The notes under the pieces: model-generated
The model's input: only the letters and a program-made list of their open reading frames with translations
What the model was told of the DNA's origin: nothing
Databases searched by the model: none
Shown: positions 1 to 64,000 of the stretch, piece by piece
Position numbering within the stretch: the stretch's first letter is position 1
Layout of the letters: each line of letters begins with the position of its first letter
Translations under genes and position numbers: made by a program
Assembly (NCBI GenBank): GCA_050942955.1
Contig: JBMNOG010000005.1
Coordinates: 307-64,306 of the forward strand
Source of the DNA: Patescibacteria group bacterium
GTDB lineage: Bacteria > Patescibacteriota > Microgenomatia > UBA1400 > UBA1449
DNA length: 64,000 bases
Direction: 5' to 3'

Positions 1-458
1 AAGCCCTGAAACTATATTTTGCCAATTACAAAAAACTTTTTCCGGGAATACCTCATATTATCGAAAAAAACTTTGAAATTAGTATGGGGGATATAAACTT
101 AACCGGCAGGATTGACAGAGTTGACAAACTAAGTAAAAGTTTTGAACTCATTGACTATAAAACCGGTTCTTTAAAAGATCAGAAAGCGGTTGATAAAGAT
201 GACCAGTTGACTATCTACGCTATGGCTGCTAACAGCATTCTTGGGGAACTTCCTGAGACTTTGTCATTGTACTTTGTTGAAGTAGGCAAAAAAGTAACTA
301 CATACCGGACTGAAAAGCAGATCAAAGCAGTAAAAGATGAGATTACAGAAGTTGTTAAGGAAATCAGGAAAGGTAAATTTGAACCCAAACCAGGATTTGC
401 TTGCAGTTTTTGTCCTTACAACCAAATCTGTCCCTTTGCCGCTAAAAAGAACTATTGA
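1..458 (+). CDS. PD-(D/E)XK-family nuclease, C-terminal fragment (Cas4/AddB-like nuclease with C-terminal Cys cluster); gene starts upstream of the window
   Basis: The frame is open from nt 3 with no stop before the listed ATG at 84. The RIDRVD...ELIDYKTG motifs fit the D...ExK PD-(D/E)XK nuclease signature. The C-terminal CSFCPYNQICPF Cys cluster is typical of the Cas4/AddB Fe-S nuclease domain. Confidence 0.5.
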   Translation, partial: ALKLYFANYKKLFPGIPHIIEKNFEISMGDINLTGRIDRVDKLSKSFELIDYKTGSLKDQKAVDKDDQLTIYAMAANSILGELPETLSLYFVEVGKKVTTYRTEKQIKAVKDEITEVVKEIRKGKFEPKPGFACSFCPYNQICPFAAKKNY

Positions 459-459
459 C

Positions 460-1503
460 TTAAAAGGGTAGTTTTGCCTTAAGTTTTAACCATTTCCAGC
501 GCAGATTATCCGCTACTGTGTAAAGTTTGTACTTAGGCTCATCGATCACATAGTCATACGTGCCCACAAATTCCATAAGCGTAGGTCCATACCCCTCTTT
601 AAAACGGTGAAAGCCAATCCAGGGGTCCTTGGAGTTAGGATTTGGTCCCAGACTACCCCACATGTCAAAAGTACGACAATTCATTCTTTTCCCAAAACGA
701 ATAGCTTCCCACATTATAAGATTGCTGGCCATGACTTCACGGTTTTCAGAAGACGAAGCACCATAGGGATAATAGAGAATGTTGTTAAAAGTAAACACAA
801 TCCAGGTAACCAGTGTTTGACCTTGGTAAGTTGCTTTAAGAAGGTGAGCTATGCCTGAAGCATACATAGTTTCCCACATGTCTCGGTGATACTGACGGTT
901 ATGCGCATAAAAACCCTGACGCTTTGTTGTTTCTTCAAATGTAAGCCTAAGGTAATCCTCAAAAGCCTGGGGAGAATTATCCTCACTCACGACTACTCCC
1001 TTGCGTTCAGCCAGGCGGACGTTGTATCTGGTCTTTGATTTCATCTGGGCAAGGAGTTCTTCTTCTGATTTTGTTAAATCAAGCATGAAGCTGTACTTTG
1101 TAAACAAAGGTCTGCCGGGTATACATCCCATCTCTGTAAGGTATTCGTGAGACTTTGTAAAATTTGAAGAACTGTAATCGCTTACCGGATAATACACGTT
1201 TGGCTCAAGTTTAAAAAAGACAATTTGTTTAGCCAAAGCAAGGTCTTTTAGCGCTGCAAATACCTTTTTTTCGGGCAAGATGCTTTTAGGCATGTAACCT
1301 ATATAAAGTTGGGAAAACTTGGGAAGCGGGTGGAGAGTAATTTGAAAACCACTAATCATTTTATCTCCTTCAAACTCTCCCAGTCTAACTACTTCCACTC
1401 CGGTTTTTTTTCTGAATTCTCCCCATTCCCAGGACTGCAGGGGATGCGTGACAACTTGGTTAAAGGCGGTACGTTCTTCTGGTAGGATTTCCCTGATTAT
1501 CAT
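460..1503 (-). CDS. FemAB-family peptidoglycan interpeptide-bridge aminoacyltransferase
   Basis: 347 aa. KTRYNVRLAERKG and WEAIRFGK... resemble FemA/FemX motifs. Length and absence of TM segments are typical of Fem transferases. Confidence 0.7.
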   Translation of the reverse strand: MIIREILPEERTAFNQVVTHPLQSWEWGEFRKKTGVEVVRLGEFEGDKMISGFQITLHPLPKFSQLYIGYMPKSILPEKKVFAALKDLALAKQIVFFKLEPNVYYPVSDYSSSNFTKSHEYLTEMGCIPGRPLFTKYSFMLDLTKSEEELLAQMKSKTRYNVRLAERKGVVVSEDNSPQAFEDYLRLTFEETTKRQGFYAHNRQYHRDMWETMYASGIAHLLKATYQGQTLVTWIVFTFNNILYYPYGASSSENREVMASNLIMWEAIRFGKRMNCRTFDMWGSLGPNPNSKDPWIGFHRFKEGYGPTLMEFVGTYDYVIDEPKYKLYTVADNLRWKWLKLKAKLPF

Positions 1504-1574
1504 AGTGGTGCCATTTTAATGTTATAATGAAAAAGTTTGCAAACTCTACTTAGTTAACTACTGATTTTTGTCCG

Positions 1575-2687
1575 ATGTTGCCCTTTTACCATAAGATTAA
1601 ATTAGCATTTCCACGGCTTAAAAGAAAGCTTTTTCAGCACGTCTGGCTGGCAAGAATCATGATTTTAACAGGAATCATAGTTTTTATTGGTAGTTTATCT
1701 CTGCTTTTTGCGAAACCGCTGGAGATGCTTTTTGACAAAATTGTAACAGGTCCACAGGTTGTTTCTACTTTTTTTACTGATCCCCTGTACACACTGCCTT
1801 CTTACGATGGCCGTACGAATGTGTTATTTATTGGCATGGGTGGGGAAGAGCACGATGGATCAATGTTAACAGACACAATCATTTTTATTTCCCTGGATCT
1901 TAAAAACACAGGTGTAACTATGCTTTCAATCCCAAGAGATATCTGGGTTCCCTCAATTGAAGCTAAAATCAATGCCGCCTACGCTTTTGGAGAAAACAAA
2001 GAAAAAGGTGGGGGTTATCCTCTTATTGAAGATGCGGTTTACGAGATAGTGGGCCAACCGATTCATTATATTGTAAGTTTGGACTTTGAGAGTTTTACTC
2101 ACCTTATTGACCTTGTAGGGGGAATTGATGTTTATGTAGATAGAAGTTTTACAGACAACAACTACCCGATAAAAGGGAAAGAAAAAGACTTATGTGAAGG
2201 AGATCCCTTATACCGCTGTCGCTATGAAACTATTCACTTTGATAGGGGTGAGCAACACATGGATGGCGAAACAGCCCTTAAGTTTTCAAGATCAAGACAT
2301 GCAGAAGGTGAGGAAGGAACGGACTTTGCCAGATCATTAAGACAGCAGAAAGTGATACAGGCTCTAAAAGAAAAACTGGTTTCTTCAAAAATTCTGCTTA
2401 ATCCAAAAAAACTATGGGAATTTAAACAGTTAGCTTCTCAATACATCAAAGTAGAAGGGGAGCTTTCAGATAAAGAGTATGCCGCTTTTGCGGGTTTTGG
2501 GTTTTCGTTCTGGCGCTCTGGTAAAGAGATTAAAACACTGGTTCTTGAGATGGGTTCAGATGATAACCCTGGCTTTCTAGTGAGTCCCCCAATGGAAAAG
2601 TATGACCAGTGGGTTTTGGAGCCTCGTAGTGGAGGCTGGGAAGAGTTTCAGGCCTACTTGAGACTTAAATTAAAGGAAGATCTTTAA
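1575..2687 (+). CDS. LytR-CpsA-Psr (LCP) family cell-wall glycopolymer transferase
   Basis: N-terminal TM anchor followed by an LCP core: NVLFIGMGGEEHDGSMLTDTIIFISLD...LSIPRDIWVP...INAAYAFGE. Confidence 0.8.
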   Translation: MLPFYHKIKLAFPRLKRKLFQHVWLARIMILTGIIVFIGSLSLLFAKPLEMLFDKIVTGPQVVSTFFTDPLYTLPSYDGRTNVLFIGMGGEEHDGSMLTDTIIFISLDLKNTGVTMLSIPRDIWVPSIEAKINAAYAFGENKEKGGGYPLIEDAVYEIVGQPIHYIVSLDFESFTHLIDLVGGIDVYVDRSFTDNNYPIKGKEKDLCEGDPLYRCRYETIHFDRGEQHMDGETALKFSRSRHAEGEEGTDFARSLRQQKVIQALKEKLVSSKILLNPKKLWEFKQLASQYIKVEGELSDKEYAAFAGFGFSFWRSGKEIKTLVLEMGSDDNPGFLVSPPMEKYDQWVLEPRSGGWEEFQAYLRLKLKEDL

Positions 2688-2709
2688 TTTTTGAGTATTT
2701 TACTTAAAT

Positions 2710-4380
2710 TTATTTAATCTCATACACATTGCCGTAGGGTGACGCAATCAAAATATGATAATTTTCTTTGAAGAACTTTTCATTTGACATCAGTTCTTCC
2801 TGGGTTTTTCTATCGGTAACAACGAAGCGAATGTTGTATTTTTGAAGGAGTGTTTTAGCTTGAGGGGTCCCTCTATAAATTTGAGTAATATCTTTCTGCC
2901 TTTGGTTGTAATTAATGCCATGAGACCATAGCCAACCCCTATATCCCATAACAATTGACCTCCCTGAAGCCAATGGTACCCAATGCAAGTGATTATCTGA
3001 AGTAAGAACGATATCCTTTGGTTTTGAGTGCTCTCTTAAGAACTTAGCCAACTCAATTTCCTGTCCTGAAACCATCATATAAGATTCCTTTTGAGTATTT
3101 AAAACCCGTACTAGGTCAATTCCTCCTGAAGCAGTTAGACATAGAAATAAAAGTGCTGCCAGAATTTTTCCACCAAGGTGTTTTTCCCAAAGGGTAAGTA
3201 AAAAACCGGCAACAACAAAGCTGAAAATAAGGTAAACCCACAAGAGTAGTTTGGCATTATCCCAAGATGAAGGTTGAAAGGTGAAGAGATTGGCTAGCAA
3301 AAAGATAAAAATAAAGCCTGAGATAAACAGACCGGTTTTTGGTTTCTGCTTACCGACAAACATTCCGACAATAAACAAAGGAATCATAAGCCCCCAGTTT
3401 TTAAGCCAGAACCACCAAAACGGAATATTAAGCTCTCTTGGGTGAGATAACCAACCGGGTAAAAACTGAATGTACTGACTGTAGTCCGGACCGCTGAAAA
3501 AGATGAAAAAAGGTAATGCTGATACACTGGTTCCAAGTGCAAAACTAAGCCAGTGCTTGTAATGCTTTAAGTCAAACAAGAACAGATAAGCTGATAAGAA
3601 AAATAGCATGGCTAATGTGTGGTTATGAATGTATGCTAAAAGACCGCTAACTAGTCCAAGGCTTAGCATTTTTGCTAAGGAAACATCTTTAAAACTTTTT
3701 TGATAGTAAGAGAACAGGAAGTAAAGGATAAATAATCCAAAAGTCATGCCCAGTAAGAAAGCCCGCTGGGGTACCAAGTGTGCCAAAAGGGTGGTGGTCC
3801 AGTAGTAGCCGATATCTTTCATATGCGTATACTCATGAGGCGGGTATAAAGCTGTTTTAAGGGAAAAATTCTGAGCAAGGTCTTTGAAGTAATGGATAAA
3901 ACCAAGCCCGCCACTGGTTAGAAAAAGAGTAACAGCAAGGAGAGTCTGTCTGGAACTACCGGTTAAATGTTTCCCAAGTATGTAAAGCCCAAACAGAAGA
4001 AAAAAAGAGACGATTAAAGAAGGGATAATAAATGCGCTAACTGTATTAACACCTAAGCGTAATAGTAATCCGGAAATTAGGTTGAAGGTAAACGGGTAGG
4101 AAAGAGGTATGCCGGAGTATATAGGGTGATTTTGGAGAACGTGCAAAATTGGTTGGTATGCAAACGCATGGGCTTGGGTGATGTGCATTGCCCAGTCTCC
4201 CCAAATATTCCTCCAGCCTGCAACCAAATCTCCGGTTTTATTGGAGTAAAGCATCCTTGGCCAAAATAAGGCAAAGTACATTCCCCAGGTAAAGAAAAGC
4301 AAGAAAAGAGGTTTGATATTTTTCTTAATAAAACCGGCAACCTTTTTTTTAGTAACAATAAGTGGAATTAGCTGTTTCAT
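2710..4380 (-). CDS. Polytopic membrane protein, putative GT-C-fold glycosyltransferase (uncharacterised)
   Basis: 556 aa with more than 12 predicted TM helices and a soluble C-terminal domain. It is co-directional with, and 18 bp downstream of, the PMT-like gene. Confidence 0.4.
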   Translation of the reverse strand: MKQLIPLIVTKKKVAGFIKKNIKPLFLLFFTWGMYFALFWPRMLYSNKTGDLVAGWRNIWGDWAMHITQAHAFAYQPILHVLQNHPIYSGIPLSYPFTFNLISGLLLRLGVNTVSAFIIPSLIVSFFLLFGLYILGKHLTGSSRQTLLAVTLFLTSGGLGFIHYFKDLAQNFSLKTALYPPHEYTHMKDIGYYWTTTLLAHLVPQRAFLLGMTFGLFILYFLFSYYQKSFKDVSLAKMLSLGLVSGLLAYIHNHTLAMLFFLSAYLFLFDLKHYKHWLSFALGTSVSALPFFIFFSGPDYSQYIQFLPGWLSHPRELNIPFWWFWLKNWGLMIPLFIVGMFVGKQKPKTGLFISGFIFIFLLANLFTFQPSSWDNAKLLLWVYLIFSFVVAGFLLTLWEKHLGGKILAALLFLCLTASGGIDLVRVLNTQKESYMMVSGQEIELAKFLREHSKPKDIVLTSDNHLHWVPLASGRSIVMGYRGWLWSHGINYNQRQKDITQIYRGTPQAKTLLQKYNIRFVVTDRKTQEELMSNEKFFKENYHILIASPYGNVYEIK

Positions 4381-4398
4381 GCCGTTCCTAATTTTTAG

Positions 4399-5697
4399 TT
4401 ACTGCCACGATTCAAACCACTGAAACCGTTTCACTTCCTCTTTTGAAACAGGTATGGCTGTCCAGTAGGGGTAGAAAAACCAGAATAATATAAATGCTGC
4501 AGTCAGAAAAACAAGAGATATGTTTTTAAGTTTTGGACTGTATGAAGAGATTTTCTCCAGACTAAAAGCTAAGATAATGCCCAAGAAAGGAATGGCCGGC
4601 AAGTAATGGTAAAGAAACATAATCCTGGGAGAAAAGATCCAGGGCACCCAGAAAATGGCGTAGGCAATCAGAAGGTAAAACAACTTTTTCTCTTTATGAA
4701 CAATAGCGTACCAAATTGTAAAAGCAACAGCCAGTAACCCTCCCCAAAAAATTAAGGGATTGCCAAGGGCGTAAATATTCTCAACAGTAGTCTTGGAGTA
4801 ATCAACAAAGAACCAAACCGGACGTAGAAGAAGCGGCCAGCTTAAAGCTGATGATTGATAAGGGTGAGTAGCTTTCAAACCGGTATGATACCAGTACATT
4901 TGTTTTTGTAGTTCAACAAACTTATCCACTCCGTAATGATTAATAAGAGGCAGGTAGCTTAATAAGTAAACATCTACACCAACTACCAAATAAAGACTGA
5001 TAATTCCGGAAATTTTAAAAACAGTTTTTCCAATGACTTTCAGACTCTTTTTCCATGGAAAGTAGGTTAGGAGAGCCAAACCTATAAATCCTAAAGAGTA
5101 AATTGCTGTCCATTTTGTCGCTACTGCTGCTCCGAAAAGCAAGCTTGACAGTAAATAGTTTTTCTTTAAGAAAAAGTAAATCATAGAAAGTAAGAAAAAG
5201 GCCAGAATCGTATCTGCCAGGGCAGTACGCGACATAACCAGAAGTAAACCATCTAGAGCTGTGAGAGCAGCTGCCATTACCCCAATAGTAGGTTTTTTCG
5301 GGAAAAGCTCTTTGGCGATATGAAAAACAACAAAAGAAATAGCGACTCCAGCCAGAAGAGGCATGATTCTCCTGGAAAAACTGGATATTCCCAGAAGTTT
5401 AATAGGAACAGCCATGAAAAGCCGACCCATAGGTGGATGAGACCAATCGTAAGCAAACCCTTTTGGGGTTGGGTAGTCCCAGACCCAGGCTTTCATGTTT
5501 CCTTTTACATACTCTTCTGCAGTAAAACCTACATAAACCTCGTCAAAAACGTAAGTTTGAGGATGGTACAGATGCCAAGATTTTGTGGCGACAGCGAAAA
5601 AAAGAATAACAAGCAAAAACACTGTAGTTTTCTGTGGCTCGATAAACGTAGTGTAAAAACTGCGTATCATGTTACTCAAAATCTGTAATAGTTTCAT
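4399..5697 (-). CDS. PMT/GT39-family (protein O-mannosyltransferase-like) GT-C glycosyltransferase
   Basis: Loop-1 motif YVFDEVYVGF...DWSHPPMGRL matches the PMT signature (FDEVHFG...HPPLxK). Multi-TM topology. Confidence 0.65.
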   Translation of the reverse strand: MKLLQILSNMIRSFYTTFIEPQKTTVFLLVILFFAVATKSWHLYHPQTYVFDEVYVGFTAEEYVKGNMKAWVWDYPTPKGFAYDWSHPPMGRLFMAVPIKLLGISSFSRRIMPLLAGVAISFVVFHIAKELFPKKPTIGVMAAALTALDGLLLVMSRTALADTILAFFLLSMIYFFLKKNYLLSSLLFGAAVATKWTAIYSLGFIGLALLTYFPWKKSLKVIGKTVFKISGIISLYLVVGVDVYLLSYLPLINHYGVDKFVELQKQMYWYHTGLKATHPYQSSALSWPLLLRPVWFFVDYSKTTVENIYALGNPLIFWGGLLAVAFTIWYAIVHKEKKLFYLLIAYAIFWVPWIFSPRIMFLYHYLPAIPFLGIILAFSLEKISSYSPKLKNISLVFLTAAFILFWFFYPYWTAIPVSKEEVKRFQWFESWQ

Positions 5698-5748
5698 AGG
5701 AAAATTATATAAAATCTTCAGGCAGATGTTAACCTGAAAACTTTTGTG

Positions 5749-6900
5749 TTAGAAGAGAAGTCCAAGGACAACCAGGGCAATACCACCCAAAGTAAAGATA
5801 AGAGTAGGGGGTATTCCGCCCGCCTTTGGTAGTTCTGGTTTTTCCGGAGCCTGAGTAACAGGGGTTGGGGTGGGTTTTACTTTGCAAATGTTGTCATCTT
5901 TTTCATAATCGTCTTTGCATACGTATTCGCATTTTCTTGAGTCTGTGCATGAATCCACGAGCTTGCGAAGAGTATTAGCAGTAAGATTTTTGTCGTCGTC
6001 TTTGCAAAGCTCAGCGTTACTGGGAACATCGCCTGTACAACTATACGTAATAGGAACGCACTCCCCATCGTCATAGGTGTAATCATCATCACAAATGTAC
6101 TCACATTTGATCTCGTCAGTACATTTATCTACCAATGTTCTTTGAGTGTTTTCCGTTAAGCCTTCATTGTCTCCTGGACACATCTCTGAATCTTCAGGAA
6201 TATCTCCAGTACAGGAATATGTTGGGGTAACACACTCACCGTCTTCATAAATGTGGTCGTCGTCACAAATATACTCACACCATGCTCCAGTACACTCTTC
6301 TACAAGTTCATAGGTTTTGGGTTCAGTTAAAGGAGTTTCAGGGTCCTCACACGCTACCATGTCTTCAGGGACTTCGCCGTCACAAGAAAATGTCCCGACA
6401 GAAAAAGGAATTAAAGCTGAACATTCTTTCCCATCACTTATGTAGCCGGTAAACTCAACTAAACCCTCAGTCTCGCTTATGGTACAAGTGTATGTGATAG
6501 TTGTTGCATCATTCATTGTAGATGATGCTGGTAAACAGTCTATTACCCCAGACTCAGTAAAATCTATATTTTCTAGGTATTGACTATAGCTAAATGTAAA
6601 GGTGGCTTGTTCATTTAGGAGGGGCGGATTGGGATCGATGTCCGTAGTAATTTCAGGACATTCTATATCCGACAGTGTAAAGCTCACTTCGCAGCTTGGA
6701 GCTTGCTGATAGACCTCCGGTTCTTTCACAACTTCTGTTTGCTCTTCCACTTGACTGACTTCTGGTAATGGTGTCCCAGTTGGGGTTGGGGTAGGTTCCG
6801 GTTTTTTGCTGGATTCAAAATATAGTACAGCTGCACTTGAGCCGGCTATGGCAGTTGTAATTATGATAGCGATAATAAGGTAAAGTGTACTGCTTTTCAT
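5749..6900 (-). CDS. Secreted/surface Cys-rich repeat protein with a PT-rich linker and C-terminal LPKAG plus hydrophobic segment
   Basis: N-terminal signal/TM, then a PEPTPTPTGTP linker. Three diverged tandem copies of a ~50-aa CEY[IV]C[DK]DD...GECV module. The C-terminus ends in LPKAGG followed by a hydrophobic helix. Confidence 0.6.
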   Translation of the reverse strand: MKSSTLYLIIAIIITTAIAGSSAAVLYFESSKKPEPTPTPTGTPLPEVSQVEEQTEVVKEPEVYQQAPSCEVSFTLSDIECPEITTDIDPNPPLLNEQATFTFSYSQYLENIDFTESGVIDCLPASSTMNDATTITYTCTISETEGLVEFTGYISDGKECSALIPFSVGTFSCDGEVPEDMVACEDPETPLTEPKTYELVEECTGAWCEYICDDDHIYEDGECVTPTYSCTGDIPEDSEMCPGDNEGLTENTQRTLVDKCTDEIKCEYICDDDYTYDDGECVPITYSCTGDVPSNAELCKDDDKNLTANTLRKLVDSCTDSRKCEYVCKDDYEKDDNICKVKPTPTPVTQAPEKPELPKAGGIPPTLIFTLGGIALVVLGLLF

Positions 6901-6903
6901 ATG

Positions 6904-8403
6904 TTAGTATTCGTCCTGAATATGCCCCCAGCTGGTGCATGTATTGTTGGTATGACATATCTGACATTCGACAGTATAAGTCCCAGATGCTGCATCTTCT
7001 GGAATAAAATAATCCCACATGGCCTCTTTATTCTCATTTAAAGCAACGCCAGTTATACCTGTGTCTGGGATAATTTCATTGTTTAAAAGAACTCTAAAAT
7101 TGGCACTGCTGGCGTTGCTACCACTACCTTTGCAGGTGTAAGTGACAGTTTGTCCTCTGCTAGGATTGGAATTGGACGGGGAAAGCTCTGTACAGCTAAG
7201 TGGTTCTTGTACTTCTTCTACTGTAATCCATTTGATGCAGTTGTTACTACACGAAATTCCAAGGTTTTGCCAGTCAGCGGCATCTACAACACAGCGGTTT
7301 AATCCGACTGTGTTTTCATATAGAATACCCCCTACGGCACACAAGTACTTACACTGATTGCTTTCATATGCATTAGTCTCAAAAGCATAGATGCCAGGCT
7401 CGGTTGGAGTAAAAGTTCCCCTAATAGTATTACTACCTGTTGTTTCTAAGGTTGCAATACCAGTCCCTAAGATTACTCTACCTTTTTCCATGTTTGCTTC
7501 TGGAACCTTTGCATAACGGATAACCCCATAGTCACTTACATTTGCCTCAATAGATACGCTTGAACCCACTTGAGTTGTAGTACTACTTACTTTAAGACTA
7601 TTACAAGAGAAGTTTGGGTAAGTAGGAGTTGAGCAAAGACTATTATTCCAGCTGCAGCCAGTTGCCGCTCTCTGCCAGCCAGCTCCACTTACATCAAGTT
7701 GATAAATTCCACAAGTCGCTGGGGATGATAAGTCCATACATTCTCCAGGATCAAGAGTTACTGTGCGTGATTGACAACCGACACCTTTATTTGCATCAGC
7801 TTCGCACTGATCTTTGGTTTTGTCAGGCCAGTATTCTTCTTTACATTCTGCCACAGATAAGTCTACCGAGCTTCCTCCGGTATTACAAAAATGGTACGCA
7901 TCTCCTTCTAGAACTGCATCACCTGGTCCTTGGTTTACTTGGCAGGATCCGTTCAGCCAAGTACATCTTTCTCCATGAGTCCAGCATGTTGATTCATCTC
8001 CAATAGAGGTGCAAGGGGTGCAGGATCCATAGTGACACACTTGATCATCGCTACAGTCACTATTACTATCACAGTTAGAACTATCGTTATCACTACTATT
8101 ATCATCGCTATTGCTGCAAGGCCCAGCGCATTCTGTTCTACACTCTCCCCAAGAAGAACTCCATGTTCCATTTTCACATCGCCAAACTTCTGCTTCTCCT
8201 GCATCTTCATTACATCCACCGCAATTACCTGTACACCTCCGACTATAGGAACCTTCGGGAGAACAAGGTTCTCCTTGAGAAACAAATATCTCTGGAAGAG
8301 TTTGTTCTGAAAGTCTTAATGCTGTGATAACCGACCCTACACCCAAAGCGATGCAGACAAAAAAGACGAAAAGTGGTAGGACTTGGCCGGCGTTTCTCTT
8401 CAT
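6904..8403 (-). CDS. Secreted Cys-rich (~60 Cys) protein with an Asp/Ser/Asn low-complexity stretch
   Basis: N-terminal signal peptide MKRNAGQVLPLFVFFVCIALG. Dense Cys content. SDNDSSNCDSNSD low-complexity region at nt 8030-8110. The start lies 2 nt from the stop of the upstream gene. Confidence 0.55.
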   Translation of the reverse strand: MKRNAGQVLPLFVFFVCIALGVGSVITALRLSEQTLPEIFVSQGEPCSPEGSYSRRCTGNCGGCNEDAGEAEVWRCENGTWSSSWGECRTECAGPCSNSDDNSSDNDSSNCDSNSDCSDDQVCHYGSCTPCTSIGDESTCWTHGERCTWLNGSCQVNQGPGDAVLEGDAYHFCNTGGSSVDLSVAECKEEYWPDKTKDQCEADANKGVGCQSRTVTLDPGECMDLSSPATCGIYQLDVSGAGWQRAATGCSWNNSLCSTPTYPNFSCNSLKVSSTTTQVGSSVSIEANVSDYGVIRYAKVPEANMEKGRVILGTGIATLETTGSNTIRGTFTPTEPGIYAFETNAYESNQCKYLCAVGGILYENTVGLNRCVVDAADWQNLGISCSNNCIKWITVEEVQEPLSCTELSPSNSNPSRGQTVTYTCKGSGSNASSANFRVLLNNEIIPDTGITGVALNENKEAMWDYFIPEDAASGTYTVECQICHTNNTCTSWGHIQDEY

Positions 8404-8405
8404 AA

Positions 8406-9209
8406 CTACTTTAGGACTGGCAAAGCTTCTAACTGGGTTGGCAGTTTACTGTTGATAATCAAAAAAGAAATTACTAACGATACAATCAAAAATAGTGGGC
8501 CAAGAATTAAGAGAAGCTTGGCAACGTTGCCACCCTTTTTAACTTTCTTTTGTTCATTTGAAGGGTCTTTATCAGAACCAGATGTAGAAGCAGAACCTTT
8601 GGTATGAATTGTAGAAGGAAATGTACTCTCTGATTTATTAATAGTGGAGGGATCACTCTCAGTGTTGACTATTGGAGGTGGTACAACCATATCTCTGTTA
8701 TCCATTCCCGGGGATTTTTCACTAACAGGGGGTTCAGGTGCTGGGAAAACAGGAGGTAAAGTCTCTTCGAAATCATTACCTTGGTCAGCTGAAGCAAGTA
8801 TGTTATCGCTTTTAGTTGGAAGCTGGGGAGGTTTATCTGATTTTTTGGAGGTAACTTTGTCTACTCTCTCTTCAATTTCGCTATCTGTAACAGAAGAGTC
8901 TATTTTGGGTTGCACAAGAACAGGTCCAACCCCTTTTGGTTCAGGAGCTAAAGCTAAAGATTGGGGTTTAAGAAGGTCATCTGTTTCTTCGAGAGCTTTC
9001 AAGTCTTCTGGAGGGATATCGATTTCAATTGGCTTCTCTTCAGATTCTTTAGGTTCGTGTCTAGTTGTACTAATATTACCTTTCAGCTCTTCGTCCCCCC
9101 CTTTAGGCTTAGAAAGTGGAGTAGGAGAACTTGGGGTAGTGCTGGTAGTTTTAGTATCACTTGAAAAAGTACTAGAAGATGAGGTAGTGGAAAGTGAATC
9201 AAAATCCAT
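8406..9209 (-). CDS. Ser/Thr/Pro-rich disordered protein with a C-terminal TM anchor
   Basis: 267 aa, STP-rich, with C-terminal LLLILGPLFLIVSLVISFLII. It is co-directional with its neighbours. A 192-aa ORF on the opposite strand spans the same low-complexity DNA and was judged less likely. Confidence 0.4.
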   Translation of the reverse strand: MDFDSLSTTSSSSTFSSDTKTTSTTPSSPTPLSKPKGGDEELKGNISTTRHEPKESEEKPIEIDIPPEDLKALEETDDLLKPQSLALAPEPKGVGPVLVQPKIDSSVTDSEIEERVDKVTSKKSDKPPQLPTKSDNILASADQGNDFEETLPPVFPAPEPPVSEKSPGMDNRDMVVPPPIVNTESDPSTINKSESTFPSTIHTKGSASTSGSDKDPSNEQKKVKKGGNVAKLLLILGPLFLIVSLVISFLIINSKLPTQLEALPVLK

Positions 9210-9258
9210 AAATATTACTTAATTTATAATAGAATTTATAGTTTTTATCTGTCAATAT

Positions 9259-10683
9259 TTAACTTGCACTCCTTTTCCAACTATATCCACTGGCAATTAA
9301 ACCAAATCCGAAAAGCAAAAGAACTACGGTTGGAGTATTAACTCCCGAAACCGGAACTCCGCTTTTTGTTGAAGGCATAGATGTTCTGGCCGATAGGCTA
9401 GCAGTTGCCGTGGGTTTTGGAGTAGGAGAAATGGTGGGTATAGGTGAGGGTGAAGTATGGGCTGTGGGAGTAGCTTCAAATGCAGGTAAATCTTCAAGCC
9501 CGCCAGTAGCGTCACTGGCAATAATAAAGTCACGACTAAGTGTTTGGCTTCTAGCCATACTATCTATGTAGTCAACGGTTAGCGTATAATCTCCCGGATC
9601 AAGAGGGTCGCTAGGACTAAAACTCCAGTTTCCCTCATCATCCACTGTTTTTGTAGTTGAAATTGGTGATACTCCTCCAGCAATACTTACAGTTAATACT
9701 TTTTTAGCCGGACCCGTACCAAGAAACTCCGGTTGGGTGGTAAAAAGCTCCTCGCCATCTTCTGCTGGGTTTAAGATAGTAACCTCTTCTGATTCAATGC
9801 TTTGATCATATACTTCAGGTGTTTTTGCACTTTCAGTACTCTCAGAAGGGTCACTGCTCTTTGTGCTTTCTTCTGGTTCAAGAGGCAGCTGCTGAGACTG
9901 ATCTTGTTCTACTAGGGGTTTTTCAGGGACACTTGCAACTGTTTCTTGTGTAAAGTCATAAGTCTCACCTAGAGTAACAACTGGAACCGGTGATTTATTA
10001 GCAGCGTTTGTAACAATCTTGCTGGTTTTACTATCTCCCTGAACATCAATATTAATAGCAACAGTTTGAGGATCATAGGTTGCATATTCTGTAAGAGTGG
10101 TATTTCTAGCACTTGAGAGGTTAATAAGCCAGCTGCCATCCTTTTTTACTTGAGTGGATAGAGGGGCCACTCCGGGAATAGAAACGTAGACAATAGCTCC
10201 TTCAGCAGGTTTACCGGTTGTGAGATGAACAACTCCGTTTATCATGTCTGTTGGCGGTTGAGAACCAAGTGCCGGAGCTGTTTTTACAGAGTAGGGTTTT
10301 CCCGAATCATCAAACTGAGTATTTTTTTCTCCAGATCTTATCTTAAAGTAGTACTGTGTAGCTGGTTTGAGATTGGAGATAGTGACATGGTGAAGTTTTC
10401 TGGCCTGACTCTGTCCGGTCAATTGATCGCTATCATCAAGCTGTAGTTGTTCCAGCTTGGTATTGTCCCCGTACATTATTGAGCCGTTAGTTGGTTTTGC
10501 AGTAACCCAAGAAATTGTAAAACGATCATGGCTAACATTAGTGATTCTGATCTTGGTAGGTTTTATATCAGGATCAGGCTTAAAGGTTAGTAGGCCCTTT
10601 TGGTACACAAAGTATGTGCCTATGCCCAAACTAGCAAAAATAATAAATACACCGATAGTAGTAATCAGCTTCTTAATAGACAT
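9259..10683 (-). CDS. Surface protein with an FN3-like domain and a C-terminal sorting-signal-like tail
   Basis: N-terminal TM. FN3-like segment (FTISWVT...YYFKIRSG). PT-rich linker. The C-terminus is hydrophobic and followed by the basic tail KRSAS. The start codon overlaps the upstream stop (TAATG). Confidence 0.5.
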   Translation of the reverse strand: MSIKKLITTIGVFIIFASLGIGTYFVYQKGLLTFKPDPDIKPTKIRITNVSHDRFTISWVTAKPTNGSIMYGDNTKLEQLQLDDSDQLTGQSQARKLHHVTISNLKPATQYYFKIRSGEKNTQFDDSGKPYSVKTAPALGSQPPTDMINGVVHLTTGKPAEGAIVYVSIPGVAPLSTQVKKDGSWLINLSSARNTTLTEYATYDPQTVAINIDVQGDSKTSKIVTNAANKSPVPVVTLGETYDFTQETVASVPEKPLVEQDQSQQLPLEPEESTKSSDPSESTESAKTPEVYDQSIESEEVTILNPAEDGEELFTTQPEFLGTGPAKKVLTVSIAGGVSPISTTKTVDDEGNWSFSPSDPLDPGDYTLTVDYIDSMARSQTLSRDFIIASDATGGLEDLPAFEATPTAHTSPSPIPTISPTPKPTATASLSARTSMPSTKSGVPVSGVNTPTVVLLLFGFGLIASGYSWKRSAS

Positions 10684-11039
10684 TATTGGACAGGCTCACT
10701 GCTAGGCGTTGATTCTTCAACTTCACTTTCTTCAATATCTGGGCTTGGCGAGGCCACTTTTTGACTAGCTAAGCCTGTTAGTGCTTGTTTAGTATTTTCA
10801 GTATACGGAGGAATATCTTCAAGATCAACATCGGAAATAACCTGCCTTTGTTGAAGTTCTTCAACTACAGGAAGATTGAAAGAAGCAGGTAAAGATTTTG
10901 CTGCCTCTTGGGCTTCCTTAGATACTGTTCTTATTTCTTTTGTGGCTGAGACTTCAACAAAAAACCACACCAGAACAGTAATGAAGCTAAAAACTAAAAT
11001 TACATACCAGTAACTGAATGTTTTCTTTTTTACTATCAT
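10683..11039 (-). CDS. Small bitopic membrane protein (PilP-position gene)
   Basis: 118 aa with an N-terminal TM and an acidic disordered tail. It is translationally coupled to the downstream gene. Confidence 0.35.
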   Translation of the reverse strand: MIVKKKTFSYWYVILVFSFITVLVWFFVEVSATKEIRTVSKEAQEAAKSLPASFNLPVVEELQQRQVISDVDLEDIPPYTENTKQALTGLASQKVASPSPDIEESEVEESTPSSEPVQ

Positions 11040-11045
11040 AGATGG

Positions 11046-11702
11046 CTATTTAATATAGTAGTAAACACTTCCTCTTACTAGGAAGTTAGTCTCACCATTC
11101 TGACTTCGTTTGGCTGACTGAATTGAGATTTGTGAGATAGAGTTGATGCGGATATGGTTCTGTAGATTTGCAATAAAGTTTTTTAAGTTGTCATATGTTG
11201 CAGTTACGTTTAAAGAAAAAGTAACTTCAGACACATTTGGACTAATTGACTTTTTTGTTTGCTTTTTTTGACTTTCTTCCTTAGAAGGGGTTTCGGTGCT
11301 TTCTACTACAGGAAAACCCGAAAAAGAAAGAGAAGTAAGTGTCATGCCGTTTTTCTTGATTAAGTAGCGGAATTCCTTTTCTAAAGTGGGAAAGTTTGGA
11401 TTATCCGGCATGGCCTTGTCTATCAATGGAATACTTGGTTGGAGAGCTTGAAACTGAGGAGCAATTTTTTCCAATGCCTCTCTCTTTATGGTTAAATCCT
11501 TGCTCAACTTTTCAAGTTTCTTAATCTGTTCCCGCAGTGTAGTTATAGAAGTTATTGTAGGTCTAATAGCTATGGCAAAGAGAAAAATGATCAGTAAAAC
11601 AGTAGCAATAAAATCTGCCGAAGCACTCGCCAGTGGCAAACTTTGCAGCTGTTCATAAAAACTGATACGTTTTAATTTATCTTGAGGGTTAGGTATATGC
11701 AT
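11046..11702 (-). CDS. pilO: Type IV pilus assembly PilO-like protein
   Basis: Short cytoplasmic N-terminus, one TM, a coiled-coil (LREQIKKLEKLSKDLTIKREALEKI) and a periplasmic domain. It sits immediately downstream of the PilN-like gene. Confidence 0.45.
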   Translation of the reverse strand: MHIPNPQDKLKRISFYEQLQSLPLASASADFIATVLLIIFLFAIAIRPTITSITTLREQIKKLEKLSKDLTIKREALEKIAPQFQALQPSIPLIDKAMPDNPNFPTLEKEFRYLIKKNGMTLTSLSFSGFPVVESTETPSKEESQKKQTKKSISPNVSEVTFSLNVTATYDNLKNFIANLQNHIRINSISQISIQSAKRSQNGETNFLVRGSVYYYIK

Positions 11703-11704
11703 AG

Positions 11705-12325
11705 CTATTGAATCTCTTTAGTTTTTTCTTGACCAGTATTAATTTCAATTTGAATAGAAAAGGTTATCTCAGGATTAATCACACCTTTAGATTGAAGCTC
11801 ATCTACAGAAATTTCCTCAAATTCAGGTACTTTTTTAAGGGCAGCTAGCATGGCGGCAAACAGTTTTTCATTAAGTGTTTTCCCTTTAAATGTTAGACGG
11901 TTACCGCTAAAGCTAATTAGCTCAAGCTGTGTTCCTAATGGCAAACTATTTTCAATCTTTCGAAGAACAAGAACCATATCTTGGGAATTATCAGAAGTAA
12001 GAATTGTGTCAATTGTGTCCAGCTTGTCCTGAAGTCTTCTTATCTTGAACTCAATTTCACTGTACTCCTGAATGGCTGCTACATCTTCATCAATTTGCTC
12101 ATTAAGGGCAGAAACCTTTCTATCCAAGCTGAAACGATAAAGAAGAGCACCTACAACAACTGTAAAAGTTATAAAAACCAGTGTCTTCCCTATGGTGAGA
12201 GCCCAGTTAATTGCTTTACCTAGCTTCGAGTTTTCGAAGTTAGTACTAGTGAGGAAGTTGACTGTAAGAGTTTTTTTGTGTTTGGGCATGTAGGCAGAAA
12301 CGCACAAATATTGCTTGCCTATCAT
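11705..12325 (-). CDS. pilN: Type IV pilus assembly PilN-like protein
   Basis: 206 aa with a basic cytoplasmic N-terminal tail, a single TM (LVFITFTVVVGALLY), a coiled-coil and a C-terminal periplasmic domain. This is the PilN architecture. Confidence 0.5.
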   Translation of the reverse strand: MIGKQYLCVSAYMPKHKKTLTVNFLTSTNFENSKLGKAINWALTIGKTLVFITFTVVVGALLYRFSLDRKVSALNEQIDEDVAAIQEYSEIEFKIRRLQDKLDTIDTILTSDNSQDMVLVLRKIENSLPLGTQLELISFSGNRLTFKGKTLNEKLFAAMLAALKKVPEFEEISVDELQSKGVINPEITFSIQIEINTGQEKTKEIQ

Positions 12326-12437
12326 TATATTGGGGAAGTTATCGTTATGTAAAGTAGTGAAGATAAAAAAACTCTAGAGGTACGATAGTTGCTGAAAACA
12401 AAACCTTACATTATTTTAAAATGACAGACTGCTACAG

Positions 12438-12683
12438 CTACTTGGAAGTTTTACTAGCAGTTTTTGTAAGCCGGCTCTTAAGCCGATTGACTCTACCTTT
12501 AGGAAGAATATTCTTCTTGGCGGCCTTATCAAGTGAAGAAAAAGCTTGAGCGATATTTTCTGGCGTGGGTTTCTGCCGGGCTTTTTTAAGCAATGTTCGA
12601 GCACGGCTTCTGATTGGCTTATTTGCTTCTGCTTTTTTTAGGTTTTGTCTGAGAGCTTTTCTAGCTGATTGAGTAACTGGCAT
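12438..12683 (-). CDS. rpsT: 30S ribosomal protein S20
   Basis: 81 aa, very basic. The N-terminal SARKALRQNLKKAEANK matches the S20 signature. Confidence 0.85.
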   Translation of the reverse strand: MPVTQSARKALRQNLKKAEANKPIRSRARTLLKKARQKPTPENIAQAFSSLDKAAKKNILPKGRVNRLKSRLTKTASKTSK

Positions 12684-12787
12684 AAGTATTTGATTTTATT
12701 TTTAATACACTAATTCTGGCTGACAATTGGTGAATTGTATCAATTTGTCTCTATGATTACAAGATTTAACTTGGTAGTATAAATGCT

Positions 12788-14476
12788 ATGGTCAAAAACA
12801 TTTGGAGATCAAGTAGTAAGCTGTTCGCGCGGCGGCAAAATAGCATCCTTTCAGCCGCTTTGGTTTTGATGATGGCAGTACTTTTCTCGAGGATTTTAGG
12901 GCTTGTCCGTGACCGCCTTCTTGCCGGAAGCTTCTTTCTTAACGGTAATGAGTGGCAGCTTGATGTTTATTTTGCGGCTTTTAGAATTCCTGACATGCTT
13001 TTTCAACTACTGGTGTTAGGGGCTTTGTCCGCCGCCTTTATTCCTGTTTACAGTGGGTATATCCAAAAAAATGAGAAAAAATCCTGGCAGCTTGTTAATG
13101 GAGTCATTACCCTAGCTTGCTTGGGATTTGTAGTGTTGGCTGGTGGAATTTTTATTTTCACAGAACCTTTAAGCCGTTTGATTGCCCCAAACTTTGGTAA
13201 TGCTGAGATTGCTCTTATGGTAACGCTTACCCGGATTATGCTTATCTCACAGTTTTTCTTTGTGATTTCAAACTTCTTCACCGGTATTTTACAGTCCAAT
13301 CAGCGTTTTCTTCTACCGGCAATAGCTCCTATTCTCTACAATATCGGCATTATTTTTGGAATCATCTTTTTATCTCCCTCTTTAGGGATCTACGGACCTA
13401 CTATGGGAGTGGTTTTAGGGGCTCTACTGCACCTGCTAGTTCAGTACCCTCTAGTAAAGCAGCTAGGATTTACTTACACTCCTACCCTTGGTCTTCATTT
13501 AAAAGGAGTTAGGCAGATCGGGAAATTGATGATTCCAAGAACCTTAGCCTTAGCAGTAAACCAGATAGAGTTAACAGTAGCCGTTTTTTTGGCTTCAGCT
13601 TTAAGCGCAGGCTCTCTTAGTATTTTTTACTTTTCTCAACATCTTCAAGCTCTCCCAATCGGTCTTTTCGGACTAACAATTGGACAAGCAGCACTGCCTA
13701 TTCTTTCAAAAGAAGGTGACAGTGAAGGTAGTAACTCTAAGTTTAAAAGTCTCTTTATCTCCTCTTTTAACAATATTCTCTATTTTGCCCTACCAGCTAG
13801 CGTTCTTCTTTTGGTCTTAAGAATTCCTCTTGTCAGAATCGCTTTCGGATCTAAAAACTTCCCCTGGGAGGCTACTCTTCTAACAGGAAAAGTGGTAGCC
13901 GCCTTTGCGCTTTCCGTTGCTGCTCAGGCAGTAATTCAAATTTTAGTAAGAGCATTTTATGCTCTTCAGGATACCAGGACACCTCTTGTTGTTGGGGGAT
14001 TGTCGGTAGCTGTTAACGTGGGTCTTAGCTGGTGGCTGGTGCAGGGAATGGGGTTGGGGGTTGTTGGGTTAGGGTTGGCGATATCCATAGCAGGCATAGT
14101 TCAGGCGATCATACTGTTTGCTTTACTCGACAGGAGGGTGGGTAGATTTGAGTACATAAGCTATATTATTCCGATCCTAAAAATGTTTATGGCTTCAGTT
14201 CTAACAGGAATCGCATTATGGTTGCCTATGCGTTTTTTGGATCAGTTTGTCCTTGATACAACGAGGACGATCCAGCTTATTATCCTTACTGTTGTTGCTA
14301 GCGGCTGCGGTTTTATGGTTTATGTCGTTTTTTCAAAAATTTTCCAAATTGAAGAACTGGAACAGTTCTTAAGCATACTAAAGAAGTTCGGTGCTTGGAA
14401 GAGTATTCTCTCTGAATCAGAAGAAGTTTTAAGTGAAGCTTCCGCCTCGCCACCCACAACCACAACAGAGAATTAA
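12788..14476 (+). CDS. murJ: Lipid II flippase MurJ (MviN)
   Basis: 562 aa with 14 predicted TM helices. The N-terminal FSRILGLVRDRLLAGSFF matches the MurJ motif. Confidence 0.85.
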   Translation: MVKNIWRSSSKLFARRQNSILSAALVLMMAVLFSRILGLVRDRLLAGSFFLNGNEWQLDVYFAAFRIPDMLFQLLVLGALSAAFIPVYSGYIQKNEKKSWQLVNGVITLACLGFVVLAGGIFIFTEPLSRLIAPNFGNAEIALMVTLTRIMLISQFFFVISNFFTGILQSNQRFLLPAIAPILYNIGIIFGIIFLSPSLGIYGPTMGVVLGALLHLLVQYPLVKQLGFTYTPTLGLHLKGVRQIGKLMIPRTLALAVNQIELTVAVFLASALSAGSLSIFYFSQHLQALPIGLFGLTIGQAALPILSKEGDSEGSNSKFKSLFISSFNNILYFALPASVLLLVLRIPLVRIAFGSKNFPWEATLLTGKVVAAFALSVAAQAVIQILVRAFYALQDTRTPLVVGGLSVAVNVGLSWWLVQGMGLGVVGLGLAISIAGIVQAIILFALLDRRVGRFEYISYIIPILKMFMASVLTGIALWLPMRFLDQFVLDTTRTIQLIILTVVASGCGFMVYVVFSKIFQIEELEQFLSILKKFGAWKSILSESEEVLSEASASPPTTTTEN

Positions 14477-14490
14477 CTTCACCAAAAAAC

Positions 14491-14518
14491 TTGTCATATG
14501 GCTTATTTATCATATAAT
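14491..14518 (+). promoter_or_regulatory. Sigma70-like promoter for lepA: TTGTCA, 16-bp spacer, TATAAT
   Basis: TTGTCA at 14491-14496 and TATAAT at 14513-18, with a 16-bp spacer. A GGAAGGAG RBS follows ~10 nt before the ATG at 14552. Confidence 0.45.
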
Positions 14519-14551
14519 CCATATAGAAAATGGAAGGAGAAGTAAGTTTTC

Positions 14552-16336
14552 ATGAACTCACAGTATATTCGTAATTTCTGTATCATTGCTCATATTGATC
14601 ACGGCAAATCAACCTTAGCTGACCGGTTTTTGGAATATACCCACACTGTCTCTGGCAGGGAGATGCAGGATCAATTTCTGGACTCAAACCCAATTTCCAG
14701 AGAAAGGGGTATTACTATAAAGCTTGCACCGGTACGGATGCTTTATTCTCATGGTGGACAAGAGTATGAGTTAAATCTCATCGATACTCCAGGGCATGTG
14801 GATTTTTCTTACGAGGTTTCAAGAGCGTTGGCTGCATGTGAAGGTGCTATTCTTCTAGTTGACGCAGTGGCTGGTATTCAGGCTCAAACATTGACAGTTT
14901 TTAGGCAGGCCAAAGCTCAGAATCTAAAAATTATTCCTGTTCTCAATAAGGTTGACTTACCGGCTGCCAGAATTGACGAGGTTACTTTAGACTTATGTGA
15001 AGCATTTAGATTTGATCCTGAAGAAGTCTTGACAATCTCTGCAAAAACTGGTCAAGGTGTACCCGAAGTTTTAGATGCGGTTATTGCCAGGGTTCCAGCA
15101 CCGAATGCAGAAAATGATAGCCAAACCCTGAAAGCTCTAGTATTTGACTCCCGCTTTGATCAGCACCAAGGAGTGATTGCTGATATCCGGGTATTCAGCG
15201 GACAGATGCAATCTGGAGACCGCCTGAAGCTCATGGCAGCTAACCGGCCCTTTAATCCGACAGAGTTAGGTAAGTATGCGCCAGAGCATAAAAAGCAGCC
15301 GGTTTTACAAGCTGGTGAGGTAGGGTATATCTGTACTGGTCTTAAATCCCTTCAGGAAGTAAAAGTGGGAGATACGATTACTTCTGTTAATGCAGAAGCT
15401 CAAAAACCGCTACCTGGGTACAAAGAGCCTAAACCCATGGTGTTTTTAGGACTCTATCCCACCGATAATGATGCGTTTGGTGATTTAGCTGAGGCTCTGG
15501 AAAAACTCCATCTCAACGATGCCTCTTTTGTTTATAGTCCAGAGTTTTCTAGCAGTATGGGTAAAGGTTTTAGAGTAGGTTTTGCTGGCTTGCTGCATGC
15601 TGAAATTGTTCAGGAGAGACTTGAAAGAGAGTTTGATCTTGACCTTATTGTCTCTGTCCCCAACGTGGTGTACCAGTATGAGCTTAACGGGAAACAGTAT
15701 GAAGTGCAGACTGCTCGGGACCTTCCTGATGTAACCGACGCTGTTTTTGAACCCTGGCTTTCTGTGGAGGTCTTTTCTCCTAAAGACTATGTTGGGACCA
15801 TAATGGAGCTTTTTGATAGCCGCCGCGGTGTGTTTAAAAACATGAAATATCTCTCAGATGGAGTACAGCTATCGTATGACTTGCCCATGGCGGAGCTGGT
15901 TACTGATTTTTTTGACCGCCTAAAGTCAATTTCTTCCGGATATGCCAGTCTTGATTATGAGTTTACAGGTATGAGAAAAGTTGATGCAGTTAGGCTTGAT
16001 ATCTTAATTCATGGAGAAAGAGTAGATGCTTTGTCTCAGATAGTTGTTAAAGAAAAAGCTGATTACATTGGTCGGGAAACAGTCAAGAAACTAAAAGCTG
16101 TAATTCCCAGGCAAATGTTTGAGGTAGCAATCCAGGCAGCTATTGGCGGAAGAATTCTTGCCAGAGAGACCTTGCGCGGTTTTCGCAAAGATGTGACTGC
16201 CAAGCTCTATGGTGGCGATGTGACCAGGAGAATGAAACTTCTGGAAAAGCAGAAAAAAGGTAAAAAACGGATGAAACAATTTGGTAAAGTTCATATTCCC
16301 CAGGAAGCCTTCTTAGCAATAATGAAAAAAGATTAA
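14552..16336 (+). CDS. lepA: Elongation factor 4 (LepA)
   Basis: IRNFCIIAHIDHGKSTLADRFLE G-domain and a full-length LepA C-terminus. Confidence 0.95.
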   Translation: MNSQYIRNFCIIAHIDHGKSTLADRFLEYTHTVSGREMQDQFLDSNPISRERGITIKLAPVRMLYSHGGQEYELNLIDTPGHVDFSYEVSRALAACEGAILLVDAVAGIQAQTLTVFRQAKAQNLKIIPVLNKVDLPAARIDEVTLDLCEAFRFDPEEVLTISAKTGQGVPEVLDAVIARVPAPNAENDSQTLKALVFDSRFDQHQGVIADIRVFSGQMQSGDRLKLMAANRPFNPTELGKYAPEHKKQPVLQAGEVGYICTGLKSLQEVKVGDTITSVNAEAQKPLPGYKEPKPMVFLGLYPTDNDAFGDLAEALEKLHLNDASFVYSPEFSSSMGKGFRVGFAGLLHAEIVQERLEREFDLDLIVSVPNVVYQYELNGKQYEVQTARDLPDVTDAVFEPWLSVEVFSPKDYVGTIMELFDSRRGVFKNMKYLSDGVQLSYDLPMAELVTDFFDRLKSISSGYASLDYEFTGMRKVDAVRLDILIHGERVDALSQIVVKEKADYIGRETVKKLKAVIPRQMFEVAIQAAIGGRILARETLRGFRKDVTAKLYGGDVTRRMKLLEKQKKGKKRMKQFGKVHIPQEAFLAIMKKD

Positions 16337-16343
16337 CTTCTGC

Positions 16344-16382
16344 TTGACATGGGTTAGCAGTCTTGCTAGACTAGTGCTAGCA
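16344..16382 (+). promoter_or_regulatory. Promoter (TTGACA ... TAGACT) overlapped by a CIRCE-like inverted repeat, the HrcA operator
   Basis: TTGACA at 16344-49 and TAGACT at 16367-72, with a 17-bp spacer. TTAGCAGTC-N9-TAGTGCTAG at 16354-16380 differs from the CIRCE consensus TTAGCACTC-N9-GAGTGCTAA at 3 of 18 positions. Confidence 0.5.
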
Positions 16383-16457
16383 TTTACAAATTCCTAGTCC
16401 AAATATCGGGATGCGAAATATTTGCCCTTTTTCGTATTGCGATCTTTGGAATAAACA

Positions 16458-17195
16458 GTGGAATTTCCGAGCCTAACTGACAGACAGGTCCAAATTTTAA
16501 AATGTGTTATTGAAGAATATATTGAAAGTGGTGAGCCAGTAGGCTCTGAGACACTAGACAAAAAATATAACCTGGGAGTTTCTCCGGCAACCATCCGCAA
16601 TGAGATGGTAATTCTTACCCAGCAGCAATTTTTACACCAACCTCACACCTCTTCCGGCCGCGTGCCCTCTCCGATGGCTATGCGTTTTTACGTAAAGCAA
16701 CTCATGCAAGAAAAAGAATTGTCAGTTAGCGAAGAAGTAGATGTTAAGTCCCGAATTTGGGATTACCGTGATAAAGCTAACAAACTTCTAAGAGAGGCTA
16801 CGCACATTCTTTCTCAAAAAACTAACAGTATTGGCATAGCAATTACTGATCAGGACGAAGTTTTTCATGCCGGGTATGCCAATATTTTGGATATTCCTGA
16901 ATTTTTTGATATTGATGTCACCAAAACTGTACTTTCTATTCTAGATGACAAACAAAGACTAGAGTTTATTTTCAGTAAGGGGCAGGGTGAAGAACCAATC
17001 CATATTTTACTGGGAGATGACTTTGAGATAGAGTTTTTGCGTCCCTGCGGTGTTGTCTATACCAATTTTCGGTTAGGCTCCCGCGCAGAGGGCAATCTTG
17101 GAGTTATTGGTCCTTCAAGGTTAGATTATCCTTATGTTATTCCGTTCATCAGGTATTTCGGCCGATTGATAACAGAAGTAACCAAGGATTGGTAG
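16458..17195 (+). CDS. hrcA: Heat-inducible transcription repressor HrcA
   Basis: GTG start. LTDRQVQILKCVIEEYIESGEPVGSETL...SPATIRNEM is the HrcA winged-helix N-terminus. 245 aa (somewhat short). Confidence 0.8.
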   Translation: MEFPSLTDRQVQILKCVIEEYIESGEPVGSETLDKKYNLGVSPATIRNEMVILTQQQFLHQPHTSSGRVPSPMAMRFYVKQLMQEKELSVSEEVDVKSRIWDYRDKANKLLREATHILSQKTNSIGIAITDQDEVFHAGYANILDIPEFFDIDVTKTVLSILDDKQRLEFIFSKGQGEEPIHILLGDDFEIEFLRPCGVVYTNFRLGSRAEGNLGVIGPSRLDYPYVIPFIRYFGRLITEVTKDW

Positions 17196-17252
17196 TATTT
17201 CACGGTCCACTTCATTTTATTTTAATGCACAAAAGTTACAATATAGTCCATT

Positions 17253-17747
17253 ATGAAAAAAAGTATTGATGATACAAGTAAACAAATAAAAAAACACAAA
17301 AAAGAAAATGAAAAAGCTGGAATAAAAGAGCTAAAGCAGGAATTGCAAGATACCCAGCAGAAATGGTTGAGGGCTGTAGCTGATTACCAGAACTTAGAAA
17401 GAAGACTACAAAAGGAACGTGAGGAGTGGGTAAAGTTTTCCAATGTTAATCTTTTGAATCGGATACTGGATGCTATTGATCAGATGGATAGGGCAGCAGT
17501 ATTTGTTAAAGACCCAGGATTGGAAATGATTCGCAAAAGCTTTAAAGATATACTACATGAATTCGGAGTTGAGGAACTTGAGATTGAGGGTAAAGAGTTT
17601 GATCCGGCGTTAATGGAATGTGTGGATAAAAAACAAGGTAAGGAGAATAAGGTTTTAGAAGTTGCGCAAAAAGGTTACAAATTACATGATCGGGTGCTTA
17701 GACCTGCCAAAGTAGTGGTAGGTAGCAGCCAAAACTCAAATAGTTAA
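17253..17747 (+). CDS. grpE: Nucleotide exchange factor GrpE
   Basis: Coiled-coil N-terminus. VADYQNLERR matches the GrpE motif. It precedes dnaK. Confidence 0.85.
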   Translation: MKKSIDDTSKQIKKHKKENEKAGIKELKQELQDTQQKWLRAVADYQNLERRLQKEREEWVKFSNVNLLNRILDAIDQMDRAAVFVKDPGLEMIRKSFKDILHEFGVEELEIEGKEFDPALMECVDKKQGKENKVLEVAQKGYKLHDRVLRPAKVVVGSSQNSNS

Positions 17748-17776
17748 CATAAATAAATAGTTTACGAGGAGGTATT

Positions 17777-19696
17777 ATGGCAACAAACTCAAAAATCATC
17801 GGTATAGATTTGGGAACCACCAATTCGGCGGTGGCCATTATGGAAGGTGGTAAACCCAAAGTTATTCCTTCAGCTGAAGGTGGGAATGTGATTCCTTCAA
17901 TTGTTGAGCCAGAAAAAAATCTGGTGGGAGAAGTAGCAAAACGCCAGATGATTCTTAATCCGGAAAACACAGTTTACAGTGTTAAAAGATTAATGGGAAG
18001 AAAGATTAATGATGATGAAGTTAAGAAAATTCAAGATATGGTGCCCTACAAAATTGTTGAAGGGAAAAACGGCTCAGCTGCGATAAAAGTAAGTGGCAAA
18101 ACGTATACGCCCCAAGAAATTTCAGCCAAAATCTTGCAAAAGATTAAAGCTGATGCAGAGGCGTACTTGGGTGAAACAGTCGATAGAGCAGTAATTACTG
18201 TTCCGGCTTATTTTAACGACTCTCAGCGTCAAGCTACAAAACAGGCAGGCGAAATTGCTGGGCTTAAAGTTGAAAGAATTATCAACGAACCTACGGCTGC
18301 AGCTTTAGCCTATGGTAGTGAACAGCAGAAAAACGAGAAGATTGCCGTCTATGATCTCGGTGGCGGTACGTTTGATATCTCCATTCTGGAATTGGGTGAT
18401 AATGTCTATGAGGTAATTTCAACTAATGGTGATACCCATCTTGGTGGAGATGATTTCGACCAGGCGATCATAGACTGGATTGTGTCTGAGTTTAAGAAAG
18501 AAAATGGCATTGATCTAAAGCAAGACAAGCAGGCTCTGCAGAGAATTAAGGATGCTGCTGAAAAAGCCAAGAAAGAACTCAGTTCTTCCCAGGAGACAGA
18601 AATTAACCAGCCCTTTATTACCCAATCCAAAGAAGGCCAACCGCTTCATTTAACTATGAAGTTGACTCGATCCAAACTTGAACAACTCACTGATCATCTA
18701 ATTGAGAGAAGTATGGAAACAGTCAGAAAGGCTCTCAAAGATGCCAAACTGGAACCCAAAGACATTAATGAAGTGATTTTGGTTGGAGGACAAACCAGAA
18801 TGCCTAAAGTTCAGCAGGTTGTCAAAGACTTTTTTGGCAAAGAACCTAATAGATCTGTAAACCCTGATGAGGTTGTAGCTGTTGGGGCTGCTGTGCAGGC
18901 AGGAGTTTTAATGGGAGATGTTAAGGATGTTTTGCTTTTGGATGTCACACCGTTAACTCTGGGTATTGAAACCTTGGGTGGGGTGATGACTCCCATGATT
19001 GAGCGCAATACAACAGTCCCAACCTCAAAATCTCAGGTGTACTCCACAGCTGCCGATAACCAGACCCAAGTAGAAATTCACGTTCTCCAGGGGGAAAGGC
19101 CGATGGCAGTGGATAACAAGTCTTTAGGCAGATTTATTCTGGATGGTATTCCGCCAGCTCCAAGAGGGGTTCCTCAGATTGAAGTGACGTTTGAGCTGGA
19201 TGCAAATGGGATTCTTAACGTCACTGCTAAAGATAAAGCCACTAACAAAGAGCAAAAAATTACCATTAAAGGCTCGACTGAACTTACTGATGAGGAAGTT
19301 GAGAAGATGCGCAAAGAGGCAGAGTCTCATGCTGAAGAAGACCGGCTCAAGAAGGAAAGAGCAGAGGTGCGTAATCAGGCCGATACTCTCATCTTTACTG
19401 CAGAGAAAACGCTAAAAGATGCCGGAGATAAGGCTAAAGCAGAAGACAAAAAAGCGGTTGAGGAAGCCAAAGAAGACCTTAAAAAAGCAATTGAAAAAGA
19501 AGACTTTAACAAAGAAGATGTTGAAGCCAAATCAAAACTTCTTTCTGAGGCCTTGCAAAAAATCGGAGCTGCTATGTATCAATCTGAACAGCAGGCAGCC
19601 GGCGGTGCCCAGCCAGCAGGAGACAGCGAAGCTAAAAAAGAAGAGAAAAAAGAAGGTGAAGGTTCCGTGGAAGAGGGTGAAGTGGTGAATGAGTAA
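17777..19696 (+). CDS. dnaK: Chaperone DnaK (Hsp70)
   Basis: [21 protein letters not shown] and the full Hsp70 architecture. A GAGGAGG RBS sits 7 nt upstream. Confidence 0.97.
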
Positions 19697-19720
19697 AAAT
19701 TGGCAATGTTATTATAGGAA

Positions 19721-19752
19721 ATGGGGGTTCGTCTGAACCCCCATATTTTTAC
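19721..19752 (+). terminator. Rho-independent terminator after dnaK
   Basis: Perfect 10-bp stem ATGGGGGTTC/GAACCCCCAT with a GTCT loop, followed by ATTTTTA. Confidence 0.55.
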
Positions 19753-19757
19753 CAAGG

Positions 19758-19785
19758 TTACTCCTAACTGAAAACATACTATAAT
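19758..19785 (+). promoter_or_regulatory. Candidate promoter for dnaJ: weak -35, TATAAT -10
   Basis: TATAAT at 19780-85. A weak -35, TTACTC, lies 16 bp upstream. The element sits between the dnaK terminator and dnaJ. Confidence 0.3.
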
Positions 19786-19823
19786 TAATCTGACATATAA
19801 CAAGAAAAACACAGTATCAATTT

Positions 19824-20672
19824 ATGACTACAAAACGAGATTTTTACGAAGTTTTAGGGGTTCAAAAAACCGCGACACAGGATGAAATAAAGAGAGCCTA
19901 CCGCAAGTTAGCTCTCCAGTACCATCCTGATAAAAACAAAGCCGCTGATGCAGCCGATAAGTTCAAAGAGGTCAATGAGGCGTATGAGGTGTTGTCAGAC
20001 TCCAAGAAACGTCAACAGTATGACCAGTTCGGCCATGCCGCTTTTGACCCGGCTTCAGGTTTTGGCGGTTTCCAGGGTGGACGAACCTATCGTTCCGGGC
20101 CGTTTACCTACACGTACTCATCTAACTTTGGTGAAGGTTTTGATTTTGGCGGTTTTTCTGACCCGTTTGAAATCTTTGAACAGTTTTTTGGGGGGGGCTT
20201 TAGGAGAGCGCAGGCAAAACCACGTTACTCTTTGAAAATTGACTTTATGGAGTCAGTAAGAGGGACGGAGAGGAAAATTGTCCACCAGGGTAAAGAGCAT
20301 ACCATAAAAATTCCGGCCGGAGTGGATGACGGCACGAGAATTAGATTTGATGAGTTTGATGTTACTATTGATGTCCTGCCTCACAAAGAGTTTAAAAGAG
20401 AGGGGTACGATATCTTTATTGACCATGAAATTCCGTTTACCCTGGCGGCTTTAGGAGGGACCACAGAAGTGCCTACCCTTGACGGCAGTTTGAAAGTAAA
20501 AGTTAGGCCAGGTACACAGTCCGGAACGATGATGCGCTTAAGGGGTAAAGGAGTGCCGTACTTAAGAAGAAGTGGAGCAGGAGATGAATATATCAGGCTC
20601 ATTGTTGATGTTCCTCAACGTTTGAGCCGCGAACAAAAAAGGATACTCGAAGAGTTTCAAAAAACATTGTAA
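19824..20672 (+). CDS. dnaJ: DnaJ-family co-chaperone of CbpA type (J domain plus G/F region plus C-terminal domains, no Cys-rich zinc finger)
   Basis: J domain DFYEVLGV...[17 protein letters not shown]-rich linker. The CxxCxGxG repeats are absent. Confidence 0.8.
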
Positions 20673-20687
20673 AGTAAGATAATTTCT

Positions 20688-22139
20688 ATGGAATCAACAC
20701 CGTTAGTAGTCCGAAGCCGTATTGCTCCTTCTCCAACAGGCTATCCTCACATTGGCACGATCTATCAAGCTTGGCTCAACTACAGTTATGCAAGAAAAAC
20801 TTGCGGAGCTTTTTTAGTTCGTATTGAGGACACCGACCGGACCCGTTTTGTTGAGGATGCCGAAGAAAAACTGTTTGAAGCTTTGGATTGGTTCAGAATT
20901 TCTGAGCAGGAAAGCCCGAGAAAAGGCGGAGATTATGGTCCGTATAGGCAATCTGAACGTCTTTCTATTTACCACAAATACATAGATGAACTGCTTGCAA
21001 AAGGGTACGTTTATCCTTGTTTTTGCAGCCAGGAGCGTTTAGCGGAGGTAAGAAAAGAGATACAGAAAAAAGGGTTGCCGCCAATGTACGACAAACACTG
21101 CCGCAACCTTTCTCCGGAGGAAGTGAAGGAGAGGATAGCCAAAGGTGAAAAATACGTTGTCCGCCTTAAAGTTCCTGAGAACGAAACAATTATCATGAAT
21201 GACTTGATTAGAGGTGAGATTAAGTTTGACAGTAACGGTGTTGACGATCAGATTCTTATTAAATCTGACGGCTTTCCTACTTACCACTTTGCGGTGGTGG
21301 TTGATGATCACCTCATGGAAATTACCCACGTGGTTAGGGGTGAGGAGTGGCTGCCATCAAGCCCCAAGCACATTCTGTTGTACCGGATGTTTGGCTGGGA
21401 TATACCGGTATTTGTTCATACACCGACGCTGCGAAATCCTGACAAAAGCAAGCTATCTAAGCGCCAGGGGCATACAAATGTTGTCTGGTACAAAGAACAG
21501 GGATTTTTACCTGAAGCGGTTCTAAACTTTCTGAGTTTACTCGGCTGGACTCACCCTGAGGAAAAGGAAATTTTTGATAGGGATGAGTTTATTAAGCTAT
21601 TTGACTTTAAAGACCTGTCCCCAGCCGGTCCGGTATTTAATGAAGAGAAACTCAGGTGGATGAATGGCAAGTATATTAGGGAAAAACTAGGCGATGAGGA
21701 GATTTTTAAAAGAGTAAAGCCATATTTGAAACTGGAAGTATCGGATGAAACTCTGAAGGCTGCTATTCCTCTTATTAAAGAACGGATGGAAGTGTTTTTG
21801 GATGTTAACCACCTGCTCAAGTTTTTAGAGCCAAATATTGAGATAGATGTTGCGGAAATTAAAAAACAAAGTAAAAAAGAAGATTTGGAAATCAAGAAAC
21901 TGCTTACAGACCTAAGAGCCGGCTTAGCCTCTCAAGCAGAGTGGACTACACCCGCTCTTGAGCAAATGGTCAGGGGACTTAAAGCTTCGTATGAAGACTG
22001 GAAAGGCAAAGAATATTTTATGACCATCAGGGTAGCTACAACTGCATTCCCTGTTACTCCGCCTCTGTTTGAGTCAATGGAGATTTTGGGGAGAAATCTT
22101 GTTCTCAAAAGGTTAAACGAGGTGATCGAGAAGTTATAG
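20688..22139 (+). CDS. gltX: Glutamate--tRNA ligase
   Basis: HIGH-class motif APSPTGYPHIGT and KMSKS-class motif KLSKRQG. Ends with TAG. Confidence 0.9.
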   Translation: MESTPLVVRSRIAPSPTGYPHIGTIYQAWLNYSYARKTCGAFLVRIEDTDRTRFVEDAEEKLFEALDWFRISEQESPRKGGDYGPYRQSERLSIYHKYIDELLAKGYVYPCFCSQERLAEVRKEIQKKGLPPMYDKHCRNLSPEEVKERIAKGEKYVVRLKVPENETIIMNDLIRGEIKFDSNGVDDQILIKSDGFPTYHFAVVVDDHLMEITHVVRGEEWLPSSPKHILLYRMFGWDIPVFVHTPTLRNPDKSKLSKRQGHTNVVWYKEQGFLPEAVLNFLSLLGWTHPEEKEIFDRDEFIKLFDFKDLSPAGPVFNEEKLRWMNGKYIREKLGDEEIFKRVKPYLKLEVSDETLKAAIPLIKERMEVFLDVNHLLKFLEPNIEIDVAEIKKQSKKEDLEIKKLLTDLRAGLASQAEWTTPALEQMVRGLKASYEDWKGKEYFMTIRVATTAFPVTPPLFESMEILGRNLVLKRLNEVIEKL

Positions 22140-22290
22140 GTGATACTTTGATCCATTTTCTCCTTTTAGCTATCTTACTGACAGATTAAAAAAGGTGGTT
22201 TCTTATATCTTGAATAGACTAACTGCGTTCAATGGGGATTTTTTAGGATTGCTTTAACCCTAAATGTAGAGCTCATCACCTATTAGACCT

Positions 22291-22317
22291 TTGTTTCAGG
22301 CAATAATTTGGTAAAAT
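22291..22317 (+). promoter_or_regulatory. Candidate extended -10 promoter for tRNA-Gln
   Basis: TGgTAAAAT at 22309-22317, with TTGTTT at 22291-96 ~15 bp upstream. The tRNA 5' end lies 18 nt downstream. Confidence 0.3.
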
Positions 22318-22334
22318 ATACAAATATTCTCCAT

Positions 22335-22407
22335 TGCGGGATCGTCTAACGGTAGGACATGCGACTCTGAATCGCAGAATCTTGGTTCGAATCCAGGTCC
22401 CGCAGCC
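22335..22407 (+). tRNA. tRNA-Gln (anticodon CUG)
   Basis: Folded by hand. Acceptor stem TGCGGGA/TCCCGCA. 4-bp D stem. Anticodon stem TGCGA/TCGCA with loop CTCTGAA, giving anticodon CTG flanked by U33 and A37. T arm CTTGG-TTCGAAT-CCAGG. Discriminator G followed by CC. Confidence 0.8.
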
Positions 22408-22607
22408 CTAGCCTCAATCCAATATTAATTTTCCAACTTTAGCTTTTTTTAATAAAGAAAACTTCTAACACTGCTGTTGCTACTATTTCACAATTACTTC
22501 TTCCTACCTTACAGACCTCTTGCCAATCCTTAATAGACCTCTCAACCTTCTATCTTAGGGTAGGGAGTGTAGATTATTGAGCAGTTAAAGAAAGGTGGTG
22601 AAACAAC

Positions 22608-23162
22608 ATGGCAAATGGATATTGGGGAGGTCGTGGTGGAGGCTACTATGATCCATACTACGGAGGAGGATATGGCGGCTATGGGGGATATGGTGGTTAC
22701 TATGATCCCTATTATGGTGGCGGTTACTGGGGCGGTCCGTACTACGGTGGTTACGGAGGTGGCTATGGCGGCTGGGGTGGAGGAGGTTACTATGAACCTT
22801 ACACTTATAGCGGTTACTACTCAAGACCATACTGGGAAGGACCTTGGACTGGAGGCAGATACTACGACTACAATGCCAACTACATTCTAGAAGATGATGA
22901 GATAGCGGATTTAGTGAGAGACAATATTGATCTAGACCCATACATCTCACGTTCTGATAAAGATAAAATTGAAGTAGAAGTCAAAGACGGCACTGTCCAT
23001 CTTTCTGGTAATGTCCGTGACAGGCGCAGTAAGCCTCTGGCATACGCAGACGCGTTCTGGACAGATGGGGTGGTGGATGTAGAAAGCGAGATCAAAGTCC
23101 AGCAGAGGGAAGAAAAAGAAGGCAAGGAGCGGAAAAGTGGTAGGGGCAGGGGTAGATCGTAA
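22608..23162 (+). CDS. Gly/Tyr-rich low-complexity protein with a C-terminal BON (OsmY-like) domain
   Basis: The N-terminal ~80 aa consist of GGYGGY/YYDPYYGGGY repeats. The C-terminus (DNIDLDPYISRSDKDKIEVEVKDGTVHLSGNVRDRRSKPLAYADAFWTDGVVDVESEI) fits the BON-domain pattern. Confidence 0.6.
   Translation: MANGYWGGRGGGYYDPYYGGGYGGYGGYGGYYDPYYGGGYWGGPYYGGYGGGYGGWGGGGYYEPYTYSGYYSRPYWEGPWTGGRYYDYNANYILEDDEIADLVRDNIDLDPYISRSDKDKIEVEVKDGTVHLSGNVRDRRSKPLAYADAFWTDGVVDVESEIKVQQREEKEGKERKSGRGRGRS
22620..22830 (+). repeat. Low-complexity GGY/TAY-GGT codon repeat (encodes the Gly/Tyr-rich segment)
   Basis: Reiterated GGTGGTTAC/GGAGGCTAT units. They generate long spurious ORFs in the other frames and on the opposite strand. 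Confidence 0.6.
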
Positions 23163-23335
23163 GCTTTCTCATGCAATAGAGATTTATGGCAGCACTTGGT
23201 GTTTGAATTTAAGGTGTTGCATGCTGATTTTTGCCTACTTAGCTTATTAAAGTTATCTTACCCGTTTCTTACATAAAACTTACTGTGCTCTATGGAATAG
23301 ACTCTACCATAAAGGCTGAAAGGAGGTTCTGATGT

Positions 23336-23869
23336 ATGGCACAAAATAAACCGCAAACCAAAAAAGAAGAGCTTATAAGAGAAGTGAAGGGCGATCTAAT
23401 TGATCCGACACAGAATGCCCAGGAATTTGTCGTAGATACCCAAGGATTTACAGGGGTAACTGTTAGCAATCAGGGCGATGACATTACCCAGACCGATATT
23501 TTTGGAAAGCTGAATGAGCCAAGTGTGCGGGAAGGGATGTCAGATGCCCAAAGGGACATTAACAGGTATAAAAGTTTAGATCCTGAAGAAGACAGGAAGA
23601 ATAATGATACAGTACCGAAAAATCTTGCTAAACCTCCAGAGTTAGATATTAGAGGTACAGGGAATGATACTCTCAATGAAGCTACGCCGCCCTCTGTAGA
23701 AGGAGAGCAGTCTGTAAGTGGAGATATGCCTGATCCGGCCTCAGATGACGATACTCTGGAGAATGCGCAGAATATGGGTTTTAAGCTAGATGAAGACACC
23801 GAACATCCAAAACCTCTAGATACGGCAGGTGATATCGATAGGGCTGAAGAATATCACCGGAGAAAGTAA
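23336..23869 (+). CDS. Acidic, intrinsically disordered hydrophilic protein (hypothetical)
   Basis: 177 aa, rich in D, E, T, N, Q and P, with no hydrophobic core. A GGAGG RBS lies upstream. The stop overlaps the next start (ATGG / TAATG). Confidence 0.4.
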   Translation: MAQNKPQTKKEELIREVKGDLIDPTQNAQEFVVDTQGFTGVTVSNQGDDITQTDIFGKLNEPSVREGMSDAQRDINRYKSLDPEEDRKNNDTVPKNLAKPPELDIRGTGNDTLNEATPPSVEGEQSVSGDMPDPASDDDTLENAQNMGFKLDEDTEHPKPLDTAGDIDRAEEYHRRK

Positions 23870-24192
23870 TGGCAAGAAGTACTAAGGTCACTACTGACCA
23901 TACTGAAATTAGAGCTTGGGTAGAAAAGTATCAAGGTCGGCCAGCTCTTATTACTCTTCCAACTTCTGAAAGTGACGATATTGCTCTTAGAATTGATTTT
24001 CCTGGCAGCCAAGATGAAGAGCTTCTAAGTAAAACCAAGCCTTCAAAGCCAATATCTTGGGAGGATTTTTTTAAGGTGTTTGAAGAAAGCAACCTGGCGT
24101 TTGTGTATGACCAGAGACCGCAGTTTGACAACCCCACTTTAGCCTACAGATTCATCTACCGTTCAGGGCAAAATACCCCTCCTGAAATCTAG
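23869..24192 (+). CDS. Hypothetical small protein
   Basis: 107 aa, translationally coupled to the upstream gene. No recognised motif. Confidence 0.35.
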   Translation: MARSTKVTTDHTEIRAWVEKYQGRPALITLPTSESDDIALRIDFPGSQDEELLSKTKPSKPISWEDFFKVFEESNLAFVYDQRPQFDNPTLAYRFIYRSGQNTPPEI

Positions 24193-24202
24193 TTTCTCCT
24201 CA

Positions 24203-24916
24203 TTGGTTCACAACTGCTGTAAGAATACGCTATCATGGGTAATAGTAGATATACTTACCTTATCCATGTTGGACTTTAGTGAATTTAAGGGATTGAAAAA
24301 TGCAGTAGAGCTAAAGTCTGCCCTTCAGCAGGCCAGTAACCGCAGTACTCCTACAGCTCAGAGAGAACAAAGAACGGCAGCTGAAATGCTGGGTTTAAAC
24401 CCAATGTCACTTGGCTCTTCTACTTTTCCTGTTTTTAATGCTCAGGGAGAGGTTTTTGCCGGCTCAGATATTGGAAAAAATGATTATGCTTTGCAAGTAA
24501 AGGGAAGCATCAAAGAAGGTGAACTGATTGAGTTTGAAAGTGAGTCTGGTGATTCGAAATACGGAGTAGTTATTGAGCCTCCCTTTTTATTCAATAAACA
24601 AGGTGTGTATGTAAGAGATATTTCTAAAGACGAGTTTACCAGTATTCTTTCAAAAAAAAAGGCAAATGTAGTTAAAATCAGTGAAAGTTCACTTAAGAAA
24701 GTAAAGCAACCAGTGAAATGGGGGACTACTGATTCTGTTCAGGGATTTATTTTAAGTCTTTTTAAAGAAACTTTTAAGAACATGAAACAGTTATCAAAGA
24801 TAATTGGTGAATACTGGTTGCTGTTCTACCTTCTTATACTTATCACGTTTTTAATACTAAGTATTCTCACCTTGTCAGAAGGCAGCCTGTTGGCCTTTTT
24901 CAGGTTATTTGAATAA
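24203..24916 (+). CDS. Hypothetical protein with a C-terminal TM anchor (true start may be the internal Met of MLDFSEF)
   Basis: C-terminal hydrophobic segment LLFYLLILITFLILSILTL. The N-terminal 20 aa are Cys- and Trp-rich and atypical. Confidence 0.35.
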   Translation: MVHNCCKNTLSWVIVDILTLSMLDFSEFKGLKNAVELKSALQQASNRSTPTAQREQRTAAEMLGLNPMSLGSSTFPVFNAQGEVFAGSDIGKNDYALQVKGSIKEGELIEFESESGDSKYGVVIEPPFLFNKQGVYVRDISKDEFTSILSKKKANVVKISESSLKKVKQPVKWGTTDSVQGFILSLFKETFKNMKQLSKIIGEYWLLFYLLILITFLILSILTLSEGSLLAFFRLFE

Positions 24917-24965
24917 GTAAAGTTTTAGGTGTACTATCCCACCTGTATTTGCTAACTTAGATACT

Positions 24966-25802
24966 ATGGAGCAGCCTTATCACAAATCAATTTTTGGCCC
25001 GATTTCCTATAGTCCCCGCAAAGACCTTTTGCTATTTATCTACTTAATACTCATTGTCTTAGCTACAGTAGCCTTTTTCAAGTATTGGGTGGCGCTAAGT
25101 TTTAATGCCATTATGTTTGGTTACTTTATCTTCCGTGAGATGAGATGGGCTACAGTAATTTTTGCTGTTATTATCAGAGCAATTTTATACCCTCTGGGAA
25201 GGTTGCGAAAAAGATTTGAGAAGAAAGTTGATGTAGCTCAGGATGATCTAGACACTAATGTAAAATCAGTGAAACACCCCTTGCTTAAGGATAAAGCTAA
25301 AAGGTCGTGGTTAGCAAAGTATCGTTCAGTATTGGTTTTTGAGTGGTTTTGTTTTTGTTTTTACACCATGAATGCTTTGTCGGTTGGATACATTTTCTTA
25401 AAACCCTTTACTGAGGAACGTGTTAAAAGTGAACTTTTCACTCAATATTTACTGCCAAAATTTCCTCTTAATACCACTGGCTGGATTCCGCTTGTGGGTA
25501 TGGTTGACTTAACGGAAGTTAATATGCCATTAAATCTTATCTCAGCTATTGGAGCTGGTTTAGTAGGATTAGTTGAAGTTATTTTGCACAAAAAAACCAC
25601 AAGAAAACAACTATTTATGTATCTAATTATGTTCCCGCTTGGGGCTTACTTTATCACTATGTGGGTGCCAGCCGGTTTCGAGTTTACGCTTGTAGTTTTT
25701 GAGGCCTTAACAATCCTCATTGTTTTTGCTGAAAAAATTGCTGAGTTTGGAAAAGGAGTCACCAAGAAAGTTTCTCCGAACGCAGAGGCAGCTCAAACAT
25801 AG
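24966..25802 (+). CDS. Polytopic membrane protein (hypothetical)
   Basis: 278 aa with ~6 TM helices. Confidence 0.4.
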   Translation: MEQPYHKSIFGPISYSPRKDLLLFIYLILIVLATVAFFKYWVALSFNAIMFGYFIFREMRWATVIFAVIIRAILYPLGRLRKRFEKKVDVAQDDLDTNVKSVKHPLLKDKAKRSWLAKYRSVLVFEWFCFCFYTMNALSVGYIFLKPFTEERVKSELFTQYLLPKFPLNTTGWIPLVGMVDLTEVNMPLNLISAIGAGLVGLVEVILHKKTTRKQLFMYLIMFPLGAYFITMWVPAGFEFTLVVFEALTILIVFAEKIAEFGKGVTKKVSPNAEAAQT

Positions 25803-25814
25803 TACAATACATAT

Positions 25815-26393
25815 ATGGCTTTTGAAGATCTTGTTGTCACTCTATTAGTTGATGAAGTGGTAGGGGGGTTTTTTATATCCGTGCCGCCTGGACATATCGC
25901 CTGTATTCATGACTTGGGAGTGGGAGTTTTGCCAAAAGTCTATGGTCCCGGTCTTCACTTCAAAATTCCTTTCTGGCAAACAGCCAAACTTTTTAATGCT
26001 CAGACTCTTGAATACACCATTTCTGAAGAGTTTGATCCCTCTCATCCAGAAAGCTTGGGTGATAAGCCGATTGAAGTTACGACACAGGATGGTGTGCCTT
26101 TGCAGGTAAAAGGAACAATTCTCTTTAAACTTAACAAGGCAGAGGCACCGATGCTTTGGGAAAATGTCGGAGACCATTTTGTGCCCAAGGTAGTTAGACC
26201 TTTTACTCGAAACCAGATTTCTTCTGTCTTTTCAAGAGTAACTATAGATCAGATTGCTGCCTACAGGCATCAAATAGAGCACGAGATTTACGAAAGACTT
26301 GGTAATCAACTTAAAGATAAAGGTCTAATTCTTGAAAAAGTTTTACTTTCAGAGATCAAAAGAATAGAGCATAAAGAAGAAGCAGGTAACTAG
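25815..26393 (+). CDS. SPFH/Band-7 (prohibitin/HflK-like) domain protein
   Basis: PGLHFKIPFWQTAKLFNAQTLEY...TQDGVPLQVKGTILFKL is the SPFH core pattern. Confidence 0.6.
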   Translation: MAFEDLVVTLLVDEVVGGFFISVPPGHIACIHDLGVGVLPKVYGPGLHFKIPFWQTAKLFNAQTLEYTISEEFDPSHPESLGDKPIEVTTQDGVPLQVKGTILFKLNKAEAPMLWENVGDHFVPKVVRPFTRNQISSVFSRVTIDQIAAYRHQIEHEIYERLGNQLKDKGLILEKVLLSEIKRIEHKEEAGN

Positions 26394-26487
26394 TCTTACT
26401 CTAGAAGAAACCTCCGTTTTAGCTTATAGTTAGTAACGTTAATAACACCAGTGATGCTCAGGAGTTTGAATTGTTCCTATTTAACTG

Positions 26488-27210
26488 TTGGGCAGCCGGA
26501 TTATGCGTATGAAGATTTTCGAAGATTTACTTAACGTACTGCTTTCTTTTGCTAACAAAGTTCCTATAGAGCTCTACGCTATTATCGGGCCTTTTGCTGA
26601 AGAAATTGTCTCGCCGATTCCCTCACCCTTTGTAATGGCCTCAGCAGGATCAATTGCTGCTGCTCAGAATAAAGCTTTGATTTACTTAGCTTGGCTAGCT
26701 TTACTGGGGGCATTTGGTAAAACGATTGCCTCTTGGATACTTTATTTTGCCGCTGATAAAGCAGAAGATGTTGTTGTTGGCAGGTTTGGTAAGTTCATCG
26801 GTATTTCCCATAAAGAAGTTGAAGATTTGGGTAGGCACTTCAATGGCGGTTGGCGGGATAATGTGATTATCTTTTTTGCCCGTTTTATTCCGATTATTCC
26901 CAGCTCTCCGATTTCGGTTGTATGTGGGGCTATTAAGATTAACGTCTGGACATTTATTTCTTCAACATTTTTAGGAACCATTTTTAGAAACATGTTTTAC
27001 CTTTATTTCGGGTATGCCGGTCTTAATGCTTATGAATCCACTCTAAAAGGGCTCGATAGCGCTGAGTCGGTGGTACAGATTGTTATGGTAGTTGCAGTTG
27101 CAGTGGTTTTAGTTTGGCTTTACTATAAGCGCAGCAAGGGGGCAGGCTTTAAGAGTCTTGAGAAACTGGCTTCAAAAAAGGTAAAAAAAAATAGTCAAGT
27201 TGACAAATAA
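26488..27210 (+). CDS. DedA/TVP38 family membrane protein
   Basis: ELYAIIGPFAEEIVSPIPSPFVMASAG resembles the DedA signature. Multi-TM. Confidence 0.6.
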   Translation: MGSRIMRMKIFEDLLNVLLSFANKVPIELYAIIGPFAEEIVSPIPSPFVMASAGSIAAAQNKALIYLAWLALLGAFGKTIASWILYFAADKAEDVVVGRFGKFIGISHKEVEDLGRHFNGGWRDNVIIFFARFIPIIPSSPISVVCGAIKINVWTFISSTFLGTIFRNMFYLYFGYAGLNAYESTLKGLDSAESVVQIVMVVAVAVVLVWLYYKRSKGAGFKSLEKLASKKVKKNSQVDK

Positions 27211-27218
27211 CTGCATGT

Positions 27219-27656
27219 ATGAATAAAGACCTAAAAGTTAAGGCTGTATATCCGTACGAAAGGAAAGAGGATTATAAGTTACCTCTTTACACCACCAAGG
27301 TTCCTGCCGGGTTTCCTTCTCCGGCTGATGACTATATCGAAAGTAAATTGGACCTAAACAAATTTCTGGTAAAACATCCTAGCGCTACGTTTTTTGTGAG
27401 AGTTGAAGGGGAGTCCATGAAGGACGCCGGTATTTACCCCAACGATATTCTGATTGTGGATAGAGCCGTAGAGCCTAAAGCCAACCACGTGGTTATTGCT
27501 GCTGTTAATGGAGAGCTGACAGTGAAAAGGATTTATGTTTCCCGAAAGAAGTTGTTCCTTATCCCCCAAAATCCCCAGTACAAACCTATGGAAATAACAA
27601 AGGATATGGATTTTGAGATTTGGGGGGTTGTTACTCACGTTCTTCACAAAGTCTAA
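27219..27656 (+). CDS. umuD: UmuD-like S24 peptidase (translesion polymerase accessory subunit)
   Basis: VPAGFPSPADDY...VRVEGESMKDAGIYPNDILIVDR...VIAAVNGELTVKRIY carries the Ser/Lys dyad context of UmuD/LexA C-terminal domains. Confidence 0.75.
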   Translation: MNKDLKVKAVYPYERKEDYKLPLYTTKVPAGFPSPADDYIESKLDLNKFLVKHPSATFFVRVEGESMKDAGIYPNDILIVDRAVEPKANHVVIAAVNGELTVKRIYVSRKKLFLIPQNPQYKPMEITKDMDFEIWGVVTHVLHKV

Positions 27657-27682
27657 ATTTTTCTTGGGTATAGTGGGAGGTA

Positions 27683-28585
27683 ATGAAGATAGGTTATGCC
27701 TCAACAAATACTTCTCTTCCCTGTAAAAGTACAAAAACCTTTCGGTTCAGCTCGTTTTCGGAAGCCCGTTTTCGTGAGACTGTTGTCAATAACCTAGACT
27801 GTTTAAAGCAAATCTTAAACTTCAATCTCCAGCACAATATCTTATTTTTCCGTATTACTTCTGACCTTATTCCTTTTGCTTCTCATCCTATAAACAGAAT
27901 TCCCTGGCAGGAGATGTATGCAGACAAACTAGCATCTTTGGGAAAATTTGTTTGGGAAAAGGGTATGAGAGTTGGGATGCATCCGGATCAGTTTGTGGTT
28001 ATTAACTCTTCCTCTTCGGAAGTGGTTAAAAACAGCGTAGCGGAACTTGTTTACCATGTAGAAGTTTTGAATCTGATGAACCTGGACTACTCTCACAAAA
28101 TCCAGATTCACATTGGGGGAGCATACGGGGATAAGCTTTCAGCCACTGCACGTTTTATAAACCGCTATAAAAGCTTACCGGAAACAGTTAAGCGTCGGTT
28201 GGTAATTGAAAATGATGAAACGCTTTACGGAGTCAAGGATTGTCTTTGGGTTTCTGAGCAAACAGGCATTCCGATTGTTTTTGACATTTTCCATTACCGG
28301 ATTAAAGAGTATAAAGATACTGTAAAAGAAGTGATGCAAAAAGTGGCCTTGACTTGGAAACAGGTTGATGGGCTGCCTATTGTTGACTACAGCAACCAAG
28401 CTCCTAATAAGCGTTTTGGGTCACACAGTCAAACTATTGATACTGCCGATTTTATGCGCACAGTACAAGAACTAAAAGGTTTTGACTTTGACATTATGCT
28501 TGAAGTAAAAGATAAAGAAATAAGTGCAATTAAAGCTTTAGAAGCTATAAAACAAAGGTATGCAAAAGAAAGTAGCTCTCATTGA
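27683..28585 (+). CDS. uvdE: UV-damage endonuclease UvdE
   Basis: MKIGYASTNTSLP...ITSDLIPFASHP matches the UvdE TIM-barrel family N-terminus. 300 aa. Confidence 0.7.
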   Translation: MKIGYASTNTSLPCKSTKTFRFSSFSEARFRETVVNNLDCLKQILNFNLQHNILFFRITSDLIPFASHPINRIPWQEMYADKLASLGKFVWEKGMRVGMHPDQFVVINSSSSEVVKNSVAELVYHVEVLNLMNLDYSHKIQIHIGGAYGDKLSATARFINRYKSLPETVKRRLVIENDETLYGVKDCLWVSEQTGIPIVFDIFHYRIKEYKDTVKEVMQKVALTWKQVDGLPIVDYSNQAPNKRFGSHSQTIDTADFMRTVQELKGFDFDIMLEVKDKEISAIKALEAIKQRYAKESSSH

Positions 28586-29834
28586 CTGCAATAACTTCTT
28601 TGTTTCCTGCGAAAGACTTTTTAATCCTCAACTTAAAGACAAACCAATAGTAGTCTTGTCCAACAACGACGGCTGTATTGTTTCTCGTTCTAATGAGGCT
28701 AAGGCTCTAGGGATTGCCATGGGGATGCCTTTATTTAAATGTCTAGATGTGGTCAAAAAATATGACGTCCAAGTTTTTTCTTCTAACTTTATTTTGTATG
28801 GAGATATTTCACACCGGGTTATGGATACATTAAGACAATTTTCACCTGAGGTTGAAATATACTCAATTGATGAAGCTTTTATAGCTTTAAATCTAAATAC
28901 CAATCAAGAAACTGTTGAGTACGGAAAAAAGATCCGTGAAACGATACTAAAATGGGTGGGAGTTCCGGTCTCAGTTGGCATTAGTTCCACTAAAACTCTA
29001 GCTAAAGCTGCCAGCGAGATTGCCAAGAAAAACCTTGATTTTGAAGGAGTATTAGAAATAGACAAAGAAAACGTTGATATTATGCTATCTGTTTTGCCTG
29101 TTGGAGATGTGTGGGGAATAGGCAGGCAGTACGCTAGGTTCTTAAAAAAACATGCAGTTGAAACTGCTCTTGATCTTCGTGAACTATCTGACGAATGGGT
29201 TAGGAAAAATCTTACTGTCTCAGGACTGAAAACTGTTTGGGAACTGAGAGGTAAAGGCTGCATTGATTTTGAGCATGTGCCTCCTGCCAGAAAATCAATT
29301 ATCAGTTCACGATCGTTTGGAAAACCGGTGGCCGACTATATCAGCTTACGGGAAGCGGTTGCCAGTTACACTTCAATAGCTGCAGAGAAGTTGCGCAACC
29401 AGAAACTGGTAGCCTCTTGTGTTTTAGTTTACATAACTACCAACCGGTTTAAAGAGCAAGAAAAACAGTATTCCAATTCTTATGTTCTTAGATTACTGGA
29501 AGCTACCAATGATACATCTATCCTAGTAAAACACGCCACTGAAGCCTTGAAAAAGATTTACAAAAAGGGTTTTAAGTATAAAAAAGCTGGAGTGCTCTTG
29601 CTGGATCTGGTTTCTGAAAACAATATACAGGCAAACTTATTTACCAACCAGCGAGGAAAGATTAAAAGAAGTAAACTCCTGCATGCTTTAGATTTCATTA
29701 ACAACCGCTGGGGAGGCAACACAGTAAGTGTCGCGGCAGCCGGCATTAAAAAACCGTGGAAGGCAAACCAAGCTAGAAAAACAGGCAGACTAACTACTTC
29801 TTGGGACGAGCTTCCGAAAGTTAAAACTAGATAG
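28560..29834 (+). CDS. umuC: Y-family translesion DNA polymerase UmuC
   Basis: VALIDCNNFFVSCERLFNPQLKDKPIVVLSNNDGCIVSRS is the canonical UmuC/DinB N-terminus. It overlaps the uvdE 3' end by 26 nt. Confidence 0.85.
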   Translation: MQKKVALIDCNNFFVSCERLFNPQLKDKPIVVLSNNDGCIVSRSNEAKALGIAMGMPLFKCLDVVKKYDVQVFSSNFILYGDISHRVMDTLRQFSPEVEIYSIDEAFIALNLNTNQETVEYGKKIRETILKWVGVPVSVGISSTKTLAKAASEIAKKNLDFEGVLEIDKENVDIMLSVLPVGDVWGIGRQYARFLKKHAVETALDLRELSDEWVRKNLTVSGLKTVWELRGKGCIDFEHVPPARKSIISSRSFGKPVADYISLREAVASYTSIAAEKLRNQKLVASCVLVYITTNRFKEQEKQYSNSYVLRLLEATNDTSILVKHATEALKKIYKKGFKYKKAGVLLLDLVSENNIQANLFTNQRGKIKRSKLLHALDFINNRWGGNTVSVAAAGIKKPWKANQARKTGRLTTSWDELPKVKTR

Positions 29835-29893
29835 CTATGGGTTTTGGGGAATAGCTGGTATAGTATGGTAGTTCGATTTATACTACCCTGCCT

Positions 29894-31954
29894 ATGGCTA
29901 TTGATCTTAGTAAACATCTAAACCCGTCCCAGTACAAAGCAGTGGTAACGACAGATAAGCCTGTTTTAGTTATTGCCGGCGCAGGTTCAGGCAAGACTCG
30001 GGTAATTGAGTATAAAGTGATTCATTTGCTGGAGAAAAAAATTAATCCACAGTCTATTTTGCTCTTAACGTTTACACGTAAAGCTGCTTCTGAAATGCTG
30101 TCGCGAGCCGGCAGACATGATGTCCGCTGTGAGCAAATTGAAGGAGGTACGTTTCACTCTTTTGCATACAAAGTCCTCAAACGTTTTGCCCAAAAAGTTG
30201 GATTGCCTAACTCGTTTTCAATCTTGGATGATAGCGACGCTAATGAACTTATTGCTAGATGTACGGTTAAGCTCGGTCTTCTGGATGTAGAAAAGCGTTT
30301 TCCGAAAAACGAAACCCTCAAAAGCATTATTAGTAAATCCATAAACAAGCAATCTTCAATTAAGGCTGTTTTGGAACGGGAATATCCGCAGTTTGAAGAG
30401 TTCAGCCAGGAGATAACCCGGCTTAGAGAAGTTTATTTCCGTTATAAACGGGAAGTGGGATATGTGGATTATGATGATCTACTAGTTTACCTTAAGATGT
30501 TGCTTGAAGTGTCTGACTTGCGGCAGAGGATAGCTTCCCAGTTCCAGTATGTTATGGTTGATGAGTACCAGGACACGAATAAACTCCAGGGAGATATTGC
30601 CTATCTATTAGCTGAAAGCCACGGGAACATTATGGCTGTAGGTGATGATGCCCAGAGTATTTATGGCTTTAGGGGTGCAACCCACCAAAACATCATGGAG
30701 TTTCCCCTGCAATTTCCAGGGTGTGAAGTTATTAAGCTTGAGCAAAACTACCGCAGTACCCAGTCTATCCTTGATGTTTCCAATGTGGTTTTGGATAACA
30801 TGAGTAAAAAATATGAGAAACGCCTGGTTGCCTCAAAAGAGGATTTGGGGCTAAGACCCCAGTTTGTTGGTTTCAAAAATTCTTACCAGGAAGCAGAGTG
30901 GGTAGCAAAAACTATAAAAGAGCTAAGAGATGATGGTATACCTCTTGGCAAACAGGCCGTGTTGTTTAGGTCTGCGTACATTTCCATTTCTCTTCAGGCT
31001 GAACTTAACCGGTTAGGTATTCCCTTTAGAGTCTATGGTGGTTTGAAGTTTTATGAAACAGCCCACGTCAAAGACATGGTGGCTTTACTTAAAATTCTGC
31101 AAAGTCCTAGAGATGAGTTGGCGTGGAGTCGGGTACTAAGGTTTATTGAAGGCGTTGGACCCGTAACTGTAGATAAAATCACTGCTGCGTTTGCTGAAGA
31201 AACTACTTTAACAGGTGTTTTGACTATACTGGAGAAACAGTTTGGACGAGGATTTAAATTTTCAAAAGATATTGAAAAGATTGTCAAGGTCTACGAAAAC
31301 CTTATCGGTATAGATTCAGTTGAAATTCAATTTATTAAACTAATCGAGTACTATGACTCGATTTTGCGTAAAAAGTATGACGAATGGCATCTTAGACGCA
31401 ATGATTTAGATGTGTTAGCTGAAATCGCTTCCGGTTATAAATCCCTTGAGCAGTTTCTGGTTGATTTAGCCTTAGAACCACCCCAGCAGGGTGTAGCTGA
31501 AGTAGGGGCGGAGTTGGACGATGAAACTCCGCTGACTCTTTCTACTATCCACTCAGCCAAGGGTCTTGAGTGGGATGTAGTATTTGTTATCGGTATGGTT
31601 GATGGAGTCTTGCCGAGCCGTTTCTCTCTTCGTTTTAAAGATCAGCTTGAAGAAGAACACCGCCTTTTTTACGTGGCAGTTACCAGAGCCAAGCAGTATC
31701 TGTATTTGACCATGCACCATGAAGGTAGTCGTTATGGGTTATCTCAATTCAACCGGGTGTCCCGATTTTTAGAAAGTAGAAATATCTTAGAAAAACTTGA
31801 TCAGCAACTTATTGAGCATAAAACGTTTCAAATAGAAAGAACGAAGCTTGCCAAAGATAAAAGAATGCGTTTAGTAAGTGATGACTTTGAGGAGATCGAC
31901 ACTACCGATAAAAAGTCTCTATTCAAAAAAATCAATGATTCGTGGAAGTGGTAG
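29894..31954 (+). CDS. UvrD/PcrA-family ATP-dependent DNA helicase
   Basis: Walker A AGAGSGKT. DEYQDTN. QNYRST. VTRAK near the C-terminus. 686 aa. Confidence 0.85.
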   Translation: MAIDLSKHLNPSQYKAVVTTDKPVLVIAGAGSGKTRVIEYKVIHLLEKKINPQSILLLTFTRKAASEMLSRAGRHDVRCEQIEGGTFHSFAYKVLKRFAQKVGLPNSFSILDDSDANELIARCTVKLGLLDVEKRFPKNETLKSIISKSINKQSSIKAVLEREYPQFEEFSQEITRLREVYFRYKREVGYVDYDDLLVYLKMLLEVSDLRQRIASQFQYVMVDEYQDTNKLQGDIAYLLAESHGNIMAVGDDAQSIYGFRGATHQNIMEFPLQFPGCEVIKLEQNYRSTQSILDVSNVVLDNMSKKYEKRLVASKEDLGLRPQFVGFKNSYQEAEWVAKTIKELRDDGIPLGKQAVLFRSAYISISLQAELNRLGIPFRVYGGLKFYETAHVKDMVALLKILQSPRDELAWSRVLRFIEGVGPVTVDKITAAFAEETTLTGVLTILEKQFGRGFKFSKDIEKIVKVYENLIGIDSVEIQFIKLIEYYDSILRKKYDEWHLRRNDLDVLAEIASGYKSLEQFLVDLALEPPQQGVAEVGAELDDETPLTLSTIHSAKGLEWDVVFVIGMVDGVLPSRFSLRFKDQLEEEHRLFYVAVTRAKQYLYLTMHHEGSRYGLSQFNRVSRFLESRNILEKLDQQLIEHKTFQIERTKLAKDKRMRLVSDDFEEIDTTDKKSLFKKINDSWKW

Positions 31955-31965
31955 GTGAGAGAGTT

Positions 31966-32220
31966 TTACTCGTTCGTGTGCTGATAGTACTGAATGTAGT
32001 CCTGATACTCTTCTGACTCTGCAAATGCTCCCAAAATTCTCTCGTTTCTGGCAGTTACACTTACACCAATAATAATGCCAATTGAAAGAAGAATAATGAG
32101 TACAGCCAAGCGCATAACTTCTTTATGATGATCAATAGTGCTTTTTTTAGTAGATTTATTGGAGCGTTTTACTTTTTTTGGCATGTTGTTGAAGAAAATT
32201 TTTAATCCTATATCCATCAT
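31966..32220 (-). CDS. Small basic membrane protein (hypothetical)
   Basis: 84 aa with one TM (LAVLIILLSIGIIIGV). Weak support. Confidence 0.3.
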   Translation of the reverse strand: MMDIGLKIFFNNMPKKVKRSNKSTKKSTIDHHKEVMRLAVLIILLSIGIIIGVSVTARNERILGAFAESEEYQDYIQYYQHTNE

Positions 32221-32409
32221 AAAAGCTTTACTATCTGACTGTCAATATCCTAACTATCTAAAAACCACTCCAGTGCAGATTTCCTGGAAAGAAACTATAT
32301 TCTTGCTTTTCACTAAAGAGTTTTCAGGGTAAAATAGGTGAGTTATTACTTAAGTATGATATTCTTCACCTACTTTTATTGAAGAAGAGTTTCGGAGGGT
32401 AGCAAGACT

Positions 32410-35187
32410 ATGATCTTAAACTGGTTGAAATCTTTGGTTGACGAGAATAAAAAAATACTGACAAGTTATGAGACTATAGTTAGGGCAATTAACGAACTTG
32501 AGCCCGAGATGAAAAAGCTCAAAGATAAGGATTTTGCTGCCAAAACAGCAGAGTTTAAAGAAAGACTTAATACCCATGAAACTTTAGATGATGTTCTTCC
32601 GGAAGCGTATGCTCTTGTTCGTGAGGCTGCGCTTAGGGTCTTGGGGTTGCGGATGCACGATGTGCAGCTAATAGCAGCTATCGCTTTTCATAAAGGCCAA
32701 GTAGCTGAGCAAAAAACAGGAGAGGGCAAAACCCTTTCGGCTGTTCCGGCTTTATACCTAAACAGCCTGACGGGTAAAGGGGCTCATTTGGTGACTGTAA
32801 ACGATTACTTAGCTAGAATTGGCGCAGGTTGGAATGGCCCCATTTTTCAACTGCTCGATGTTTCGGTGGGGGTGATTTACTCTGGGAAAGGGGAGCAGCC
32901 TGCCAGGCTCTATGACCCTTCATTTACAGAATCAAACCAATATGATGAGCGCTTAAGTCACCTGCGACCTGTTACCCGCCAGGAAGCGTACAAAGCTGAT
33001 ATTACCTATGGTACTAACAACGAGTTTGGCTTTGATTACTTAAGAGATAATATGGTCCAGAGTCTTAGGGAAATGGTTCAGCGAGGGCATCACTTTGCCA
33101 TTGTTGATGAGGTAGACTCAATTCTTATTGATGAAGCCAGAACTCCGCTTATTATTTCAGCGCCTGATACTGAACCAACGGACAAGTATTACCAGTTTGC
33201 TCAGCTTATTGATGGGCTTTCACCTGATACTGATTACATTATCGACGAAAAAGTTAAATCAGCAAGCCTTACTGAACACGGTATTGCCAAAGTAGAGAAA
33301 AGGCTGGGAATTGATAACTTGTATGAAAAAGATTTCGAAGTTATTCACCACATTGAAAATGCCTTGAAGGCAAGGTCACTTTATCTTAAAGATAGGGATT
33401 ATGTAGTTAAGGAAGATCAAGTTATCATTGTTGACGAGTTTACTGGTAGGCTTATGTATGGTCGGCGCTGGTCAGAGGGTTTGCACCAGGCAGTTGAAGC
33501 CAAAGAAGGAGTTAAAATTCAGCAGGAATCAAAGACTTTGGCAACTATTTCTTTTCAAAACTACTTCAGAATGTACGAAAAGTTGTCTGGTATGACAGGA
33601 ACGGCTGCGACAGAAGCAGAGGAGTTTAGACGAATTTATGGTTTAGAAGTGGTAGTAGTTCCGACTCATAAACCCGTAGCCAGAATTGATAATCCTGATG
33701 TCGTCTATAAGACTCAGCGGGCTAAGTATGCTGCTATTGCCGAAGAGGTCAGAAGGCTCTATGAAAAAGGCCAGCCGGTTCTGGTCGGTACCACTTCCAT
33801 TGAAAAGAACGAAATTGTTTCAAGTCTCCTTAAACGCAAGAAAATTCCTCATAACGTCTTGAATGCTAAAAACCATGAGAGAGAAGCCGCGATTATCGCT
33901 GATGCCGGCAAGGTCAATGGGGTGACTATTGCTACCAACATTGCCGGAAGAGGAGTGGATATTGTGCTCGGTGGTGCTCCTCCTGAAAAAGAGAATTTCA
34001 AGGAAAAGAAAGCCTATGAAAAAGAACTGAAGAAGTGGCAGGAACAGCATGACAGGATTATCGAGCTAGGCGGTTTGTTTGTTCTGGGCACGGAAAGACA
34101 TGAGGCCAGGCGTATTGATAACCAGCTAAGAGGCCGTTCAGGCCGTCAGGGAGATCCAGGGGAGTCTAGATTTTACGTTGCTTTAGATGATGACATCATG
34201 AGGATATTTGGAGGTGAACAAGTAGCCAGGCTTATGGATATGTTTAAACTTCCTGAAGATATTCCTTTGGAGCACAGCATGGTTTCAAGGGCTATTGAGC
34301 AAGCTCAGGTGAAGGTGGAAGGTTTTCACTTTGATTCCAGAAAACATGTGGTTGAGTACGACGATGTCATGAATAAACAGAGGGAAATCATTTACAAGAG
34401 AAGGAAAAATGTTCTGGAAATGGCTGCGGAGTTGGAAAAAGAGCTTGATGGTGAACAGGTTGACATGGATAAAGTTAAAAAGCGGTTTGAAGATTTCGCG
34501 CTTAGAAAGACTATTATTGACAACATCGAAGAAGATATCGAGAACTTAGTCACTATCCGTATGCCGGATGGTATAGCTGATGTTGAGTACGAACAAATGG
34601 TGCGTGATTTTGCCGAGATTGTCCCCTTTGACCTTGCATCACAAAAAAGAATTCAGAAAGAGATAGAGAAAATTCATGAACCGGAGAAAATAATCCAGAA
34701 ACTGAAGGATATCTTCAGTAAGGTTTATAGCCAGAGGTTAGCTGAGCTTGGGCCGATTCTAATGGCTCAGATAGAAGTGTATGTAACTCTGCGAACTATT
34801 GATAAACTATGGATGGATCACCTGGATGCTATTGATGACCTGAGAGAAGGTATAGGTCTTAGGGGATATGGTCAAAGAGATCCGTTAGTTGAGTATAAAA
34901 ACGAAGCCTTTAATATGTTTGAGAGATTGTTGGCCAATGTAGATTATGAAATTGGAAGACAAGTGCTGCGTATTCATGTAGCTCAGCAGCCAACTATGTC
35001 AACCGAGGTAGTTACTAAACACCCTCAGGTTAGCCAGCCGAAAGCTAGTCCGATAAACCAACCTCTTCAGCAGACTTCAATGCCGCAACGGACAGTGAAA
35101 AATCGCAAAAAAATTGGCCGCAACGACCCTTGTTGGTGTGGAAGCGGTAAAAAGTGGAAAAAATGCCACTATCCGCAAACAGGCTAG
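32410..35187 (+). CDS. secA: Preprotein translocase ATPase SecA
   Basis: Full SecA motor. C-terminal zinc motif CWCGSGKKWKKCH. Ends with TAG. Confidence 0.97.
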   Translation: MILNWLKSLVDENKKILTSYETIVRAINELEPEMKKLKDKDFAAKTAEFKERLNTHETLDDVLPEAYALVREAALRVLGLRMHDVQLIAAIAFHKGQVAEQKTGEGKTLSAVPALYLNSLTGKGAHLVTVNDYLARIGAGWNGPIFQLLDVSVGVIYSGKGEQPARLYDPSFTESNQYDERLSHLRPVTRQEAYKADITYGTNNEFGFDYLRDNMVQSLREMVQRGHHFAIVDEVDSILIDEARTPLIISAPDTEPTDKYYQFAQLIDGLSPDTDYIIDEKVKSASLTEHGIAKVEKRLGIDNLYEKDFEVIHHIENALKARSLYLKDRDYVVKEDQVIIVDEFTGRLMYGRRWSEGLHQAVEAKEGVKIQQESKTLATISFQNYFRMYEKLSGMTGTAATEAEEFRRIYGLEVVVVPTHKPVARIDNPDVVYKTQRAKYAAIAEEVRRLYEKGQPVLVGTTSIEKNEIVSSLLKRKKIPHNVLNAKNHEREAAIIADAGKVNGVTIATNIAGRGVDIVLGGAPPEKENFKEKKAYEKELKKWQEQHDRIIELGGLFVLGTERHEARRIDNQLRGRSGRQGDPGESRFYVALDDDIMRIFGGEQVARLMDMFKLPEDIPLEHSMVSRAIEQAQVKVEGFHFDSRKHVVEYDDVMNKQREIIYKRRKNVLEMAAELEKELDGEQVDMDKVKKRFEDFALRKTIIDNIEEDIENLVTIRMPDGIADVEYEQMVRDFAEIVPFDLASQKRIQKEIEKIHEPEKIIQKLKDIFSKVYSQRLAELGPILMAQIEVYVTLRTIDKLWMDHLDAIDDLREGIGLRGYGQRDPLVEYKNEAFNMFERLLANVDYEIGRQVLRIHVAQQPTMSTEVVTKHPQVSQPKASPINQPLQQTSMPQRTVKNRKKIGRNDPCWCGSGKKWKKCHYPQTG

Positions 35188-35232
35188 ATATCCAAGAGAA
35201 AAAGTAACTTTTATTGCAGGTCTTAAAATAAA

Positions 35233-35256
35233 ACCCGCTGGTTCCAGCGGGTTTTG
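35233..35256. terminator. Bidirectional rho-independent terminator between convergent secA and the lipoprotein gene
   Basis: Stem CCCGCTGG/CCAGCGGG with T-runs on both sides (AAAATAAAA ... TTTTG). Confidence 0.55.
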
Positions 35257-35280
35257 AATTACCAAACTGTCAAAACACAA

Positions 35281-35949
35281 TTATTCCTCTGCTTCAAGGT
35301 CTCCCATTCCGCCCATTAACTCCTCAAGTTCTTCAGCTGAAGGGATATCTGAGGGTTTCATGTCTTGAAACTGTTTCACACTCTCCATGAGCTGAGCCAT
35401 ATCCTGAAACTGAATATCAGAAGGCGGGGTAAACTCACTGTCACTAATAGTTTGAGGAGTACAATTTACTTCGTAATCATCTTCGATCTCATCTGCCCAT
35501 TTTTCCATATCTCCCCAACTTTCTGCTTGTTCATTAGTGCCTGTGTCTTCATTAGCTAGACCTTCAAGAGCGCTGATTTTATACTTTATCCCAGCTTTGG
35601 TACTCCCATCCCAAAAGTAGACCCATTCACCGTCATTAATGACCCCTCCTTCTTCAATTGCTTCAGTTTCCGGATTGTAATCAATGCCATACACTCTTGT
35701 TTTATTGCCTTTAATAGCTACTGTAATTTCTGCACCGTCTTCATTATAGGTACACTTAGCGCTTTCACCTCTTGAAAAAATACTCTTTAAGCTATTGCCA
35801 ATTGTCTGTTCAGACTGTTCCTCTTGCTGCTCTTGTTGGAGGCCATCTTCATTAGAAGTTGAAGTCTGATTATTTGAAAACAGGGTGCAACTGGTTAGAA
35901 GTAAGGAAACAATAGCAAATAGTAAAAAGTTGAGTTTTTTCATAATCAC
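35281..35949 (-). CDS. Acidic secreted lipoprotein (hypothetical)
   Basis: Lipobox-like LLLTSC after a hydrophobic leader. Highly acidic mature part. Confidence 0.5.
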   Translation of the reverse strand: MIMKKLNFLLFAIVSLLLTSCTLFSNNQTSTSNEDGLQQEQQEEQSEQTIGNSLKSIFSRGESAKCTYNEDGAEITVAIKGNKTRVYGIDYNPETEAIEEGGVINDGEWVYFWDGSTKAGIKYKISALEGLANEDTGTNEQAESWGDMEKWADEIEDDYEVNCTPQTISDSEFTPPSDIQFQDMAQLMESVKQFQDMKPSDIPSAEELEELMGGMGDLEAEE

Positions 35950-36116
35950 CTTTCTTTATTAATTTGTATGTACCTATGTATATAACATCATCATAGAACC
36001 CGAGCAAGTAGTCTTTTATAACACTCAGTTTCAGTAAGAAATATTCTTTATATAGAAAAGAAATAAAAAAATGGGACTGACAATGAGTCTTGAATTTCTA
36101 CTGGAAATAAGAGAAA

Positions 36117-37793
36117 TTGGAAAGTATGAAACTTACAACTCAGTTTCAAGATATTTCAAAGCATAGTCACCTAATAGCAGTTATTGTTCTGGCTTTTTTT
36201 CTAGGGCTAGGCAATCTCTTTTTTGACTTTCCCCTGGCATTTACTGTTGGGGATGAGTTTGAAAGTCAAAGAGTAGCTCTTGAAATACTTAATAGTTATT
36301 CTTTGCGCCAATACTCGACCTATTTTCCTTTATGGTCCTGGATACAGCTGCCGTTCATTGTAATTACCCTTTTGGTTTTAAAAGTTTTTGGCTTCTTTTC
36401 TTCATTTGAAGCTGTTAAAAATGAAGTTTTACTGTATTCACCAGGGTTGTTTATGTTTATACCAAGACTTTTATCTGCTATAGTTTCAAGCTTAGCTGTG
36501 ATCTGGTTGTATAAAATTGGAAAGACATTAAAGTCTGGGCGCCTTGGTCTAATAATGAGTATTCTTTTCTGCTTCAACTTCCTACGTGTTCAGTAGGCGC
36601 ACTTTGGAAGGGTGACTTCGCTTTATCTATTTATGAGTTTAGGAATGCTCTACTATCTGATTTCTTTTCTTAAAACTAAATCATGCCGAAACTTCTGTTT
36701 CTCTATTATTTTTCTTGTAGGAGCTATTGCAGCTTACCCAATGGGAATTACTTTTATCTCCGCGGTGGTTCTTTGCTACTACTTATCTAAGAGTAGATTT
36801 AGTGTAAAAGATATAAAAAATGTAAAGCTAGTTAGTGTGGGAGGTCTTATTTTTATAGGAATCCTCCATTATCTTACACCCGGGATAATCTCGGCTTATA
36901 CTTCCCAGGTATCAGTTTTTTCTTCTGAGGTTTCACTTATTGGAAAAATAATTTACTACGGGAAAGTGCTGTTCTTGTATGACCCACTAGTTTTAATACT
37001 TGGCGTTGTGGGTTTGGTTGGTGCAGCTCAAAAGCACAAAAAACTGCTTTCTTTAATTCTTGCTTTTGCCGGATTCTCCTTTTTACCATACTTGTTTAAA
37101 AGTACGGCTGAACCTCGGTATGCGGTTTCTTTGTTCATTATGTTGACTATAGGAACTGCTTTTATTGTGGATAAGATTTTACAAAAGGTGGGTAAGAAAA
37201 AGTATGCATGGGTAGTAGTATTCTTAATTGTAATGTATCCAGCTATCTTAAATTTTCGAATGGTTCAGCTTATGTACTAAAAAAGCACTTATTTACTAGC
37301 GAAACATTGGATAGAGAAAAATATTCCCACAAATCATCCGCTTCTGGTAGATCGGAATAACTTCTATCTTTTGCCAACCAAAAAAGCCCAGTTTCCCAAT
37401 CATCTTTACAATACTTCTTATTATGTCCGGCTTAGACAAGCACTATCAACTCTTAGTGAAGAAGAAAAAGGTAATCTACCAAACCTAAAGCTTGTTAGGT
37501 CTATAAGCAACATGAAAATGCTTTCTGGAGAGGTTGACTGGAAGTATTTAAAAGCTAAAGATTACGACTATGTGGTTATTGAGTATTTTACCGACACCGA
37601 AAAGCAGTCTTTTATGAAAAAAATCGATTTTTCCCCAAGCCAGTTTATGTTAGTTAAAACAATAGCTCCCAGTAAAAAGATCACTAACATCTCAACTGTC
37701 CTTAATATTGAAAATCCGGTAGTTGATTTGTTTTCAATTGACCGCTTTGGACCGTATTTCGAAATCTATGAGAAACGTTGGAAACTGCAGTAG
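36117..37793 (+). pseudogene. ArnT/PMT_2-like GT-C glycosyltransferase interrupted by two in-frame stops (TAG at 36594-36596, TAA at 37278-37280)
   Basis: Three ORFs (36117-36596, 36612-37280, 37371-37793) share one reading frame. Their 15-nt and 90-nt linkers contain no other stops. The combined ~559-aa product is multi-TM with a DE motif (VGDEFESQRVALEIL) and a soluble C-terminal domain. Confidence 0.5.
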
Positions 37794-37794
37794 C

Positions 37795-38952
37795 TTAGGA
37801 GAGTTTCAGAGTCTGATATATTTTCTTCAGGTTGCTCACTTGTATCTTGAAAGAATAGAAAGTCTCTGAATGTTTTTTAGCTGCTCTGCCCAGTTTCTGG
37901 ACAAATGTATTGTCATCAACTAAGGCAATGATGGCTTTTGCAAGAGCCGGGACATCTTTGTTCTTCACTACTATTCCAGTTTTATTATGAACAACTGTTT
38001 CAGGATACTGTTTATCTCCAAAGCAAACTGTAGGGATGCTAAAGCTACCTGCTTCTATATTAACCATTTCTAAGGCACTGAAGATAATGTTGGGATTAAC
38101 TAAGATGTCAATTTGAGAGAGAAAGTCCCAGCGCTGCATTGTTCCCGGGAATTTTACTAAACCTTTTAGGTTATGAGTTTTTACAAATTCTTCCAGTAAA
38201 CTTCTTTCAGGTCCATCTCCGGCGATCAAAACTCTTGCTTTTGCCTGTCTTAGTTCTTTTTGTACTAGGTCTACTGCCCTTAGCAAGTATATGGGCCCCT
38301 TATCGGGGTAGAGGCGGCCAAGAAATCCAATGGTTATGTTCTTTCTTATAGTCTTAACTAGTTTTGAAGGTTTAACTCCAGGATTGTAGAAAGCCACTAA
38401 TTTGCCAGGAAATTTCTTTGATAAAACTAAAGCATAAGTTTTGGAGTTAGCTGCAACGAGATCGGCATTATTAAAGGAGAAACTGGAGATAGTATTGAAA
38501 ACAAATTTTTTGAGAAAAACAGGAATGAATTTAAAACGATTCTTCAAAATTTCATCATACGTGGTTCTAAACTCCACAATAACAGGGATGGAAAACAACT
38601 TACCTAGAGCTGCTGCTACTGGACCACTAATATGGGGAGACTCGGCGTGAATAATGCTGACTTTGTGTGTTCTCAAAAAAAAGTAGCCTTTTACAAAAAG
38701 TAAAATACCGGCAAAGTAGTACCACAAAGAATGGTCAAAGCCGTTGATATGCACAAGATGGACTTTGTTTTCAAGTTTAGTTTTAGTAGGATTTTTTGTG
38801 GAAGTATTGTAAAAGCTCTTGCCTGATCGTCCTAAAGCATATACGCATTTAACTGCCTTTTGGGCTGCAATAACTCTAAGCTCTCCCGGAGATAGGGTTT
38901 TGCTATGGTAAGAAGGTGGGAGGATAGATTCAAAAAGAAAAAGAACGTTCAT
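37795..38952 (-). CDS. GT4-family (GT-B) glycosyltransferase
   Basis: C-terminal half ARVLIAGDGPERSLLEEF...NIEAGSFSIPTVCFGD fits the GT4 nucleotide-sugar-binding domain. Confidence 0.7.
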   Translation of the reverse strand: MNVLFLFESILPPSYHSKTLSPGELRVIAAQKAVKCVYALGRSGKSFYNTSTKNPTKTKLENKVHLVHINGFDHSLWYYFAGILLFVKGYFFLRTHKVSIIHAESPHISGPVAAALGKLFSIPVIVEFRTTYDEILKNRFKFIPVFLKKFVFNTISSFSFNNADLVAANSKTYALVLSKKFPGKLVAFYNPGVKPSKLVKTIRKNITIGFLGRLYPDKGPIYLLRAVDLVQKELRQAKARVLIAGDGPERSLLEEFVKTHNLKGLVKFPGTMQRWDFLSQIDILVNPNIIFSALEMVNIEAGSFSIPTVCFGDKQYPETVVHNKTGIVVKNKDVPALAKAIIALVDDNTFVQKLGRAAKKHSETFYSFKIQVSNLKKIYQTLKLS

Positions 38953-39022
38953 ATACTACTTTATGGCCTTGTTGACCAGTTTCTTTTGCAAGAAATAGTT
39001 ATCTGAGTTTAGTCCGGGATTT

Positions 39023-39808
39023 TTAATGCATACCATAAAAAAAAAGTTCACCTAAGCATGAGGGAAGAGGAAAACCTAAGAGTGAAAGAATTTGCGAAGG
39101 GTATTTTATAAGTATGTTTTGAACTGAATTTGGGATATGGGGAAAATACGGAGGATCCATAAGGCCATTGTAAAATGTCTTCATAGGAATAAAGCCTGCC
39201 TTTTTGACCATCAATCCCCACTCAAGTGGACTGTAGAAAGAAATGTGAGTAGGATCAGAAAAGCCAAACCATTTATCCCATTTCAATTGCAGGCCAAAAC
39301 TAGAGGGATTAGGAGCAGAGAAGACAAATATACCATCTGGTTTAAGGATTCTATAAATAGAATCTAATGTAGTGGGTTTAACTAGAACATGCTCCAGAAC
39401 ATCGAAACAAGTGATTACATCATATTTTTTAGCGGGGAGACTATCTAGATCGTATATCGATTTTATCTGAAAGTGTGCTTTTGGAGCTCTTCTTTTTGCC
39501 TCATTTAATCCGTTTTGTGATATATCAATTCCTGTACAATTAAAGTAATGTTGGGCGTGCTGCAAAAACAGACCATTGCCACAACCTATGTCGAGCAAAG
39601 AAGATTTTGACCGCTTCTGCTTCTTCAGGAAAGAAAATACTGGCTCTTTTCTGTCAATGTACTTAATAAATAGTTGTTGAAGGAAAGGTCTTTTACGATA
39701 CCTATTAAAGTAGTTTTTGTCGTATACTTCCTTTAGAAAGTTACTACTATTTTTCATAGAATTGTGATCAAACCTAGCGTTGCAGTTTTGATTCTTAATT
39801 ATAAACAA
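39023..39808 (-). CDS. Class I SAM-dependent methyltransferase (likely true start at the internal Met, ~39757)
   Basis: SAM motif I LLDIGCGNGLF. The acidic motif II CFDVLEHV. The annotated 5' end overlaps the divergent GT2 gene by 45 nt. Confidence 0.7.
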   Translation of the reverse strand: MFIIKNQNCNARFDHNSMKNSSNFLKEVYDKNYFNRYRKRPFLQQLFIKYIDRKEPVFSFLKKQKRSKSSLLDIGCGNGLFLQHAQHYFNCTGIDISQNGLNEAKRRAPKAHFQIKSIYDLDSLPAKKYDVITCFDVLEHVLVKPTTLDSIYRILKPDGIFVFSAPNPSSFGLQLKWDKWFGFSDPTHISFYSPLEWGLMVKKAGFIPMKTFYNGLMDPPYFPHIPNSVQNILIKYPSQILSLLGFPLPSCLGELFFYGMH

Positions 39809-40681
39809 CCTAACCTAACTTTACAGTGTCTTAAGAGTCTTTCCAAGCTTTCTTACTCTAATTACCATATTTATCTTTTGGACAATGAAAGTGATGGAAA
39901 CCTTGAAAAACGGCTTTCTCAAAACTGTAAACTCAAGTATTTTAAACGAAAAGATAATCTTGGGTTTACTAAAGGAAATAATTTTCTTATTAAGAAAGCC
40001 TTGAAAGATAAAGCTGAATATCTATTACTTTTAAATAATGACACAGAAATTAAACCTGGCCTTATTGAGGCGATGCTTGGTGAATATAAAGATGAAACAG
40101 CAGGTTTGGTAGGTTCGGTAATAACTTACTTTAATAAGTCAAATATAGTCTGGTTTGCAGGGGGGAGTTTGCATCCTCTTTTTTTCTATACCCGCCACCC
40201 AGGGATGAATAAAGTTTTTTCGAGTACGAGAAAACTTGGAAAGATAGACTGGATAACAGGCTGCTGTTTGATGATTAAAAGGAGTGTGATTGAGAAAATA
40301 GGACTGCTTGATGATGATTACGGTTCATATTGGGAGGATGTCGACTGGTGCTACAGAGTAAAACAGGCAGGCTATGGACTGAGAGTTGTTAATAAACCCT
40401 TAGTGCTTCATAAAGTCTCCTCAAGTTTTGGGAAACAAGGTACAAACACGCTAACTTCTCAAAGAGCTTATTTTTACGGCTGCAACCCAATGCTCTTTAT
40501 CCGAAAACATGTCAAAGGGTGGCGAAAGTATGTTGGGGTTTTAGGTCAGTTACTTTTGCAGTTGCCGTACTATATGTTTGTCATGGCCTTATCACGCCAA
40601 TTTTCTGCCATTATAGAATACCTGAGAGGAATAGTTGACGGTTTAGTAAAGGGAATTTCAAATCATAATAACAACTTCTAG
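39764..40681 (+). CDS. GT2-family glycosyltransferase
   Basis: VAVLILNYKQPNLTLQCLKSL...YLLDNESDG is the GT2 (GT-A) N-terminal fold with a DxD-like motif. Confidence 0.75.
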   Translation: MIKPSVAVLILNYKQPNLTLQCLKSLSKLSYSNYHIYLLDNESDGNLEKRLSQNCKLKYFKRKDNLGFTKGNNFLIKKALKDKAEYLLLLNNDTEIKPGLIEAMLGEYKDETAGLVGSVITYFNKSNIVWFAGGSLHPLFFYTRHPGMNKVFSSTRKLGKIDWITGCCLMIKRSVIEKIGLLDDDYGSYWEDVDWCYRVKQAGYGLRVVNKPLVLHKVSSSFGKQGTNTLTSQRAYFYGCNPMLFIRKHVKGWRKYVGVLGQLLLQLPYYMFVMALSRQFSAIIEYLRGIVDGLVKGISNHNNNF

Positions 40682-40696
40682 CCTGTTCTTTAGTGT

Positions 40697-41572
40697 CTAC
40701 CTGTTTACCATTTTCCACACATAAGGGTTTCTTCCGAAAATATGAAAATCAATCCAGCCTAACATCCTGCCGTAGCCTTCAAGAGCTAAAAGTTTAAGCA
40801 GAGGAAGAAGGTCAGTCGGGTGATTTAGAAGATACTCCAGTATTGCTTTCAAACTGTTTTCAACCCCCATAGTAGATACCCTATAGTTATACTTAGCACT
40901 AATCCACTGATGTCCGGCATAAACTCTCCTGCGTTGTGTTAGGAATTCTTCAGTAGAAAGTGGAGCTTTATTGTAAACAATGGCTCTGGGAGCATAAACG
41001 ACCTTATACCCTACAAGCTTGAGAAGAACTTCCAAAGTGGCTTCATCAACCGCCGATTGTTCAGGAATGGAGTGAATAACGTTTCGGAAAGCGACCATCT
41101 CTCCGCACTTGGGATGTTTAAGTGAGACGTAATGATGCAACTCCCAGAGAAGTTTTACTTCTTTTCCAATACTGCTAAGATGAGAGTTTGAAGGAATAGG
41201 ATGGGCTCCAACCATACCAACGTCTTCGTGAAGGAAAGGAAGAGTGATTTCTTCTACTGCATCACTTCGAAGTCTCAAATCAGCACTGACTGCCAGTAGG
41301 ACTGAAGAAGAAGCCTTACGGACAAAAAGGTTTATGGCGGCAGATTTTCCCTCTCTTCTAAGTTGGTCCAAAAGCTTAACCCGGCTATCTTTCTTGGCTA
41401 GCTTTCTGGCAATAGTATTTGTATGGTCATTACTACCTGAAGAAATTATGAGAATCTCTTTGATTCGGGCGATCTCTAGGTTTTGTTTAAAGATAGAATT
41501 AACTGTTTTTTCAAGATTTTTTTCCTCGTTGTATGCAAAGATACCAATACTGACATTAATTTTTTTTGCCAT
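40697..41572 (-). CDS. GT2-family glycosyltransferase (start taken at Met-29 of the listed ORF, MAKKINVSIGIFAYNEE)
   Basis: VSIGIFAYNEEKNLEKTVNSIFKQ is a GT2 signature. The listed ORF's first 28 aa would overlap the upstream gene. Confidence 0.65.
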   Translation of the reverse strand: MAKKINVSIGIFAYNEEKNLEKTVNSIFKQNLEIARIKEILIISSGSNDHTNTIARKLAKKDSRVKLLDQLRREGKSAAINLFVRKASSSVLLAVSADLRLRSDAVEEITLPFLHEDVGMVGAHPIPSNSHLSSIGKEVKLLWELHHYVSLKHPKCGEMVAFRNVIHSIPEQSAVDEATLEVLLKLVGYKVVYAPRAIVYNKAPLSTEEFLTQRRRVYAGHQWISAKYNYRVSTMGVENSLKAILEYLLNHPTDLLPLLKLLALEGYGRMLGWIDFHIFGRNPYVWKMVNR

Positions 41573-43082
41573 ATGGATCGGAGTTCTGGGGATTAACATT
41601 AGCAGAGGCTGTGGTTTCAACTTTATACAGTTCCAGCCATTTTCCATTACTTTCAAACCGGTTTAACGGTTGTACTTGAAAGTAGTCAAGCAACTGCCGG
41701 CAATATCTTTGCCCGGGTGAGTATGGGTGTAGGTAGAGAATTTGTGTTTGCGAAGGGTGGTACTCAAAGTTTCTGCAGTAGTCAAAGTTGAAAACTTTCT
41801 GAGTGTAGCCTTGGTAAGGCTGGGTTAGTTGGTAGACTTCAGGAAAGTCTCCATATACTTCTGCGTTCTCAAAGTTTACCTGTAAGTAATGAGCTGCTTG
41901 AAGACCAATCGTAATGATATCCTGGTACGCTAGGTTTTCAGGGGGTCTAAAGTCATAAATGGCGGTTGGTTCGACCTTAGGGTGCCACAAGGAGAGAAAG
42001 ATAATGCAAGGAATAATTATTATCACCCAGAACACTTTTTGTGAAACAATTTTATAGACCAAATATACTGTTGTTATTGCAATAGGGGGTAGAAGAAAAA
42101 TACCATATCTTAGTCCGAATTCTCCCATGAGAGCATAAAAACTGATACCTGCTAATAAAGAGACGAGTAAGGCAGTAACTTTTGGGGTAATAGTCTCCTT
42201 AAGCATTTTACGTGATAAGAGAATAGCTAAGCTCAGTGCAGCGATTACTGTTAAAGACCAGCGGCCCTGGTCCCACAGCAAAGTTTTTACAACAAACGCA
42301 AATGATTGAGTTACTTGGGAAAAAGTGTGAGGCATGTAGTTTAGTCTGCCAGGCCTACTAAGATACCATCCGGTTTGCTGATAATGATAGAAAAGCCAGG
42401 AGAGTAAAGTTATAAGCGGTAATAGTAGAGGCAGGAAACTACTTCTTTGGATATTCTTTCTCTTAAAAAGGTAAACTGTAAACGCCAGGAGGAGAGTTAT
42501 AGCTGGCAGTTTTACCAAAACTGCTAATGAAAGCATGAGACTGGCTACTAAAATATTCTCGGAAAATAGCAATGCTATAGATGCTGTTGTTAACGCTGCC
42601 ATAGGCAGGTCAATATAAACAACCCCATACTCTGCAACTACGATGGGGGCTAGACCTACTAAAAAAGCACTTACAGCTCCGATAGTCAGGTTTAAGATTT
42701 TTTTACCAATAAAGTAAGTGCTTATCATTAAAAGAGGTAAGAAGGGAAACATTAGCAAATGAGAATTAAGGATTGTGTTCCCCAAAATTTTCCAGGTAAA
42801 ACCTAGTAGTATCATGAAAAGGGGTGGATGGGCAAAATCAGACCCAGTAGGAATGAGGGGGGAGAAGTTCGAATCTACAAGGTTTCTGGTAGTATTAATG
42901 ATAAAACCGGCACTATCCCAATGGTAGGGTAGATTTTTTGTGGTCCACCAAATTACAAAACTGTACAGGATTATCAGGCTTATGATAAGCACATCTACAT
43001 ACTTAATCTTCAAAAAGGTGGATTCAGTTTGAGGTTGAAGTTTGTTTAAAGATTTCTTGCGTTTCTTCTTTCCCATGCCCAT
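41556..43082 (-). CDS. PMT-like GT-C membrane glycosyltransferase (uncharacterised)
   Basis: 508 aa, multi-TM. The loop motif WDSAGFI...SDFAHPPLFMILLG echoes the D/E...HPPL motif of PMT-type enzymes. Confidence 0.45.
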   Translation of the reverse strand: MGMGKKKRKKSLNKLQPQTESTFLKIKYVDVLIISLIILYSFVIWWTTKNLPYHWDSAGFIINTTRNLVDSNFSPLIPTGSDFAHPPLFMILLGFTWKILGNTILNSHLLMFPFLPLLMISTYFIGKKILNLTIGAVSAFLVGLAPIVVAEYGVVYIDLPMAALTTASIALLFSENILVASLMLSLAVLVKLPAITLLLAFTVYLFKRKNIQRSSFLPLLLPLITLLSWLFYHYQQTGWYLSRPGRLNYMPHTFSQVTQSFAFVVKTLLWDQGRWSLTVIAALSLAILLSRKMLKETITPKVTALLVSLLAGISFYALMGEFGLRYGIFLLPPIAITTVYLVYKIVSQKVFWVIIIIPCIIFLSLWHPKVEPTAIYDFRPPENLAYQDIITIGLQAAHYLQVNFENAEVYGDFPEVYQLTQPYQGYTQKVFNFDYCRNFEYHPSQTQILYLHPYSPGQRYCRQLLDYFQVQPLNRFESNGKWLELYKVETTASANVNPQNSDPYGKKN

Positions 43083-43129
43083 ACTCTATCAAAAAGTAAT
43101 CTAGCTAGCCAGAGGGGAATAAGCAAAAC

Positions 43130-43744
43130 TTAACGACACTCAAGAGCTTCGTGAAGCATAACTAAGTGGTCTTCAACAAAGATGAGCATCTGTTGGCGAT
43201 TAGTACTTTCAGCCAAAACTGCTGCCAGTTGATAATCACCGATAACATCATCTACCCATTTGGCGATATCATTTGGTTCTCTTTCCAAATGGAACTCAAC
43301 AGTTTCATCATCAACTTTTTCCAGAATGTCTTTGAGTTCTTCCAGGCTTGCTACTTTCTTGCCGTCAACAAAGTGGAAAGGTAGGTCTACTTTATTTAAC
43401 CAACGCTGGGCAACGTAGTAGGGCAAGTTAACAGTTCTCATCATTTGTCTCTCCAGAGCAACAATAAGTCCCCATCGGTAAGTAGTTTTTCTTAGTTCAT
43501 TGGCTAAGTCTTTATCACCAACAACATTTTCTACCCAGTTAGCAATATCATTTCTGCCCTCATGAACGTGTTCGGCAATAATATCTTCACGGACAACGCG
43601 TAAAGCTTGCTTGAGTTCCCAGAGGTTATTGATAACCACGCCATTGTTGAATTTGAATGCGGCGCTACTTGGAGTCACACGAGCCTGCCATTTAGCGGCC
43701 AGATAACGGTTAGCTGAAGTGTAAAACATGTCGACACAATTCAA
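43130..43744 (-). CDS. Hypothetical protein built from two tandem homologous ~70-aa domains
   Basis: Internal duplication: FKFNNGVVINNLWELKQAL...NDIANWVENVVGDKDLANEL versus FHFVDGKKVASLEELKDIL...NDIAKWVDDVIGDYQLAAVL. Confidence 0.45.
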   Translation of the reverse strand: MNCVDMFYTSANRYLAAKWQARVTPSSAAFKFNNGVVINNLWELKQALRVVREDIIAEHVHEGRNDIANWVENVVGDKDLANELRKTTYRWGLIVALERQMMRTVNLPYYVAQRWLNKVDLPFHFVDGKKVASLEELKDILEKVDDETVEFHLEREPNDIAKWVDDVIGDYQLAAVLAESTNRQQMLIFVEDHLVMLHEALECR

Positions 43745-43879
43745 AACAGGATTCTGCTTTGAATCTGGGCAAGAATTCTAATTACTACTATCTTACTATC
43801 TATATTGAACGTATTTACTAGCTTTGTAAAGGGGTGGTTTTGAGGTAGCTGGCAGTAAGGATAAAGAATATGTCAGTAG

Positions 43880-45190
43880 TTATTTCCTCCAAAGTTCTGC
43901 TTTCCCTGGGGGTAGTGAAGATGAAGAGGTTAGTTTGTGAACTAATCCTGTTTGTGAAGGGAAAATAAACTCTAAAGATTGGTCTTTTTTTGAGAAGTTT
44001 AAAGCAATGCGGTATCTATCATTGCTGAAAGTTAGAATGTTATTGCAGACAGCAATTTTCTCCAATTTTGATACATTGCGATCTATTTGTTTGTGCAAAT
44101 TAAAAAGTTTCCGTATTGTAGTGGGCACAACGTTTTTTATTTCAAGATACTTACTATCTAAAGGTTCAAACCAATGGTGGGCTAAACGATGAACTAATCC
44201 TTGGAATGTGCCGTTGTAAATAAAAGGGATATCAGGAATAAATAAGATCAGAGCAAGCAGAGCTTCAAGGTACTGATGGCTTAGTTTATGTAGAGAGGGG
44301 GTTGTTGTTTTGTTGTCAAAAGGAGGATCATCATGATTAAAAAAGTAGTTAACTTTTAACCCTGGTTGGTTTTCATGTAAGCTTTCAAGGTATGCTTTTA
44401 GGAATTCTATTGGTTGGTTTTCAAAAACAACTTTTTTTGTGTTTTCAAATAAGCCATTATTGTAGATGGCATCAAAGCCAGCAGAATAGAGGTTATGAAT
44501 ATTCTGATAGTCAAATAAAGAAACAGGATAGGCTTCAGCGATAAATGCAAAATCAGGATTATGGTTTTTTACAGTTTCTATTGCTTTCTTCCAGAAAAAA
44601 TCAGGGACCAAGTGGGCCATATCGCAGCGGACTCCATCAACTCCCAGTTTAGCTATCCAGAGTAAAACCTTAACCATCTCATCTTGGAGGTTGGGATTCT
44701 CATAGTTGAGCTTAAGCACATCACCGCTGAACTCGGCGGTTAGTCGATCATTATTTTTTACATAGTAGTCCGGGTGATTTTTAACCCAGGGATGAACGAT
44801 AGATGTATGGTTGGGGACAAAATCAACGATTGCAAAACCTCCTAGTTCATGAAGATGCTCAACCAATGCAATAAACTCTTCTTGAGTGCCTAAGTTCTGA
44901 TTTAGCTGCTTGTGATTAGATATAGCAAAAATTGAAGGAACTCTTGGATATTGGGAGGGGGGTAAACTTTTCCCGTTTTCCTCCATAACAATGATCGGTC
45001 CGGAGTTATCAAAAATGCCTAAAAAGTAGAAGGTGTTAAGACCAAGATCAAGAAGTTTACTCCAGTCTCTTTTGGAAAGTTCATTGAAAGTGTCATTATA
45101 AATAATCTTATTAGCGGATATTTTGGCTTCCCATCTTCCGGTAAATATCTGATAAATAACCGCTTTTTTAAGCCAGGCAGGAGGAGTCAT
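43880..45190 (-). CDS. GH13-family alpha-amylase/alpha-glucanotransferase
   Basis: FAIVDFVPNHTS (region I), GVDGVRCDMAHLV (region II, nucleophile Asp), FAFIAEAY (region III, acid/base Glu) and FFNHDDP (region IV). Confidence 0.75.
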   Translation of the reverse strand: MTPPAWLKKAVIYQIFTGRWEAKISANKIIYNDTFNELSKRDWSKLLDLGLNTFYFLGIFDNSGPIIVMEENGKSLPPSQYPRVPSIFAISNHKQLNQNLGTQEEFIALVEHLHELGGFAIVDFVPNHTSIVHPWVKNHPDYYVKNNDRLTAEFSGDVLKLNYENPNLQDEMVKVLLWIAKLGVDGVRCDMAHLVPDFFWKKAIETVKNHNPDFAFIAEAYPVSLFDYQNIHNLYSAGFDAIYNNGLFENTKKVVFENQPIEFLKAYLESLHENQPGLKVNYFFNHDDPPFDNKTTTPSLHKLSHQYLEALLALILFIPDIPFIYNGTFQGLVHRLAHHWFEPLDSKYLEIKNVVPTTIRKLFNLHKQIDRNVSKLEKIAVCNNILTFSNDRYRIALNFSKKDQSLEFIFPSQTGLVHKLTSSSSLPPGKAELWRK

Positions 45191-45260
45191 ACAAAAAAAT
45201 AAAGTTTAAATTGACTATAACAGCTTTCCCCTATATTATGCAAAGTATACATTAATATCC

Positions 45261-47630
45261 TTGCTTGAACGTATGAAAAAAAACACAAAACCTACTTCAA
45301 AAGTCAGAAAGTCTACTAAAACTCGCCAGTCTTCCAATAAAAACAAAGTAAAATCTGCATCAAAGTCTTTAGTAAAAGCTGTAGTTACTAAGAAAACCAC
45401 TTCTAAACCCTCACTTATTAAGAGTAGTAAAACAGAAAAGCTGTTAAATTGTTACATTCCAAAAGTAGCTTGGTACGGTGCTTTAGTCTTAGGATTTGTT
45501 TTTTTTCTACTTTATCTTTTTACAGCTCCTAAAACAAACGTTGCTTACACTGATTCTGATCTCTTCCTAACAGTTGCCTATAAACTAGGACTTGCAGAAC
45601 CACCGGGTGTACCTTTATATATGGTGCTGCTTCATTTTTTTCTTAATCTCCCCATCCCGGGATCAATCGCTTTCAGGGGTCATTTTCTAAGCACCCTTCT
45701 GCATACAGGCTCTTTAGTTATTGTGTTTGTATCAGTATGGAGGTTAATTCAGTTTCTTCAAAACAACAACAATGCAAAACTAATAATAGTTTCAAAGCAA
45801 GTTGATAGGTGGTTAGTTAGTGGTATAGCTACAGCTTCCCTAGGATCTTCATACCTGTTTTGGCAGTACGGAATTGTAGCTGAAAAATATGCCTTTATTG
45901 ATCTTTTAGTTGCTGCTGTGATTGGTATTGGAGTTTATGTGGCTACTACTGCTAAATCAAAAACAAATCTTTCTTACTGGTATGCCCTTGCCGGTTTAAT
46001 TGGGATCTTAGTTATTCATCATCCAATCTCTTTTGTTTTACTGCCTTTTGTCGCAATTTTAGTTTGGTTGAAAAAAGATATCTTTTCGAGAAAACAATAT
46101 ATGGGAATGGTGTTATCACTGTTAGTTTCTATAAGTATTAGCATAGGTGTTTTACTTGGATTAAATGCCTTAGAAAGAGAAATTAACTGGAACTTTAAGC
46201 CAACTGTTAAAGAAACAATAGACTATGTGTTTACCCAGGGTTTTAGTCGTAGTATTGCTGAAAACTTTGAAGAATACTCAGCCTTTGCTCAGATTAGCAG
46301 TGGCTCAGTTTTTAAGTCCTTAATGCAGTTTGGTAAAGTGTTTGTACAGCACTTTGGTTTGGGATCAGTCGCGCTTTTAGTGGTAGGAATTGCCTTTTTA
46401 TACTCCTCTTCAAAAAAAATGAGTTTAGTAATTCTAAGCGGCTGGACAACCGTAGGGCTGTTACTACCAGTGTTTCTGAAATGGCCAGAGAGCATGAGTT
46501 TTCAGGCTTTACGGGTACGTGACTACCTTATGGGGTACATGTTTACTCCTTTACTTGTAGGTTTGGGGGGTTGGATGGTGCTGGCGCGGTTTAATAAAGC
46601 TCTTAAAATACTTTTGCAAAACAACCGTGTTTCAACAGGGGTTACTCTTGTTGTTCCTGCGCTCATTTTAATCGTATCTATTGTAAATACTTTTAAACAC
46701 GTAAATTTACGTAACTTTACAGTATTTAGCCGTTTTCATGAATCGGTTCTTGAAAACCTTCCTCATGATGCGCTGATTGGATGTTTTACGGATACGACTT
46801 GCTCAGCTCTTTTGTATGAACAAGAGGTTAAAGGTGTAAGAAAAGATGTAATTATTGTTTCTCCTTCGCACCAGTTAATACAGAAAAAGCTTAACAGTAT
46901 TGATAACCTCAAAGGTTTTGATTACACGAATAATACCTGGTTGGTGCATGACTACTTGACTTGGAATATCGGTAAAAGGCCGGTGTATGTTATTGATCTA
47001 CCTAAAACCTATTACAACCTTCTCGGTTTAACCTACGGATTTACGTACTACATTCCAAATGGGTATGTAGGTGAATTGACTCGTGAAGTTCCAGAGGTAA
47101 CTCCATCTGTCAAGTATTCTTTTTCCGAAGAGATCGAAAACATGAATGTTCCCTCAAAAGACTTAATGCGGACTTGGCTTAAAACCTCATACGCACAGCT
47201 CCATTACTTTAATGCCGTCATGTATCTAAAAATGGATTACAGGAGCTTGGCGCGGTCAGAGTTGAATACTTTTTCTAACATTCTCCATCAAGTAGAAGCT
47301 ATTTCTAATAAAGAGATAGAAGATTCTCGGAGCTATGTTGAAGGTTCTCATCCATTAGTCAATTTTTCGCCTGGATCTGAAGTACAGCCTCTTAGCGAGA
47401 TTATGAACGGAGTTAACGCGTATTTAAATGATGGGAAACTACAGAGAGCATATACAGGTGCACTGGGGATTATTACAATTGATCCGCTCAATGAAGAAGG
47501 TCGGCTGAAACTGGCTGAGATTTATGAAAAAATGGGTAATACCCAAATGGCAAAAGTGGAGTATCAGCACGTGCTCAAGTATTACCCAAGTAACACTCAA
47601 GCTCAAACTAAACTTGCAGAGCTTAAATAG
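45261..47630 (+). CDS. DUF2723/TMEM260-like GT-C glycosyltransferase with C-terminal TPR repeats (paralog 1)
   Basis: Basic Ser/Lys-rich N-terminus. Multi-TM domain with YTDSDLFLTVAYKLGLAEPPGVPLYMVL. TPR repeats at the C-terminus. Confidence 0.55.
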   Translation: MLERMKKNTKPTSKVRKSTKTRQSSNKNKVKSASKSLVKAVVTKKTTSKPSLIKSSKTEKLLNCYIPKVAWYGALVLGFVFFLLYLFTAPKTNVAYTDSDLFLTVAYKLGLAEPPGVPLYMVLLHFFLNLPIPGSIAFRGHFLSTLLHTGSLVIVFVSVWRLIQFLQNNNNAKLIIVSKQVDRWLVSGIATASLGSSYLFWQYGIVAEKYAFIDLLVAAVIGIGVYVATTAKSKTNLSYWYALAGLIGILVIHHPISFVLLPFVAILVWLKKDIFSRKQYMGMVLSLLVSISISIGVLLGLNALEREINWNFKPTVKETIDYVFTQGFSRSIAENFEEYSAFAQISSGSVFKSLMQFGKVFVQHFGLGSVALLVVGIAFLYSSSKKMSLVILSGWTTVGLLLPVFLKWPESMSFQALRVRDYLMGYMFTPLLVGLGGWMVLARFNKALKILLQNNRVSTGVTLVVPALILIVSIVNTFKHVNLRNFTVFSRFHESVLENLPHDALIGCFTDTTCSALLYEQEVKGVRKDVIIVSPSHQLIQKKLNSIDNLKGFDYTNNTWLVHDYLTWNIGKRPVYVIDLPKTYYNLLGLTYGFTYYIPNGYVGELTREVPEVTPSVKYSFSEEIENMNVPSKDLMRTWLKTSYAQLHYFNAVMYLKMDYRSLARSELNTFSNILHQVEAISNKEIEDSRSYVEGSHPLVNFSPGSEVQPLSEIMNGVNAYLNDGKLQRAYTGALGIITIDPLNEEGRLKLAEIYEKMGNTQMAKVEYQHVLKYYPSNTQAQTKLAELK

Positions 47631-47635
47631 CTGCC

Positions 47636-49885
47636 ATGAAGTTAACTAACAGTAAGTTTAAAGTTATCGGTGCTTTTGTAGTATGTTTACTTTCCTTTGC
47701 TCTTTATACATACAGTGCGGCTAGGACAAACCCTGGATATGCGGATTCAGATGAGCTCATTACTGCTGGTTATCTCCTAGGTTCAGCTCACCCTCCAGGG
47801 TATCCTCTTCAGATAGTTCTAGTTAAACTGTTTACCCTGCTTCCTGTTCCCGGAACAGTGGCATTTAAAGCTAATCTTCTCGCCGCTTTTCTGCAGAGTT
47901 TGACTGTAGTTTTCACCTATCTTACCGGTTTGGAAATATTGCTATTATTAACTTCCAGAAAAAAACTCAAAAAAGAAAAAGACGAAAAGCTTGCAAACGT
48001 TACTATTTTACATACTGTAGTTTCAGCTGGTGGGGCTCTACTACTGGCTCTTTCGGCGCTTTTCTGGCTTTACAGCTCAGTAATTGAAGTAATGTCCTTG
48101 AATAACTTCCTGGCAGCTTTAGCAGTCTGGTGCGGCTTTCAGTGGAAAAAGAACTATAAAAAAACAAAACAAAAGCAGGATATTCCTTGGTTTTTAGCAA
48201 CCTGTTTCGTAGTAGGTTTAGGGCTGTCTCATGTTCATACTTTTGTCCTGCTACTTCCTGGATTTGCCTTTCTGCTTTTTATAACCATATATAAAAAGGG
48301 TAACTGCCAGAAGGAGATAGCAGAGAGAGGGCTATATATTCTAGGCGCAGTTTTACTCGGATTTTTGTCACCTAACCTTTTGCTTTTTTGGTTGAATACT
48401 AGAAAAGCAAAAGTCAGTTGGTACTTCCCTCAGAGCTTACAGGGATGGATTAATCACATTAGTAGAAGAGTGTACTCAGGGTATTTAGTGGAAAACAGCA
48501 GTGAAGTTAGTGCTTACCTGGCCAAGTTTAACCTTAGCCAATACGTAAAAACCTTCCCTTTATATTGGCAGTTTTTAGGTTCTCATTTTGTCTATGTTGG
48601 ATTGGTCCTTGGACTAGTGGGAGTTGTTTGGCTAGCCAGAAAACACAGAGAGTTGCTAATGGTATTGGGTACACTTTACCTTTTTCCAGGTCTACTACTG
48701 GCTCTTTACATGGGAATGCCGGACAAATCTCCGGTAGAGAATCTGGAGTATCGAAGCATTGTAGGAGTTTCCCAAAGGCAAATGCTATTGGGTGAAACTA
48801 TGTGGGGACTTCTAGTTATTGTAGGTTTGTGGGGAGTAGTTACCTTACTTCATCACTTCATAAAAAATAAAATTGTAGCTCTCTTTTTAGGAGTTTCATT
48901 CTTAGTGCTTACGTTAGGCTTATCTTTTTGGCAGAACCGGACAATGGGAGTGCAAAGAAACAACACTATTGCCTGGGACTATGCCAAAGAAGTCTTAAGC
49001 AAAGCTGAAGAAAACTCTGTTCTTATTTGTTTTGCTGACTTTTCTTGCTTCTCTTTGTTTTATATGCAGGAAGTTGAGGGTTTTCGTCCTGATGTAGCTG
49101 TCCTTAGCAAAAATGCATACCTTAAAAAGAATTACTTGGAAAAGAACCCTCATCTTAAAGGTTTTGATTATATTGATAATCCTTACTTTGTGGCTGATTT
49201 AATTACCTGGAATGTTAGCCAAAGAACGACATACCTTACAGACACCTCAGGTTTTTACTCTAAATACCTTGGTTTTGAAGGTGATCCGTTTTATTTGGTT
49301 CCGGAAGGATATCTCTACCGAGTAACTACAAAACTGCCTCAAAAAGTGTCTGATAATGACTATACTCTTACACAAAAACTGTTGCACTTATCGAAATCAG
49401 AAAAAGATTACTGGATAAATGGGTTGCAGGATTACTTTGCCAACTTCCATACTATTAGTGGTACCATTTTTAGCTACTTAAATGAAAAAGAAGAAGCAAG
49501 GGAAAACTTTAGATTAGCAACTGAACTTTCGCCAGACTATGCTTTAGCTCAAACACTTCAAGATAGTCTCTCCGGATATTTTGGCAATCCTAACTATGAA
49601 TTAGGTCAAGAAAGTTCTAGTTCGGCAGAGTTTTTACAAAGTGGCCTTGAGAAAATTGAACAGGGAGAAATCGAAGCTGCTTATAAAGATATTCAAAAAG
49701 CTACATTTCTTGATCCTCTTAATAAGGATGCGAGACTTAAGTTGATGGAACTGTACGAACTGGGAGGATATTACCGTGAAGCTGTCATGGAATGCCGTAA
49801 TATTCTCAAGTATTATCCAGAGGAGCCAGGAGTAGTTGAAGAATTAAAACAACTTGAAAATGCAATTAAAACTGAGATTAATTGA
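47636..49885 (+). CDS. DUF2723/TMEM260-like GT-C glycosyltransferase with C-terminal TPR repeats (paralog 2)
   Basis: YADSDELITAGYLLGSAHPPGYPLQIVL motif with the same architecture. Starts 5 nt after paralog 1. Confidence 0.55.
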   Translation: MKLTNSKFKVIGAFVVCLLSFALYTYSAARTNPGYADSDELITAGYLLGSAHPPGYPLQIVLVKLFTLLPVPGTVAFKANLLAAFLQSLTVVFTYLTGLEILLLLTSRKKLKKEKDEKLANVTILHTVVSAGGALLLALSALFWLYSSVIEVMSLNNFLAALAVWCGFQWKKNYKKTKQKQDIPWFLATCFVVGLGLSHVHTFVLLLPGFAFLLFITIYKKGNCQKEIAERGLYILGAVLLGFLSPNLLLFWLNTRKAKVSWYFPQSLQGWINHISRRVYSGYLVENSSEVSAYLAKFNLSQYVKTFPLYWQFLGSHFVYVGLVLGLVGVVWLARKHRELLMVLGTLYLFPGLLLALYMGMPDKSPVENLEYRSIVGVSQRQMLLGETMWGLLVIVGLWGVVTLLHHFIKNKIVALFLGVSFLVLTLGLSFWQNRTMGVQRNNTIAWDYAKEVLSKAEENSVLICFADFSCFSLFYMQEVEGFRPDVAVLSKNAYLKKNYLEKNPHLKGFDYIDNPYFVADLITWNVSQRTTYLTDTSGFYSKYLGFEGDPFYLVPEGYLYRVTTKLPQKVSDNDYTLTQKLLHLSKSEKDYWINGLQDYFANFHTISGTIFSYLNEKEEARENFRLATELSPDYALAQTLQDSLSGYFGNPNYELGQESSSSAEFLQSGLEKIEQGEIEAAYKDIQKATFLDPLNKDARLKLMELYELGGYYREAVMECRNILKYYPEEPGVVEELKQLENAIKTEIN

Positions 49886-50996
49886 TTACCGGTGTCTCAG
49901 TTTGAATAATAACCTCATTATACTTTTCAACGACAATTTTTTTGTTGCCTTTAAAATCGCTTAACCATAAACGTTTAAACTGAGCTGGTCCGTCGGGAAC
50001 GATTTCCTCAATGAGAAATTGGTTTTCAGACCAGGGGATGGAGCGGGGCTTGTTAAGTTCTGAAGCAATAGTTATTGGAGTACGTGCTACCTCTTTTCGT
50101 TGATAGTAATCGAAAACATGCCAGTATCCCTTTTTGCTTAAAACAAAAATTTTATCGTTAATACATTTCACAGATAGAATAGCATTATCTTCATTCAAGG
50201 AAACAATAGTTTCCGGGTTTTCAGGATTGATAACGGTGTAAAGCTCAAGTGTACTATTGTTAATAGTAACCACTCCAGTAGAGTCAGGTGCCCAAAAAAC
50301 ATAGTTTCTGTCTGCTAGATTAGTTTTGGTGGAGAACTGATGAGATGATCTCCCTCCTTTTGTAGTAAACATGAATTTGGGTTTATCAGTTGTTTGTCCG
50401 TATCCTGAAACGAACAGAATCATACTCCCATTAGGTGAAAGTTTAAAGACGTTACCGTAAGGGTAAGGGATGGGAGCTTGAATCACAGTTCCATTTGCCA
50501 GGTTATGATGGTACAGAGTATTTCCTTCATCTGTGATAAACATAACAACATTTGAGTTAGGAGAGAAATCTAAGTATGGATTGGTGTTAAGGAAACTATT
50601 TGGAGGGTAAATACTGTAAATTTCTTGTGATTTAATACTTAAAGCCATTACACCTTTAATAGGAGTGTACCAAACGACCCATTGCTTAGTTGGACTTATA
50701 ATAAAGCTCTCTATTTCGGGTGCTGGGGGTTGTTCTTCACTTTTGAAAGCATAGATAGCAAGAGGTCTGGCAAACTCAGGGTCAACAAGGTAAAGGGAGT
50801 TATTATTTGCAAACGCAACTAAACTATTTCCCTGAAGGATATCATCTATAGAGATTGGACTATTTTCTACTGGGTTTTCAGGACCTTTTGAACTTAGTTG
50901 AAACTGAGAAAAATCAATCTTTGGGGAACAGGCTGTTAAAAAGAGTCCTAAAAGGCAGAAAAGAACTAGGTAAATACCATACTTAATTGATCCCAT
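49878..50996 (-). CDS. Secreted lipoprotein, probable beta-propeller (TolB/WD40-like) fold
   Basis: Lipobox LFLTAC. Repetitive beta-strand-rich sequence. Confidence 0.4.
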   Translation of the reverse strand: MGSIKYGIYLVLFCLLGLFLTACSPKIDFSQFQLSSKGPENPVENSPISIDDILQGNSLVAFANNNSLYLVDPEFARPLAIYAFKSEEQPPAPEIESFIISPTKQWVVWYTPIKGVMALSIKSQEIYSIYPPNSFLNTNPYLDFSPNSNVVMFITDEGNTLYHHNLANGTVIQAPIPYPYGNVFKLSPNGSMILFVSGYGQTTDKPKFMFTTKGGRSSHQFSTKTNLADRNYVFWAPDSTGVVTINNSTLELYTVINPENPETIVSLNEDNAILSVKCINDKIFVLSKKGYWHVFDYYQRKEVARTPITIASELNKPRSIPWSENQFLIEEIVPDGPAQFKRLWLSDFKGNKKIVVEKYNEVIIQTETPVIN

Positions 50997-51052
50997 ATTA
51001 TCTCGGTAGCGAACCTACCTCATACTATACCATACTTTATGAACAAGGGAAG

Positions 51053-52474
51053 TTACTTCTGCTCTTTAACTTGCTTAACTTTGTCAGTGTTGATTTCATC
51101 TAAAATACTGCTAACAGATTCACTAAATTCTGCCTCAAATCTTTCTTTGCCTTCTTTTTCTTTTATTATTTCCATCTTGCTTTCTAGTGCTGCCAACTCT
51201 CCTGATATTACTTCCTGAATATAACGCACTTTAAGCTTATTGCTTCGCGAGTTCATGACCATCTTCCAGATGATGATAGTAAGCAGCATAAGGAAAGTGA
51301 GAGTAGAGATGAAGTTAATAAGAACAACAGTCTTATCGGCTCTAGATTTACCCGGAATGAGCAGATCTCTTAAACTCTGAACAGACATAACTTCTCCAGC
51401 CTCCCCTGGTTCCATGGGGTATGATTCAGGAATTTCAAACGGGGTGGCATTGGGTCTTGGAGTGAGGTTAATTGGTGCTGGTACTGTATTATCTTCTTCT
51501 ACCACTTCAAGTTCACTAGTTCCCGATGTGCTCGTTTTTTTTGTGCCACCGCTACTTTTAAAGTTATCAGTAACGTCAACTACATTGACATCGTCAAATA
51601 GAGTAGTTTGGTTAACAATAGGAGTTGGGTTCGGGTTGGCTGAGGCTGTGGCTGTAGGGGTAACTGTGGGTGTAGGTGTTGGCGTTGGTGTTGGTGTAGC
51701 TGTAGGCTCTGATGAAGAAGTTGGAGTAGCTGAGGGAGTAGGGCTAGGAGAGGGTGTGGGTGTAGCAACTGTTTCTCCTTGAATACTAATATTAAATATC
51801 GGTTGTGTTCCGGGTGTTTTAATTTGTCCATTATAAAGTAGGATAATATCTGAAAAAGTCATGGAGGTATTGCCTGGAGCATATGGTTTTATGACAAAAG
51901 TAGCAATCTTACCGTCTCCGTTAAATCCATCTGTGCCTCCGACCCCTGCAGTAAAGATGATTTTATGGTTGTAGGCGTAAGGTGTAGAAGTGCTGTAATC
52001 TTTTCCTGGTGGAACAGAGTTTGCAGGGGTGAAAAAGGGGAAAACAGTCCCATTTTTATTAATTCTTGCCGTTATCCAGCCCGCCCAGTAGCCATTAATG
52101 TCAGACTGGAAGTAATCAGGAGAATAGTTAACAACCACCTGCATTGTACCTATTTGTTGGCTGCAAGTATTGAGCCGTAATTCCACTGTTGATTCTGTCC
52201 CTGCAGTGAATCCCGTACTGGAGCTTAAGTAGAAAAATGGAGCATTTCCTTGTTCCTCGCAGGTGTAAGCGTATACGCTAGGAGTAAGAATTCCAAAAAA
52301 AAGGAAAGAAATAATCAGTAGTAGAAAAAACCTAACTAGCTTAGAATTCATAGTCTGCCTAAAATTATGCCTGGTTGAGAAACATTTTTCAATGAAGAAG
52401 TTTAAATACATCAAGAGTGTCTGTCTACTAGGCTTTTCTTTTTCTAATAAGCCACAAGATTGTGTTAACTGCAA
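51053..52474 (-). CDS. Surface protein: cohesin-like domain, PT-rich linker, TM anchor, cytoplasmic coiled-coil tail (probable true start at MNSKLVRFF, ~52351)
   Basis: Signal peptide after Met-42. Cohesin-like segment ATFVIKPYAPGNTSMTFSD. A (TPTPSP)n linker. TM segment LTFLMLLTIIIWKMVM. Confidence 0.45.
   Translation of the reverse strand: MQLTQSCGLLEKEKPSRQTLLMYLNFFIEKCFSTRHNFRQTMNSKLVRFFLLLIISFLFFGILTPSVYAYTCEEQGNAPFFYLSSSTGFTAGTESTVELRLNTCSQQIGTMQVVVNYSPDYFQSDINGYWAGWITARINKNGTVFPFFTPANSVPPGKDYSTSTPYAYNHKIIFTAGVGGTDGFNGDGKIATFVIKPYAPGNTSMTFSDIILLYNGQIKTPGTQPIFNISIQGETVATPTPSPSPTPSATPTSSSEPTATPTPTPTPTPTVTPTATASANPNPTPIVNQTTLFDDVNVVDVTDNFKSSGGTKKTSTSGTSELEVVEEDNTVPAPINLTPRPNATPFEIPESYPMEPGEAGEVMSVQSLRDLLIPGKSRADKTVVLINFISTLTFLMLLTIIIWKMVMNSRSNKLKVRYIQEVISGELAALESKMEIIKEKEGKERFEAEFSESVSSILDEINTDKVKQVKEQK
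51610..51770 (-). repeat. Pro/Thr-linker codon repeat (GGTGTTGGCGTTGGTGTTGGTGTAGC on the + strand)
   Basis: Short tandem units encoding (TPTPSP)n. They produce a spurious GVGVGV ORF on the plus strand. Confidence 0.55.
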
Positions 52475-53162
52475 AGATACATCCCAATGTACCGATAGTG
52501 GTTATAAATACCCAGTTAGTTGGTGTTTGAGTGATGGTTTTTGAACTAGATACAGAAGAATCGCCATCATAAAAAGGAATAGCAGGTGCAAAAGTAGAGT
52601 TAGTTTCAAACTGGGGTGGAGGAGTGCCATCAGGTTCTCCGATTTTCATCCTAAAACTATCCATAGCTCCCGGCTTGATAATTGTGCCCAAAAACTGAAA
52701 ACTGGGATAGACAAAGGAAATTGCAGTATATCCCTTCTGTTTTGCTTTTAAGGAGAAAATTGCTATTAGACCTTCATCGTCATCATATGCTTTTGATTCA
52801 GGAAAACTGCAGGCAAAGATAAGTTTAGAACCGTAGTAGTAAGGGGTAGTCCTTTCAAAATTTTCACCGGGAGGGATTGAGACGGCCGGCTTCCATGAGG
52901 AACAAACTGAATTTTGAACATTAAGAGCATGAAAGTCCCAGTACTCCTCATCAAACTGAATAGCAATTTGCACTGTTTCCAGTTGGCTGCCATCACTGTT
53001 TAAGAATAACTTGAAAATGCCAACATCACCTTCGTTATAGTACTCTTCGCCAGTAAGGTAAAAAAAAGGATTTGCGGTAACTACGGAAGGATGCGCTAAT
53101 ACACAAAAAGAAAGAATGATTGTAATAGAAAAACTTCGGATTAATAGTCTCAATCTAATCAT
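52428..53162 (-). CDS. Cohesin-like domain protein with a C-terminal TM anchor (paralog)
   Basis: PFFYL...TPYYYGSKLIFA...IAIFSLKAKQKGYTAISFV parallels the neighbouring gene. C-terminal TM followed by RKRKA. Confidence 0.45.
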   Translation of the reverse strand: MIRLRLLIRSFSITIILSFCVLAHPSVVTANPFFYLTGEEYYNEGDVGIFKLFLNSDGSQLETVQIAIQFDEEYWDFHALNVQNSVCSSWKPAVSIPPGENFERTTPYYYGSKLIFACSFPESKAYDDDEGLIAIFSLKAKQKGYTAISFVYPSFQFLGTIIKPGAMDSFRMKIGEPDGTPPPQFETNSTFAPAIPFYDGDSSVSSSKTITQTPTNWVFITTIGTLGCIFAVNTILWLIRKRKA

Positions 53163-53232
53163 ACCTTCAACGTATCTTAGAATTATGACGATTTAGACTG
53201 GAATTTGCAATAAACGGAAGTTTTAAAAATAT

Positions 53233-53778
53233 TCAGATGTGGTTGACGATCATCACGGTTTGTTCAGAGGGTTGTGAAAAAATGTTGGTTCCCTTGCCGT
53301 CATTTAAAAGGATCAAGCTGTTTTCACTAATCTTTATTTTAGTTTCTCCGACCGTTTTTGCCATAAAAGTGATTTCAGCAATAGTGTTTTGCCCTTTAAA
53401 ACCCGGACTGGGAGATCCGCACTCAATAGAAATTGTTCCTTTTGTATCGTTAAATTTATTAACAGGATAAAACTGGCAAAAAGATTTTGAAGTATCCACA
53501 TTCACAATGGAAAGTTTGTCAGGATCGAATGATACAAAAAGAGCCACCGCGTTTGCAGCTTGATTATCGCTATCAGCTATAATTTGTGCTTTGAACATAG
53601 TACTAACTAAAACTTCCCTATCGGCTTCAATATAAAATGCACCATTTCCTTGTGTTTTTTTACCCAGCACTAGTTTTCCAAAAAAATTTTGGCTTATTAA
53701 AATATAGCTTAAGGAAATGAGAGCAATTAAAGCAAAAGAGGCTAAAACTACCCAGTAGAATAGTTCTTTTCGTTTCAT
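53233..53778 (-). CDS. N-terminally anchored cohesin-like domain protein
   Basis: N-terminal TM. Segment NTIAEITFMAKTVGETKIKISENSLILLNDGKG resembles cohesin beta-sandwich strands 8 and 9. Confidence 0.45.
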   Translation of the reverse strand: MKRKELFYWVVLASFALIALISLSYILISQNFFGKLVLGKKTQGNGAFYIEADREVLVSTMFKAQIIADSDNQAANAVALFVSFDPDKLSIVNVDTSKSFCQFYPVNKFNDTKGTISIECGSPSPGFKGQNTIAEITFMAKTVGETKIKISENSLILLNDGKGTNIFSQPSEQTVMIVNHI

Positions 53779-53779
53779 T

Positions 53780-55474
53780 TTAAATGAATTCTAGAGAGCT
53801 CAATATAACATCTATTCTCTTTGCATCATCCTCTGAGAGAGTAGGACTGAAGGTAGCATACCAAATATCAAAAATATAGTCATTGTGTTTGACTAGATAT
53901 TTATCTCCAGGATACTCGGAAAAGTCTTCAAGCTCCAAAAACAATGCCTCTTTATTTTTAAATGTAGTCTCTTTAACCTTGTAGTTTAAACTGCTGGCCT
54001 TTATTAGTTTCCAGTATTCTTTAACTTCTAGGGCAGTCTCAGCGACTTGAATCTTAAAAATGTACCCTGTCTTTCGGATGAAAGTGATACTACTGTCAGT
54101 TTTAATAACATTCACCGCATTTTTGGGATAGTTTAACTGTATACCGATAGTGCCATCCTTAATAGTATCCCACTGGGTTTCGGCAAAAGGCACATTAGCT
54201 TGTGATTCTGCATACTTCTCGTCACTTACCCCTTTAGTTTGAGGTTGAGATTGCGTTTGAGTCTCAGGAGGAGTGGTTGGCTGAGAAGATTCGTTTATTT
54301 TTTTTCCCAACTCTGCTTGTTCTGTTACTGGTTGAGCGTCAGGGGGCAGATATTCTTGGAGTAGTGTTGTATCTACTTCCGTATTGCGGTTGAGAGTCAT
54401 CCATACAACTCCACCAATAATTGAAACTAAAAGTATTGTTGAACCTAGAACTACAAGAGGTTTAGGGATCTTCGAAAAGAACCCTTTTTTTTCATTTTTT
54501 TCAGGTTGGGTTGGGGTTTGCTTAGTTGATGGTTGGTTTTGGGCCAATTTATCCTGGACGGGAACTGACTGTGCTGGTTGCTCTTGAGTTAGCCTAGATT
54601 GCTCTGATTGAGTAGTGGTCGCTTGTTCAGGTTTTTGCTCCTCTGGTTTGGCTGCTGGTTGAGTCTGAGGTTGAGATTCTTGTGGAGAGGTATTAGTTTC
54701 GGTTGATGTACTTACTTGAGTATTAGTTTGAGATGCTTCCGGTTGGACAGGCGCAGGTGAAGCAGATACTGGTGCCGGCTGGTTTACGGGAGTAGTCACT
54801 GCAATCTTTTCGCTCTCAATTAGTTGATTCATGGCTTGAACTACTTCCTGAAGCTCTTTAGAAATGGTGAAAAACTTATTCTTGGTGATAGGCTCACTGC
54901 GATGCATGTCTTTTCGTAAGCTCTTGATGGTACTCTCCAGTTTCTTCTTCTCGTCAGTAAAAGAATCCTTCATCTCTTCAAGTTCTTTTTTAAGACGGCT
55001 TTCTTTTTTTGAAGAATGTTCTATTTTCTTTTCGATGAGTGAAAGTTTCTCATTCACATCGTGATTTACAAAATCCGGCTTATTGTCTACTTCTGCTTCT
55101 TGTTCAACTATGCTTTTTGGTAGTGAAAATTCCTCTGATAAGCTAGTCTCTGAAGCTGGAAGTTCGGTCTCAGAAACTGGCGACAAAGTGGAGTTATGCT
55201 TTTGAGAAACTTTTTCTATCTGTTTAATAGATTCAAGCTTTTCTAACTGAGTTTTTATCTTCTGATCCAATTCCTCTTTCAATCTTTGAGCTTGTTTAAT
55301 TTTCTCTTCAAGCTCGTTGAGCTCAGGAGCGTCCTGTTTTAAGGGTGGATTAGACTTAGAAGAGGAGATAGGCGAATAAGATTCCTGGGATTGCTTCAGA
55401 CGTTTAATTGGTCTGTAAAATCCAGGTTTTGACCGGCCTGCGGAACTAGTAAGATACTTCTTTGTTCTTGCCAT
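53780..55474 (-). CDS. Large coiled-coil / PQT-rich protein with a central TM segment (hypothetical)
   Basis: N-terminal coiled coils, a Gln/Pro/Thr-rich region, a TM (VVLGSTILLVSIIGGVVWM) and a C-terminal globular domain. Confidence 0.45.
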   Translation of the reverse strand: MARTKKYLTSSAGRSKPGFYRPIKRLKQSQESYSPISSSKSNPPLKQDAPELNELEEKIKQAQRLKEELDQKIKTQLEKLESIKQIEKVSQKHNSTLSPVSETELPASETSLSEEFSLPKSIVEQEAEVDNKPDFVNHDVNEKLSLIEKKIEHSSKKESRLKKELEEMKDSFTDEKKKLESTIKSLRKDMHRSEPITKNKFFTISKELQEVVQAMNQLIESEKIAVTTPVNQPAPVSASPAPVQPEASQTNTQVSTSTETNTSPQESQPQTQPAAKPEEQKPEQATTTQSEQSRLTQEQPAQSVPVQDKLAQNQPSTKQTPTQPEKNEKKGFFSKIPKPLVVLGSTILLVSIIGGVVWMTLNRNTEVDTTLLQEYLPPDAQPVTEQAELGKKINESSQPTTPPETQTQSQPQTKGVSDEKYAESQANVPFAETQWDTIKDGTIGIQLNYPKNAVNVIKTDSSITFIRKTGYIFKIQVAETALEVKEYWKLIKASSLNYKVKETTFKNKEALFLELEDFSEYPGDKYLVKHNDYIFDIWYATFSPTLSEDDAKRIDVILSSLEFI

Positions 55475-55556
55475 GACAGAAGTTTAGGAAAAGATACCTT
55501 ATATAACAGTAGCAACTTTGGATTTTTCTTGCAAGATGGAAGAAAGATTACTACTG

Positions 55557-56801
55557 CTATGTTCCCCAGTAGTACATCATAATGCTGAAGTCGATTAGGT
55601 TGACAGTCCCGTCGCTATTAATATCCGCTGAAGCACTGGTAGTTCCCCAGTAGTACATGAGAATACTGAAGTCAGTGAGGTTAGTGTGAGAATCACAGTT
55701 CAAATCTCCTTGAGAAATACCACAGCCTGGAGGTGAAGGAGTGGGTCCGGAACTGGGTAAAACTGAAAATTGCAAGGAGTTACTAAAAAGACTTTGGGAA
55801 CCTGTACCATTTTGGACTAAGCTATAGATTCGGTAGTCTCCCGGTATATACTCACTTGTGTTGTCTATAGTGTAATCCCAATTTCCAGAAGTATCTGCAG
55901 TAGCGTAGTAGGTTCTGAGAGGAGATTCAGTAAAAATACTCAAGTCTCCTGAAATAATTGTTGAACCGCTAACAATAAGCGGGTCACCTTGAGTAACTTC
56001 GGTTGCATCAATTTCAATCGTTGGCGAAAGCAGAAGGTCAGATACAGTAGTCTGTTGATAAATTGGAGTTTGAACTTCAATAGGAAGGATGGATGTAGTT
56101 CGATTGTCTAGATCAACTCCGTACATAGTGATATTATGAGTTCCGGGATCAAGTCCAAGCAGTAGTTTGGTAAAGGTACCAAGTAGGCCTGCAGTTTCTG
56201 TTCCGATCACAGTACCGTTTTCTGTAAAAGTGATAAATGTTCCGGGTGCAGAATACCCTGAAATGAGTAGAGAAGCTGTAGCCGGAGCAATAGATGCAGA
56301 TACAGTGACTGATCCACCCCATCCTGTAGCGAGGAATGAAGTAATGTTTTTAATAATCAGCCCTTCAGCATCTTCAGTGACACTTACCTGAACCTGGTAA
56401 AGGTTTTGAGAGTCTGGGTTAGTAGCTGTTATACCTGAGATGGTAATTCTATTACCTCTTAGAACAGCTATCCCGGTGACTTTTATCGTGTTTCCTTCCT
56501 GACTAAACTCAGGATTTCCGAGATAACTTCCTGTTACTTGTCCGTTAACAAGTGTAACGTCGGTAAAATGTGGTAAATCTATGTGAATGTAGTCAGATGA
56601 ACTGATAATTTCAGAATCCAAAGGCAAAGTAAAACTGACCATGTGAGAAACGTTAGGCAAACTAGTTTGGTCGTGGCTAATAACATCCTGTCCATCAAGT
56701 AAATAGCCTGAGGCATGAGCTAAGGGGGTAAAAATTAGGCTGACTAAGGGAAAAATACAAAGAAGGCCAAAATAATAGCGAGCAGTATGAGGCATAAGCA
56801 A
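55557..56801 (-). CDS. Secreted Ig-like repeat protein with a C-terminal type-I dockerin module
   Basis: Signal peptide. The C-terminus has two 22-aa Ca-binding repeats, GDLNCDSHTNLTDFSILMYYWG and ADINSDGTVNLIDFSIMMYYWG, each fitting DxNxDxxxNxxD. Confidence 0.6.
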   Translation of the reverse strand: MLMPHTARYYFGLLCIFPLVSLIFTPLAHASGYLLDGQDVISHDQTSLPNVSHMVSFTLPLDSEIISSSDYIHIDLPHFTDVTLVNGQVTGSYLGNPEFSQEGNTIKVTGIAVLRGNRITISGITATNPDSQNLYQVQVSVTEDAEGLIIKNITSFLATGWGGSVTVSASIAPATASLLISGYSAPGTFITFTENGTVIGTETAGLLGTFTKLLLGLDPGTHNITMYGVDLDNRTTSILPIEVQTPIYQQTTVSDLLLSPTIEIDATEVTQGDPLIVSGSTIISGDLSIFTESPLRTYYATADTSGNWDYTIDNTSEYIPGDYRIYSLVQNGTGSQSLFSNSLQFSVLPSSGPTPSPPGCGISQGDLNCDSHTNLTDFSILMYYWGTTSASADINSDGTVNLIDFSIMMYYWGT

Positions 56802-56871
56802 TTACTAGCTACCAAAGAATAGTTAGTCCTTCCATGATTGTAGCAAGAGGGGTAGAAAGAAAAAAGATAGA

Positions 56872-57819
56872 TTAACCCTTAAACATTACTTTCAGGACTT
56901 TAGCCAAGCGTTTTCGGCCGACAACCAGAGTCAAAACAAAACCCACGATTGCTACTGCCGCAACAAACCCTAAGATGAGTACCATTTTTGGAATGACTGT
57001 AAACTTAGTTGCAGCAGTTAACGGCAATTTATTTTGTCCGTACGTAGCTATTAGAGTTGCGGTAAAGACACCCATTACGTTTGCCTGATCCCATGTAGTC
57101 TCCATTTTCCGAATAGCCCCTGGAAGAACATTTCTGCCTTCAAGTGGAATTTCAGCTACTTTTTTACCGAAAATGTTGGTAATAACAATGGTACCTTGAG
57201 GAATAATGTGAGTATTACTCTCATTTTTAACCCTGGCTAAAAGTTTTACGGGCCCCTTTTCCAGATATTTAGGTGCAGAAAAATCTTCAAGTATTGCCTT
57301 TTCAACTACGTTTCCTGAAACTCTGAGCAGCACCAATGTACCCACTCTTTGTGCCACTTTGGCTCCTCCCGGCACATCTGTATCAGCACCTGTCTGGAAA
57401 AGGATTGAAGCGTAGTGTCCTCCAGGTTCACCATTCCGGGGAATATTAATCATGAAATTAAATGCCTGTTCTTCCTTAGGCTGGAGGATTATGTCTCGAG
57501 TTGATGGCTCAATCCATTTTGCTAACGAATACGATGCATCAGATTCTCCCTCTTCCAACACCACATGTCCTTCTTCCCCGCTTGTGGTAAAGTCTTCAAC
57601 GAGGATACTATACGTCATTGGTTCATCTGACTCATTTCTCACTCTGATTTTTTCTGAAATGGTGTCTCCGGGATTACCAAATAACTCAAACTTAGGTGGA
57701 ATAACAGTAAGTGCACTGCTATTCTGAGCCTGAGCAGGAGAGCTTACTAGTATGGCAGTGAGCAGAAAGGAGATAAGGGCGAGGGGCAGCTTATGAGATG
57801 AGGAGCTTAAGAGTTTCAT
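56872..57819 (-). CDS. Cell-surface protein with signal peptide and C-terminal TM plus basic tail (DUF916/DUF3324-like architecture)
   Basis: Signal peptide ending AQAQ. ~270-aa ectodomain. TM LILGFVAAVAIVGFVLTLVV followed by GRKRLAK. Confidence 0.4.
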   Translation of the reverse strand: MKLLSSSSHKLPLALISFLLTAILVSSPAQAQNSSALTVIPPKFELFGNPGDTISEKIRVRNESDEPMTYSILVEDFTTSGEEGHVVLEEGESDASYSLAKWIEPSTRDIILQPKEEQAFNFMINIPRNGEPGGHYASILFQTGADTDVPGGAKVAQRVGTLVLLRVSGNVVEKAILEDFSAPKYLEKGPVKLLARVKNESNTHIIPQGTIVITNIFGKKVAEIPLEGRNVLPGAIRKMETTWDQANVMGVFTATLIATYGQNKLPLTAATKFTVIPKMVLILGFVAAVAIVGFVLTLVVGRKRLAKVLKVMFKG

Positions 57820-57917
57820 AGATTATTTTTGATATTAACTCAAAAGATATAAGCTTGTCAAAGTTTTTAACTAAGTATTGTAATAGTAATCTAAGAAAGC
57901 TTTTTTGTCCACAGTTA

Positions 57918-59336
57918 TTAGAAACTTCTTCCAGCGATTTGTTGATACAGGCTGTAGTAGTTCTTTGCCGACTGCTTCCATGAAAAATCTTTCTTCATGC
58001 ACTGTGTTTGTATATAGATGAGTTTATCTTTGCTGTCAATAGCTGCCCAGGCTTTATGAAGAGCAGTGCAAAATGCTTGAGTGCTATAGTCTGAAAACAA
58101 AAACCCATTTTCTCCTTCAGAAACCGTATCTGCCAACCCACCGGTTTTACGGACTACCGGGATTGTTCCATAGCGCATGGCAATCATCTGGACTAACCCA
58201 CAGGGTTCGTACTTTGAGGGCATAATGATTACTTCGCTGGCAGCGTACAATTTGTGGGCAAGAACAGGATCAAACTTGCAAACGGCAACCACATTAGGAT
58301 TTTGAACACTAATATTTATAATTTCATCCTCAAGCCATTGGTCTCCGGTCCCCAAAAAAGCAAACTGACGTTTTGCTGTACCTAAAGTGCCATTCTTTAG
58401 AGCTTCCAGAATTAATTCTACTCCTTTTTGTTTTCCATCCACTCTGCCAATATAGCTAACCAGAGTTGCTTGGGGATTTGTAGGTAGTCCTAACTCTTTT
58501 TGAACCAGGGCTTTATTTTGTTTTTTACCTTCTAAAGCAGTTTTGGGAGAGTATGGAATAATATGAGGGTCAGTTTCTGGGTTCCAGATATTGTAATCAA
58601 TGCCGTTAAGAATACCTGAAAGTTTCCCTGAAAGAGAATTAATTACCGGGTCCAGAAAAGCCCCGTACTCAGGAGTCAGAATCTCTTTGGCGTACGTTGG
58701 GCTAACTGTATTAACATAATCAGCATGAATAATACCTTCCATTAAAAGATTAACATCACCGTTTTCTGTGTCCCACTTCAGAATTGGACAAGAAGAAAGG
58801 TTAATCCCTGTTTTTTGGATAACAGTCTGAGGCGCAACACCTTGAAAGTTTAGGTTATGGATAGTTAACAATGATTTATATCCGTTACTGTTGTACAAGT
58901 GTCTGAAAATTGCAGGAACTAAAGCTGTATGCCAATCGTTGAGATGAATAAGTGTTGGTTGCCAGGGTTCCTGTTTTTCTCGAAGCCAGGTACATAAAGC
59001 AAGAGAGAAAAATACGAATTTATCAATTGAGTCATCGGCTACCCCGGATGGTTGGGACAGATATGTATTATTTGCAAATAGGTAAAGGGGAAGGGTAGTG
59101 TCGGGGACCGTAGCTCTCCAAACTGTCACCAGTTCCGGTTTGGCATCAAAAATTACAAGAATTTCTTCTTCTTTGCGCCAATGCTTTTGAGGGGTAATGG
59201 CACTATGAAAGGGGAGAGCAATGCGGATATCAGCACCTTCATGCTGCAGGGCTAAGGGCAGGCTGTGTGCAACATCTCCTAAACCACCCAGCTGATACAC
59301 TGTGGCTAGTTCTGAAACACCAAATAAGACATTCAT
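57918..59336 (-). CDS. glgA: Glycogen (starch) synthase, GT5 family
   Basis: N-terminal VYQLGGLGDV (KTGGL motif). C-terminal VRKTGGLADTV. Confidence 0.85.
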   Translation of the reverse strand: MNVLFGVSELATVYQLGGLGDVAHSLPLALQHEGADIRIALPFHSAITPQKHWRKEEEILVIFDAKPELVTVWRATVPDTTLPLYLFANNTYLSQPSGVADDSIDKFVFFSLALCTWLREKQEPWQPTLIHLNDWHTALVPAIFRHLYNSNGYKSLLTIHNLNFQGVAPQTVIQKTGINLSSCPILKWDTENGDVNLLMEGIIHADYVNTVSPTYAKEILTPEYGAFLDPVINSLSGKLSGILNGIDYNIWNPETDPHIIPYSPKTALEGKKQNKALVQKELGLPTNPQATLVSYIGRVDGKQKGVELILEALKNGTLGTAKRQFAFLGTGDQWLEDEIINISVQNPNVVAVCKFDPVLAHKLYAASEVIIMPSKYEPCGLVQMIAMRYGTIPVVRKTGGLADTVSEGENGFLFSDYSTQAFCTALHKAWAAIDSKDKLIYIQTQCMKKDFSWKQSAKNYYSLYQQIAGRSF

Positions 59337-59338
59337 AC

Positions 59339-60061
59339 TTAATTACTGCCTTGAGGAGGGTAGAGGTATTCAACATCTACCCCTTTTAAAACAATTGGGT
59401 TTTCCGGAGAGACACCAGACATATGAAGCGCCCACGTAAGTTTGCCTTCTTCGATAGCAGCATTACTTGCGTCAACTATTGCATCTGCTACTGTGTACCC
59501 ATCATCCTCGTAGTGTTTATGGTAGGTAGTAAGGATATAGTCAGCCTGTTCAAAATCCGTCTCTGTCTCAAGGGGAATAACATTTCCTTTGGCAATTAAC
59601 TCTTTTCCGGCAATAAGAGGGTCGGCAATAATTGTGGCATCTGCGGGAGGGTTTGATAAAAATGCCTCAACAGACTGAAAGGTAGGTACTTTTTGAAAAA
59701 GAGTGTATTCCTGATTCTCTTTTGCAGCCCACTCAAGATTGTCTAAAAAAGGATGAGAAATCAGCACCATAACAAGTTCAGCACCCTGTATCGTGTCAAC
59801 ACTTAACCACATCTCTGTGGGTTGAGCTGGCGGCTTAAATGAAGTCTTGACAAGAACTTTGCTAAGAACAGGAAATGTATCAATTTTAAAATAAGCTATT
59901 GGAGCAGTAACTATCTGGTCATTATTTTTCTTAGGTATAAGGGTTAGCTGGTTTTTTTTCCAAGAAAAGTAGCCTCCACTTACTATAAATAAGAAGAGTA
60001 GCAGAATTATCCCATACCTAAACCAAGGATAAGATTTTGGAGGAGCTCCATTTTTTGACAT
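59339..60061 (-). CDS. Hypothetical N-terminally anchored protein
   Basis: 240 aa with one N-terminal TM. Lies 2 nt downstream of ppsA. Confidence 0.4.
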   Translation of the reverse strand: MSKNGAPPKSYPWFRYGIILLLFLFIVSGGYFSWKKNQLTLIPKKNNDQIVTAPIAYFKIDTFPVLSKVLVKTSFKPPAQPTEMWLSVDTIQGAELVMVLISHPFLDNLEWAAKENQEYTLFQKVPTFQSVEAFLSNPPADATIIADPLIAGKELIAKGNVIPLETETDFEQADYILTTYHKHYEDDGYTVADAIVDASNAAIEEGKLTWALHMSGVSPENPIVLKGVDVEYLYPPQGSN

Positions 60062-60085
60062 ACCATTAGCTCTTAGTACAAGAAT

Positions 60086-62401
60086 TTACTTCTTTTTTTG
60101 TTCTTTAGCTTTTTGTTCAGATTCGTAAACTATTACTCTGGTTTTGTCAATCATATCCGGGCTAACTGAAACACTAGTTGCTCCCCATTCGACTAATTTT
60201 TCGGTAATATCGGGATAAATCGATGGAGCTTGGCCGCAGATTGAACAAGCGATCTTGTACTTTTTAGCGGTCTTACAGATTTTCTCAAGTGCCATAAGCG
60301 GACCCTCATCATGGATGTCAAAAATGTGGGCCACCTGCTCGTTGTCTCTGTCTACTCCCATGATTAACATAGTTAAGTCATTTGAGCCGATTGAAATGCC
60401 GTCAATGCCGACTTCAATAAAGTCTTCAAGATGGAGAACGTTATTTGGAATCTCTGCCATCATGAAAAGTTTGAAGTTCGGACCGCGTCTAAGGCCTGAA
60501 TCGTTGATCATCTGCTTGATTTGCCTAAGTTCAGAGACGGTTCTAACAAAAGGAACCATTACATGAAGGTTCTTCCAAGCATATTTGTTACGAACCATCT
60601 TAATAGCTTCAAGTTCAAGCTCAAATGTTTCACCATCTTGGATATACCGATCACAACCTCGGTATCCGATGAGAGGGTTGCTCTCGATCGGTTCGTATTC
60701 TTCTCCGCCCTCTAACTCTCGATACTCGTTGGTTTTAAAGTCTGTAAATCGGTAGATGATAGGTCTTGGGTAGAAAGCCCGGCAAAACTCTTCCAGTCCT
60801 TCAGCAAGCTTGGTGACAAAAAAGTTCTGGTGCCTCTCTTTAATAAGCTTTTTTGGATGAATCCCAATGAACTCCGAGATGATAAACTCGGCTCTTAATA
60901 AGCCCACCCCATCAACGTATTTCTTGGCAACATCAAAAGCCATGTCAGGTTCACCAAGGTTAACATACACCTTCATCTTTGTCTTAATCTCATCAATACT
61001 CTTAAAGCCTCGGGGCATGCGCATCTTTTCATGCTTGATTTCGATCTTACCCAGGTAAATGTCTCCCTTATTGGCATCAACAGTGATAGTCTGACCATTC
61101 TTCAACTTAACTGTCGCTTTTTGGGTACCGACAATACAAGGCACTCCAAGTTCTCGGCTGACAATAGCAGCGTGAGAGGTCTGTCCTCCCTGATCGGTAA
61201 CAATAGCCGCCGCCCGTTTCATGGCTGGCACATAATCAGGAGTAGTCATTTGGGCAACTAAGACATCACCTTCCTGTACTTTATCGATTTCATCCGGTGA
61301 TTTAAGAACCTTAACTATGCCGGTTGTCACACCTGGACTGGCTGGTGCTCCGGTTAAAACGGCGTTTTTCTTTGTTTCACCCAGAACTGTTTGTTCGCTG
61401 ACTGAGATTTTTTTAGCTACAGCATCCTGAGTAGTAATCGGCCTTGTCTGTACGATGTAGATCTTACCTTTTTCATAGGCCCACTCAACGTCCTGGGGCC
61501 AGCGGTAGTGCTTTTCCAGTTTTTCACCTAGTTTTGCTACTTCAATAATTAACTTATCGGAAAGTTTCTGCTTGCCAATTAGTTCCTTAGGAACTTTCCT
61601 TTCTTTGGTAATGCCATCAACTTTTACCAGCTGGATATCCTGTTCAGAAATCTCTTTATGAATAATTCTCCAGTTTCTGGAATCAATTTCAAAGTGGTCA
61701 GGAGTAGCACTACCCTGTACAATCATTTCTCCCAGGCCAAAAATGGACTCGACCACAACGACAAACTTATCATTATTAACCGGATTAATAGTAAACATAA
61801 CTCCGGAAACCTCGCTTTGAACCATCTTTTGAACAGGCACTGCGATGCCGACTTTGAAGTGGTCGTAGCCCCTTTCTTCTCTGTAGAAAATGGCACGGGA
61901 TTCAAAAAGGGAAGCCCAGGCTTTTTGAACATATTTGACCACATCTTTTGAACCTGAAATGTTAAGAAACGTTGCCTGCTGGCCGGCAAATGAAGCATCA
62001 GGAAGATCTTCAGCTGTAGCTGAGGAACGCACGGCAACTAAAGTCTTATCTTTCTCTGGCATCTTTTCGTAGGCTTCGATAATCGCTTTTTCAAGATCTT
62101 CCGGCATCTTGGCTTCAATGATCATTTTCTGCACCTTATCTCTAGCTGCGTTTAGAGATTTACCGCGATTGATATCAACGTCTTTAAGGGTTTCTTTTAT
62201 CTTCTCTCTTAAATTGTTGTAATCAAGAAAATAAAAGTAGGCTGGAGCGGTAACACAAAAGCCGTCAGGGACAGGAATACCTGCTTTGGTCATTTCTCCT
62301 AAGTTGGCTCCTTTACCGCCAACTAGGGGAATATCATCGTGATCAATTTCAGAAAACCAAACAATATGTGGGAGAGCGTGTTTATTCATGAGCAGGGACA
62401 T
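60086..62401 (-). CDS. ppsA: Phosphoenolpyruvate synthase (pyruvate, water dikinase)
   Basis: VGGKGANLGEM ATP-grasp motif. Phospho-His domain GGQTSHAAIVSRELGVPCIVG. C-terminal CSICGQAPS. 771 aa fits PpsA rather than PPDK. Confidence 0.75.
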   Translation of the reverse strand: MSLLMNKHALPHIVWFSEIDHDDIPLVGGKGANLGEMTKAGIPVPDGFCVTAPAYFYFLDYNNLREKIKETLKDVDINRGKSLNAARDKVQKMIIEAKMPEDLEKAIIEAYEKMPEKDKTLVAVRSSATAEDLPDASFAGQQATFLNISGSKDVVKYVQKAWASLFESRAIFYREERGYDHFKVGIAVPVQKMVQSEVSGVMFTINPVNNDKFVVVVESIFGLGEMIVQGSATPDHFEIDSRNWRIIHKEISEQDIQLVKVDGITKERKVPKELIGKQKLSDKLIIEVAKLGEKLEKHYRWPQDVEWAYEKGKIYIVQTRPITTQDAVAKKISVSEQTVLGETKKNAVLTGAPASPGVTTGIVKVLKSPDEIDKVQEGDVLVAQMTTPDYVPAMKRAAAIVTDQGGQTSHAAIVSRELGVPCIVGTQKATVKLKNGQTITVDANKGDIYLGKIEIKHEKMRMPRGFKSIDEIKTKMKVYVNLGEPDMAFDVAKKYVDGVGLLRAEFIISEFIGIHPKKLIKERHQNFFVTKLAEGLEEFCRAFYPRPIIYRFTDFKTNEYRELEGGEEYEPIESNPLIGYRGCDRYIQDGETFELELEAIKMVRNKYAWKNLHVMVPFVRTVSELRQIKQMINDSGLRRGPNFKLFMMAEIPNNVLHLEDFIEVGIDGISIGSNDLTMLIMGVDRDNEQVAHIFDIHDEGPLMALEKICKTAKKYKIACSICGQAPSIYPDITEKLVEWGATSVSVSPDMIDKTRVIVYESEQKAKEQKKK

Positions 62402-62715
62402 AACAAAAAATTTTGTTATGCTTGAAAAACTTTTACAACAATTATAGTTAATTACTACAAAAAGAGGCTACAAACCTCTGTTAATCATAGTAAAGTAAAA
62501 AACCAAGCATTGCAAGGGTTAACAAGGCAAGAATAAAATATTGAGAAAGTTTTATTTTAGAAAATATCCCTTGTTGGTTACTTTCCTAAGTTTCAAACAA
62601 ACAAAGAAGAGATAAAAGATAGATAACTACAAAACATATGTTGTTTTGATAAAGGAGGTAGGTAGTACGCTATGAGACTCAATATTGAAGTTACCAATAA
62701 GGATGTAGAAAATTG

Positions 62716-64000
62716 TTACCGCAGAATCCAGGTGTTGCTATTTAGCGCTTTTTCTAAATTTGCCCTAGTACTGTCAAGATTTGGATTTGCTTTCAGCGCT
62801 TTTTCATAGTACTTAATTGCTTCTTCAATTCTACCTTCATTGGCACAGATTGTCCCTAGGTTGTTTAAAACTTCGGCATAGTTTGGTTTGGTTTCCAGAG
62901 CTTTGTTGTAAAGCTGGGTCGCTTTTACAAACTCGCCCTTTTGAGCATACTTGGTTCCCAGGGCATTGTAGGCTTCAGACAGATTTACCTGAGCTCGAAG
63001 GTAGTTGGGGTCAATTTCTAAAGCTTTTTGGAAGTACTCGATAGCTGCCTCTAGATAAGACTCTTTCATATAGACTACTCCAAGGTTATTATGTGCCTCA
63101 ATAGACTTAGGCTCAAACTCTAGAGCCTTTTTGTAATAGTATCGGGCCTGAGGCAGATCGCCTTTTCTTTCAGCAATAACTCCCAAGTTGGTATAAGCGG
63201 GGGCTAAATCAGGAGTTAAATACAGAGCAGTCTGGTACGATCTCACTGCCTCATCAAAACGTTCCTGATCTCTGTAGGCTGAACCGAGCTTGTAATGAAC
63301 CATGCTATTTAAAGGTGACTGCAAAACTGTTTTTTTCCAAAGAACCACGTCATCTTTCCAATCTTTGTTTCTTTGATACGTTAGGTTTGTGTAAGTTAAA
63401 ACAATAATAGCTAGAACCCCTACTAAAGCGATTCTGGGAATTATTACTAATTTTGGAAGCCTGTCAAACAGATTGGCAAATAACCAGGCGGTGGACAAAC
63501 AGAAGCTATAAGAAGCTATATATGCGTACTTCTCCCCTAATAAATTAGCATTTGGGATAACGATGTTTAGTGCTGGTAAAAGGGTAATTAAAAACCAACC
63601 AATACAAAATGTAACGATGGGTGTCCGTTTCAAACTTTTATAAGCCCAGACAAGAAGTGTTCCTAACAATATTATGGCAAAAAGACTGGTAAGCTCAAAG
63701 ACTGACTGATTTAAAACTGCTTCCCGATTATATCGAGGGAAAGTATGGGCAAAAATATTGCCTGGAAGAGTATGGTTAATGCTTAAGTTAATGGGAACGA
63801 TAAGAAGCTTAAGGTATGCAACTATGACTTTTAATGAAACAAATTGAGTAAGAAAAAAGTTATCGGCTTGGTAAGATGATCTGGCTTCAATTTTCAAGAC
63901 AAACACTCTGATAACAAAGTAAAAGAGAGCCAGGCTAAAATAGGGAAGGTAGCGCAAATAAGTCTTTTTTAATTTAGCAAAATCTAGTTTACGAAAACAA
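62716..64000 (-). CDS. TMTC-like membrane + TPR-repeat protein, 5'-partial (ORF open to the window edge)
   Basis: Multi-TM N-terminal region followed by at least 6 TPR repeats (AYTNLGVIAERKGDLPQARYYYKKALEFEP...). No in-frame stop between the listed TTG start and nt 64000. Confidence 0.5.
   Translation of the reverse strand, partial: CFRKLDFAKLKKTYLRYLPYFSLALFYFVIRVFVLKIEARSSYQADNFFLTQFVSLKVIVAYLKLLIVPINLSINHTLPGNIFAHTFPRYNREAVLNQSVFELTSLFAIILLGTLLVWAYKSLKRTPIVTFCIGWFLITLLPALNIVIPNANLLGEKYAYIASYSFCLSTAWLFANLFDRLPKLVIIPRIALVGVLAIIVLTYTNLTYQRNKDWKDDVVLWKKTVLQSPLNSMVHYKLGSAYRDQERFDEAVRSYQTALYLTPDLAPAYTNLGVIAERKGDLPQARYYYKKALEFEPKSIEAHNNLGVVYMKESYLEAAIEYFQKALEIDPNYLRAQVNLSEAYNALGTKYAQKGEFVKATQLYNKALETKPNYAEVLNNLGTICANEGRIEEAIKYYEKALKANPNLDSTRANLEKALNSNTWILR

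Follow-up and report, generated by a model that had tools for sequence, protein, structure and literature searches.

A nine-gene array in a Patescibacteria genome that probably comprises three adjacent envelope modules rather than one machine

Overview of the array

Nine co-directional open reading frames (ORFs) on the minus strand (positions 2710 to 12325) of the window, the 64-kb stretch of DNA from an uncultured, ultra-small Patescibacteria bacterium analyzed here, probably form three adjacent envelope modules in a compact genome and not a single machine. In the first (12289 to 9259), pilN-pilO would be joined by two further genes, for a small bitopic protein and for an FN3/Ig-domain protein with two anchors. 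The second (9209 to 5749) would be a rapidly evolving group of surface proteins anchored in the membrane, with conservation at its two ends, an MDFD N-terminus and an LP[KR]AGG-TM C-terminus. The third (5697 to 2710), conserved as a unit, would pair a PMT-type O-mannosyltransferase with a GT-C enzyme of STT3/AglB-like type. Family and fold assignments, spacing, and comparative gene orders are shown directly, whereas the promoters, a PilM partnership, membrane topology, substrates, and any interaction are inferred. The main points of interest are the conserved PilN-PilO-FN3 unit and the unannotated GT-C family. The genes are as follows.

12438 to 12683, minus strand: rpsT (ribosomal protein S20), conserved upstream neighbor of pilN, given for context only
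11705 to 12289, minus strand: pilN, bitopic; 194 aa when read from M13, within an ORF that reaches 12325; N-terminal INLLP-like motif (VNFLT)
11046 to 11702, minus strand: pilO, 218 aa; TM segment, long helix, and alpha-beta-beta x2 domain
10683 to 11039, minus strand: small bitopic membrane protein, 118 aa; always directly after pilO
9259 to 10683, minus strand: FN3/Ig-domain envelope protein, 474 aa; N-terminal TM and PT-rich linker
8406 to 9209, minus strand: 'MDFD' protein (STP-rich), 267 aa; acidic/STP-rich N-terminal region
6904 to 8403, minus strand: Cys-rich surface protein 1, 499 aa, 36 Cys; N-terminal TM or signal
5749 to 6900, minus strand: Cys-rich surface protein 2, 383 aa, 23 Cys; three ~58-aa repeats and PT-rich linkers
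4399 to 5697, minus strand: PMT-type (GT39-like) protein O-mannosyltransferase homolog, 432 aa; no MIR domain
2710 to 4380, minus strand: glycosyltransferase with a GT-C fold, 556 aa, from an unannotated family; AglB-like C-terminal globular domain

Spacing and promoter-like sites

From pilN to the 556-aa GT-C gene, the intergenic distances are 2, 6, -1, 49, 2, 3, 51, and 18 nt, and by spacing the genes fall into three tight groups (2, 6, and -1 nt within the first, 2 and 3 nt within the second, and 18 nt within the third) parted by the gaps of 49 and 51 nt. The median gap is 4.5 nt, compared with 56.5 nt for the other 34 same-strand neighbor pairs in the window. The original prediction of nine minus-strand genes with this content and order, and a largest gap of 51 nt, is borne out by the ORFs and their spacing, as is a stop/start overlap at 10683, where 1 nt belongs both to the FN3 start codon and to the stop codon of the small gene. 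Its claim of tight coupling holds within the three groups but not across the 49- and 51-nt gaps, each of which contains a sigma-70-like site. Co-direction alone carries little weight, because the window also has co-directional runs of 19 and 11 genes of unrelated functions.

Promoter-like sites were scored against a sigma-70-like consensus as matches at 12 positions. There are six 11/12 sites in the 64 kb, three of which lie on the coding strand in the upstream and boundary gaps of the array; a fourth is immediately upstream of lepA. Near-consensus sites occur in these 10.5 kb only upstream of pilN and in the two larger gaps.

12324 to 12353, minus strand: P1, promoter-like, TTTACA-18-TATAAT, 11/12; upstream of pilN
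9226 to 9255, minus strand: P2, promoter-like, TTGACA-18-TATTAT, 11/12; within the 49-nt gap
5704 to 5732, minus strand: P3, promoter-like, TTAACA-17-TATAAT, 11/12; within the 51-nt gap

Sites similar to P1 precede pilN in the related loci L004, L005, and L014. P2 is kept in L011 (11/12) and L004 (10/12) and is absent from L005 and L006, where the gap between the FN3 gene and the next is 5 to 6 nt. P3 is overlapped by a weak hairpin (5711 to 5744), and with 6 nt between the end of its TATAAT and the PMT ATG, an mRNA started there may be leaderless; no site of at least 10/12 lies at the P3 position in L004, L005, or L006. Since P2 is missing from two relatives and the pre-PMT site is seen in the window only, read-through or a single transcript across the nine genes is possible.

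Gene order in relatives

Eleven contexts of the GT-C family and six of PilN were compared. As the original proposal would require, the array is conserved, and the full nine-gene order is kept in every sampled relative down to about 49% GT-C protein identity. However, the same close relatives also keep the unrelated flanking genes, which are murJ on one side and an LCP (LytR_cpsA_psr) gene and FemAB on the other, as well as rpsT. Because these flanks are equally conserved, the nine-gene conservation, judged from gene order, is general synteny and provides no evidence of linkage.

In more distant loci the blocks come apart. The order rpsT-PilN-PilO-small-FN3 is kept in L004, L005, L010, and L014 (down to 30% PilN identity), and homologs of the small gene occupy the same position in these four loci and in L011, which has both the small and the FN3 gene. 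In L014, the FN3 gene is followed by a Wzy_C/TPR gene instead of PMT and then by similar surface proteins; this glycan-handling gene hints at a recurrent link between PilN-PilO-FN3 and glycosylation. A PMT gene adjoins a member of the 556-aa family in L002, L004, L005, L006, L008, L009, and L012, and in L003 a PMT-domain fusion protein is encoded 3.3 kb from such a member. PilN and PilO lie near the GT-C family only in the close clade (at least 49% identity); the PMT/GT-C pair occurs without them in L008, L009, and L012, which represent distant Patescibacteria and one non-Patescibacteria genome (L012, 4.7 Mb, with exosortase genes).

PilN, PilO, and their neighbors

The PilN-like and PilO-like calls, and the folds that they imply, are upheld by scores above the Pfam gathering cut-offs (PF05137, 33.5 bits versus 22.8, and PF04350, 24.9 bits versus 22, respectively) and by a low-confidence AF2 model of PilO (pLDDT 61), for which Foldseek ranks the M. 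xanthus and P. aeruginosa PilO structures highest in the PDB. The start of PilN is most likely 12289 (M13) rather than 12325, because its homologs (653, all about 180 to 200 aa) all align from residue 13, the NCBI product is 194 aa, and the 12325 ATG is overlapped by the TATAAT -10 box of P1. All 37 aligned homologs carry the Asn of the INLLP-like motif. PilM binds the PilN N-terminus (PMC6916266), and the motif is inferred to be the PilM-binding segment; its retention suggests that a pilus machine is encoded at other loci. Pfam scans of 39 of the larger ORFs (some ORFs below ~240 aa fall outside these) and motif scans in all frames detected neither PilM nor an ATPase, a platform protein, or a prepilin motif across the 64 kb, in agreement with the predicted lack of PilM, pilin, and ATPase genes in the array.

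The 118-aa small protein has no Pfam or NCBIfam match. In the 474-aa protein, Pfam identifies FN3/Pur_ac_phosph_N, CarboxypepD_reg, and Big_13 domains, and the conserved C-terminus has the form MPSTxSG..TM..basic (here MPSTKSG..TM..KRSAS). It had been described as an FN3 surface protein with a sorting-signal tail; the domains are present, but the tail is not a canonical LPXTG signal, and no TLxTC-type sortase motif occurs in the 64-kb window.

Under the three-module reading, PilN and PilO would supply the membrane portion of a subcomplex for type IVa pilus assembly, with PilM, the ATPases, the platform protein, and pilins encoded elsewhere in the genome, and the small and FN3 proteins would be their lineage-specific envelope partners. 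Monoderm PilO has a large extra domain that is proposed to deal with the wall (PMC6916266); the FN3 protein may play the part proposed for this long C-terminal extension in other monoderms, either crossing the wall or anchoring to it.

Variable surface proteins

Across relatives, the middle genes number one to three and are fused or split, with only the termini conserved. The MDFD protein has a single C-terminal TM segment preceded by KKVKKGG and no detected signal peptide, and in L004 and L006 the same N-terminal region is followed by a TM segment and a Cys-rich ectodomain. For these reasons its STP-rich part is probably cytoplasmic, contrary to the proposal that the protein is secreted and an 'obvious' O-mannosylation substrate, and it is thus not an evident substrate. 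Cys-rich protein 1 has a weak CARDB-like C-terminal match (Pfam) and is only partially conserved in relatives. Cys-rich protein 2 ends in a conserved ELPKAGG-TM segment without a basic tail, which is not a canonical LPXTG signal either; this tail is 59 to 87% identical in L004, L005, and L006 (BLASTP) and is also present in L002, while the ectodomains differ. Glycosylation of the PT-rich linkers in the FN3 and Cys-rich proteins is plausible.

The glycosyltransferase pair

Both predicted enzymes are substantiated. The 432-aa protein matches PMT_4TMC (4.5e-29), PMT_2, and PMT in Pfam, and alignment to yeast Pmt1 and C. thermophilum Pmt4 places its VFDEVYVG opposite VFDEVHFG, with the catalytic DE motif kept. 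The 556-aa protein has no match to Pfam, NCBIfam, or PDB sequences, and its model (pLDDT 95) has a clear GT-C fold, closest to STT3/AglB and also near AftA, AftD, and ArnT; its loop-1 Asp is invariant. With polyprenyl-phosphate-linked sugars as donors, both enzymes would glycosylate exported proteins on the outer side of the membrane, and the PT-rich linkers in the neighboring FN3 and Cys-rich proteins could be among the targets.

Alternative readings

Instead of glycosylating proteins, the two enzymes could serve to make or modify a glycopolymer of the wall or a glycolipid. The position of the array between murJ and the LCP and FemAB genes would suit this, as would the proximity of the 556-aa fold to AftA, AftD, and ArnT, enzymes with glycan or lipid substrates; family members in L007 and L012 also adjoin sugar epimerases and GT2/GtrA genes. 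We regard this as unlikely. It is a step more unlikely that PilN-PilO-small-FN3 form a pilus-independent envelope complex, such as a wall-spanning anchor or adhesion structure, apart from PilM and the motor and beside unrelated cassettes. In every locus of the clade pilN follows rpsT and not pilM, and Saccharibacteria have pilM, pilN, and pilO together in pilus loci (PMC11623550); the FN3 protein is also the best conserved in L014 (41% identity, versus 30% for PilN and 29% for PilO), and the window yielded no pilus gene. However, the clade-wide PilN motif with its invariant Asn is difficult to account for unless PilM or a similar partner exists in the cytoplasm, and Patescibacteria commonly have their pilus genes spread among several loci.

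We find it least credible that the nine genes are one system, in which a pilus-uncoupled PilN/PilO scaffold organizes surface-protein export, anchoring, and O-glycosylation. The conserved order, the very tight spacing relative to the rest of the window, the extracellular PT-rich linkers, and the L014 locus, in which the FN3 gene again precedes genes for glycan handling and for surface proteins, would all fit, and PilMNO has been co-opted elsewhere as a flagellar cage (PMC10823254). The original proposal, that PilN/PilO were recruited into an export and O-glycosylation module, is nevertheless not supported: the blocks separate in distant loci (L014 on one side and L008, L009, and L012 on the other), and it is countered further by the promoter-like sites at both block boundaries, the retained PilN motif, the probably cytoplasmic STP-rich part of its named substrate, and the equal conservation of housekeeping flanks. 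GT-C genes are also common in this genome (four in the 64 kb), so adjacency by chance is not rare.

Comparison with known systems

The three-module reading places the PilN/PilO pair closest to the monoderm type IVa PilM-PilN-PilO systems of Streptococcus sanguinis, Clostridium, and Saccharibacteria TM7x, with which it shares adjacent, tightly coupled bitopic PF05137 and PF04350 proteins, the INLLP-like motif of PilN, and a monoderm host (PMC6916266; PMC11623550). It differs in that genes for PilM, an ATPase, a platform protein, a peptidase, and pilins neither adjoin it nor were found elsewhere in the 64 kb, in that PilO is 218 aa, compared with the 56.6-kDa S. sanguinis PilO, and in that the pair is always preceded by rpsT and followed by the small bitopic and 474-aa FN3/Ig proteins. 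Campylobacterota flagellar motors with PilM/N/O homologs provide a precedent for such proteins outside pili (PMC10823254). Flagellar genes are absent here, the N-terminal motif of PilN is retained, and there is no sign of co-option in this lineage.

The 432-aa protein shares PMT, PMT_2, and PMT_4TMC domains and the loop-1 DE motif with actinobacterial Pmt and eukaryotic PMT/GT39 enzymes. Bacterial Pmt proteins likewise lack a MIR domain. It is, however, shorter and far under the NCBIfam equivalog cut-off (66 versus 800 bits), and its partner is another GT-C enzyme, one without annotation. Actinobacterial Pmt acts with a polyprenyl-phosphate-mannose synthase; the array has no gene for a polyprenyl-phosphate-sugar synthase, and GT2 genes are about 35 kb away. 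The 556-aa protein is much shorter than STT3, AglB, and PglB, only 10 to 13% identical without a sequence-level match, and has a conserved GYRGWLWSxG segment that is not the same as their WWDYG motif. AftA, ALG12, ArnT, and Pmt4 score nearly as well for its fold, making the subfamily assignment tentative.

Pilin glycosylation is known from pilus loci, where P. aeruginosa TfpW is a GT-C arabinosyltransferase and TfpO/PglL are Wzy_C-type O-oligosaccharyltransferases. The window and L014 similarly have pilus-related genes beside GT-C or Wzy_C-type membrane glycosyltransferases, but they have no pilin gene beside them here, and the two glycosyltransferase genes are also found together at places without any pilus gene nearby.

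Organization of the nine-gene array

The nine open reading frames that run along the minus strand of this uncultured Patescibacteria (CPR) genome from 12325 to 2710 probably constitute three adjacent envelope modules, which follow rpsT as listed here:

12438-12683, minus strand, rpsT, just upstream of pilN and on the same strand as the array
12289-9259, minus strand, genes for PilN, PilO, a small protein, and an FN3 protein
9209-5749, minus strand, surface-protein cassette (an STP-rich protein beginning MDFD and two Cys-rich proteins)
5697-2710, minus strand, genes for a PMT and a 556-aa GT-C enzyme

The murJ gene is divergent from rpsT, and the opposite array end is flanked by LCP and FemAB genes. 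The gene list of the original prediction is essentially right, with Pfam matches for the PilN, PilO, FN3-type, and PMT products and a small protein that is bitopic. Gaps from PilN onwards are 2, 6, -1, 49, 2, 3, 51, and 18 nt (median 4.5 nt; the window's other 34 same-strand neighbor pairs have a median of 56.5 nt), so that the tight packing described from the sequence is real; the genes form three tight groups, set apart by the 49- and 51-nt gaps. Co-direction alone is weak evidence, because the window also holds co-directional runs of 19 and 11 functionally unrelated genes (including murJ, lepA, hrcA, dnaJ, gltX, uvdE, uvrD, and secA). No DNA repeats were found in the array with Tandem Repeats Finder. 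Elsewhere, at 27683-29834 (plus strand), the UvdE (UV-damage endonuclease) gene and the beginning of a gene for an IMS/ImuB-like Y-family polymerase overlap, with a UvrD helicase gene next in line, and the three are a predicted compact DNA-damage tolerance cluster.

Promoter-like sites

A consensus scan of the 64 kb finds just six sites that agree with the sigma-70 sequence in 11 of 12 positions. Three of these are on the coding strand, and a fourth is just upstream of lepA; shuffled sequences give ∼2.75 sites of this quality per 64 kb, randomly placed. The coding-strand sites, and a hairpin in the same region as the last of them, are:

12353-12324, minus strand, promoter-like site (11/12) upstream of pilN
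9255-9226, minus strand, promoter-like site (11/12) in the 49-nt gap before the MDFD gene
5732-5704, minus strand, promoter-like site (11/12) in the 51-nt gap before the PMT gene
5744-5711, weak hairpin in the region of the 51-nt gap

The site before the MDFD gene is also found in the related loci L011 and L004 and is absent from L005 and L006, and the site before the PMT gene occurs only in the window among the relatives compared; because the sites are partly conserved in this way, the transcript structure of the array is a prediction only. The PMT mRNA may be leaderless, as a TATAAT ends 6 nt ahead of the PMT ATG (5697-5709, minus strand) with no Shine-Dalgarno sequence between them.

PilN, PilO, and the FN3 protein

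PilN matches PF05137 over residues 120-193 (33.5 bits against a Pfam gathering score of 22.8), its homologues carry the PilN annotation at JGI and NCBI, and an identical product is present in both as [quoted passage not shown] The most likely start is at 12289, since the homologues all align from residue 13, the NCBI product is 194 aa long, and a TATAAT box overlaps the ATG at 12325. The PilO match to PF04350 is marginal (24.9 bits against a Pfam threshold of 22), and a homologue with 29% identity in locus L014 has a precomputed PilO match (E ≤ 1e-5). The PilO model, built on a shallow alignment, is poor (pLDDT 61), with the expected order of a transmembrane (TM) segment, a long helix, and two alpha-beta-beta units, and its top Foldseek matches in the PDB are PilO structures (E of 1e-6 to 4e-3). 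The identity and fold proposed for the pair therefore hold up, with both proteins passing the Pfam curated thresholds. Word-index protein searches returned 2 proteins with PilO and 3 with PilN, and the PilN family, with 653 homologues, is visible only by full HMMER search.

The PilN N terminus reads TLTVNFLTS, in which VNFLT is an INLLP-like motif followed by a TM segment; among 37 PilN homologues the consensus is INLL and the Asn is invariant. We take the INLLP-like motif to be the PilM-binding segment of PilN. PilM is described as binding the PilN N terminus in a review that does not state a particular motif (PMC6916266). With this motif and its invariant Asn conserved, PilN is most simply read as part of a pilus machine whose remaining parts would be encoded elsewhere, and a PilN-PilO-FN3 complex independent of pili is unlikely. 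The array had been noted to lack PilM, a pilin, and an ATPase, and this extends to the whole 64-kb window: a Pfam search of 39 of the larger ORFs found no PilM, extension ATPase, platform protein, prepilin peptidase, or pilin, and regular-expression scans of all frames turned up neither a prepilin motif (G-F/M-T-L-I-E) nor a Walker motif of secretion ATPases.

The third product (118 aa) is bitopic and belongs to no known family. It was rejected as a pilin, having no prepilin motif, and as a PilP analogue, having no lipobox or beta-sandwich domain. In the fourth (474 aa), two hydrophobic segments, one N-terminal and one C-terminal, enclose FN3-like, CarboxypepD_reg-like, and Big_13 domains, and the protein ends in a conserved MPSTxSG, TM segment, and basic tail (MPSTKSG and KRSAS in the window). 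An FN3 alignment scan of metagenome contigs gave a single close relative, L011.

The surface-protein cassette

The original prediction regarded the STP-rich protein as an obvious O-mannosylation substrate, and its topology speaks against this. The protein lacks a signal peptide, carries a lysine cluster right before its sole, C-terminal TM segment, and was rejected as a secreted mucin-like substrate because of that topology. In relatives (proteins of 855 aa in L004 and 336 aa in L006), the acidic region that begins M[DN]FD leads into a TM segment and then a Cys-rich ectodomain, for which reason the STP-rich part is probably cytoplasmic. The gene after the FN3 gene always starts M-[DN]-F-D, with an acidic low-complexity N-terminal region and no signal peptide before a single TM segment, at these positions:

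Window, 8406-9209, minus strand, MDFD gene
L004, 4464-7031, MDFD gene
L005, 5859-6770, MDFD gene
L006, 1445-2455, MDFD gene
L011, 1898-2740, MDFD gene

The last Cys-rich protein ends in ELP[KR]AGG (ELPKAGG in the window) and a TM segment with no basic tail, and this tail is 59 to 87% identical in relatives with different ectodomains. The last surface gene before the PMT gene always ends in ELP[KR]AGG, then PT[LV][LI]F..GGI...LGL[LI][FL] and a stop, with completely different ectodomains:

Window, 5749-5850, minus strand, ELP[KR]AGG tail
L002, about 700-800, ELP[KR]AGG tail
L004, 7735-8628, ELP[KR]AGG tail
L005, 7955-8695, ELP[KR]AGG tail
L006, 1445-2455, ELP[KR]AGG tail

The number of middle genes varies from one to three among relatives, with fusions and splits, and the terminal signatures alone are kept; one Cys-rich protein has three repeats that are detectable at the protein level only. 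The MDFD N terminus and LP[KR]AGG-TM C terminus frame a fast-evolving surface cassette and may be sorting or interaction signals, and the ELP[KR]AGG tail resembles a sorting signal of a kind not yet described. Of the sorting-signal tails first proposed, what stands is a set of conserved C-terminal signatures, but a canonical LPXTG with hydrophobic segment and basic tail was found on neither the Cys-rich nor the FN3 protein, and the sortase TLxTC motif is absent from every frame of the window (regular-expression search). The sole family match for a sorting signal is a weak one to the LPXTG family (E of 0.087), and literature searches on sortases in the candidate phyla radiation, PMT in Patescibacteria, and "INLLP" found nothing useful.

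A separate seven-gene run at 49878-57819 (minus strand), mostly without Pfam matches, may encode a surface assembly of the cohesin-dockerin type in this Patescibacteria genome, and its products in a Pfam scan include:

53233-53778, minus strand, cohesin-like protein
55557-56801, minus strand, protein with a C-terminal type I dockerin
56872-57819, minus strand, WxL-interacting peptidoglycan-binding protein

PMT and a second GT-C enzyme

The eighth product (432 aa) is, by its domains and DE motif, a PMT-type enzyme with predicted mannosyl transfer. It matches PF02366 (2.5e-10), PF13231 (4.2e-11), and PF16192 (PMT_4TMC; 4.5e-29), and the Asp-Glu motif of its loop 1, VFDEVYVG, is aligned to VFDEVHFG in C. 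thermophilum Pmt4 and in yeast Pmt1, where it is catalytic. The luminal MIR domain of eukaryotic PMT members has no match in the 432-aa protein, in which the two PMT halves are contiguous, and against the NCBIfam equivalog the protein scores 66, far under the cut-off of 800.

The 556-aa protein has a GT-C fold with multiple membrane spans, and an acidic residue is conserved in its first extracytoplasmic loop; it has no meaningful match among PDB sequences, and a single-protein scan of genomes gave two loci only. Its GT-C family is well folded, is covered by no Pfam or NCBIfam model, and travels with bacterial PMT genes across phyla; it could be a second step or partner in bacterial protein glycosylation. 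In L012, on a 4.71-Mb contig of a large non-Patescibacteria genome, a member with 45% identity (10001-11614) lies just downstream of a PMT gene, with exosortase EpsH, PEP-CTERM, GT2, and GtrA genes in the surroundings. Transfer of the family between phyla is suggested, since the L012 member is closer to the window protein than are many Patescibacteria homologues. At 45261-49885 (plus strand), two tandem genes code for proteins of 789 and 749 aa, each with a TMEM260-like O-mannosyltransferase (GT-C) domain and TPR repeats, bringing the GT-C enzymes in the 64 kb to four.

Gene order in related loci

Close relatives (49 to 66% identity) keep the whole array order, and also the unrelated flanks murJ, rpsT, LCP, and FemAB. 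The expected conservation of gene order is thus seen at short range, but it takes in the flanks, and the blocks separate further away. L010 and L014 (30% PilN identity) keep rpsT-PilN-PilO-small-FN3, with an FN3 protein of 41% identity. Downstream of the FN3 gene, L014 codes for a Wzy_C/TPR protein, an N-in TM protein, and a Cys-rich protein. The first of these (650 aa; 9005-10957) is O-antigen ligase/O-oligosaccharyltransferase-like, a different glycan-handling enzyme where the window has the surface cassette and PMT. At the other end of the array, a PMT gene adjoins the 556-family gene divergently in L008 and L009 (35 to 36% identity) and also adjoins it in L012 (45% identity; 4.7 Mb, with exosortase genes), and in L003, a Eubacteriales contig, a PMT-domain fusion protein is encoded 3.3 kb from it. 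No PilN, PilO, or FN3 gene lies near the 556-family genes of L003, L008, L009, and L012, and neither PMT nor PilN/PilO is near those of L007 and L015.

One system or adjacent modules

The original prediction, in which PilN and PilO are recruited with the other seven genes into a single export and O-glycosylation system, does not fit the spacing, which splits the array, or the distant loci, in which the blocks separate. That all nine genes form one system is quite unlikely. What keeps this reading in play is chiefly the conserved order within the close clade, together with L014, where the FN3 gene is again followed by genes for a glycan-handling enzyme and for surface proteins; against it are the PMT/556-family pairs of L008, L009, and L012, away from any pilus or FN3 gene. 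It is doubtful that the two GT-C enzymes act on a wall glycopolymer rather than on proteins: the murJ, LCP, and FemAB neighborhood and an AftA/ArnT resemblance of the GT-C enzyme are consistent with such a role, but the PMT hallmarks and STT3/AglB resemblance favor protein substrates.

Three adjacent envelope modules is thus the favored reading. Patescibacteria are thought to need their cell surface and pili for attachment to host cells, and to our knowledge their envelope machinery is almost unknown. It is a long shot that PilN, PilO, the small protein, and the FN3 protein are a scaffold no longer, or not only, for pili, positioning and anchoring a variable set of surface glycoproteins modified on site by the PMT and the STT3/AglB-like enzyme, a bacterial glycosyltransferase not recognized before; if true, an episymbiont would thereby display its surface glycoproteins with a pilus-derived system.

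Comparison with known systems

In Saccharibacteria, pilM, pilN, and pilO occur together inside pilus loci (PMC11623550), whereas pilN in the clade of the window always follows rpsT. Monoderm PilO has a sizeable extra domain, and a review speculates that it aids pili in crossing the wall or anchoring to it (PMC6916266); in contrast, the window PilO is short, and an FN3/Ig protein gene is translationally coupled downstream. The FN3/Ig protein might supply an accessory function akin to that of the extra domain, in crossing or anchoring to the wall, and the constant coupling of PilN-PilO to a conserved FN3/Ig protein may bear on how the type IV pili of monoderms cope with the wall, a question raised in that review. 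Each array component is of a known kind, and on present evidence the array is not a new kind of system. What is new are variants, namely a conserved PilN-PilO-small-FN3 unit linked to rpsT, a GT-C family that lacks annotation and goes with PMT across phyla, and the pair of terminal signatures on the surface cassette, which are useful leads for a specialist rather than a surprise.

Follow-up and report, generated by a model that had tools for sequence, protein, structure and literature searches.

A Gly/Tyr-rich BON-domain protein of Patescibacteria and a candidate stress regulon marked by a phased TCTTAC repeat

What could be the role of a stretch of protein made up largely of glycine and tyrosine when it is joined to a BON domain in a patescibacterium? 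The question is raised by an open reading frame (ORF) of 184 aa (22608-23162, + strand), here called GY-BON, in the 64-kb window, the term used throughout for the whole stretch of DNA analysed. The densest 60-aa stretch of Gly plus Tyr reaches 83% in GY-BON, against 30% in the runner-up open frame of the whole window. Patescibacteria (the candidate phyla radiation) have few cultured members, and their regulation and stress physiology are nearly undescribed.

The gene and its three blocks

The GY-BON gene is genuine. Its start codon is the first to follow an in-frame stop and is located 7 nt downstream of a strong Shine-Dalgarno sequence (AAGGTGGTG, 22592-22600, + strand), and these two features fix the start of the ORF. 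GGAGGTG-type sites are found at the equivalent position in nearly all members of the family, and the gene is probably well translated. An artefact of slippage or assembly can be ruled out, since the DNA tandem repeat within the gene amounts to only 26 bp, two YYDPYYGGGY units differ synonymously at 9 of 13 codons and non-synonymously at one, the identical protein was recovered on three independently assembled contigs and every relative has a comparable N-terminus. The preliminary description would have suspected an artefact had orthologues lacked the Gly/Tyr region; they carry it. Two overlapping ORFs, one antisense (22585-22950, - strand) and one in an alternative frame (22615-22890, + strand), were discarded as by-products of the repetitive GGN/TAY codons. 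Scans for intrinsic terminators and sigma-70 promoters around the gene gave no signal over chance, and no inverted repeats were found in the spacers that flank it. The hrcA-grpE-dnaK-dnaJ operon is located just upstream; control of GY-BON by HrcA/CIRCE was considered and rejected, the sole CIRCE-like site (16354-16380) being placed before hrcA and none near GY-BON.

The N-terminal block (codons 1-83; 22608-22856, + strand) was delimited by its composition and by AlphaFold pLDDT values below 50. Gly and Tyr account for 50% and 31% of residues 1-62 and still for 37% and 29% of residues 1-95, where Pro adds 6% and Trp 5%. Within residues 1-83 Gly makes up about 42% and aromatic residues 35% (33/92 in residues 1-92), and there are three YY[DE]PY units; the string GGYGGYGGYYDPYYGGGY, quoted earlier as typical of the region, corresponds to residues 23-40. 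AlphaFold gives residues 1-90 pLDDT below 50 and no secondary structure, and the aromatic residues are spaced more evenly than in shuffles (P=0.027). The block is nearly uncharged and disordered in this model, with Tyr/Trp 'stickers' spaced by Gly/Pro. It had been called prion-like, but in the Q/N-rich sense this is not evident, residues 1-83 having no Gln, 1-3 Asn, 2 Ser and five [GS]Y[GS] motifs. With 35% aromatic residues the block greatly exceeds known liquid-forming domains, which might mean aggregation or just a collapsed globule.

A linker motif, (R)YYDYNANYILED (codons 84-95; 22857-22892, + strand), recognizable in both family alignments (A1 and A2), leads to helix alpha1 of the folded part, and pLDDT climbs to 82 in residues 91-100. 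What follows is a single acidic BON domain (codons 96-165; 22893-23102, + strand), identified by Pfam, AlphaFold and Foldseek. The fusion of a Gly/Tyr-rich low-complexity region to a BON domain, as originally proposed, is thus borne out by composition and by the Pfam search, in which PF04972 matched residues 96-165 over profile positions 2-68 of 69 with 43.7 bits (gathering threshold 27) and an E-value of 3.5e-11. The predicted fold is alpha-beta-beta-alpha-beta with pLDDT 94-96 (helices 96-109, 115-120 and 141-150; strands 122-126, 129-136 and 157-164), and the best Foldseek matches were OsmY (8rjx), BonA (6v4v), DolP (7a2d) and Kbp (7pvc). Helix alpha1, EDDEIADLVRDNIDLD, is strongly acidic. 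The protein ends in a basic RG-type tail, QQREEKEGKERKSGRGRGRS (codons 166-184 plus stop; 23103-23162, + strand), with a net charge of +4. By blocks, the charges are -3.5 for the N-terminal part, -8.1 for the BON domain and +3.8 for the tail, and the whole protein is net acidic (-7.4).

Neither a signal peptide nor a transmembrane segment was found in GY-BON, the maximum mean Kyte-Doolittle value over 19 residues being 0.39. From these features, GY-BON appears to be a small cytoplasmic protein of three blocks. The alternative is an envelope BON protein like OsmY, DolP or BonA, exported by a non-classical route and acting at the cell wall or outer membrane face, where the G/Y block would serve as an adhesive or cross-linkable matrix. 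The solved close folds are indeed all periplasmic except Kbp, Patescibacteria live attached to hosts, and some G/Y-rich secreted proteins are adhesive, such as the glycine-rich protein of tick cement (PMC11794139). Against export stand the start of the ORF, fixed by the upstream stop and the strong Shine-Dalgarno sequence, the failure of the membership tests for OsmY and DolP (see below) and the family as a whole: no signal peptide, lipobox or hydrophobic N-terminus was found in any of about 40 members, and upstream of the BON domain they contain just 0-7 I/L/V residues. We consider an envelope location very unlikely.

Conservation within the family

About 40 distinct relatives of GY-BON were found, nearly all in Patescibacteria of the Microgenomates/WWE3 type. 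Every one of them has an N-terminus rich in aromatic residues, Gly and Pro, whose length (34-92 aa) and sequence vary, and the copy in the window is the extreme case. Pooling 38 distinct N-termini gave 24% G, 20% Y, 12.5% P, 5% W and 4% F, with only 0.2% K, 0.9% E and 4.8% I+L+V; Arg and Lys together made up 2.5%. Conservation of sequence is concentrated in the folded part: of the 27 columns that are invariant over the full-length family alignment, all but one are located from D96 onward, and 26/87 columns are invariant in the alignment of the BON part. The invariant stretch R-S-K-x-L-x-Y-A-D-A-F-W, commonly RRSKPLAYADAFW, is found here, and the surface of helix alpha2 is invariant across the family. 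The tails vary between basic, RG-rich and Q-rich forms, and some members have none.

A reader might suspect that the BON domain alone is functional, the G/Y region being a low-complexity expansion that is prone to slippage and neutral in effect. The N-termini are unalignable and range from 34 to 92 residues, as such an explanation would have it, and the copy in the window resembles a lineage-specific expansion of the YYDPYYGGGY unit. Its composition, however, is tightly kept in 38 distinct sequences with K, E, I, L and V nearly excluded, no member lacks a G/Y-type region, and the repeat units differ almost only synonymously, with almost no tandem repetition at the DNA level. These observations make neutrality highly improbable. 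The bias of the pooled N-termini, the synonymous divergence of the units and the even spacing of the aromatic residues together suggest that selection acts on the composition of the N-terminus and not on its sequence.

The members of the family derive from metagenome-assembled genomes (MAGs) of aquifers, deep mines and sediments. Desiccation, the stress named at first together with osmotic stress, is for this reason doubtful as the specific condition; osmotic stress, starvation or dormancy is at least as plausible.

A phased repeat and its putative regulon

The genes around the family loci are not conserved except for a 107-aa protein (p107), a second BON gene (BON2) and a PsbP-like gene. What most members do share is a direct repeat in 11-bp phase, TCTTAC-N5-TCTTAC, located some 76-130 bp before the gene. 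At GY-BON it takes the operator-like form CCTTAC-agacc-TCTTGC (22507-22523, + strand; 10/12 matches), 101 bp upstream of the ATG, followed by a weaker phased CTTAA at about 22529. Matches of at least 10/12 were found in 13/17 family upstream regions, compared to 1% of shuffles, a statistic computed on the same 17 regions from which the half-site was derived. Independent of this derivation are the spacing, the orientation, the metagenome tests and the site of the acidic neighbour described below. The signal is restricted to spacing 11 and to the coding orientation, and the repeat was present at 5/8 new genes of an independent metagenome set. A scan of 265 kb returned 25 matches of at least 11/12 (2.25 +/- 1.6 expected) and seven perfect ones (0.05 expected). 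The repeat was absent upstream of three divergent family members.

The only perfect TCTTAC-N5-TCTTAC of the window is found at 23245-23283 (+ strand), within four 11-bp-phased half-sites (TATTAA/TCTTAC/TCTTAC/ACTTAC), 53-91 bp upstream of the next gene. This gene encodes an acidic protein of 177 aa (23336-23869, + strand; pI 4.36, GRAVY -1.20, Gly 6.8%), which is probably disordered and found no match in a Pfam search. The hydrophilin-like neighbour noticed earlier at this position is therefore real. Its 18 homologues share the C-terminal motif GEQSVSGDMPDPxSDDDTLxNAQxMGxxLDEDxEHPxxLD, and the two with a source name belong to Patescibacteria/Saccharimonadales. Its stop overlaps the start of p107 (TAATG), so the two are probably translationally coupled. 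The latter (23869-24192, + strand) belongs to a widespread family with no Pfam model; one homologue is located divergently beside a GY-BON orthologue with a TCTTAC site of its own, and another adjoins a different BON gene in an unrelated locus (L009).

That GY-BON and the acidic protein form a joint stress module is supported in one respect, because both transcription units carry the phased repeat at the same promoter distance. As a conserved operon the pair had to be rejected: the 18-member acidic family is missing at all other BON loci, and its homologues are found in unrelated contexts that have no BON gene. We regard the acidic protein as a putative co-regulated partner of GY-BON.

In relatives, sites in promoter position were found, besides those of GY-BON genes, at a BON paralogue, a p107 homologue, Pmp3, a Transgly_assoc gene (GlsB/YeaQ-type) and PsbP-like, Rad52, aldo-keto reductase, DUF6766 and PAS-kinase genes. 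The putative targets of membrane type are Pmp3, Transgly_assoc, a 79-aa transmembrane protein and the PsbP-like protein, which has an N-terminal hydrophobic segment. A 48-aa peptide (EAGRKGG) of locus L001 was considered as a KGG/YciG protein and rejected, with no Pfam match even at E<=10; we take the likeness to be mere resemblance.

Tandem response regulators of the OmpR/PhoB type bind direct repeats of this 11-bp-phased geometry. Such a regulator (Response_reg and Trans_reg_C domains; 1974-2645 in L001) and a soluble PAS kinase with no membrane anchor are encoded at most 4 kb from the BON pair in L001/L015 and L018, homologues of one or the other were also found in L011, L014, L039 and L046, and in relatives a TCTTAC site precedes the PAS histidine-kinase gene beside the regulator. 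Neither gene was found within the window. We predict that this pair controls the regulon through the TCTTAC repeats. Alternatively, the repeat could belong to promoters read by an alternative sigma factor. No named two-component system could be assigned, every NCBIfam equivalog scoring under its cut-off.

One candidate identity is a phosphate-limitation (Pho-type) regulon, in place of one for osmotic or water stress, in which the BON protein would serve in starvation or dormancy. PnpS/PhoR models give the kinase its best scores, the second-best model of the regulator is PhoB, the closest solved regulator structure is M. tuberculosis PhoP, and Pho boxes are themselves 11-bp-phased direct repeats. 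Yet the scores are far under the equivalog cut-offs (182 vs 400; 205 vs 296), the kinase lacks a membrane anchor, and TCTTAC sites were seen before BON, Pmp3, GlsB-type, Rad52 and aldo-keto-reductase genes but before no pst, phoU or phosphatase gene. A Pho-type regulon appears improbable on these grounds.

Taken together, GY-BON and the neighbours that share its upstream repeat point to a co-regulated stress-protection set that is new to description. By analogy, it would parallel the enterobacterial sigma-S/osmotic set (OsmY, YciG, YqaE); in Salmonella the sigma-S-dependent small proteins include yqaE and the hydrophilin yciG (PMC5437024), and in cells tolerant to desiccation or other stress hydrophilins are co-induced with DNA-repair and oxidative-stress proteins (PMC13552118). 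Since the repeat is common to the family, the acidic protein/p107 operon, stress-type genes and the PAS-kinase gene, GY-BON would be a likely effector of such a regulon. Our preferred reading goes one step further and is tentative, a little short of an even chance: GY-BON would be an effector under two-component control whose multivalent block protects by self-association. Upon a change in crowding, ionic strength or water activity the aromatic block would self-associate reversibly, forming either a gel or condensate or a layer that lines the membrane from within the cell, assisted by Tyr-Arg and tail-BON electrostatic contacts. The acidic BON domain would confer solubility and a specific binding surface, and the protein would thereby have a protective role under stress.

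Two other roles for the same block have to be weighed against self-association. In the first, the Tyr/Trp/Gly block, and not the BON domain, would, once lipid packing is disturbed, adsorb to the membrane on its cytoplasmic side and form a protective coat with the small membrane proteins of the regulon. Trp and Tyr do prefer membrane interfaces, many of the putative regulon partners are small membrane proteins, and SPFH/Band-7, VTT/DedA and YidC-like genes come after GY-BON in the window. The net charge of the protein (-7.4) and its very acidic helix alpha1 speak against it, the acidic helix alpha1 of DolP BON1 being thought to repel anionic lipid (PMC7806268), and AlphaFold predicted no amphipathic helix. 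The label 'membrane/phospholipid-binding' first attached to GY-BON does not hold as a general property of BON domains either: DolP binds anionic lipid (PG/CL) through W127 on the extended, non-acidic helix alpha1 of its BON2 (PMC7806268), in contrast to the acidic helix seen here. Altogether, we find this membrane role rather unlikely.

In the second, the Y/G block (F/YGG-type) and the RG tail would bind RNA or DNA, so that in dormant cells GY-BON would protect or silence the nucleoid, mRNA or ribosomes. The tail of GY-BON closes with GRGRGRS, RGG-like tails occur in some orthologues, and Rad52, Ku, Y-family polymerase, UvdE and UvrD genes are found in the regulon or nearby. The BON fold is not known to have a nucleic-acid role, GY-BON is net acidic, the tails are not conserved (some Q-rich, some absent) and the N-terminal block is nearly devoid of Arg/Lys (2.5% pooled). 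Tyr/Gly-rich regions of hnRNPA2 are disordered motifs that bind nucleic acid (PMC9067507). A nucleic-acid chaperone seems to us decidedly improbable.

In its broadest form, our proposal is a general-stress regulon of Patescibacteria under two-component control, with a TCTTAC-N5-TCTTAC operator and, as its signature, a sticker-spacer cytoplasmic BON protein that, reversibly and under stress, gels or condenses the tiny cytoplasm or coats the membrane; this is speculative and, as a whole, unlikely. If it were true, GY-BON would represent convergent evolution in bacteria towards the Gly/Tyr-rich condensate or matrix proteins of eukaryotes, and the BON fold would gain a new role, that of a soluble and specific head on a protein that assembles. 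If the block does drive assembly, aromatic sticker-spacer behaviour would extend to some of the smallest known cells, and the poorly understood cytoplasmic single-BON proteins would gain a concrete role; if not, GY-BON is a BON-domain stress protein specific to its lineage and no more than ordinarily interesting. The present contribution is a clear operator motif, a candidate regulator/kinase pair and a set of small candidate effectors (BON proteins, Pmp3, the GlsB-type gene, the acidic disordered protein and the 107-aa family).

Comparison with known systems

GY-BON is not OsmY, DolP or Kbp. OsmY of E. coli is its best match in sequence and fold among solved structures (PDB 8rjx), and GY-BON likewise appears to belong to a stress regulon with small hydrophilic and membrane proteins. 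OsmY, however, lacks a G/Y block, carries a Sec signal peptide and a second BON domain, and is regulated by sigma-S where an OmpR-type operator is apparent here. The term 'OsmY-like' has thus to be abandoned for a protein with a single BON domain and no signal peptide that scores 15.5 against a cut-off of 174 with the NCBIfam OsmY model (NF007858). DolP (YraP) and BonA share the BON fold (Foldseek ranks 2-4) but are outer-membrane lipoproteins with two BON domains; GY-BON does not show the features of the lipid-binding DolP type, as it has no Cys lipobox, one BON domain and an acidic alpha1. Kbp/YgaU is closer in being single-BON, free of a signal peptide and a fold match (PDB 7pvc). It is a cytoplasmic BON+LysM K+-binding protein, whereas GY-BON has a disordered N-terminus instead: no LysM match was obtained at E<=1, the chain continues for just 19 residues past the BON domain, and nothing points to K+ ligands.

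The Garay-Arroyo definition of hydrophilins is cited in PMC5437024. GY-BON (Gly 22.8%, GRAVY -1.09) and its acidic neighbour both satisfy the numerical limits, a Gly content over 6% and a hydrophilicity index over 1, corresponding to a mean hydropathy under -1. Hydrophilins such as YciG of E. coli and Salmonella, DtpA/DtpB of A. baumannii, yeast Hsp12 and LEA proteins are small, Gly-rich and hydrophilic like GY-BON, which apparently is likewise stress-regulated, and they have been proposed to protect proteins and membranes (PMC13552118, PMC5437024). The classical ones are disordered throughout, carry charge and contain few aromatic residues, whereas GY-BON has a nearly uncharged aromatic block fused to a fold.

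The closest parallels to that block are eukaryotic. FUS-type [G/S]Y[G/S] and hnRNPA2 F/YGG domains, plant glycine-rich RNA-binding proteins and the tick cement glycine-rich protein all combine Gly spacers and Tyr stickers with predicted disorder, as GY-BON does; GY-BON differs in its bacterial host and in having no Ser/Gln/Asn component, a BON partner in place of an RRM and an aromatic density about 2-3 times higher. No homology is implied. The eukaryotic domains self-associate or phase-separate (PMC10888811, PMC9067507, PMC13261584, PMC11794139). Self-assembly of GY-BON through its N-terminal block is inferred. In the literature searched, BON domains were nowhere tied to phase separation as a domain property, to G/Y-rich regions or to Patescibacteria.

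The regulatory arrangement resembles the OmpR/PhoB regulons (PhoB, PhoP of B. subtilis and M. tuberculosis, KdpE) in its hexamer repeats in 11-bp phase upstream of the promoter, in a site before the presumed cognate kinase gene and in a regulator of the Response_reg plus Trans_reg_C type. It differs from them in the half-site (TCTTAC), the set of targets, the soluble kinase and the lack of an equivalog match.

A conserved Gly/Tyr-rich BON protein without a signal peptide

The GY-BON gene (22608-23162, +) encodes a protein of 184 aa, starting at the first start codon that follows an in-frame stop, with AAGGTGGTG located 7 nt upstream. Gly makes up 50% and Tyr 31% of residues 1-62, residues 1-95 contain 37% G, 29% Y, 6% P and 5% W, and the richest 60-aa stretch reaches 83% G+Y, compared with 30% in the runner-up open frame of the whole window. 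The peptide quoted in the preliminary description, GGYGGYGGYYDPYYGGGY, corresponds to residues 23-40. The C-terminal half matched the Pfam BON model (residues 96-165, 43.7 bits against a cut-off of 27) and, together with the composition, this confirms the G/Y-rich region plus BON domain that had been read from the sequence. In the AlphaFold model built with the family alignment, residues 1-90 are unstructured (pLDDT < 50), and residues 96-165 form a confident alpha-beta-beta-alpha-beta domain (pLDDT 94-96). A hydropathy scan found no hydrophobic segment (19-residue maximum 0.39), implying neither a signal peptide nor a membrane anchor. The charge differs by block, about -3.5 for the N-terminal block, -8 for BON and +4 for the tail QQREEKEGKERKSGRGRGRS, and the aromatic residues are spaced somewhat more evenly than in shuffles (P=0.027).

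Slippage or misassembly as the origin of the G/Y region can be rejected. The tandem repeat covers merely 26 bp of DNA, and the two YYDPYYGGGY units differ synonymously at 9 of 13 codons and non-synonymously at one. Every codon for Gly and for Tyr is represented. Three other contigs carry an identical GY-BON protein, a neighbouring window protein is 100% identical to one in an NCBI 'Patescibacteria group bacterium' MAG and, far from the region being absent in orthologues, every family member has an N terminus of constant composition. Two open frames overlap the region, one antisense (22585-22950, -, 121 aa) and one in an alternative frame (22615-22890, +, 91 aa); they are not genes but by-products of GGN/TAY codon repetition.

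A word-indexed search retrieved 10 close and 3 distant relatives. Scanning 185,579 species genomes yielded 14 loci in Shapirobacteria, Daviesbacteria, WWE3 and unclassified Patescibacteria, two of them in a MAG labelled Clostridia. This MAG, which shows synteny to the Shapirobacteria locus (77% identity for PPase, 50% for Ku), is probably mislabelled. A metagenome scan added 19 loci. All family members have a ribosome-binding site of the GGAGGTG type or a close variant, and none has a signal peptide. Their N termini (34-92 residues) are unalignable, yet constant in composition: the 38 distinct sequences pooled contain 24% G, 20% Y, 12.5% P, 5% W and 4% F, with only 0.2% K, 0.9% E and 4.8% I+L+V. 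In both length and number of aromatic residues (33), the window's copy ranks first. In the BON part, 26 of 87 columns are invariant, including a R-S-K-x-L-x-Y-A-D-A-F-W stretch (commonly RRSKPLAYADAFW) in helix alpha2. The YDYNxN linker is also conserved; the C-terminal tails vary (basic, RG-rich or Q-rich). GY-BON is a real, conserved and lineage-restricted gene, whose product combines a compositionally conserved aromatic/Gly disordered block with an acidic BON domain and a basic tail, and lacks a signal peptide.

Searching exhaustively with a profile of the BON part gave 8,408 BON proteins. Of the top 150, only 11 were short single-BON relatives, the others being ~500-aa proteins with six BON domains. 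Most of the top-scoring BON relatives in a library of 1.8 billion proteins (P0122-P0270) have ~470-550 aa, six BON domains in tandem and a signal-peptide-like N terminus (e.g., P0123). Proteins of a distant lineage (P0011-P0013; L028 4844-5701) have a GY/RG-rich N terminus of 130-210 residues and one BON domain, apparently an independent case of the same design. They measure 233-297 aa, have a long GYG/RGG/D-rich N terminus, one BON and an S/R-rich tail, and lack a signal peptide.

A phased TCTTAC repeat ahead of GY-BON and its neighbours

Inspection of the family upstream regions revealed TCTTAC hexamers at an 11-bp phase. We have scored 17 upstream regions of 160 bp for matches to TCTTAC-N5-TCTTAC: 13 reached at least 10/12 (1% of shuffles) and eight at least 11/12 (0.06%). 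The element lies 76-115 bp 5' of the ATG, only in the coding orientation, and the spacing is specific, since spacings of 6-10 and 12-16 gave 0-4 regions reaching 10/12. Throughout 265 kb of non-redundant loci there were 25 matches of at least 11/12, against 2.25 +/- 1.6 in block shuffles, and 7 perfect ones against 0.05 expected, nearly all 40-115 bp ahead of an ORF in the correct orientation. As an independent test, the element was found at five of the eight new metagenomic family genes whose upstream sequence is complete, and not at three divergent members.

In the window, the GY-BON site is CCTTAC-N5-TCTTGC (22507-22523). The sole perfect copy in the 64 kb (23256-23272, with phased copies at 23245 and 23267) belongs to the acidic-177 gene (23336-23869, +), which has four phased half-sites 53-91 bp ahead of its start. 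Weak 10/12 matches occur in promoter position at 57880-57896 (-) and 55531-55547 (-), ahead of a WxL-interacting/peptidoglycan-binding-domain protein (56872-57819) and a 564-aa protein without significant Pfam family (53780-55474); at this threshold window sites are not separable from chance (16 found, 7.5 expected).

In the acidic-177 protein, a variable and probably disordered N-terminal part precedes a C-terminal motif that is conserved (GEQSVSGDMPDPxSDDDTLxNAQxMGxxLDEDxEHPxxLD). This protein family has 18 members, the named ones from Patescibacteria/Saccharimonadales, with two tandem paralogues at one locus (L025 4001-4561 and 4614-4928). The 107-aa protein that follows (23869-24192, +) is part of a widespread family (107 matches, myxobacteria and Phycisphaerae among them; motifs TTDHxEIRxW...GxPA...LRIDFPG...ISWxxFFxxFExxxLAFxYQ), for which no Pfam, NCBIfam or PHROG model, PDB sequence match or fold match (model pLDDT 73) was found. 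It adjoins BON genes in three unrelated contexts. A homologue is divergent beside the GY-BON orthologue in L003 (5490-5840, -, with its own TCTTAC site) and L012, and another, at the unrelated locus L009 (4001-4315), lies ~650 bp from a different single-BON gene. The idea of a joint stress module of GY-BON and its acidic neighbour gains support from the common cis-element, but no acidic-177 homologue adjoins a BON gene at the other loci examined.

Genomic neighbourhood and putative regulon

Upstream of the window GY-BON gene are hrcA-grpE-dnaK-dnaJ (16458-20672), gltX and the only tRNA of the window, tRNA-Gln(CTG) (22334-22408, +). Directly 5' of hrcA, a CIRCE-like inverted repeat (TTAGCAGTC-N9-ACTAGTGCTAG, 16354-16380, +, 3 mismatches) marks a classical HrcA heat-shock unit of this genome; the window scan found no CIRCE element at the BON gene. 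Downstream come the acidic-177/107-aa pair, a 237-aa ORF, YidC-like, SPFH and VTT/DedA genes and a DNA-damage run (27219-31954, +) of S24 peptidase (LexA/UmuD-like, 145 aa), UV endonuclease UvdE, Y-family polymerase (IMS + DUF4113) and UvrD helicase. Near GY-BON orthologues of other lineages we also see DNA-repair genes, namely Ku, Rad52, Y-family polymerase, LexA, UDG and RecG.

Gene order varies from lineage to lineage. One subclade retains a BON paralogue followed by GY-BON and a convergent PsbP-like gene, often with Ku, AhpC and Rad52 close by, and with an OmpR-type regulator and a soluble PAS histidine kinase at most 4 kb away. The PsbP-like protein (~180-213 aa, hydrophobic N terminus) lies just 3' of GY-BON in many genomes (L001 8013-8642, -; L011 5369-5917, -; L014 5337-5978, -; also L029, L035, L040 and L046), preceded by its own TCTTAC-type site, and is absent from the window.

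Within the 265 kb, the element precedes GY-BON genes, the BON paralogue, a 107-aa homologue, Pmp3, a Transgly_assoc (GlsB/YeaQ-type) protein, PsbP-like proteins (three genomes), Rad52 and aldo-keto reductase (back-to-back sites), DUF6766 adjoining an acidic-177 homologue, and the PAS-kinase gene itself. A perfect repeat (L001 1891-1907) also precedes the gene of a basic peptide of 48 aa (MADKDDVQMMDNQTPRGRGWFGNPKAHAEAGRKGGLARSRKYNNNKNK, L001 1661-1807, -), whose EAGRKGG motif recalls KGG/YciG-type hydrophilins, but no Pfam match appeared even at E<=10. Statistically, the shared cis-element is robust: it ties GY-BON to the two genes that follow it and, among relatives, also to small stress-type genes and a two-component system.

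OmpR/PhoB-type regulators classically bind hexamers arranged in tandem with an 11-bp phase, and we infer that the neighbouring OmpR-type protein is a candidate to bind the repeat. Its closest solved relative is M. tuberculosis PhoP. Neither regulator nor kinase reached an NCBIfam equivalog cut-off, the best sub-threshold matches being CztR/PhoB/MtrA and PnpS/PhoR, respectively. The putative regulon and its operator are the most useful new lead, and GY-BON as a stress-regulon effector deserves moderate confidence.

Possible role and likeness to known systems

The N-terminal aromatic/Gly block may mediate multivalent self-association. With its acidic BON and basic tail, the protein is laid out as a block polyampholyte; this could favour head-to-tail contacts and could also keep the sticky block soluble. 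We attach low to moderate confidence to a self-assembling protectant. Generic phospholipid binding by the BON domain is unsupported: Bryant et al. showed that lipid binding is no general property of BON domains and that acidity of alpha1 works against it (PMC7806268), alpha1 being here EDDEIADLVRDNIDLD. The family MAGs come from aquifer, deep-mine and sediment sources, arguing against desiccation as the specific selective agent.

GY-BON is a BON domain family member. Its top Foldseek matches in the PDB are OsmY, BonA, DolP and Kbp, and OsmY is the sole sequence-level match of the family profile; membership tests failed for OsmY, DolP and Kbp alike, and the label OsmY-like has to be dropped. 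The preliminary description was sound in its observations, and its interpretation was borne out only in part (BON, G/Y block and, through the common cis-element, the joint module; not OsmY likeness, generic lipid binding or a specific link to desiccation). A literature search found no link of BON domains to phase separation as a domain property, G/Y-rich regions or Patescibacteria; a 2025 survey of BON proteins mentions terminal disordered regions only generically, and mostly Sec signals (PMC11747388). The numerical criteria of hydrophilins apply to GY-BON, yet it would be an atypical one, uncharged, aromatic-rich and half folded, and the resemblance to eukaryotic Gly/Tyr-rich low-complexity domains is in composition only. 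By analogy, the putative regulon may answer osmotic, starvation or dormancy-type stress: it parallels the sigma-S set of enterobacteria, to which osmY, yciG and yqaE belong (PMC5437024), and a second parallel comes from stress-tolerant cells, where hydrophilins are induced together with DNA-repair and antioxidant proteins (PMC13552118).

Follow-up and report, generated by a model that had tools for sequence, protein, structure and literature searches.

A predicted GT-C glycosyltransferase gene interrupted by two in-frame stop codons in a Patescibacterium is very probably a young nonsense pseudogene

We analysed a 64-kb stretch of a Patescibacteria genome assembly (64,000 nucleotides, hereafter the window) in which a gene for a predicted GT-C membrane glycosyltransferase is interrupted by two in-frame stop codons. 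We conclude that the locus is very probably a genuine young pseudogene of this gene, decaying stepwise by two point mutations. Both stops are premature when compared with full-length homologues, and homology resumes downstream of each in the same frame. The lesions are also real, with the first stop, a TAG, found in three assemblies and the second, a TAA, found in two, while the third assembly has CAA at that position. A sequence-only reading of the same DNA had left three explanations standing side by side, namely a recent pseudogene, a sequencing error, or programmed readthrough or suppression. The first of these is the one that stood, whereas sequencing error fell to the recurrence of the TAG in three assemblies and readthrough found no support.

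The ORF listing gives the locus as three plus-strand ORFs in one frame (36117-36596, 36612-37280 and 37371-37793), separated by ORF-to-ORF linkers of 15 nt (36597-36611) and 90 nt (37281-37370). The only in-frame stops between position 36117 and the terminal TAG at 37791-37793 are the TAG at 36594-36596 and the TAA at 37278-37280, so the earlier description of a single frame with two breaks and two short linkers is borne out by both the sequence and the ORF listing. The joined frame comprises 558 codons if read from TTG 36117 and 555 if read from ATG 36126, and the ATG is likely the true start. Fragment 1 (36126-36593, plus strand, 156 codons) encodes N-terminal transmembrane helices and an Asp43-Glu44 pair (GAT GAG, 36252-36257) that is invariant in the family. 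It is closed by the first premature stop, the TAG at codon 157 (36594-36596, plus strand), which is present in three of three assemblies. Fragment 2 (36597-37277, plus strand, 227 codons) holds the remainder of the transmembrane domain and runs to the second premature stop, the TAA at codon 385 (37278-37280, plus strand), which is polymorphic between assemblies. Fragment 3 (37281-37793, plus strand) contributes 170 codons, corresponding to the C-terminal soluble domain, plus the native TAG stop at 37791-37793. The NCBI annotation lists fragments 1, 2 and 3 as the hypothetical proteins ACOX6V_02495, ACOX6V_02500 and ACOX6V_02505, respectively. Their GenBank protein identifiers are MGI5827871.1, MGI5827872.1 and MGI5827873.1, and none is marked as a pseudogene.

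Three ORFs might share a frame by chance, or they might be the remains of one gene. Judged by alignment, the three are one broken gene and a chance pattern is ruled out, because intact homologues (522-563 aa) can be aligned with them over the entire length, through both stops. A word-indexed protein search recovered P0001 (549 aa, 45-46% identity, 99% coverage) and P0002 (532 aa), both of which are continuous, and a cluster look-up recovered P0154 (558 aa, 46% identical). An exhaustive profile search returned 2012 cluster representatives at E<=1e-3, 35 of them at E<=1e-30; among the best 150 of the 2012, most are 500-590 aa long and match nearly the whole profile as single proteins. Continuity over both stops was seen in P0001, P0002, P0154, P0003, P0004, P0005 and P0008 (522-558 aa), as well as in two metagenome loci, L083 and L084, whose copies are 37% identical. 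By tblastn, residues 1-555 align to the window as a single segment that passes through both stops.

In an alignment of 12 family members, both stops fall at variable positions that have conserved motifs beside them (RV.[stop]AHFGR and LMY[stop]KSTY). At the site of the first stop, the two closest homologues have Gln (encoded by CAG in locus L001), and Leu, Phe, Met, Ile, Val or Ala is found elsewhere. At the site of the second, homologues have Lys, Arg, Gln, Ile, His or Ala. Each stop is one substitution away from a sense codon seen at its own site: CAG in L001 for the first, and CAA in locus L086, a second assembly of the window's own locus, for the second. The comparison with orthologues that the sequence-only reading had proposed came out as a single family spanning all three segments, with sense codons at both stop sites. 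Among species-representative genomes scanned with the GT-C alignment, no relative was found. A SecA-based scan identified the nearest genomes as members of Collierbacteria and Levyibacteriota that are 55-57% identical in SecA, and a homologue of the broken gene is absent from the corresponding loci of these genomes. We found no intact syntenic orthologue in a closely related species, the closest homologue being 46% identical.

An exact-protein look-up with the neighbouring GT4 glycosyltransferase led to two per-run assemblies of the same locus, SRR31066179 (L085) and ERR10905741 (L086). The latter was assembled from PacBio HiFi reads that belong to a time series of anaerobic digester sludge (PMC10541625). 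We compared both with the window, without gaps, over 21,158 bp, and the strains are about 99.96% identical. The SRR31066179 assembly has one difference from the window, at position 36193 inside the gene (Ala26Val), while the ERR10905741 assembly has eight, of which those inside the gene are at 36311 (Gln65His) and 37278 (T to C). All three sequences have the same TAG at 36594-36596. This stop is genuine, and assembly error is excluded for it because it also occurs in the separately deposited HiFi data set. With T at position 37278, the window and SRR31066179 read TAA, whereas ERR10905741 has C and reads CAA (Gln); the gene caller's product from the latter, P0153, is 318 aa long and runs through this site as '...QLMYQKSTY...'. 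The TAA behaves as a true strain-level SNP, and a sequencing error here is unlikely because the codon was found both in the window and in the SRR31066179 contig, which are not identical elsewhere but differ at three sites in 56 kb. These two assemblies may share a sample or stem from related ones, and we therefore do not count them as fully independent witnesses of the TAA. Exact look-ups of window fragments 1 and 2 returned no additional contigs.

We judge the inactivation to be recent, because the gene has so far suffered neither a frameshift nor a deletion and still has its conserved residues. The window protein retains all of the family's invariant residues (8 of 8) and all of the nearly invariant ones (18 of 18), and it has no indels. 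Its identity is 46% with P0154 and likewise with P0001, whereas P0154 and P0001 are 40% identical to each other, so this lineage has not diverged faster. Taken singly, none of the three fragments is less conserved than this intact pair; for instance, fragment 1 is 57% identical to P0154 and, over that segment, 48% identical to P0001, and fragment 3 is 47-52% identical to the two. About 4.9% of random single substitutions in the broken ORF would create a stop, so with two or three substitutions in the gene the chance of a second stop is about 14%, and its occurrence is unremarkable. All three SNPs inside the gene are non-synonymous or nonsense, while those outside comprise five non-synonymous and three synonymous changes. 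The density of SNPs in the gene is above expectation, with a combined p of about 0.06 that derives from only three SNPs. This pattern is consistent with, although not proof of, relaxed selection on the gene.

We suggest the following course of events. The ancestor would have been an intact gene of about 555 aa encoding a PMT_2-like membrane glycosyltransferase of the GT-C fold. In a first step, codon 157 would have become TAG by a single base change, most likely from CAG (Gln), and the resulting allele is now carried by every sampled strain of the population. Translation should stop after 156 residues, so that most of the membrane domain and the entire soluble domain would not be made; the truncated product would keep the Asp-Glu motif and, going by the model of a homologue, roughly the first four to five helices. 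Selection on the part downstream of the TAG would thereby have been lifted, and in a later step, confined to one sub-lineage, codon 385 would have changed from CAA (Gln) to TAA. The cell would be expected to lose one predicted glycan-modifying step. We infer the order of the two stops, the loss of function and the enzyme chemistry from the comparisons described here.

The locus does not differ in kind from known bacterial nonsense-mutation pseudogenes, which likewise carry stops created by single substitutions in an intact frame, gain a second lesion after the first, and have pieces that are automatically annotated as separate hypothetical proteins. What is unusual relative to typical cases is that two successive stages of decay (TAG; TAG plus TAA) are captured in near-identical digester Patescibacteria strains from different data sets. 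We found no literature joining Patescibacteria, pseudogene and glycosyltransferase. Altogether, we regard the locus as a case of ordinary early-stage gene decay that points to no new genetic code or mechanism, and the annotation should be corrected such that the three listed proteins become one pseudogene.

The sequence-only reading had assigned the gene to ArnT/PMT_2-like GT-C enzymes, and this assignment is upheld by relatives that score over the Pfam cut-off, by a fold search and by the invariant Asp-Glu pair. The joined window protein scores 20.1 bits against Pfam PMT_2 (PF13231), for which the cut-off is 26.1, with a match over residues 117-246 that spans the TAG. P0001 scores 25.8 bits, just short of the same 26.1 cut-off, while P0004, P0005, P0008, P0013, P0015 and P0019 exceed it with 36-44 bits. 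P0015 and P0030 also exceed the PMT cut-off. By gathering score, predicted membership of PMT_2 therefore holds for the family and not for the window sequence alone. We used an AlphaFold model of the intact homologue P0001, rather than of the window sequence, to examine the fold. The model is of moderate confidence (pLDDT 60, pTM 0.63); parts of the membrane domain reach 70-91, and the C-terminal domain is poorly modelled. When it was compared with the PDB using Foldseek, the top 25 matches were all GT-C proteins, among them STT3, PglB, AglB, ArnT, Pmt4, AftA and EmbC, with E values from 1.6e-5 and TM-scores up to 0.46. Through this homologue, the family would be predicted to have the GT-C fold, that is, an N-terminal helix bundle followed by a C-terminal extracytoplasmic domain.

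Asp43-Glu44, within the motif GDEFE (pair at 36252-36257), is invariant in 12 family members at 21-46% identity. The pair lies directly after the first helix, consistent with the secondary structure of the P0001 model. PMT/ArnT-type GT-C enzymes are expected to carry an Asp-Glu at this place, and a catalytic role for Asp43-Glu44 is putative. An enzyme of such a family would take a sugar from its polyprenyl-phosphate carrier and pass it to an acceptor beyond the cytoplasmic membrane. Two nearby GT2 genes (39764-40681 and 40697-41656) offer an indirect hint of a putative polyprenyl-phosphate-linked donor. The family thus resembles GT-C PMT_2/ArnT/PMT enzymes (PF13231, PF02366; ArnT 5f15, Pmt4 9i5k, PglB 3rce) in having a multi-helix membrane domain, a C-terminal soluble domain and an invariant Asp-Glu after the first helix. 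It differs from them in belonging to an uncharacterised subfamily of about 550 aa, the window copy of which falls below the PMT_2 cut-off and is broken. We count the subfamily as uncharacterised because a profile search of PDB sequences with the broken gene's family returned no match.

Several other explanations for the interrupted gene were weighed. The one that survives best, which we nonetheless consider unlikely, is an on/off heterogeneity in which a null allele dominates the consensus, an intact allele exists at lower frequency, and loss is selected, for example through phage or host interaction. Genes for surface glycosylation often come under selection for loss of function, and the TAG is common to two separately deposited data sets, both of which would suit this explanation. 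On the other hand, an intact allele did not turn up: exact-protein look-ups with flanking genes, including SecA, gave only the same two broken loci. Heterogeneity of this kind is compatible with the locus being a pseudogene, as it concerns the reason for the loss. Appreciably less probable is a variant in which the TAG allele, instead of marking neutral decay, is a selected or tolerated 'off' state of a surface-glycan enzyme in a host-attached Patescibacterium, with low-level UAG readthrough or a minority intact allele preserving the function. If this were true, the preserved frame would reflect continued weak selection and not youth alone.

A functional split gene is very improbable. According to this explanation, the pieces would be translated separately from GTG 36612 and TTG 37371, the first in-frame starts past the TAG and the TAA, respectively, and would assemble into an active enzyme, or else the 156-aa N-terminal piece would function by itself. 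Since GTG 36612 lies merely 15 nt past the TAG, coupled re-initiation is conceivable, and the ERR10905741 strain has one uninterrupted frame downstream of the TAG. However, the linker 36597-36611 encodes AHFGR and lies upstream of GTG 36612, such that a restart there would lose this segment together with the nearly invariant His159 and Phe160, a His-Phe pair kept in at least 90% of homologues. In strains with the TAA, a restart at TTG 37371 would cost a further 30 conserved codons, including those for the nearly invariant Thr388 and Ala392. A GGAAGG sequence abuts GTG 36612 without a spacer and therefore does not provide good ribosome-binding geometry. Near-full-length relatives among the matches listed are single proteins of about 500-590 aa, and the appearance of a second stop in a sub-lineage suggests that the downstream part is unconstrained. 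Judging from these features, the separate pieces would probably not be functional by restart.

Equally hard to credit is programmed or leaky readthrough, whether by a suppressor tRNA, a pyrrolysine-like system or a context-dependent mechanism, that would yield some full-length enzyme and keep the gene functional. Patescibacteria include lineages with an altered genetic code, and the present locus shares with stop-recoding systems the occurrence, in a member of this group, of in-frame TAG and TAA where relatives have Gln. The altered code of Gracilibacteria and Absconditabacteria assigns UGA to Gly, however, and not UAG or UAA. Pyrrolysine at UAG needs its own machinery and conserved UAG sites, and UAG-recoded phages are also known. 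In favour of readthrough, the frame is perfectly intact with all conserved residues retained, and both stop sites are Gln in homologues or in the sister strain. A very young pseudogene would equally show an intact frame, though, and the ordinary sense codons at both sites in homologues indicate that the stops are not conserved features. The second stop is moreover polymorphic between near-identical strains, which resembles drift rather than design.

Stop codon usage across the window also speaks against recoding. The 52 other ORFs in the window end in TAA (32), TAG (16) or TGA (4), so that TAA or TAG terminates 48 of 52. The genes ending in TAG include gltX (20688-22139) and secA (32410-35187), as had been stated from the sequence beforehand. 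Recoding systems differ from the present case in this respect, and also in that a single gene is affected here and one of its stops is a strain-level SNP. A scan of the 64 kb for long same-frame stretches split by a single stop returned only the broken GT-C gene and genuinely separate neighbours. One such set of neighbours, at 2710-8403 on the minus strand, consists of four consecutive same-frame genes (499, 383, 432 and 556 aa) with a single TAA between each. We rejected it as a second interrupted gene; the four are separate and share a frame by coincidence, because every one of them begins with a Met and a hydrophobic N-terminus of its own and they have no mutual similarity. The listed ORFs cover 91% of the window with the broken locus left out, and the gaps between ORFs that we checked are explained by an S20 gene, a tRNA and an 84-aa ORF.

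We likewise found no decoding apparatus in the window. Its sole tRNA is a normal Gln-CUG, which is all that a search of the 64 kb for the suppressor tRNA envisaged by the sequence-only reading turned up, and no PYLIS- or SECIS-like RNA was found there. A search of Rfam with positions 35800-38100 gave no match at E<=1, and thus no recoding element, and promoter and terminator scans of the locus gave background level only. The stops are neither conserved in orthologues nor part of a widespread pattern in the window. With normal TAG and TAA usage, sense codons in homologues and a polymorphic second stop, the option of programmed readthrough or suppression raised earlier is unsupported. Least probable of all, to the point of being negligible, is that the stops are artefacts of a MAG consensus and that the real genome has sense codons: low-coverage MAGs do contain substitution errors, but all three assemblies agree on the TAG, including the one derived from separately deposited PacBio HiFi data, and the TAA occurs in two assemblies that have three other mutual differences, with a clean CAA in the third, which is the pattern of a true SNP.

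The young pseudogene lies in a glycan gene cluster that contains a GT4 glycosyltransferase, a methyltransferase and the two GT2 genes (39764-40681 and 40697-41656), and this gene context fits a glycan pathway. The GT4 gene (37795-38952, minus strand; Glycos_transf_1, 4e-25) is intact and convergent with the pseudogene, with one base between their stop codons, and its product is probably the pathway partner of the broken gene. A distant relative of the latter, P0073 (923 aa), is a natural fusion of a GT4 (Glycos_transf_1) to this GT-C domain. The fusion mirrors the adjacency of the GT4 gene and the pseudogene, which suggests a joint pathway for GT4 and GT-C. GC content is 35-36% at 36001-40000, a region that includes the pseudogene, the GT4 gene and the methyltransferase gene, compared with about 40% in the rest of the window. 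The low GC may stem from the composition of membrane proteins, or the glycan cluster may have been acquired horizontally.

Besides the broken gene, the window carries no fewer than three clear GT-C genes and a further weak candidate, in agreement with the expanded repertoire that had been read from the sequence. The clear ones encode a canonical PMT/PMT_2/PMT_4TMC protein of the GT-C type (4399-5697, minus strand) and two tandem TMEM260-like proteins (45261-47630 and 47636-49885, plus strand), the C-terminal TPR-like matches of which are weak and below the cut-off. The weak candidate is a 508-aa membrane protein with a weak PMT_2 match (41556-43082, minus strand). We considered whether it might be a close paralogue able to substitute for the broken enzyme and rejected this (E = 0.32); none of the other GT-C enzymes in the window is closely paralogous to the broken gene. 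A probably surface-dependent bacterium of anaerobic digesters, with a reduced genome, would here seem to be losing one enzyme from a rich GT-C set. As listed, the ORFs at 40697-41656 and 41556-43082 (both minus strand) overlap by about 100 nt, because the longest ORF was taken; public calls start the GT2 gene later (300 aa).

Two further groups of genes in the window deserve mention. A DNA-damage gene cluster at 27219-31954 (plus strand) encodes an S24 peptidase resembling UmuD/LexA (27219-27656), the UV endonuclease UvdE (27683-28585), a UmuC-like Y-family polymerase with a DUF4113 tail (28560-29834) and a UvrD helicase (29894-31954), all on the plus strand. In this small Patescibacteria genome they form a module for error-prone repair. 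At 55557-57819 (minus strand), a type I dockerin protein (55557-56801) adjoins a protein with a WxL-interacting peptidoglycan-binding domain (56872-57819). For this group, the two surface-attachment domains make an unusual combination.

Follow-up and report, generated by a model that had tools for sequence, protein, structure and literature searches.

Positions 45,261 to 49,885 of the window, by which we mean the whole 64,000-nucleotide stretch of Patescibacteria DNA that was analysed, encode two proteins in tandem, referred to here as ORF1 (upstream) and ORF2 (downstream), with 5 nt between the ORF1 stop codon and the ORF2 start. The two are paralogs along their full length (27% identity, E = 7e-69). 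Both score above the gathering cut-off of 24.2 bits for PF11028 (TMEM260-like/DUF2723, CAZy family GT117), ORF1 with 71.4 bits (E = 1e-19) and ORF2 with 119.3 bits (E = 2e-34), and for ORF2 a precomputed match to PF28495 (TMEM260_2) is on record. Searches with phmmer link both proteins to human TMEM260 (9rql_A), ORF2 with an E-value of 1.4e-22 (query 14-517 to human 30-491) and ORF1 with 4.9e-14. No PMT or MIR domain was found in either protein. A reading of this DNA from its sequence alone had placed tandem TMEM260/DUF2723-like paralogs here and had named PF11028 as the family against which to check them; its coordinates are exact, and the profile scores together with the 9rql_A matches uphold the family. 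The ORF1 frame is open from a TTG, while the public gene call begins at ATG 45273, and the resulting 785 aa are probably the true length of the protein.

Features of the GT117 tandem locus and its surroundings (positions counted from the first letter of the window)
Feature	Position	Strand	Detail
Genuine bacterial protein O-mannosyltransferase (PMT, GT39)	4399..5697	-	FDEVY loop-1 motif, residues 51-55
GT2 gene (40697-41656) that overlaps a polytopic GT-C-like gene (41556-43082)	40697..43082	-	HWDSAG...FAHPPLF in the latter
DUF5752 protein, cytoplasmic	43130..43744	-	PF19027 at 1e-10
Promoter-like site	45211..45239	+	TTGACT-17-TATTAT; directly upstream of ORF1; 10/12 consensus matches
ORF1, upstream GT117/TMEM260-like paralog	45261..47630	+	789 aa from TTG
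ORF1 first extracytoplasmic loop, sugar-recognition motif region	45552..45620	+	DSDLFLTVAYKLGLAEPPGVPL
ORF1 donor-loading-loop positions	46233..46244	+	T325 for phosphate-binding Arg (R264), F328 for Y267
ORF2, downstream GT117/TMEM260-like paralog	47636..49885	+	749 aa
ORF2 sugar-recognition loop	47744..47812	+	DSDELITAGYLLGSAHPPGYPL
ORF2 extracytoplasmic alpha/beta (Rossmann-like) domain	49010..49360	+	model strands 462-465, 488-491, 532-534, 553-557, 560-564
ORF2 C-terminal TPR-like helical repeats	49364..49882	+	residues 577-748
Convergent operon, seven exported/membrane-anchored proteins, candidate acceptors	49878..57819	-	syntenic with the GT117 pair
TMTC-like gene with TM region and TPRs	62716..64000	-	3' two-thirds; the complete gene, at L003:4161-6074, encodes 637 aa

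ORF1 and ORF2 add two members to a family that is known and already annotated. Their closest database relatives carry the NCBI names "DUF2723 domain-containing protein" or "glycosyltransferase family 117 protein", with PF11028 and PF28495, and the bacterial GT117 family amounts to 6,934 cluster representatives at E <= 1e-10. These annotations are labels only, in which a pairing of canonical and degenerate copies does not appear, and NCBIfam gave no family-level name to any of the glycosyltransferases considered here. In the literature searched we found no functional study of a bacterial GT117 member and no known acceptor, so every functional step discussed below is carried over, at ~25% identity, from the human enzyme. 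The promoter-like site directly upstream of ORF1 is no more than suggestive, since the region has no excess of sites of this kind (10 observed vs 12 expected). Scans for tRNAs and Rfam families found a single tRNA-Gln, which has no connection to the GT117 pair.

Human TMEM260, recognised as an O-mannosyltransferase in 2023 and described structurally in a 2026 preprint, is the reference to which we compared the predicted structures. It is the ER protein O-mannosyltransferase for IPT domains (GT117; PDB 9RQL/9RQM/9RQN), and ORF1 and ORF2 are just ~19-26% identical to it. Its chain consists of a GT-C core (TMH1-7), a variable TM module, a Rossmann-like domain and a TPR module, the last two of which grip the peptide (bioRxiv 10.64898/2026.03.17.711096). 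AF2 models of ORF2 (pLDDT 93.3, pTM 0.93) and ORF1 (pLDDT 87.5) have the same order as described for the cryo-EM structure, a GT-C membrane core being followed by an alpha/beta (Rossmann-like) domain and a TPR tail; in ORF1 a disordered, basic N-terminal tail precedes the membrane core. Foldseek matches for ORF2 include PglB, Pmt4, ALG12 and Pmt1, those to Pmt4 and Pmt1 extending over ~280 residues. The best matches for ORF1 are STT3, PglB and ArnT, and arabinosyltransferases are also among the structural matches. Models of single TPRs fell below their cut-offs on the tails of ORF1 and ORF2. The tails are nevertheless real repeats, as was claimed from the sequence: they match designed CTPR proteins, and the AF2 models show helical repeats there. 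The TMEM260 architecture proposed at that stage, GT-C plus TPR, was incomplete, as it overlooked the Rossmann-like domain that separates the membrane core from the TPRs. Two differences from the human protein concern the chain and the donor: human TMEM260 is a single chain in the cryo-EM structure whereas the bacterial genes form a conserved tandem pair, and the human donor is carried on dolichyl phosphate whereas that of ORF1 and ORF2 would be carried on a bacterial polyprenyl phosphate.

Mutagenesis and structure of human TMEM260 have assigned roles to six residues, D52, H67, R264, Y267, R355 and D441, all of which are needed: mutation abolished activity in every case except R355A, which left ~20%. 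H67 and Y267 contact the sugar, R264 binds the phosphate, and D441, in the Rossmann-like domain, is the catalytic base (bioRxiv 10.64898/2026.03.17.711096). All six are retained in ORF2, as D37, H52, R277, Y280, R381 and D468. The last of these lies in the Rossmann-like domain, in a segment aligned to human 437-445, and is at least 90% conserved. Since all six functionally tested residues are conserved, ORF2 is predicted to be an active enzyme. The corresponding positions in ORF1 are D98, E113, T325, F328, R420 and D511, so that three of the six are replaced (H67 by Glu, R264 by Thr and Y267 by Phe) and the active-site set is incomplete.

In the first extracytoplasmic loop of ORF1 the Asp equivalent to D52 is kept, and the change at H67 is accompanied by Leu for E55 and Val for Y71. 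The D-S-D-E...HPPGYPL motif, which had been ascribed to both genes, is thus present in ORF2 (DSDE...AHPPGYPL) but not in ORF1 (DSDL...AEPPGVPL). The donor-loading loop of ORF1 is predicted to be disordered, with pLDDT < 50 at residues 329-339, and phmmer and MAFFT place it differently, neither alignment having an Arg at the R264 position. There is an Arg five residues past T325 that might substitute for R264. Because D98, R420 and D511 are kept and this Arg follows T325, ORF1 could still be active, perhaps with another donor.

We compared the pair with related loci, ten of which were found with the clade-B alignment. Each of the seven Beckwithbacteria-like loci has a tandem pair or array, and three more distant loci, two of them Gottesmanbacteria, have one copy each. 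The GT117 pair is an old, tightly coupled operon in related Patescibacteria. Among the seven paired genomes the downstream copy is canonical in every case (7/7), while the upstream copy is degenerate in five. The same asymmetry is seen among cluster representatives, where 53 of 54 ORF2-type proteins are canonical vs 37 of 60 ORF1-type proteins (Fisher p = 5e-7), a set that was drawn with an ORF1-clade profile and in which divergent loops align imperfectly. With 37 of 60 members canonical, the ORF1-type clade is not generally inactive, and in these canonical members Phe or Leu at the Y267 position is a feature of the clade.

Upstream copies evolve faster than downstream copies in every genome pair. 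ORF1-type proteins have lost conservation chiefly in the parts that bind the donor, with ratios of 0.48 for the donor-loading loop and ~0.65 for the TM core, and far less in the Rossmann-like (0.82) and TPR (0.87) domains. Replacements at the H67 position include E, K, R, A, Y, Q, P and L, those at the R264 position T, Q, S and K; in three of the upstream copies the donor loop is shorter. One related genome encodes five tandem copies, all of them canonical, and a separate 14-member subfamily has conserved alternative motifs of its own. Synonymous sites are saturated, as every ortholog pair is at most 66% identical in protein.

Downstream of the pair, on the opposite strand, lies an operon with three cohesin-like products, one of which has a TPTPSPSPTP... 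linker; its other four products are a lipoprotein, a dockerin-bearing protein, a WxLIP-like protein and a protein of 564 aa rich in S/T/P/Q. The abundance of S/T/P-rich secreted proteins that had been noted around the pair is borne out; the protein from 51053-52474, for example, has 34 S/T/P residues inside one 40-residue stretch. Synteny of this operon with the pair is found at L004, L008, L009 and L012 and partially at L010 and L011, and it persists where the GT117 proteins are just ~30-55% identical to ORF1 and ORF2. Synteny between related genomes may also be mere inherited gene order. Strict, core and loose versions of the sequon recognised in human IPT domains (P..GP..GGG...T type) were absent from the ORFs of at least 100 aa in the 64 kb window, and the scanned proteins gave no match to a TIG/IPT domain of Pfam.

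The most conserved neighbour is the DUF5752 gene (54-77% identity in L004, L008, L009, L010 and L012), which is present in five other genomes and adjoins the pair in four of these, L010 being arranged differently; in the window a GH13 gene separates the two. The wider neighbourhood contains GT2, GT4, GT-C, methyltransferase, GH13 and glycogen synthase genes.

Several further glycosyltransferase genes of the window had been grouped with the pair as O-mannosyltransferase-like. The one at 4399-5697 is a true PMT, passing the cut-offs of PF16192 (101.8 bits, 4.5e-29) as well as those of two families that had been listed beforehand for checking, PF13231 (43.8 bits, 4.2e-11) and PF02366 (40.8 bits, 2.5e-10). 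It is a divergent one, since it reaches 66 bits on the NCBIfam PMT equivalog, whose cut-off is 800. The second gene thought to be PMT-like, 41556-43082, has just a sub-threshold match to PMT_2 (PF13231; 18.4 bits vs 26.1, E = 0.0026), which does not place it in PMT or PMT_2, and no sequence match in the PDB. From its at least nine TM segments and its WDSAG...AHPPLF loop, a GT-C assignment is plausible.

The GT2 gene that overlaps it (40697-41656) matches PF00535 at 3e-21 and has no predicted TM helices. Its PDB matches cover the N-terminal ~100 aa alone (DPMS 5mlz, 4.9e-4; GtrB 5ekp, 6e-4; ArnC, 5e-3), and no NCBIfam model comes near its cut-off on this protein. Both genes are conserved near the pair at L009 and L012, and it is possible that they encode a polyprenyl-phosphate-sugar synthase and a further GT-C transferase. 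A second GT2 gene, 39764-40681, is rhamnosyltransferase/SpsA-like. The window has two GT2 genes, the class in which a polyprenyl-phosphate mannose synthase was to be sought, but neither is identifiable with confidence as such a synthase.

At the far end of the window, the gene at 62716-64000 had been called TMTC-like with TM and TPR regions. This architecture is confirmed, with strong Pfam matches to TPRs, and by eye the motifs GFVGDDFDF, HEGVYRP, LLFGVHPIHTE and GEKYAY can be set beside the TMTC motifs listed in PMC7801869, such as the loop-1 DD, SHKSYRP and ERxxY. The gene resembles TMTC1-4 (GT105) in having a TM domain followed by TPRs, and its DD, YRP, VHPIHTE and E-K-x-x-Y may be counterparts of the TMTC motifs. 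The expected match to DUF1736 (PF08409), a segment between TM7 and TM8 of TMTCs on which the human proteins score below 1e-30, did not appear: its 440-aa membrane part has no Pfam match at E <= 0.1, this family included, and no PDB or NCBIfam match. We rejected this gene as a third GT117 copy, as its TPR repeats account for essentially all of its match to the GT117 HMM, and TPRs alone are what it has in common with ORF1 and ORF2.

Taken together, our preferred interpretation, to which we give a probability of roughly 0.55, is that the locus is a two-gene GT117 operon, in a Beckwithbacteria-like genome of the Patescibacteria (candidate phyla radiation), in which an active ORF2 and an auxiliary ORF1 act on S/T/P-rich surface proteins. 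On the outer side of the membrane, the membrane core of ORF2 would take up a hexose carried on polyprenyl phosphate, in all likelihood mannose. An exported protein would be gripped along an extended stretch by the TPR and Rossmann-like domains of ORF2, which are extracytoplasmic, and D468, the equivalent of human D441, would then activate a Ser/Thr hydroxyl for transfer. ORF1 is an ancient paralog that has kept the whole fold and the acceptor-side domains and has lost the sugar-contacting His and Tyr and the phosphate-binding Arg. It is most likely poor at sugar transfer and may serve as an auxiliary protein, binding the acceptor or acting as a scaffold beside ORF2, possibly in physical contact with it. 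As acceptors, the S/T/P-rich surface proteins encoded by the convergent, syntenic operon would be the likeliest. The sequence-only reading already included mannose, protein acceptors and a "substrate-specialised system", all of which we too can only infer. The pairing of an active enzyme with a degenerate partner is offered as a suggestion. A stricter form of it, which we put forward tentatively, is that GT117 in Patescibacteria works as an obligate pair of a canonical, catalytic ORF2-type protein and an ORF1-type "pseudo-glycosyltransferase" that recruits nascent S/T/P-rich surface proteins for O-glycosylation, its donor site having decayed repeatedly while the acceptor-binding Rossmann-like and TPR module was retained.

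Among known systems, PMT/POMT proteins (GT39), which form the yeast Pmt1-Pmt2 and human POMT1-POMT2 heterodimers, resemble the pair in the GT-C fold, in the acidic first-loop residue and, if our interpretation is correct, in having paralogs that work in pairs; a polyprenyl-phosphate-mannose donor and S/T-rich acceptors would be further shared features. They differ in that the luminal module of ORF1 and ORF2 is Rossmann-like plus TPR. In Pmt1-Pmt2 the catalytic residues are kept in both subunits, whereas ORF1 has not kept its own. For this asymmetry the GtfA-GtfB system, an accessory Sec glycosyltransferase, offers an analogy only. There an active GT-B O-GlcNAc transferase is accompanied by a non-catalytic paralog of the same fold that binds the S-rich acceptor, which parallels an active glycosyltransferase beside a paralog that has lost donor-site residues and would handle the acceptor. 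GtfA-GtfB has a GT-B fold, is cytoplasmic, uses a nucleotide-sugar donor and has no homology to ORF1 or ORF2.

The strongest alternative is that both proteins are active and sub-functionalised, ORF1 having acquired a new specificity for another lipid-linked donor, other acceptors or both. We consider this doubtful. In its favour, ORF1 retains the entire fold and the counterparts of D52, R355 and D441, and most ORF1-type proteins are canonical, Phe or Leu at position Y267 being typical of the clade. The five canonical tandem copies in one genome likewise resemble a diversification of specificity, and the 14-member subfamily with its conserved alternative motifs also speaks for it. What is seen at the H67 and R264 positions of ORF1-type proteins is of another kind: the replacements are inconsistent, and with the three shortened upstream donor loops they indicate relaxed constraint rather than a new conserved site. 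Loss of the phosphate-binding Arg, moreover, should hurt binding of any polyprenyl-phosphate donor.

It is unlikely, in our estimate, that the acceptor is not a protein but a cell-wall polymer, a lipoglycan or a lipid, as it is for many bacterial GT-C enzymes (ArnT, Emb/Aft), with the TPRs serving for localisation in the envelope. ArnT and arabinosyltransferases do occur among the structural matches, the neighbourhood described above, from GT2 to glycogen synthase genes, would suit such a role, and neither a known bacterial GT117 acceptor in the literature searched nor a human sequon among the window ORFs points to proteins. By sequence, however, the closest relative to have been characterised transfers mannose to proteins. 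The catalytic Asp on the acceptor side (D441) is conserved, as are the two modules, Rossmann-like and TPR, with which the human enzyme grips its peptide, and the conserved neighbours are S/T/P-rich exported proteins. That ORF1 is a redundant duplicate decaying into a functionless pseudogene is very improbable: its faster evolution and lost key residues would fit, but the frame of 785-789 aa is intact with a confident fold prediction, all seven paired loci retain an ortholog in the equivalent place (28-48% identity between genomes), and outside the cytoplasm its domains come close to those of ORF2 in conservation.

The locus provides a compact bacterial context for TMEM260 homologs, a group of thousands of sequence clusters, in that it unites a predicted active enzyme, a conserved paralog with a naturally eroded donor site and syntenic candidate acceptors, with PMT-type and TMTC-like genes nearby. 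If our proposal for the pair is false, ORF1 and ORF2 are simply two further annotated DUF2723 proteins. If the obligate pair is real, bacterial TMEM260 homologs would have a first functional model, and the O-mannosyltransferase-like GT-C families a subunit arrangement not reported for them before. Should the two proteins work as we propose, ORF1-type copies would be natural "mutants" with which disease variants of TMEM260 could be read, and protein O-glycosylation would represent a major envelope investment for these small-genome episymbiotic bacteria.

The tandem GT117 (TMEM260-like) genes, ORF1 upstream and ORF2 downstream, lie exactly at the coordinates given by the sequence-only reading, and its TMEM260/DUF2723-like assignment is borne out, as both proteins pass the gathering score of 24.2 bits of the Pfam family PF11028 'TMEM260-like' (E 1e-19 for ORF1 and 2e-34 for ORF2). 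The two proteins are only 27% identical across their full length (E 7e-69), indicating that they are old paralogs and not the result of a recent duplication. A D-S-D-E...HPPGYPL loop motif had been ascribed to both genes; it is present in ORF2 as YADSDELITAGYLLGSAHPPGYPL, but ORF1 reads YTDSDLFLTVAYKLGLAEPPGVPL at this position. ORF1 begins with a disordered, strongly basic Lys/Ser/Thr-rich cytoplasmic tail (residues 1-65, pLDDT <50), and N-terminal tails of at least 25 residues occur in 8/60 ORF1-type proteins versus 0/54 ORF2-type proteins.

Features of the window discussed in the text
Feature	Positions	Strand	Details
PMT-adjacent membrane protein	2710-4380	-	556 aa
PMT/GT39-like gene	4399-5697		
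Two Cys-rich secreted proteins	5749-8403	-	
BON domain protein	22608-23162	+	
Damage-response cluster	27219-29834	+	
GT2 + GT-C gene pair	40697-43082		
GT2 gene	40697-41656		
Second PMT-like gene	41556-43082		
DUF5752 protein	43130-43744	-	204 aa, no TM segment
Promoter-like site	45211-45239		TTGACT-17-TATTAT; comparable sites not enriched in region
ORF1	45261-47630	+	789 aa from TTG; public gene call: ATG 45273, 785 aa
ORF1 N-terminal tail	45261-45455		
ORF2	47636-49885	+	749 aa; start 5 nt past ORF1 stop codon
Three cohesin-like genes	51053-53778	-	
Member with weak Cohesin match	53233-53778		
Dockerin-bearing protein	55557-56801		

Both proteins directly match the human TMEM260 chain 9rql_A among PDB sequences (phmmer, E 1.4e-22 for ORF2 and 4.9e-14 for ORF1) over human residues ~30-491. 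Human TMEM260 is composed of a GT-C core (TMH1-7), a variable module (TMH8-11), a luminal Rossmann-like domain and a TPR domain (bioRxiv 10.64898/2026.03.17.711096), and the order of structural elements is the same in the AlphaFold2 models of ORF2 (pLDDT 93.3, pTM 0.93) and ORF1 (87.5, 0.86). The best PDB fold matches of the models found by Foldseek, in a fold library that lacks 9RQL, are GT-C enzymes (PglB, STT3, ArnT, Pmt4, Pmt1 and ALG enzymes), and the C-terminal tail matches TPR proteins; the TPR tails proposed earlier are thus present, but the Rossmann-like domain had been overlooked.

In the human enzyme, whose residue numbering is used below, mannose is contacted by D52, H67, Y267 and R355, phosphate is bound by R264, and the catalytic base is proposed to be D441 of the Rossmann-like domain; activity is abolished by D52A, H67A, R264A, Y267A and D441A, and ~20% is left with R355A (bioRxiv 10.64898/2026.03.17.711096). 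In a family alignment including the human fragment, ORF2 retains all six key residues (D37, H52, R277, Y280, R381 and D468). ORF1 has D98, E113, T325, F328, R420 and D511 at these positions, so that counterparts of H67, R264 and Y267 are missing, as are those of E55 and Y71. The placement of the ORF1 donor loop, which is predicted to be disordered in the AlphaFold2 model, differs slightly between the phmmer and family alignments, and an Arg at the R264 position is absent from both.

The nearest relatives are labeled 'DUF2723 domain-containing protein [Candidatus Beckwithbacteria]' and more remote ones 'glycosyltransferase family 117 protein'; the window is part of an 81.8-kb metagenome contig, and the same genes are found on a 128-kb contig. 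Each of the seven Beckwithbacteria-like loci fetched has tandem GT117 genes, one of them five in succession, and a single copy is present in each of three loci further removed, two of which bear Gottesmanbacteria titles. A neighbor-joining tree recovers three clades, one with ORF1, one with ORF2 and one further. At locus L005 (7812-19047; contig CAZYTL010000002.1, the same as L007) the local expansion goes far beyond the window's pair, and five head-to-tail GT117/TMEM260-like genes (730, 743, 708, 735 and 746 aa) all retain the D52, H67, R264, R355 and D441 equivalents. Several MAG contigs among L007 and L009-L013 carry a clearly Patescibacteria-type locus under the titles 'uncultured Pseudomonadales' or 'Gammaproteobacteria bacterium', which are probably taxonomic mislabels.

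Gene order is conserved in L004, L008, L009 and L012, with a DUF5752 gene upstream, the GT117 pair, a convergent operon and PPDK, and is partly kept in L010 and L011, whose GT117 proteins are only ~30% identical to ORF1/ORF2. The operon encodes a lipoprotein, cohesin-like S/T/P-rich proteins, a 564-aa low-complexity protein, a dockerin-bearing protein and a WxLIP-like protein. The GT2 + GT-C gene pair is likewise nearby in L009 and L012. PPDK aside, the DUF5752 protein is by far the most conserved in the neighborhood (54-77% identity across five other genomes, in four of which its gene adjoins the GT117 pair).

The downstream copy carries the canonical residues at 7/7 paired loci, and the upstream copy is degenerate at five of the seven.

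Residues of degenerate upstream copies at positions equivalent to those of human TMEM260
Locus	D52	E55	H67	Y71	R264	Y267	R355	D441
L008	D	K	K	F	Q	F	P	E
L009	Y	E	R	Q	S	F	R	D
L012	F	E	R	Y	S	F	R	D
L010	D	E	H	F	K	F	R	E
Window (ORF1)	D	L	E	V	T	F	R	D

An exhaustive search of 1.84 billion representatives returned 16,393 members of the family at E <= 1e-3, of which 6,934 remain at E <= 1e-10. We clustered the best full-length matches and scored as canonical those with D, H, R, R/K and D/E at five key positions, leaving out Y267. By this definition 53/54 ORF2-type proteins are canonical versus 37/60 of the ORF1 type (Fisher p = 5e-7), and none of the six in the cluster with the L009 and L012 upstream copies. 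In each pair of genomes, upstream copies also show lower conservation than their downstream counterparts (e.g. 43.6% vs 54.8%; 47.8% vs 65.5%), and this deficit is uneven along the protein, with an upstream/downstream ratio of 0.48 in the donor-loading loop, 0.64 in the variable module, 0.66 in TM2-7, 0.71 in loop 1, 0.82 in the Rossmann-like domain and 0.87 in the TPR domain. What replaces H67 and R264 varies without any consistent alternative residue, a pattern that fits a protein retained for another reason, in which the constraint on binding the donor has relaxed. In a separate GT117-like subfamily of ~735-760 aa (P0147, P0152-P0154, P0160, P0161, P0163-P0165, P0167, P0173, P0180, P0187 and P0193), counterparts of H67, R264 and D441 are missing from 14/14 representatives; the subfamily has conserved motifs of its own (SPGYP, not HPPGYP; a donor-loop GYLGDG; C-x-x-Y-x-S-C, not C-F-x-D-x-S-C); its changes look like a fixed alternative and not random decay.

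We propose that ORF2 would be an active polyprenyl-phosphate-hexose:protein O-glycosyltransferase at the outer face of the membrane, gripping an extended acceptor with its TPR and Rossmann-like domains, and that ORF1 may be a catalytically impaired auxiliary paralog, which we judge to be slightly better than an even bet (roughly 0.55). Mannose or a similar hexose would fit as the donor sugar of ORF2, since the sugar-contacting residues are conserved. The GT2 protein resembles DPMS, GtrB and ArnC in a generic way only, along the first ~100 aa, and no TM helices were predicted in it. Candidate acceptors are the syntenic surface proteins, one of which has a linker (TPTPSPSPTPSATPT...) with 34 S/T/P in a stretch of 40 residues; the human IPT sequon was not found among proteins encoded in the window. 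The three consecutive cohesin-like genes encode related domains with an N-terminal ...PFFYL... motif and, together with the dockerin-bearing protein, hint at a possible cohesin-dockerin type surface assembly in this lineage.

The earlier view that several O-mannosyltransferase-like GT-C genes accompany S/T/P-rich exported proteins is broadly right, but the count of three families is less clean. The PMT/GT39-like gene is confirmed as a PMT by its matches to PF16192, PF02366 and PF13231 and by an FDEVY motif, but the second PMT-like gene has only a sub-threshold PMT_2 match and no PDB relative. The TMTC-like gene (637 aa in full) has strong TPRs, to which its GT117 resemblance is confined, and, by eye only, DD, YRP, VHPIHTE and E-K-x-x-Y motifs resembling those of TMTCs (PMC7801869), but searches for DUF1736 and PDB matches returned none. 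The PMT gene is directly followed, in the same orientation, by a gene for a polytopic membrane protein with at least eight TM segments, a C-terminal soluble domain and no Pfam family; this protein may represent another GT-C-type enzyme or a partner of the PMT.

Elsewhere in the window, the first of two Cys-rich secreted proteins has three C-E-Y-[IV]-C-x-D-D-[YH] repeats and has at its C-terminus LPKAGG and then a hydrophobic stretch, resembling a sortase-type sorting signal. Another protein joins an N-terminal Gly/Tyr-rich low-complexity region (GGYGGYGGYGGYYDPY...) to a BON domain, and a compact damage-response cluster encodes a LexA-like S24 peptidase, the UV endonuclease UvdE, a Y-family polymerase (IMS/DinB-like with DUF4113) and then a UvrD helicase.

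The GT117/TMEM260-like family is already annotated in Pfam, CAZy and NCBI, and bacterial homologs were mentioned in the 2023 TMEM260 paper (PMC10214176); ORF1 and ORF2 therefore add members to a known family. No study of a bacterial GT117 member was found in the literature searched. The inferred conserved pairing of a canonical with a degenerate copy and the inferred synteny with surface proteins are, as far as can be told, new observations.
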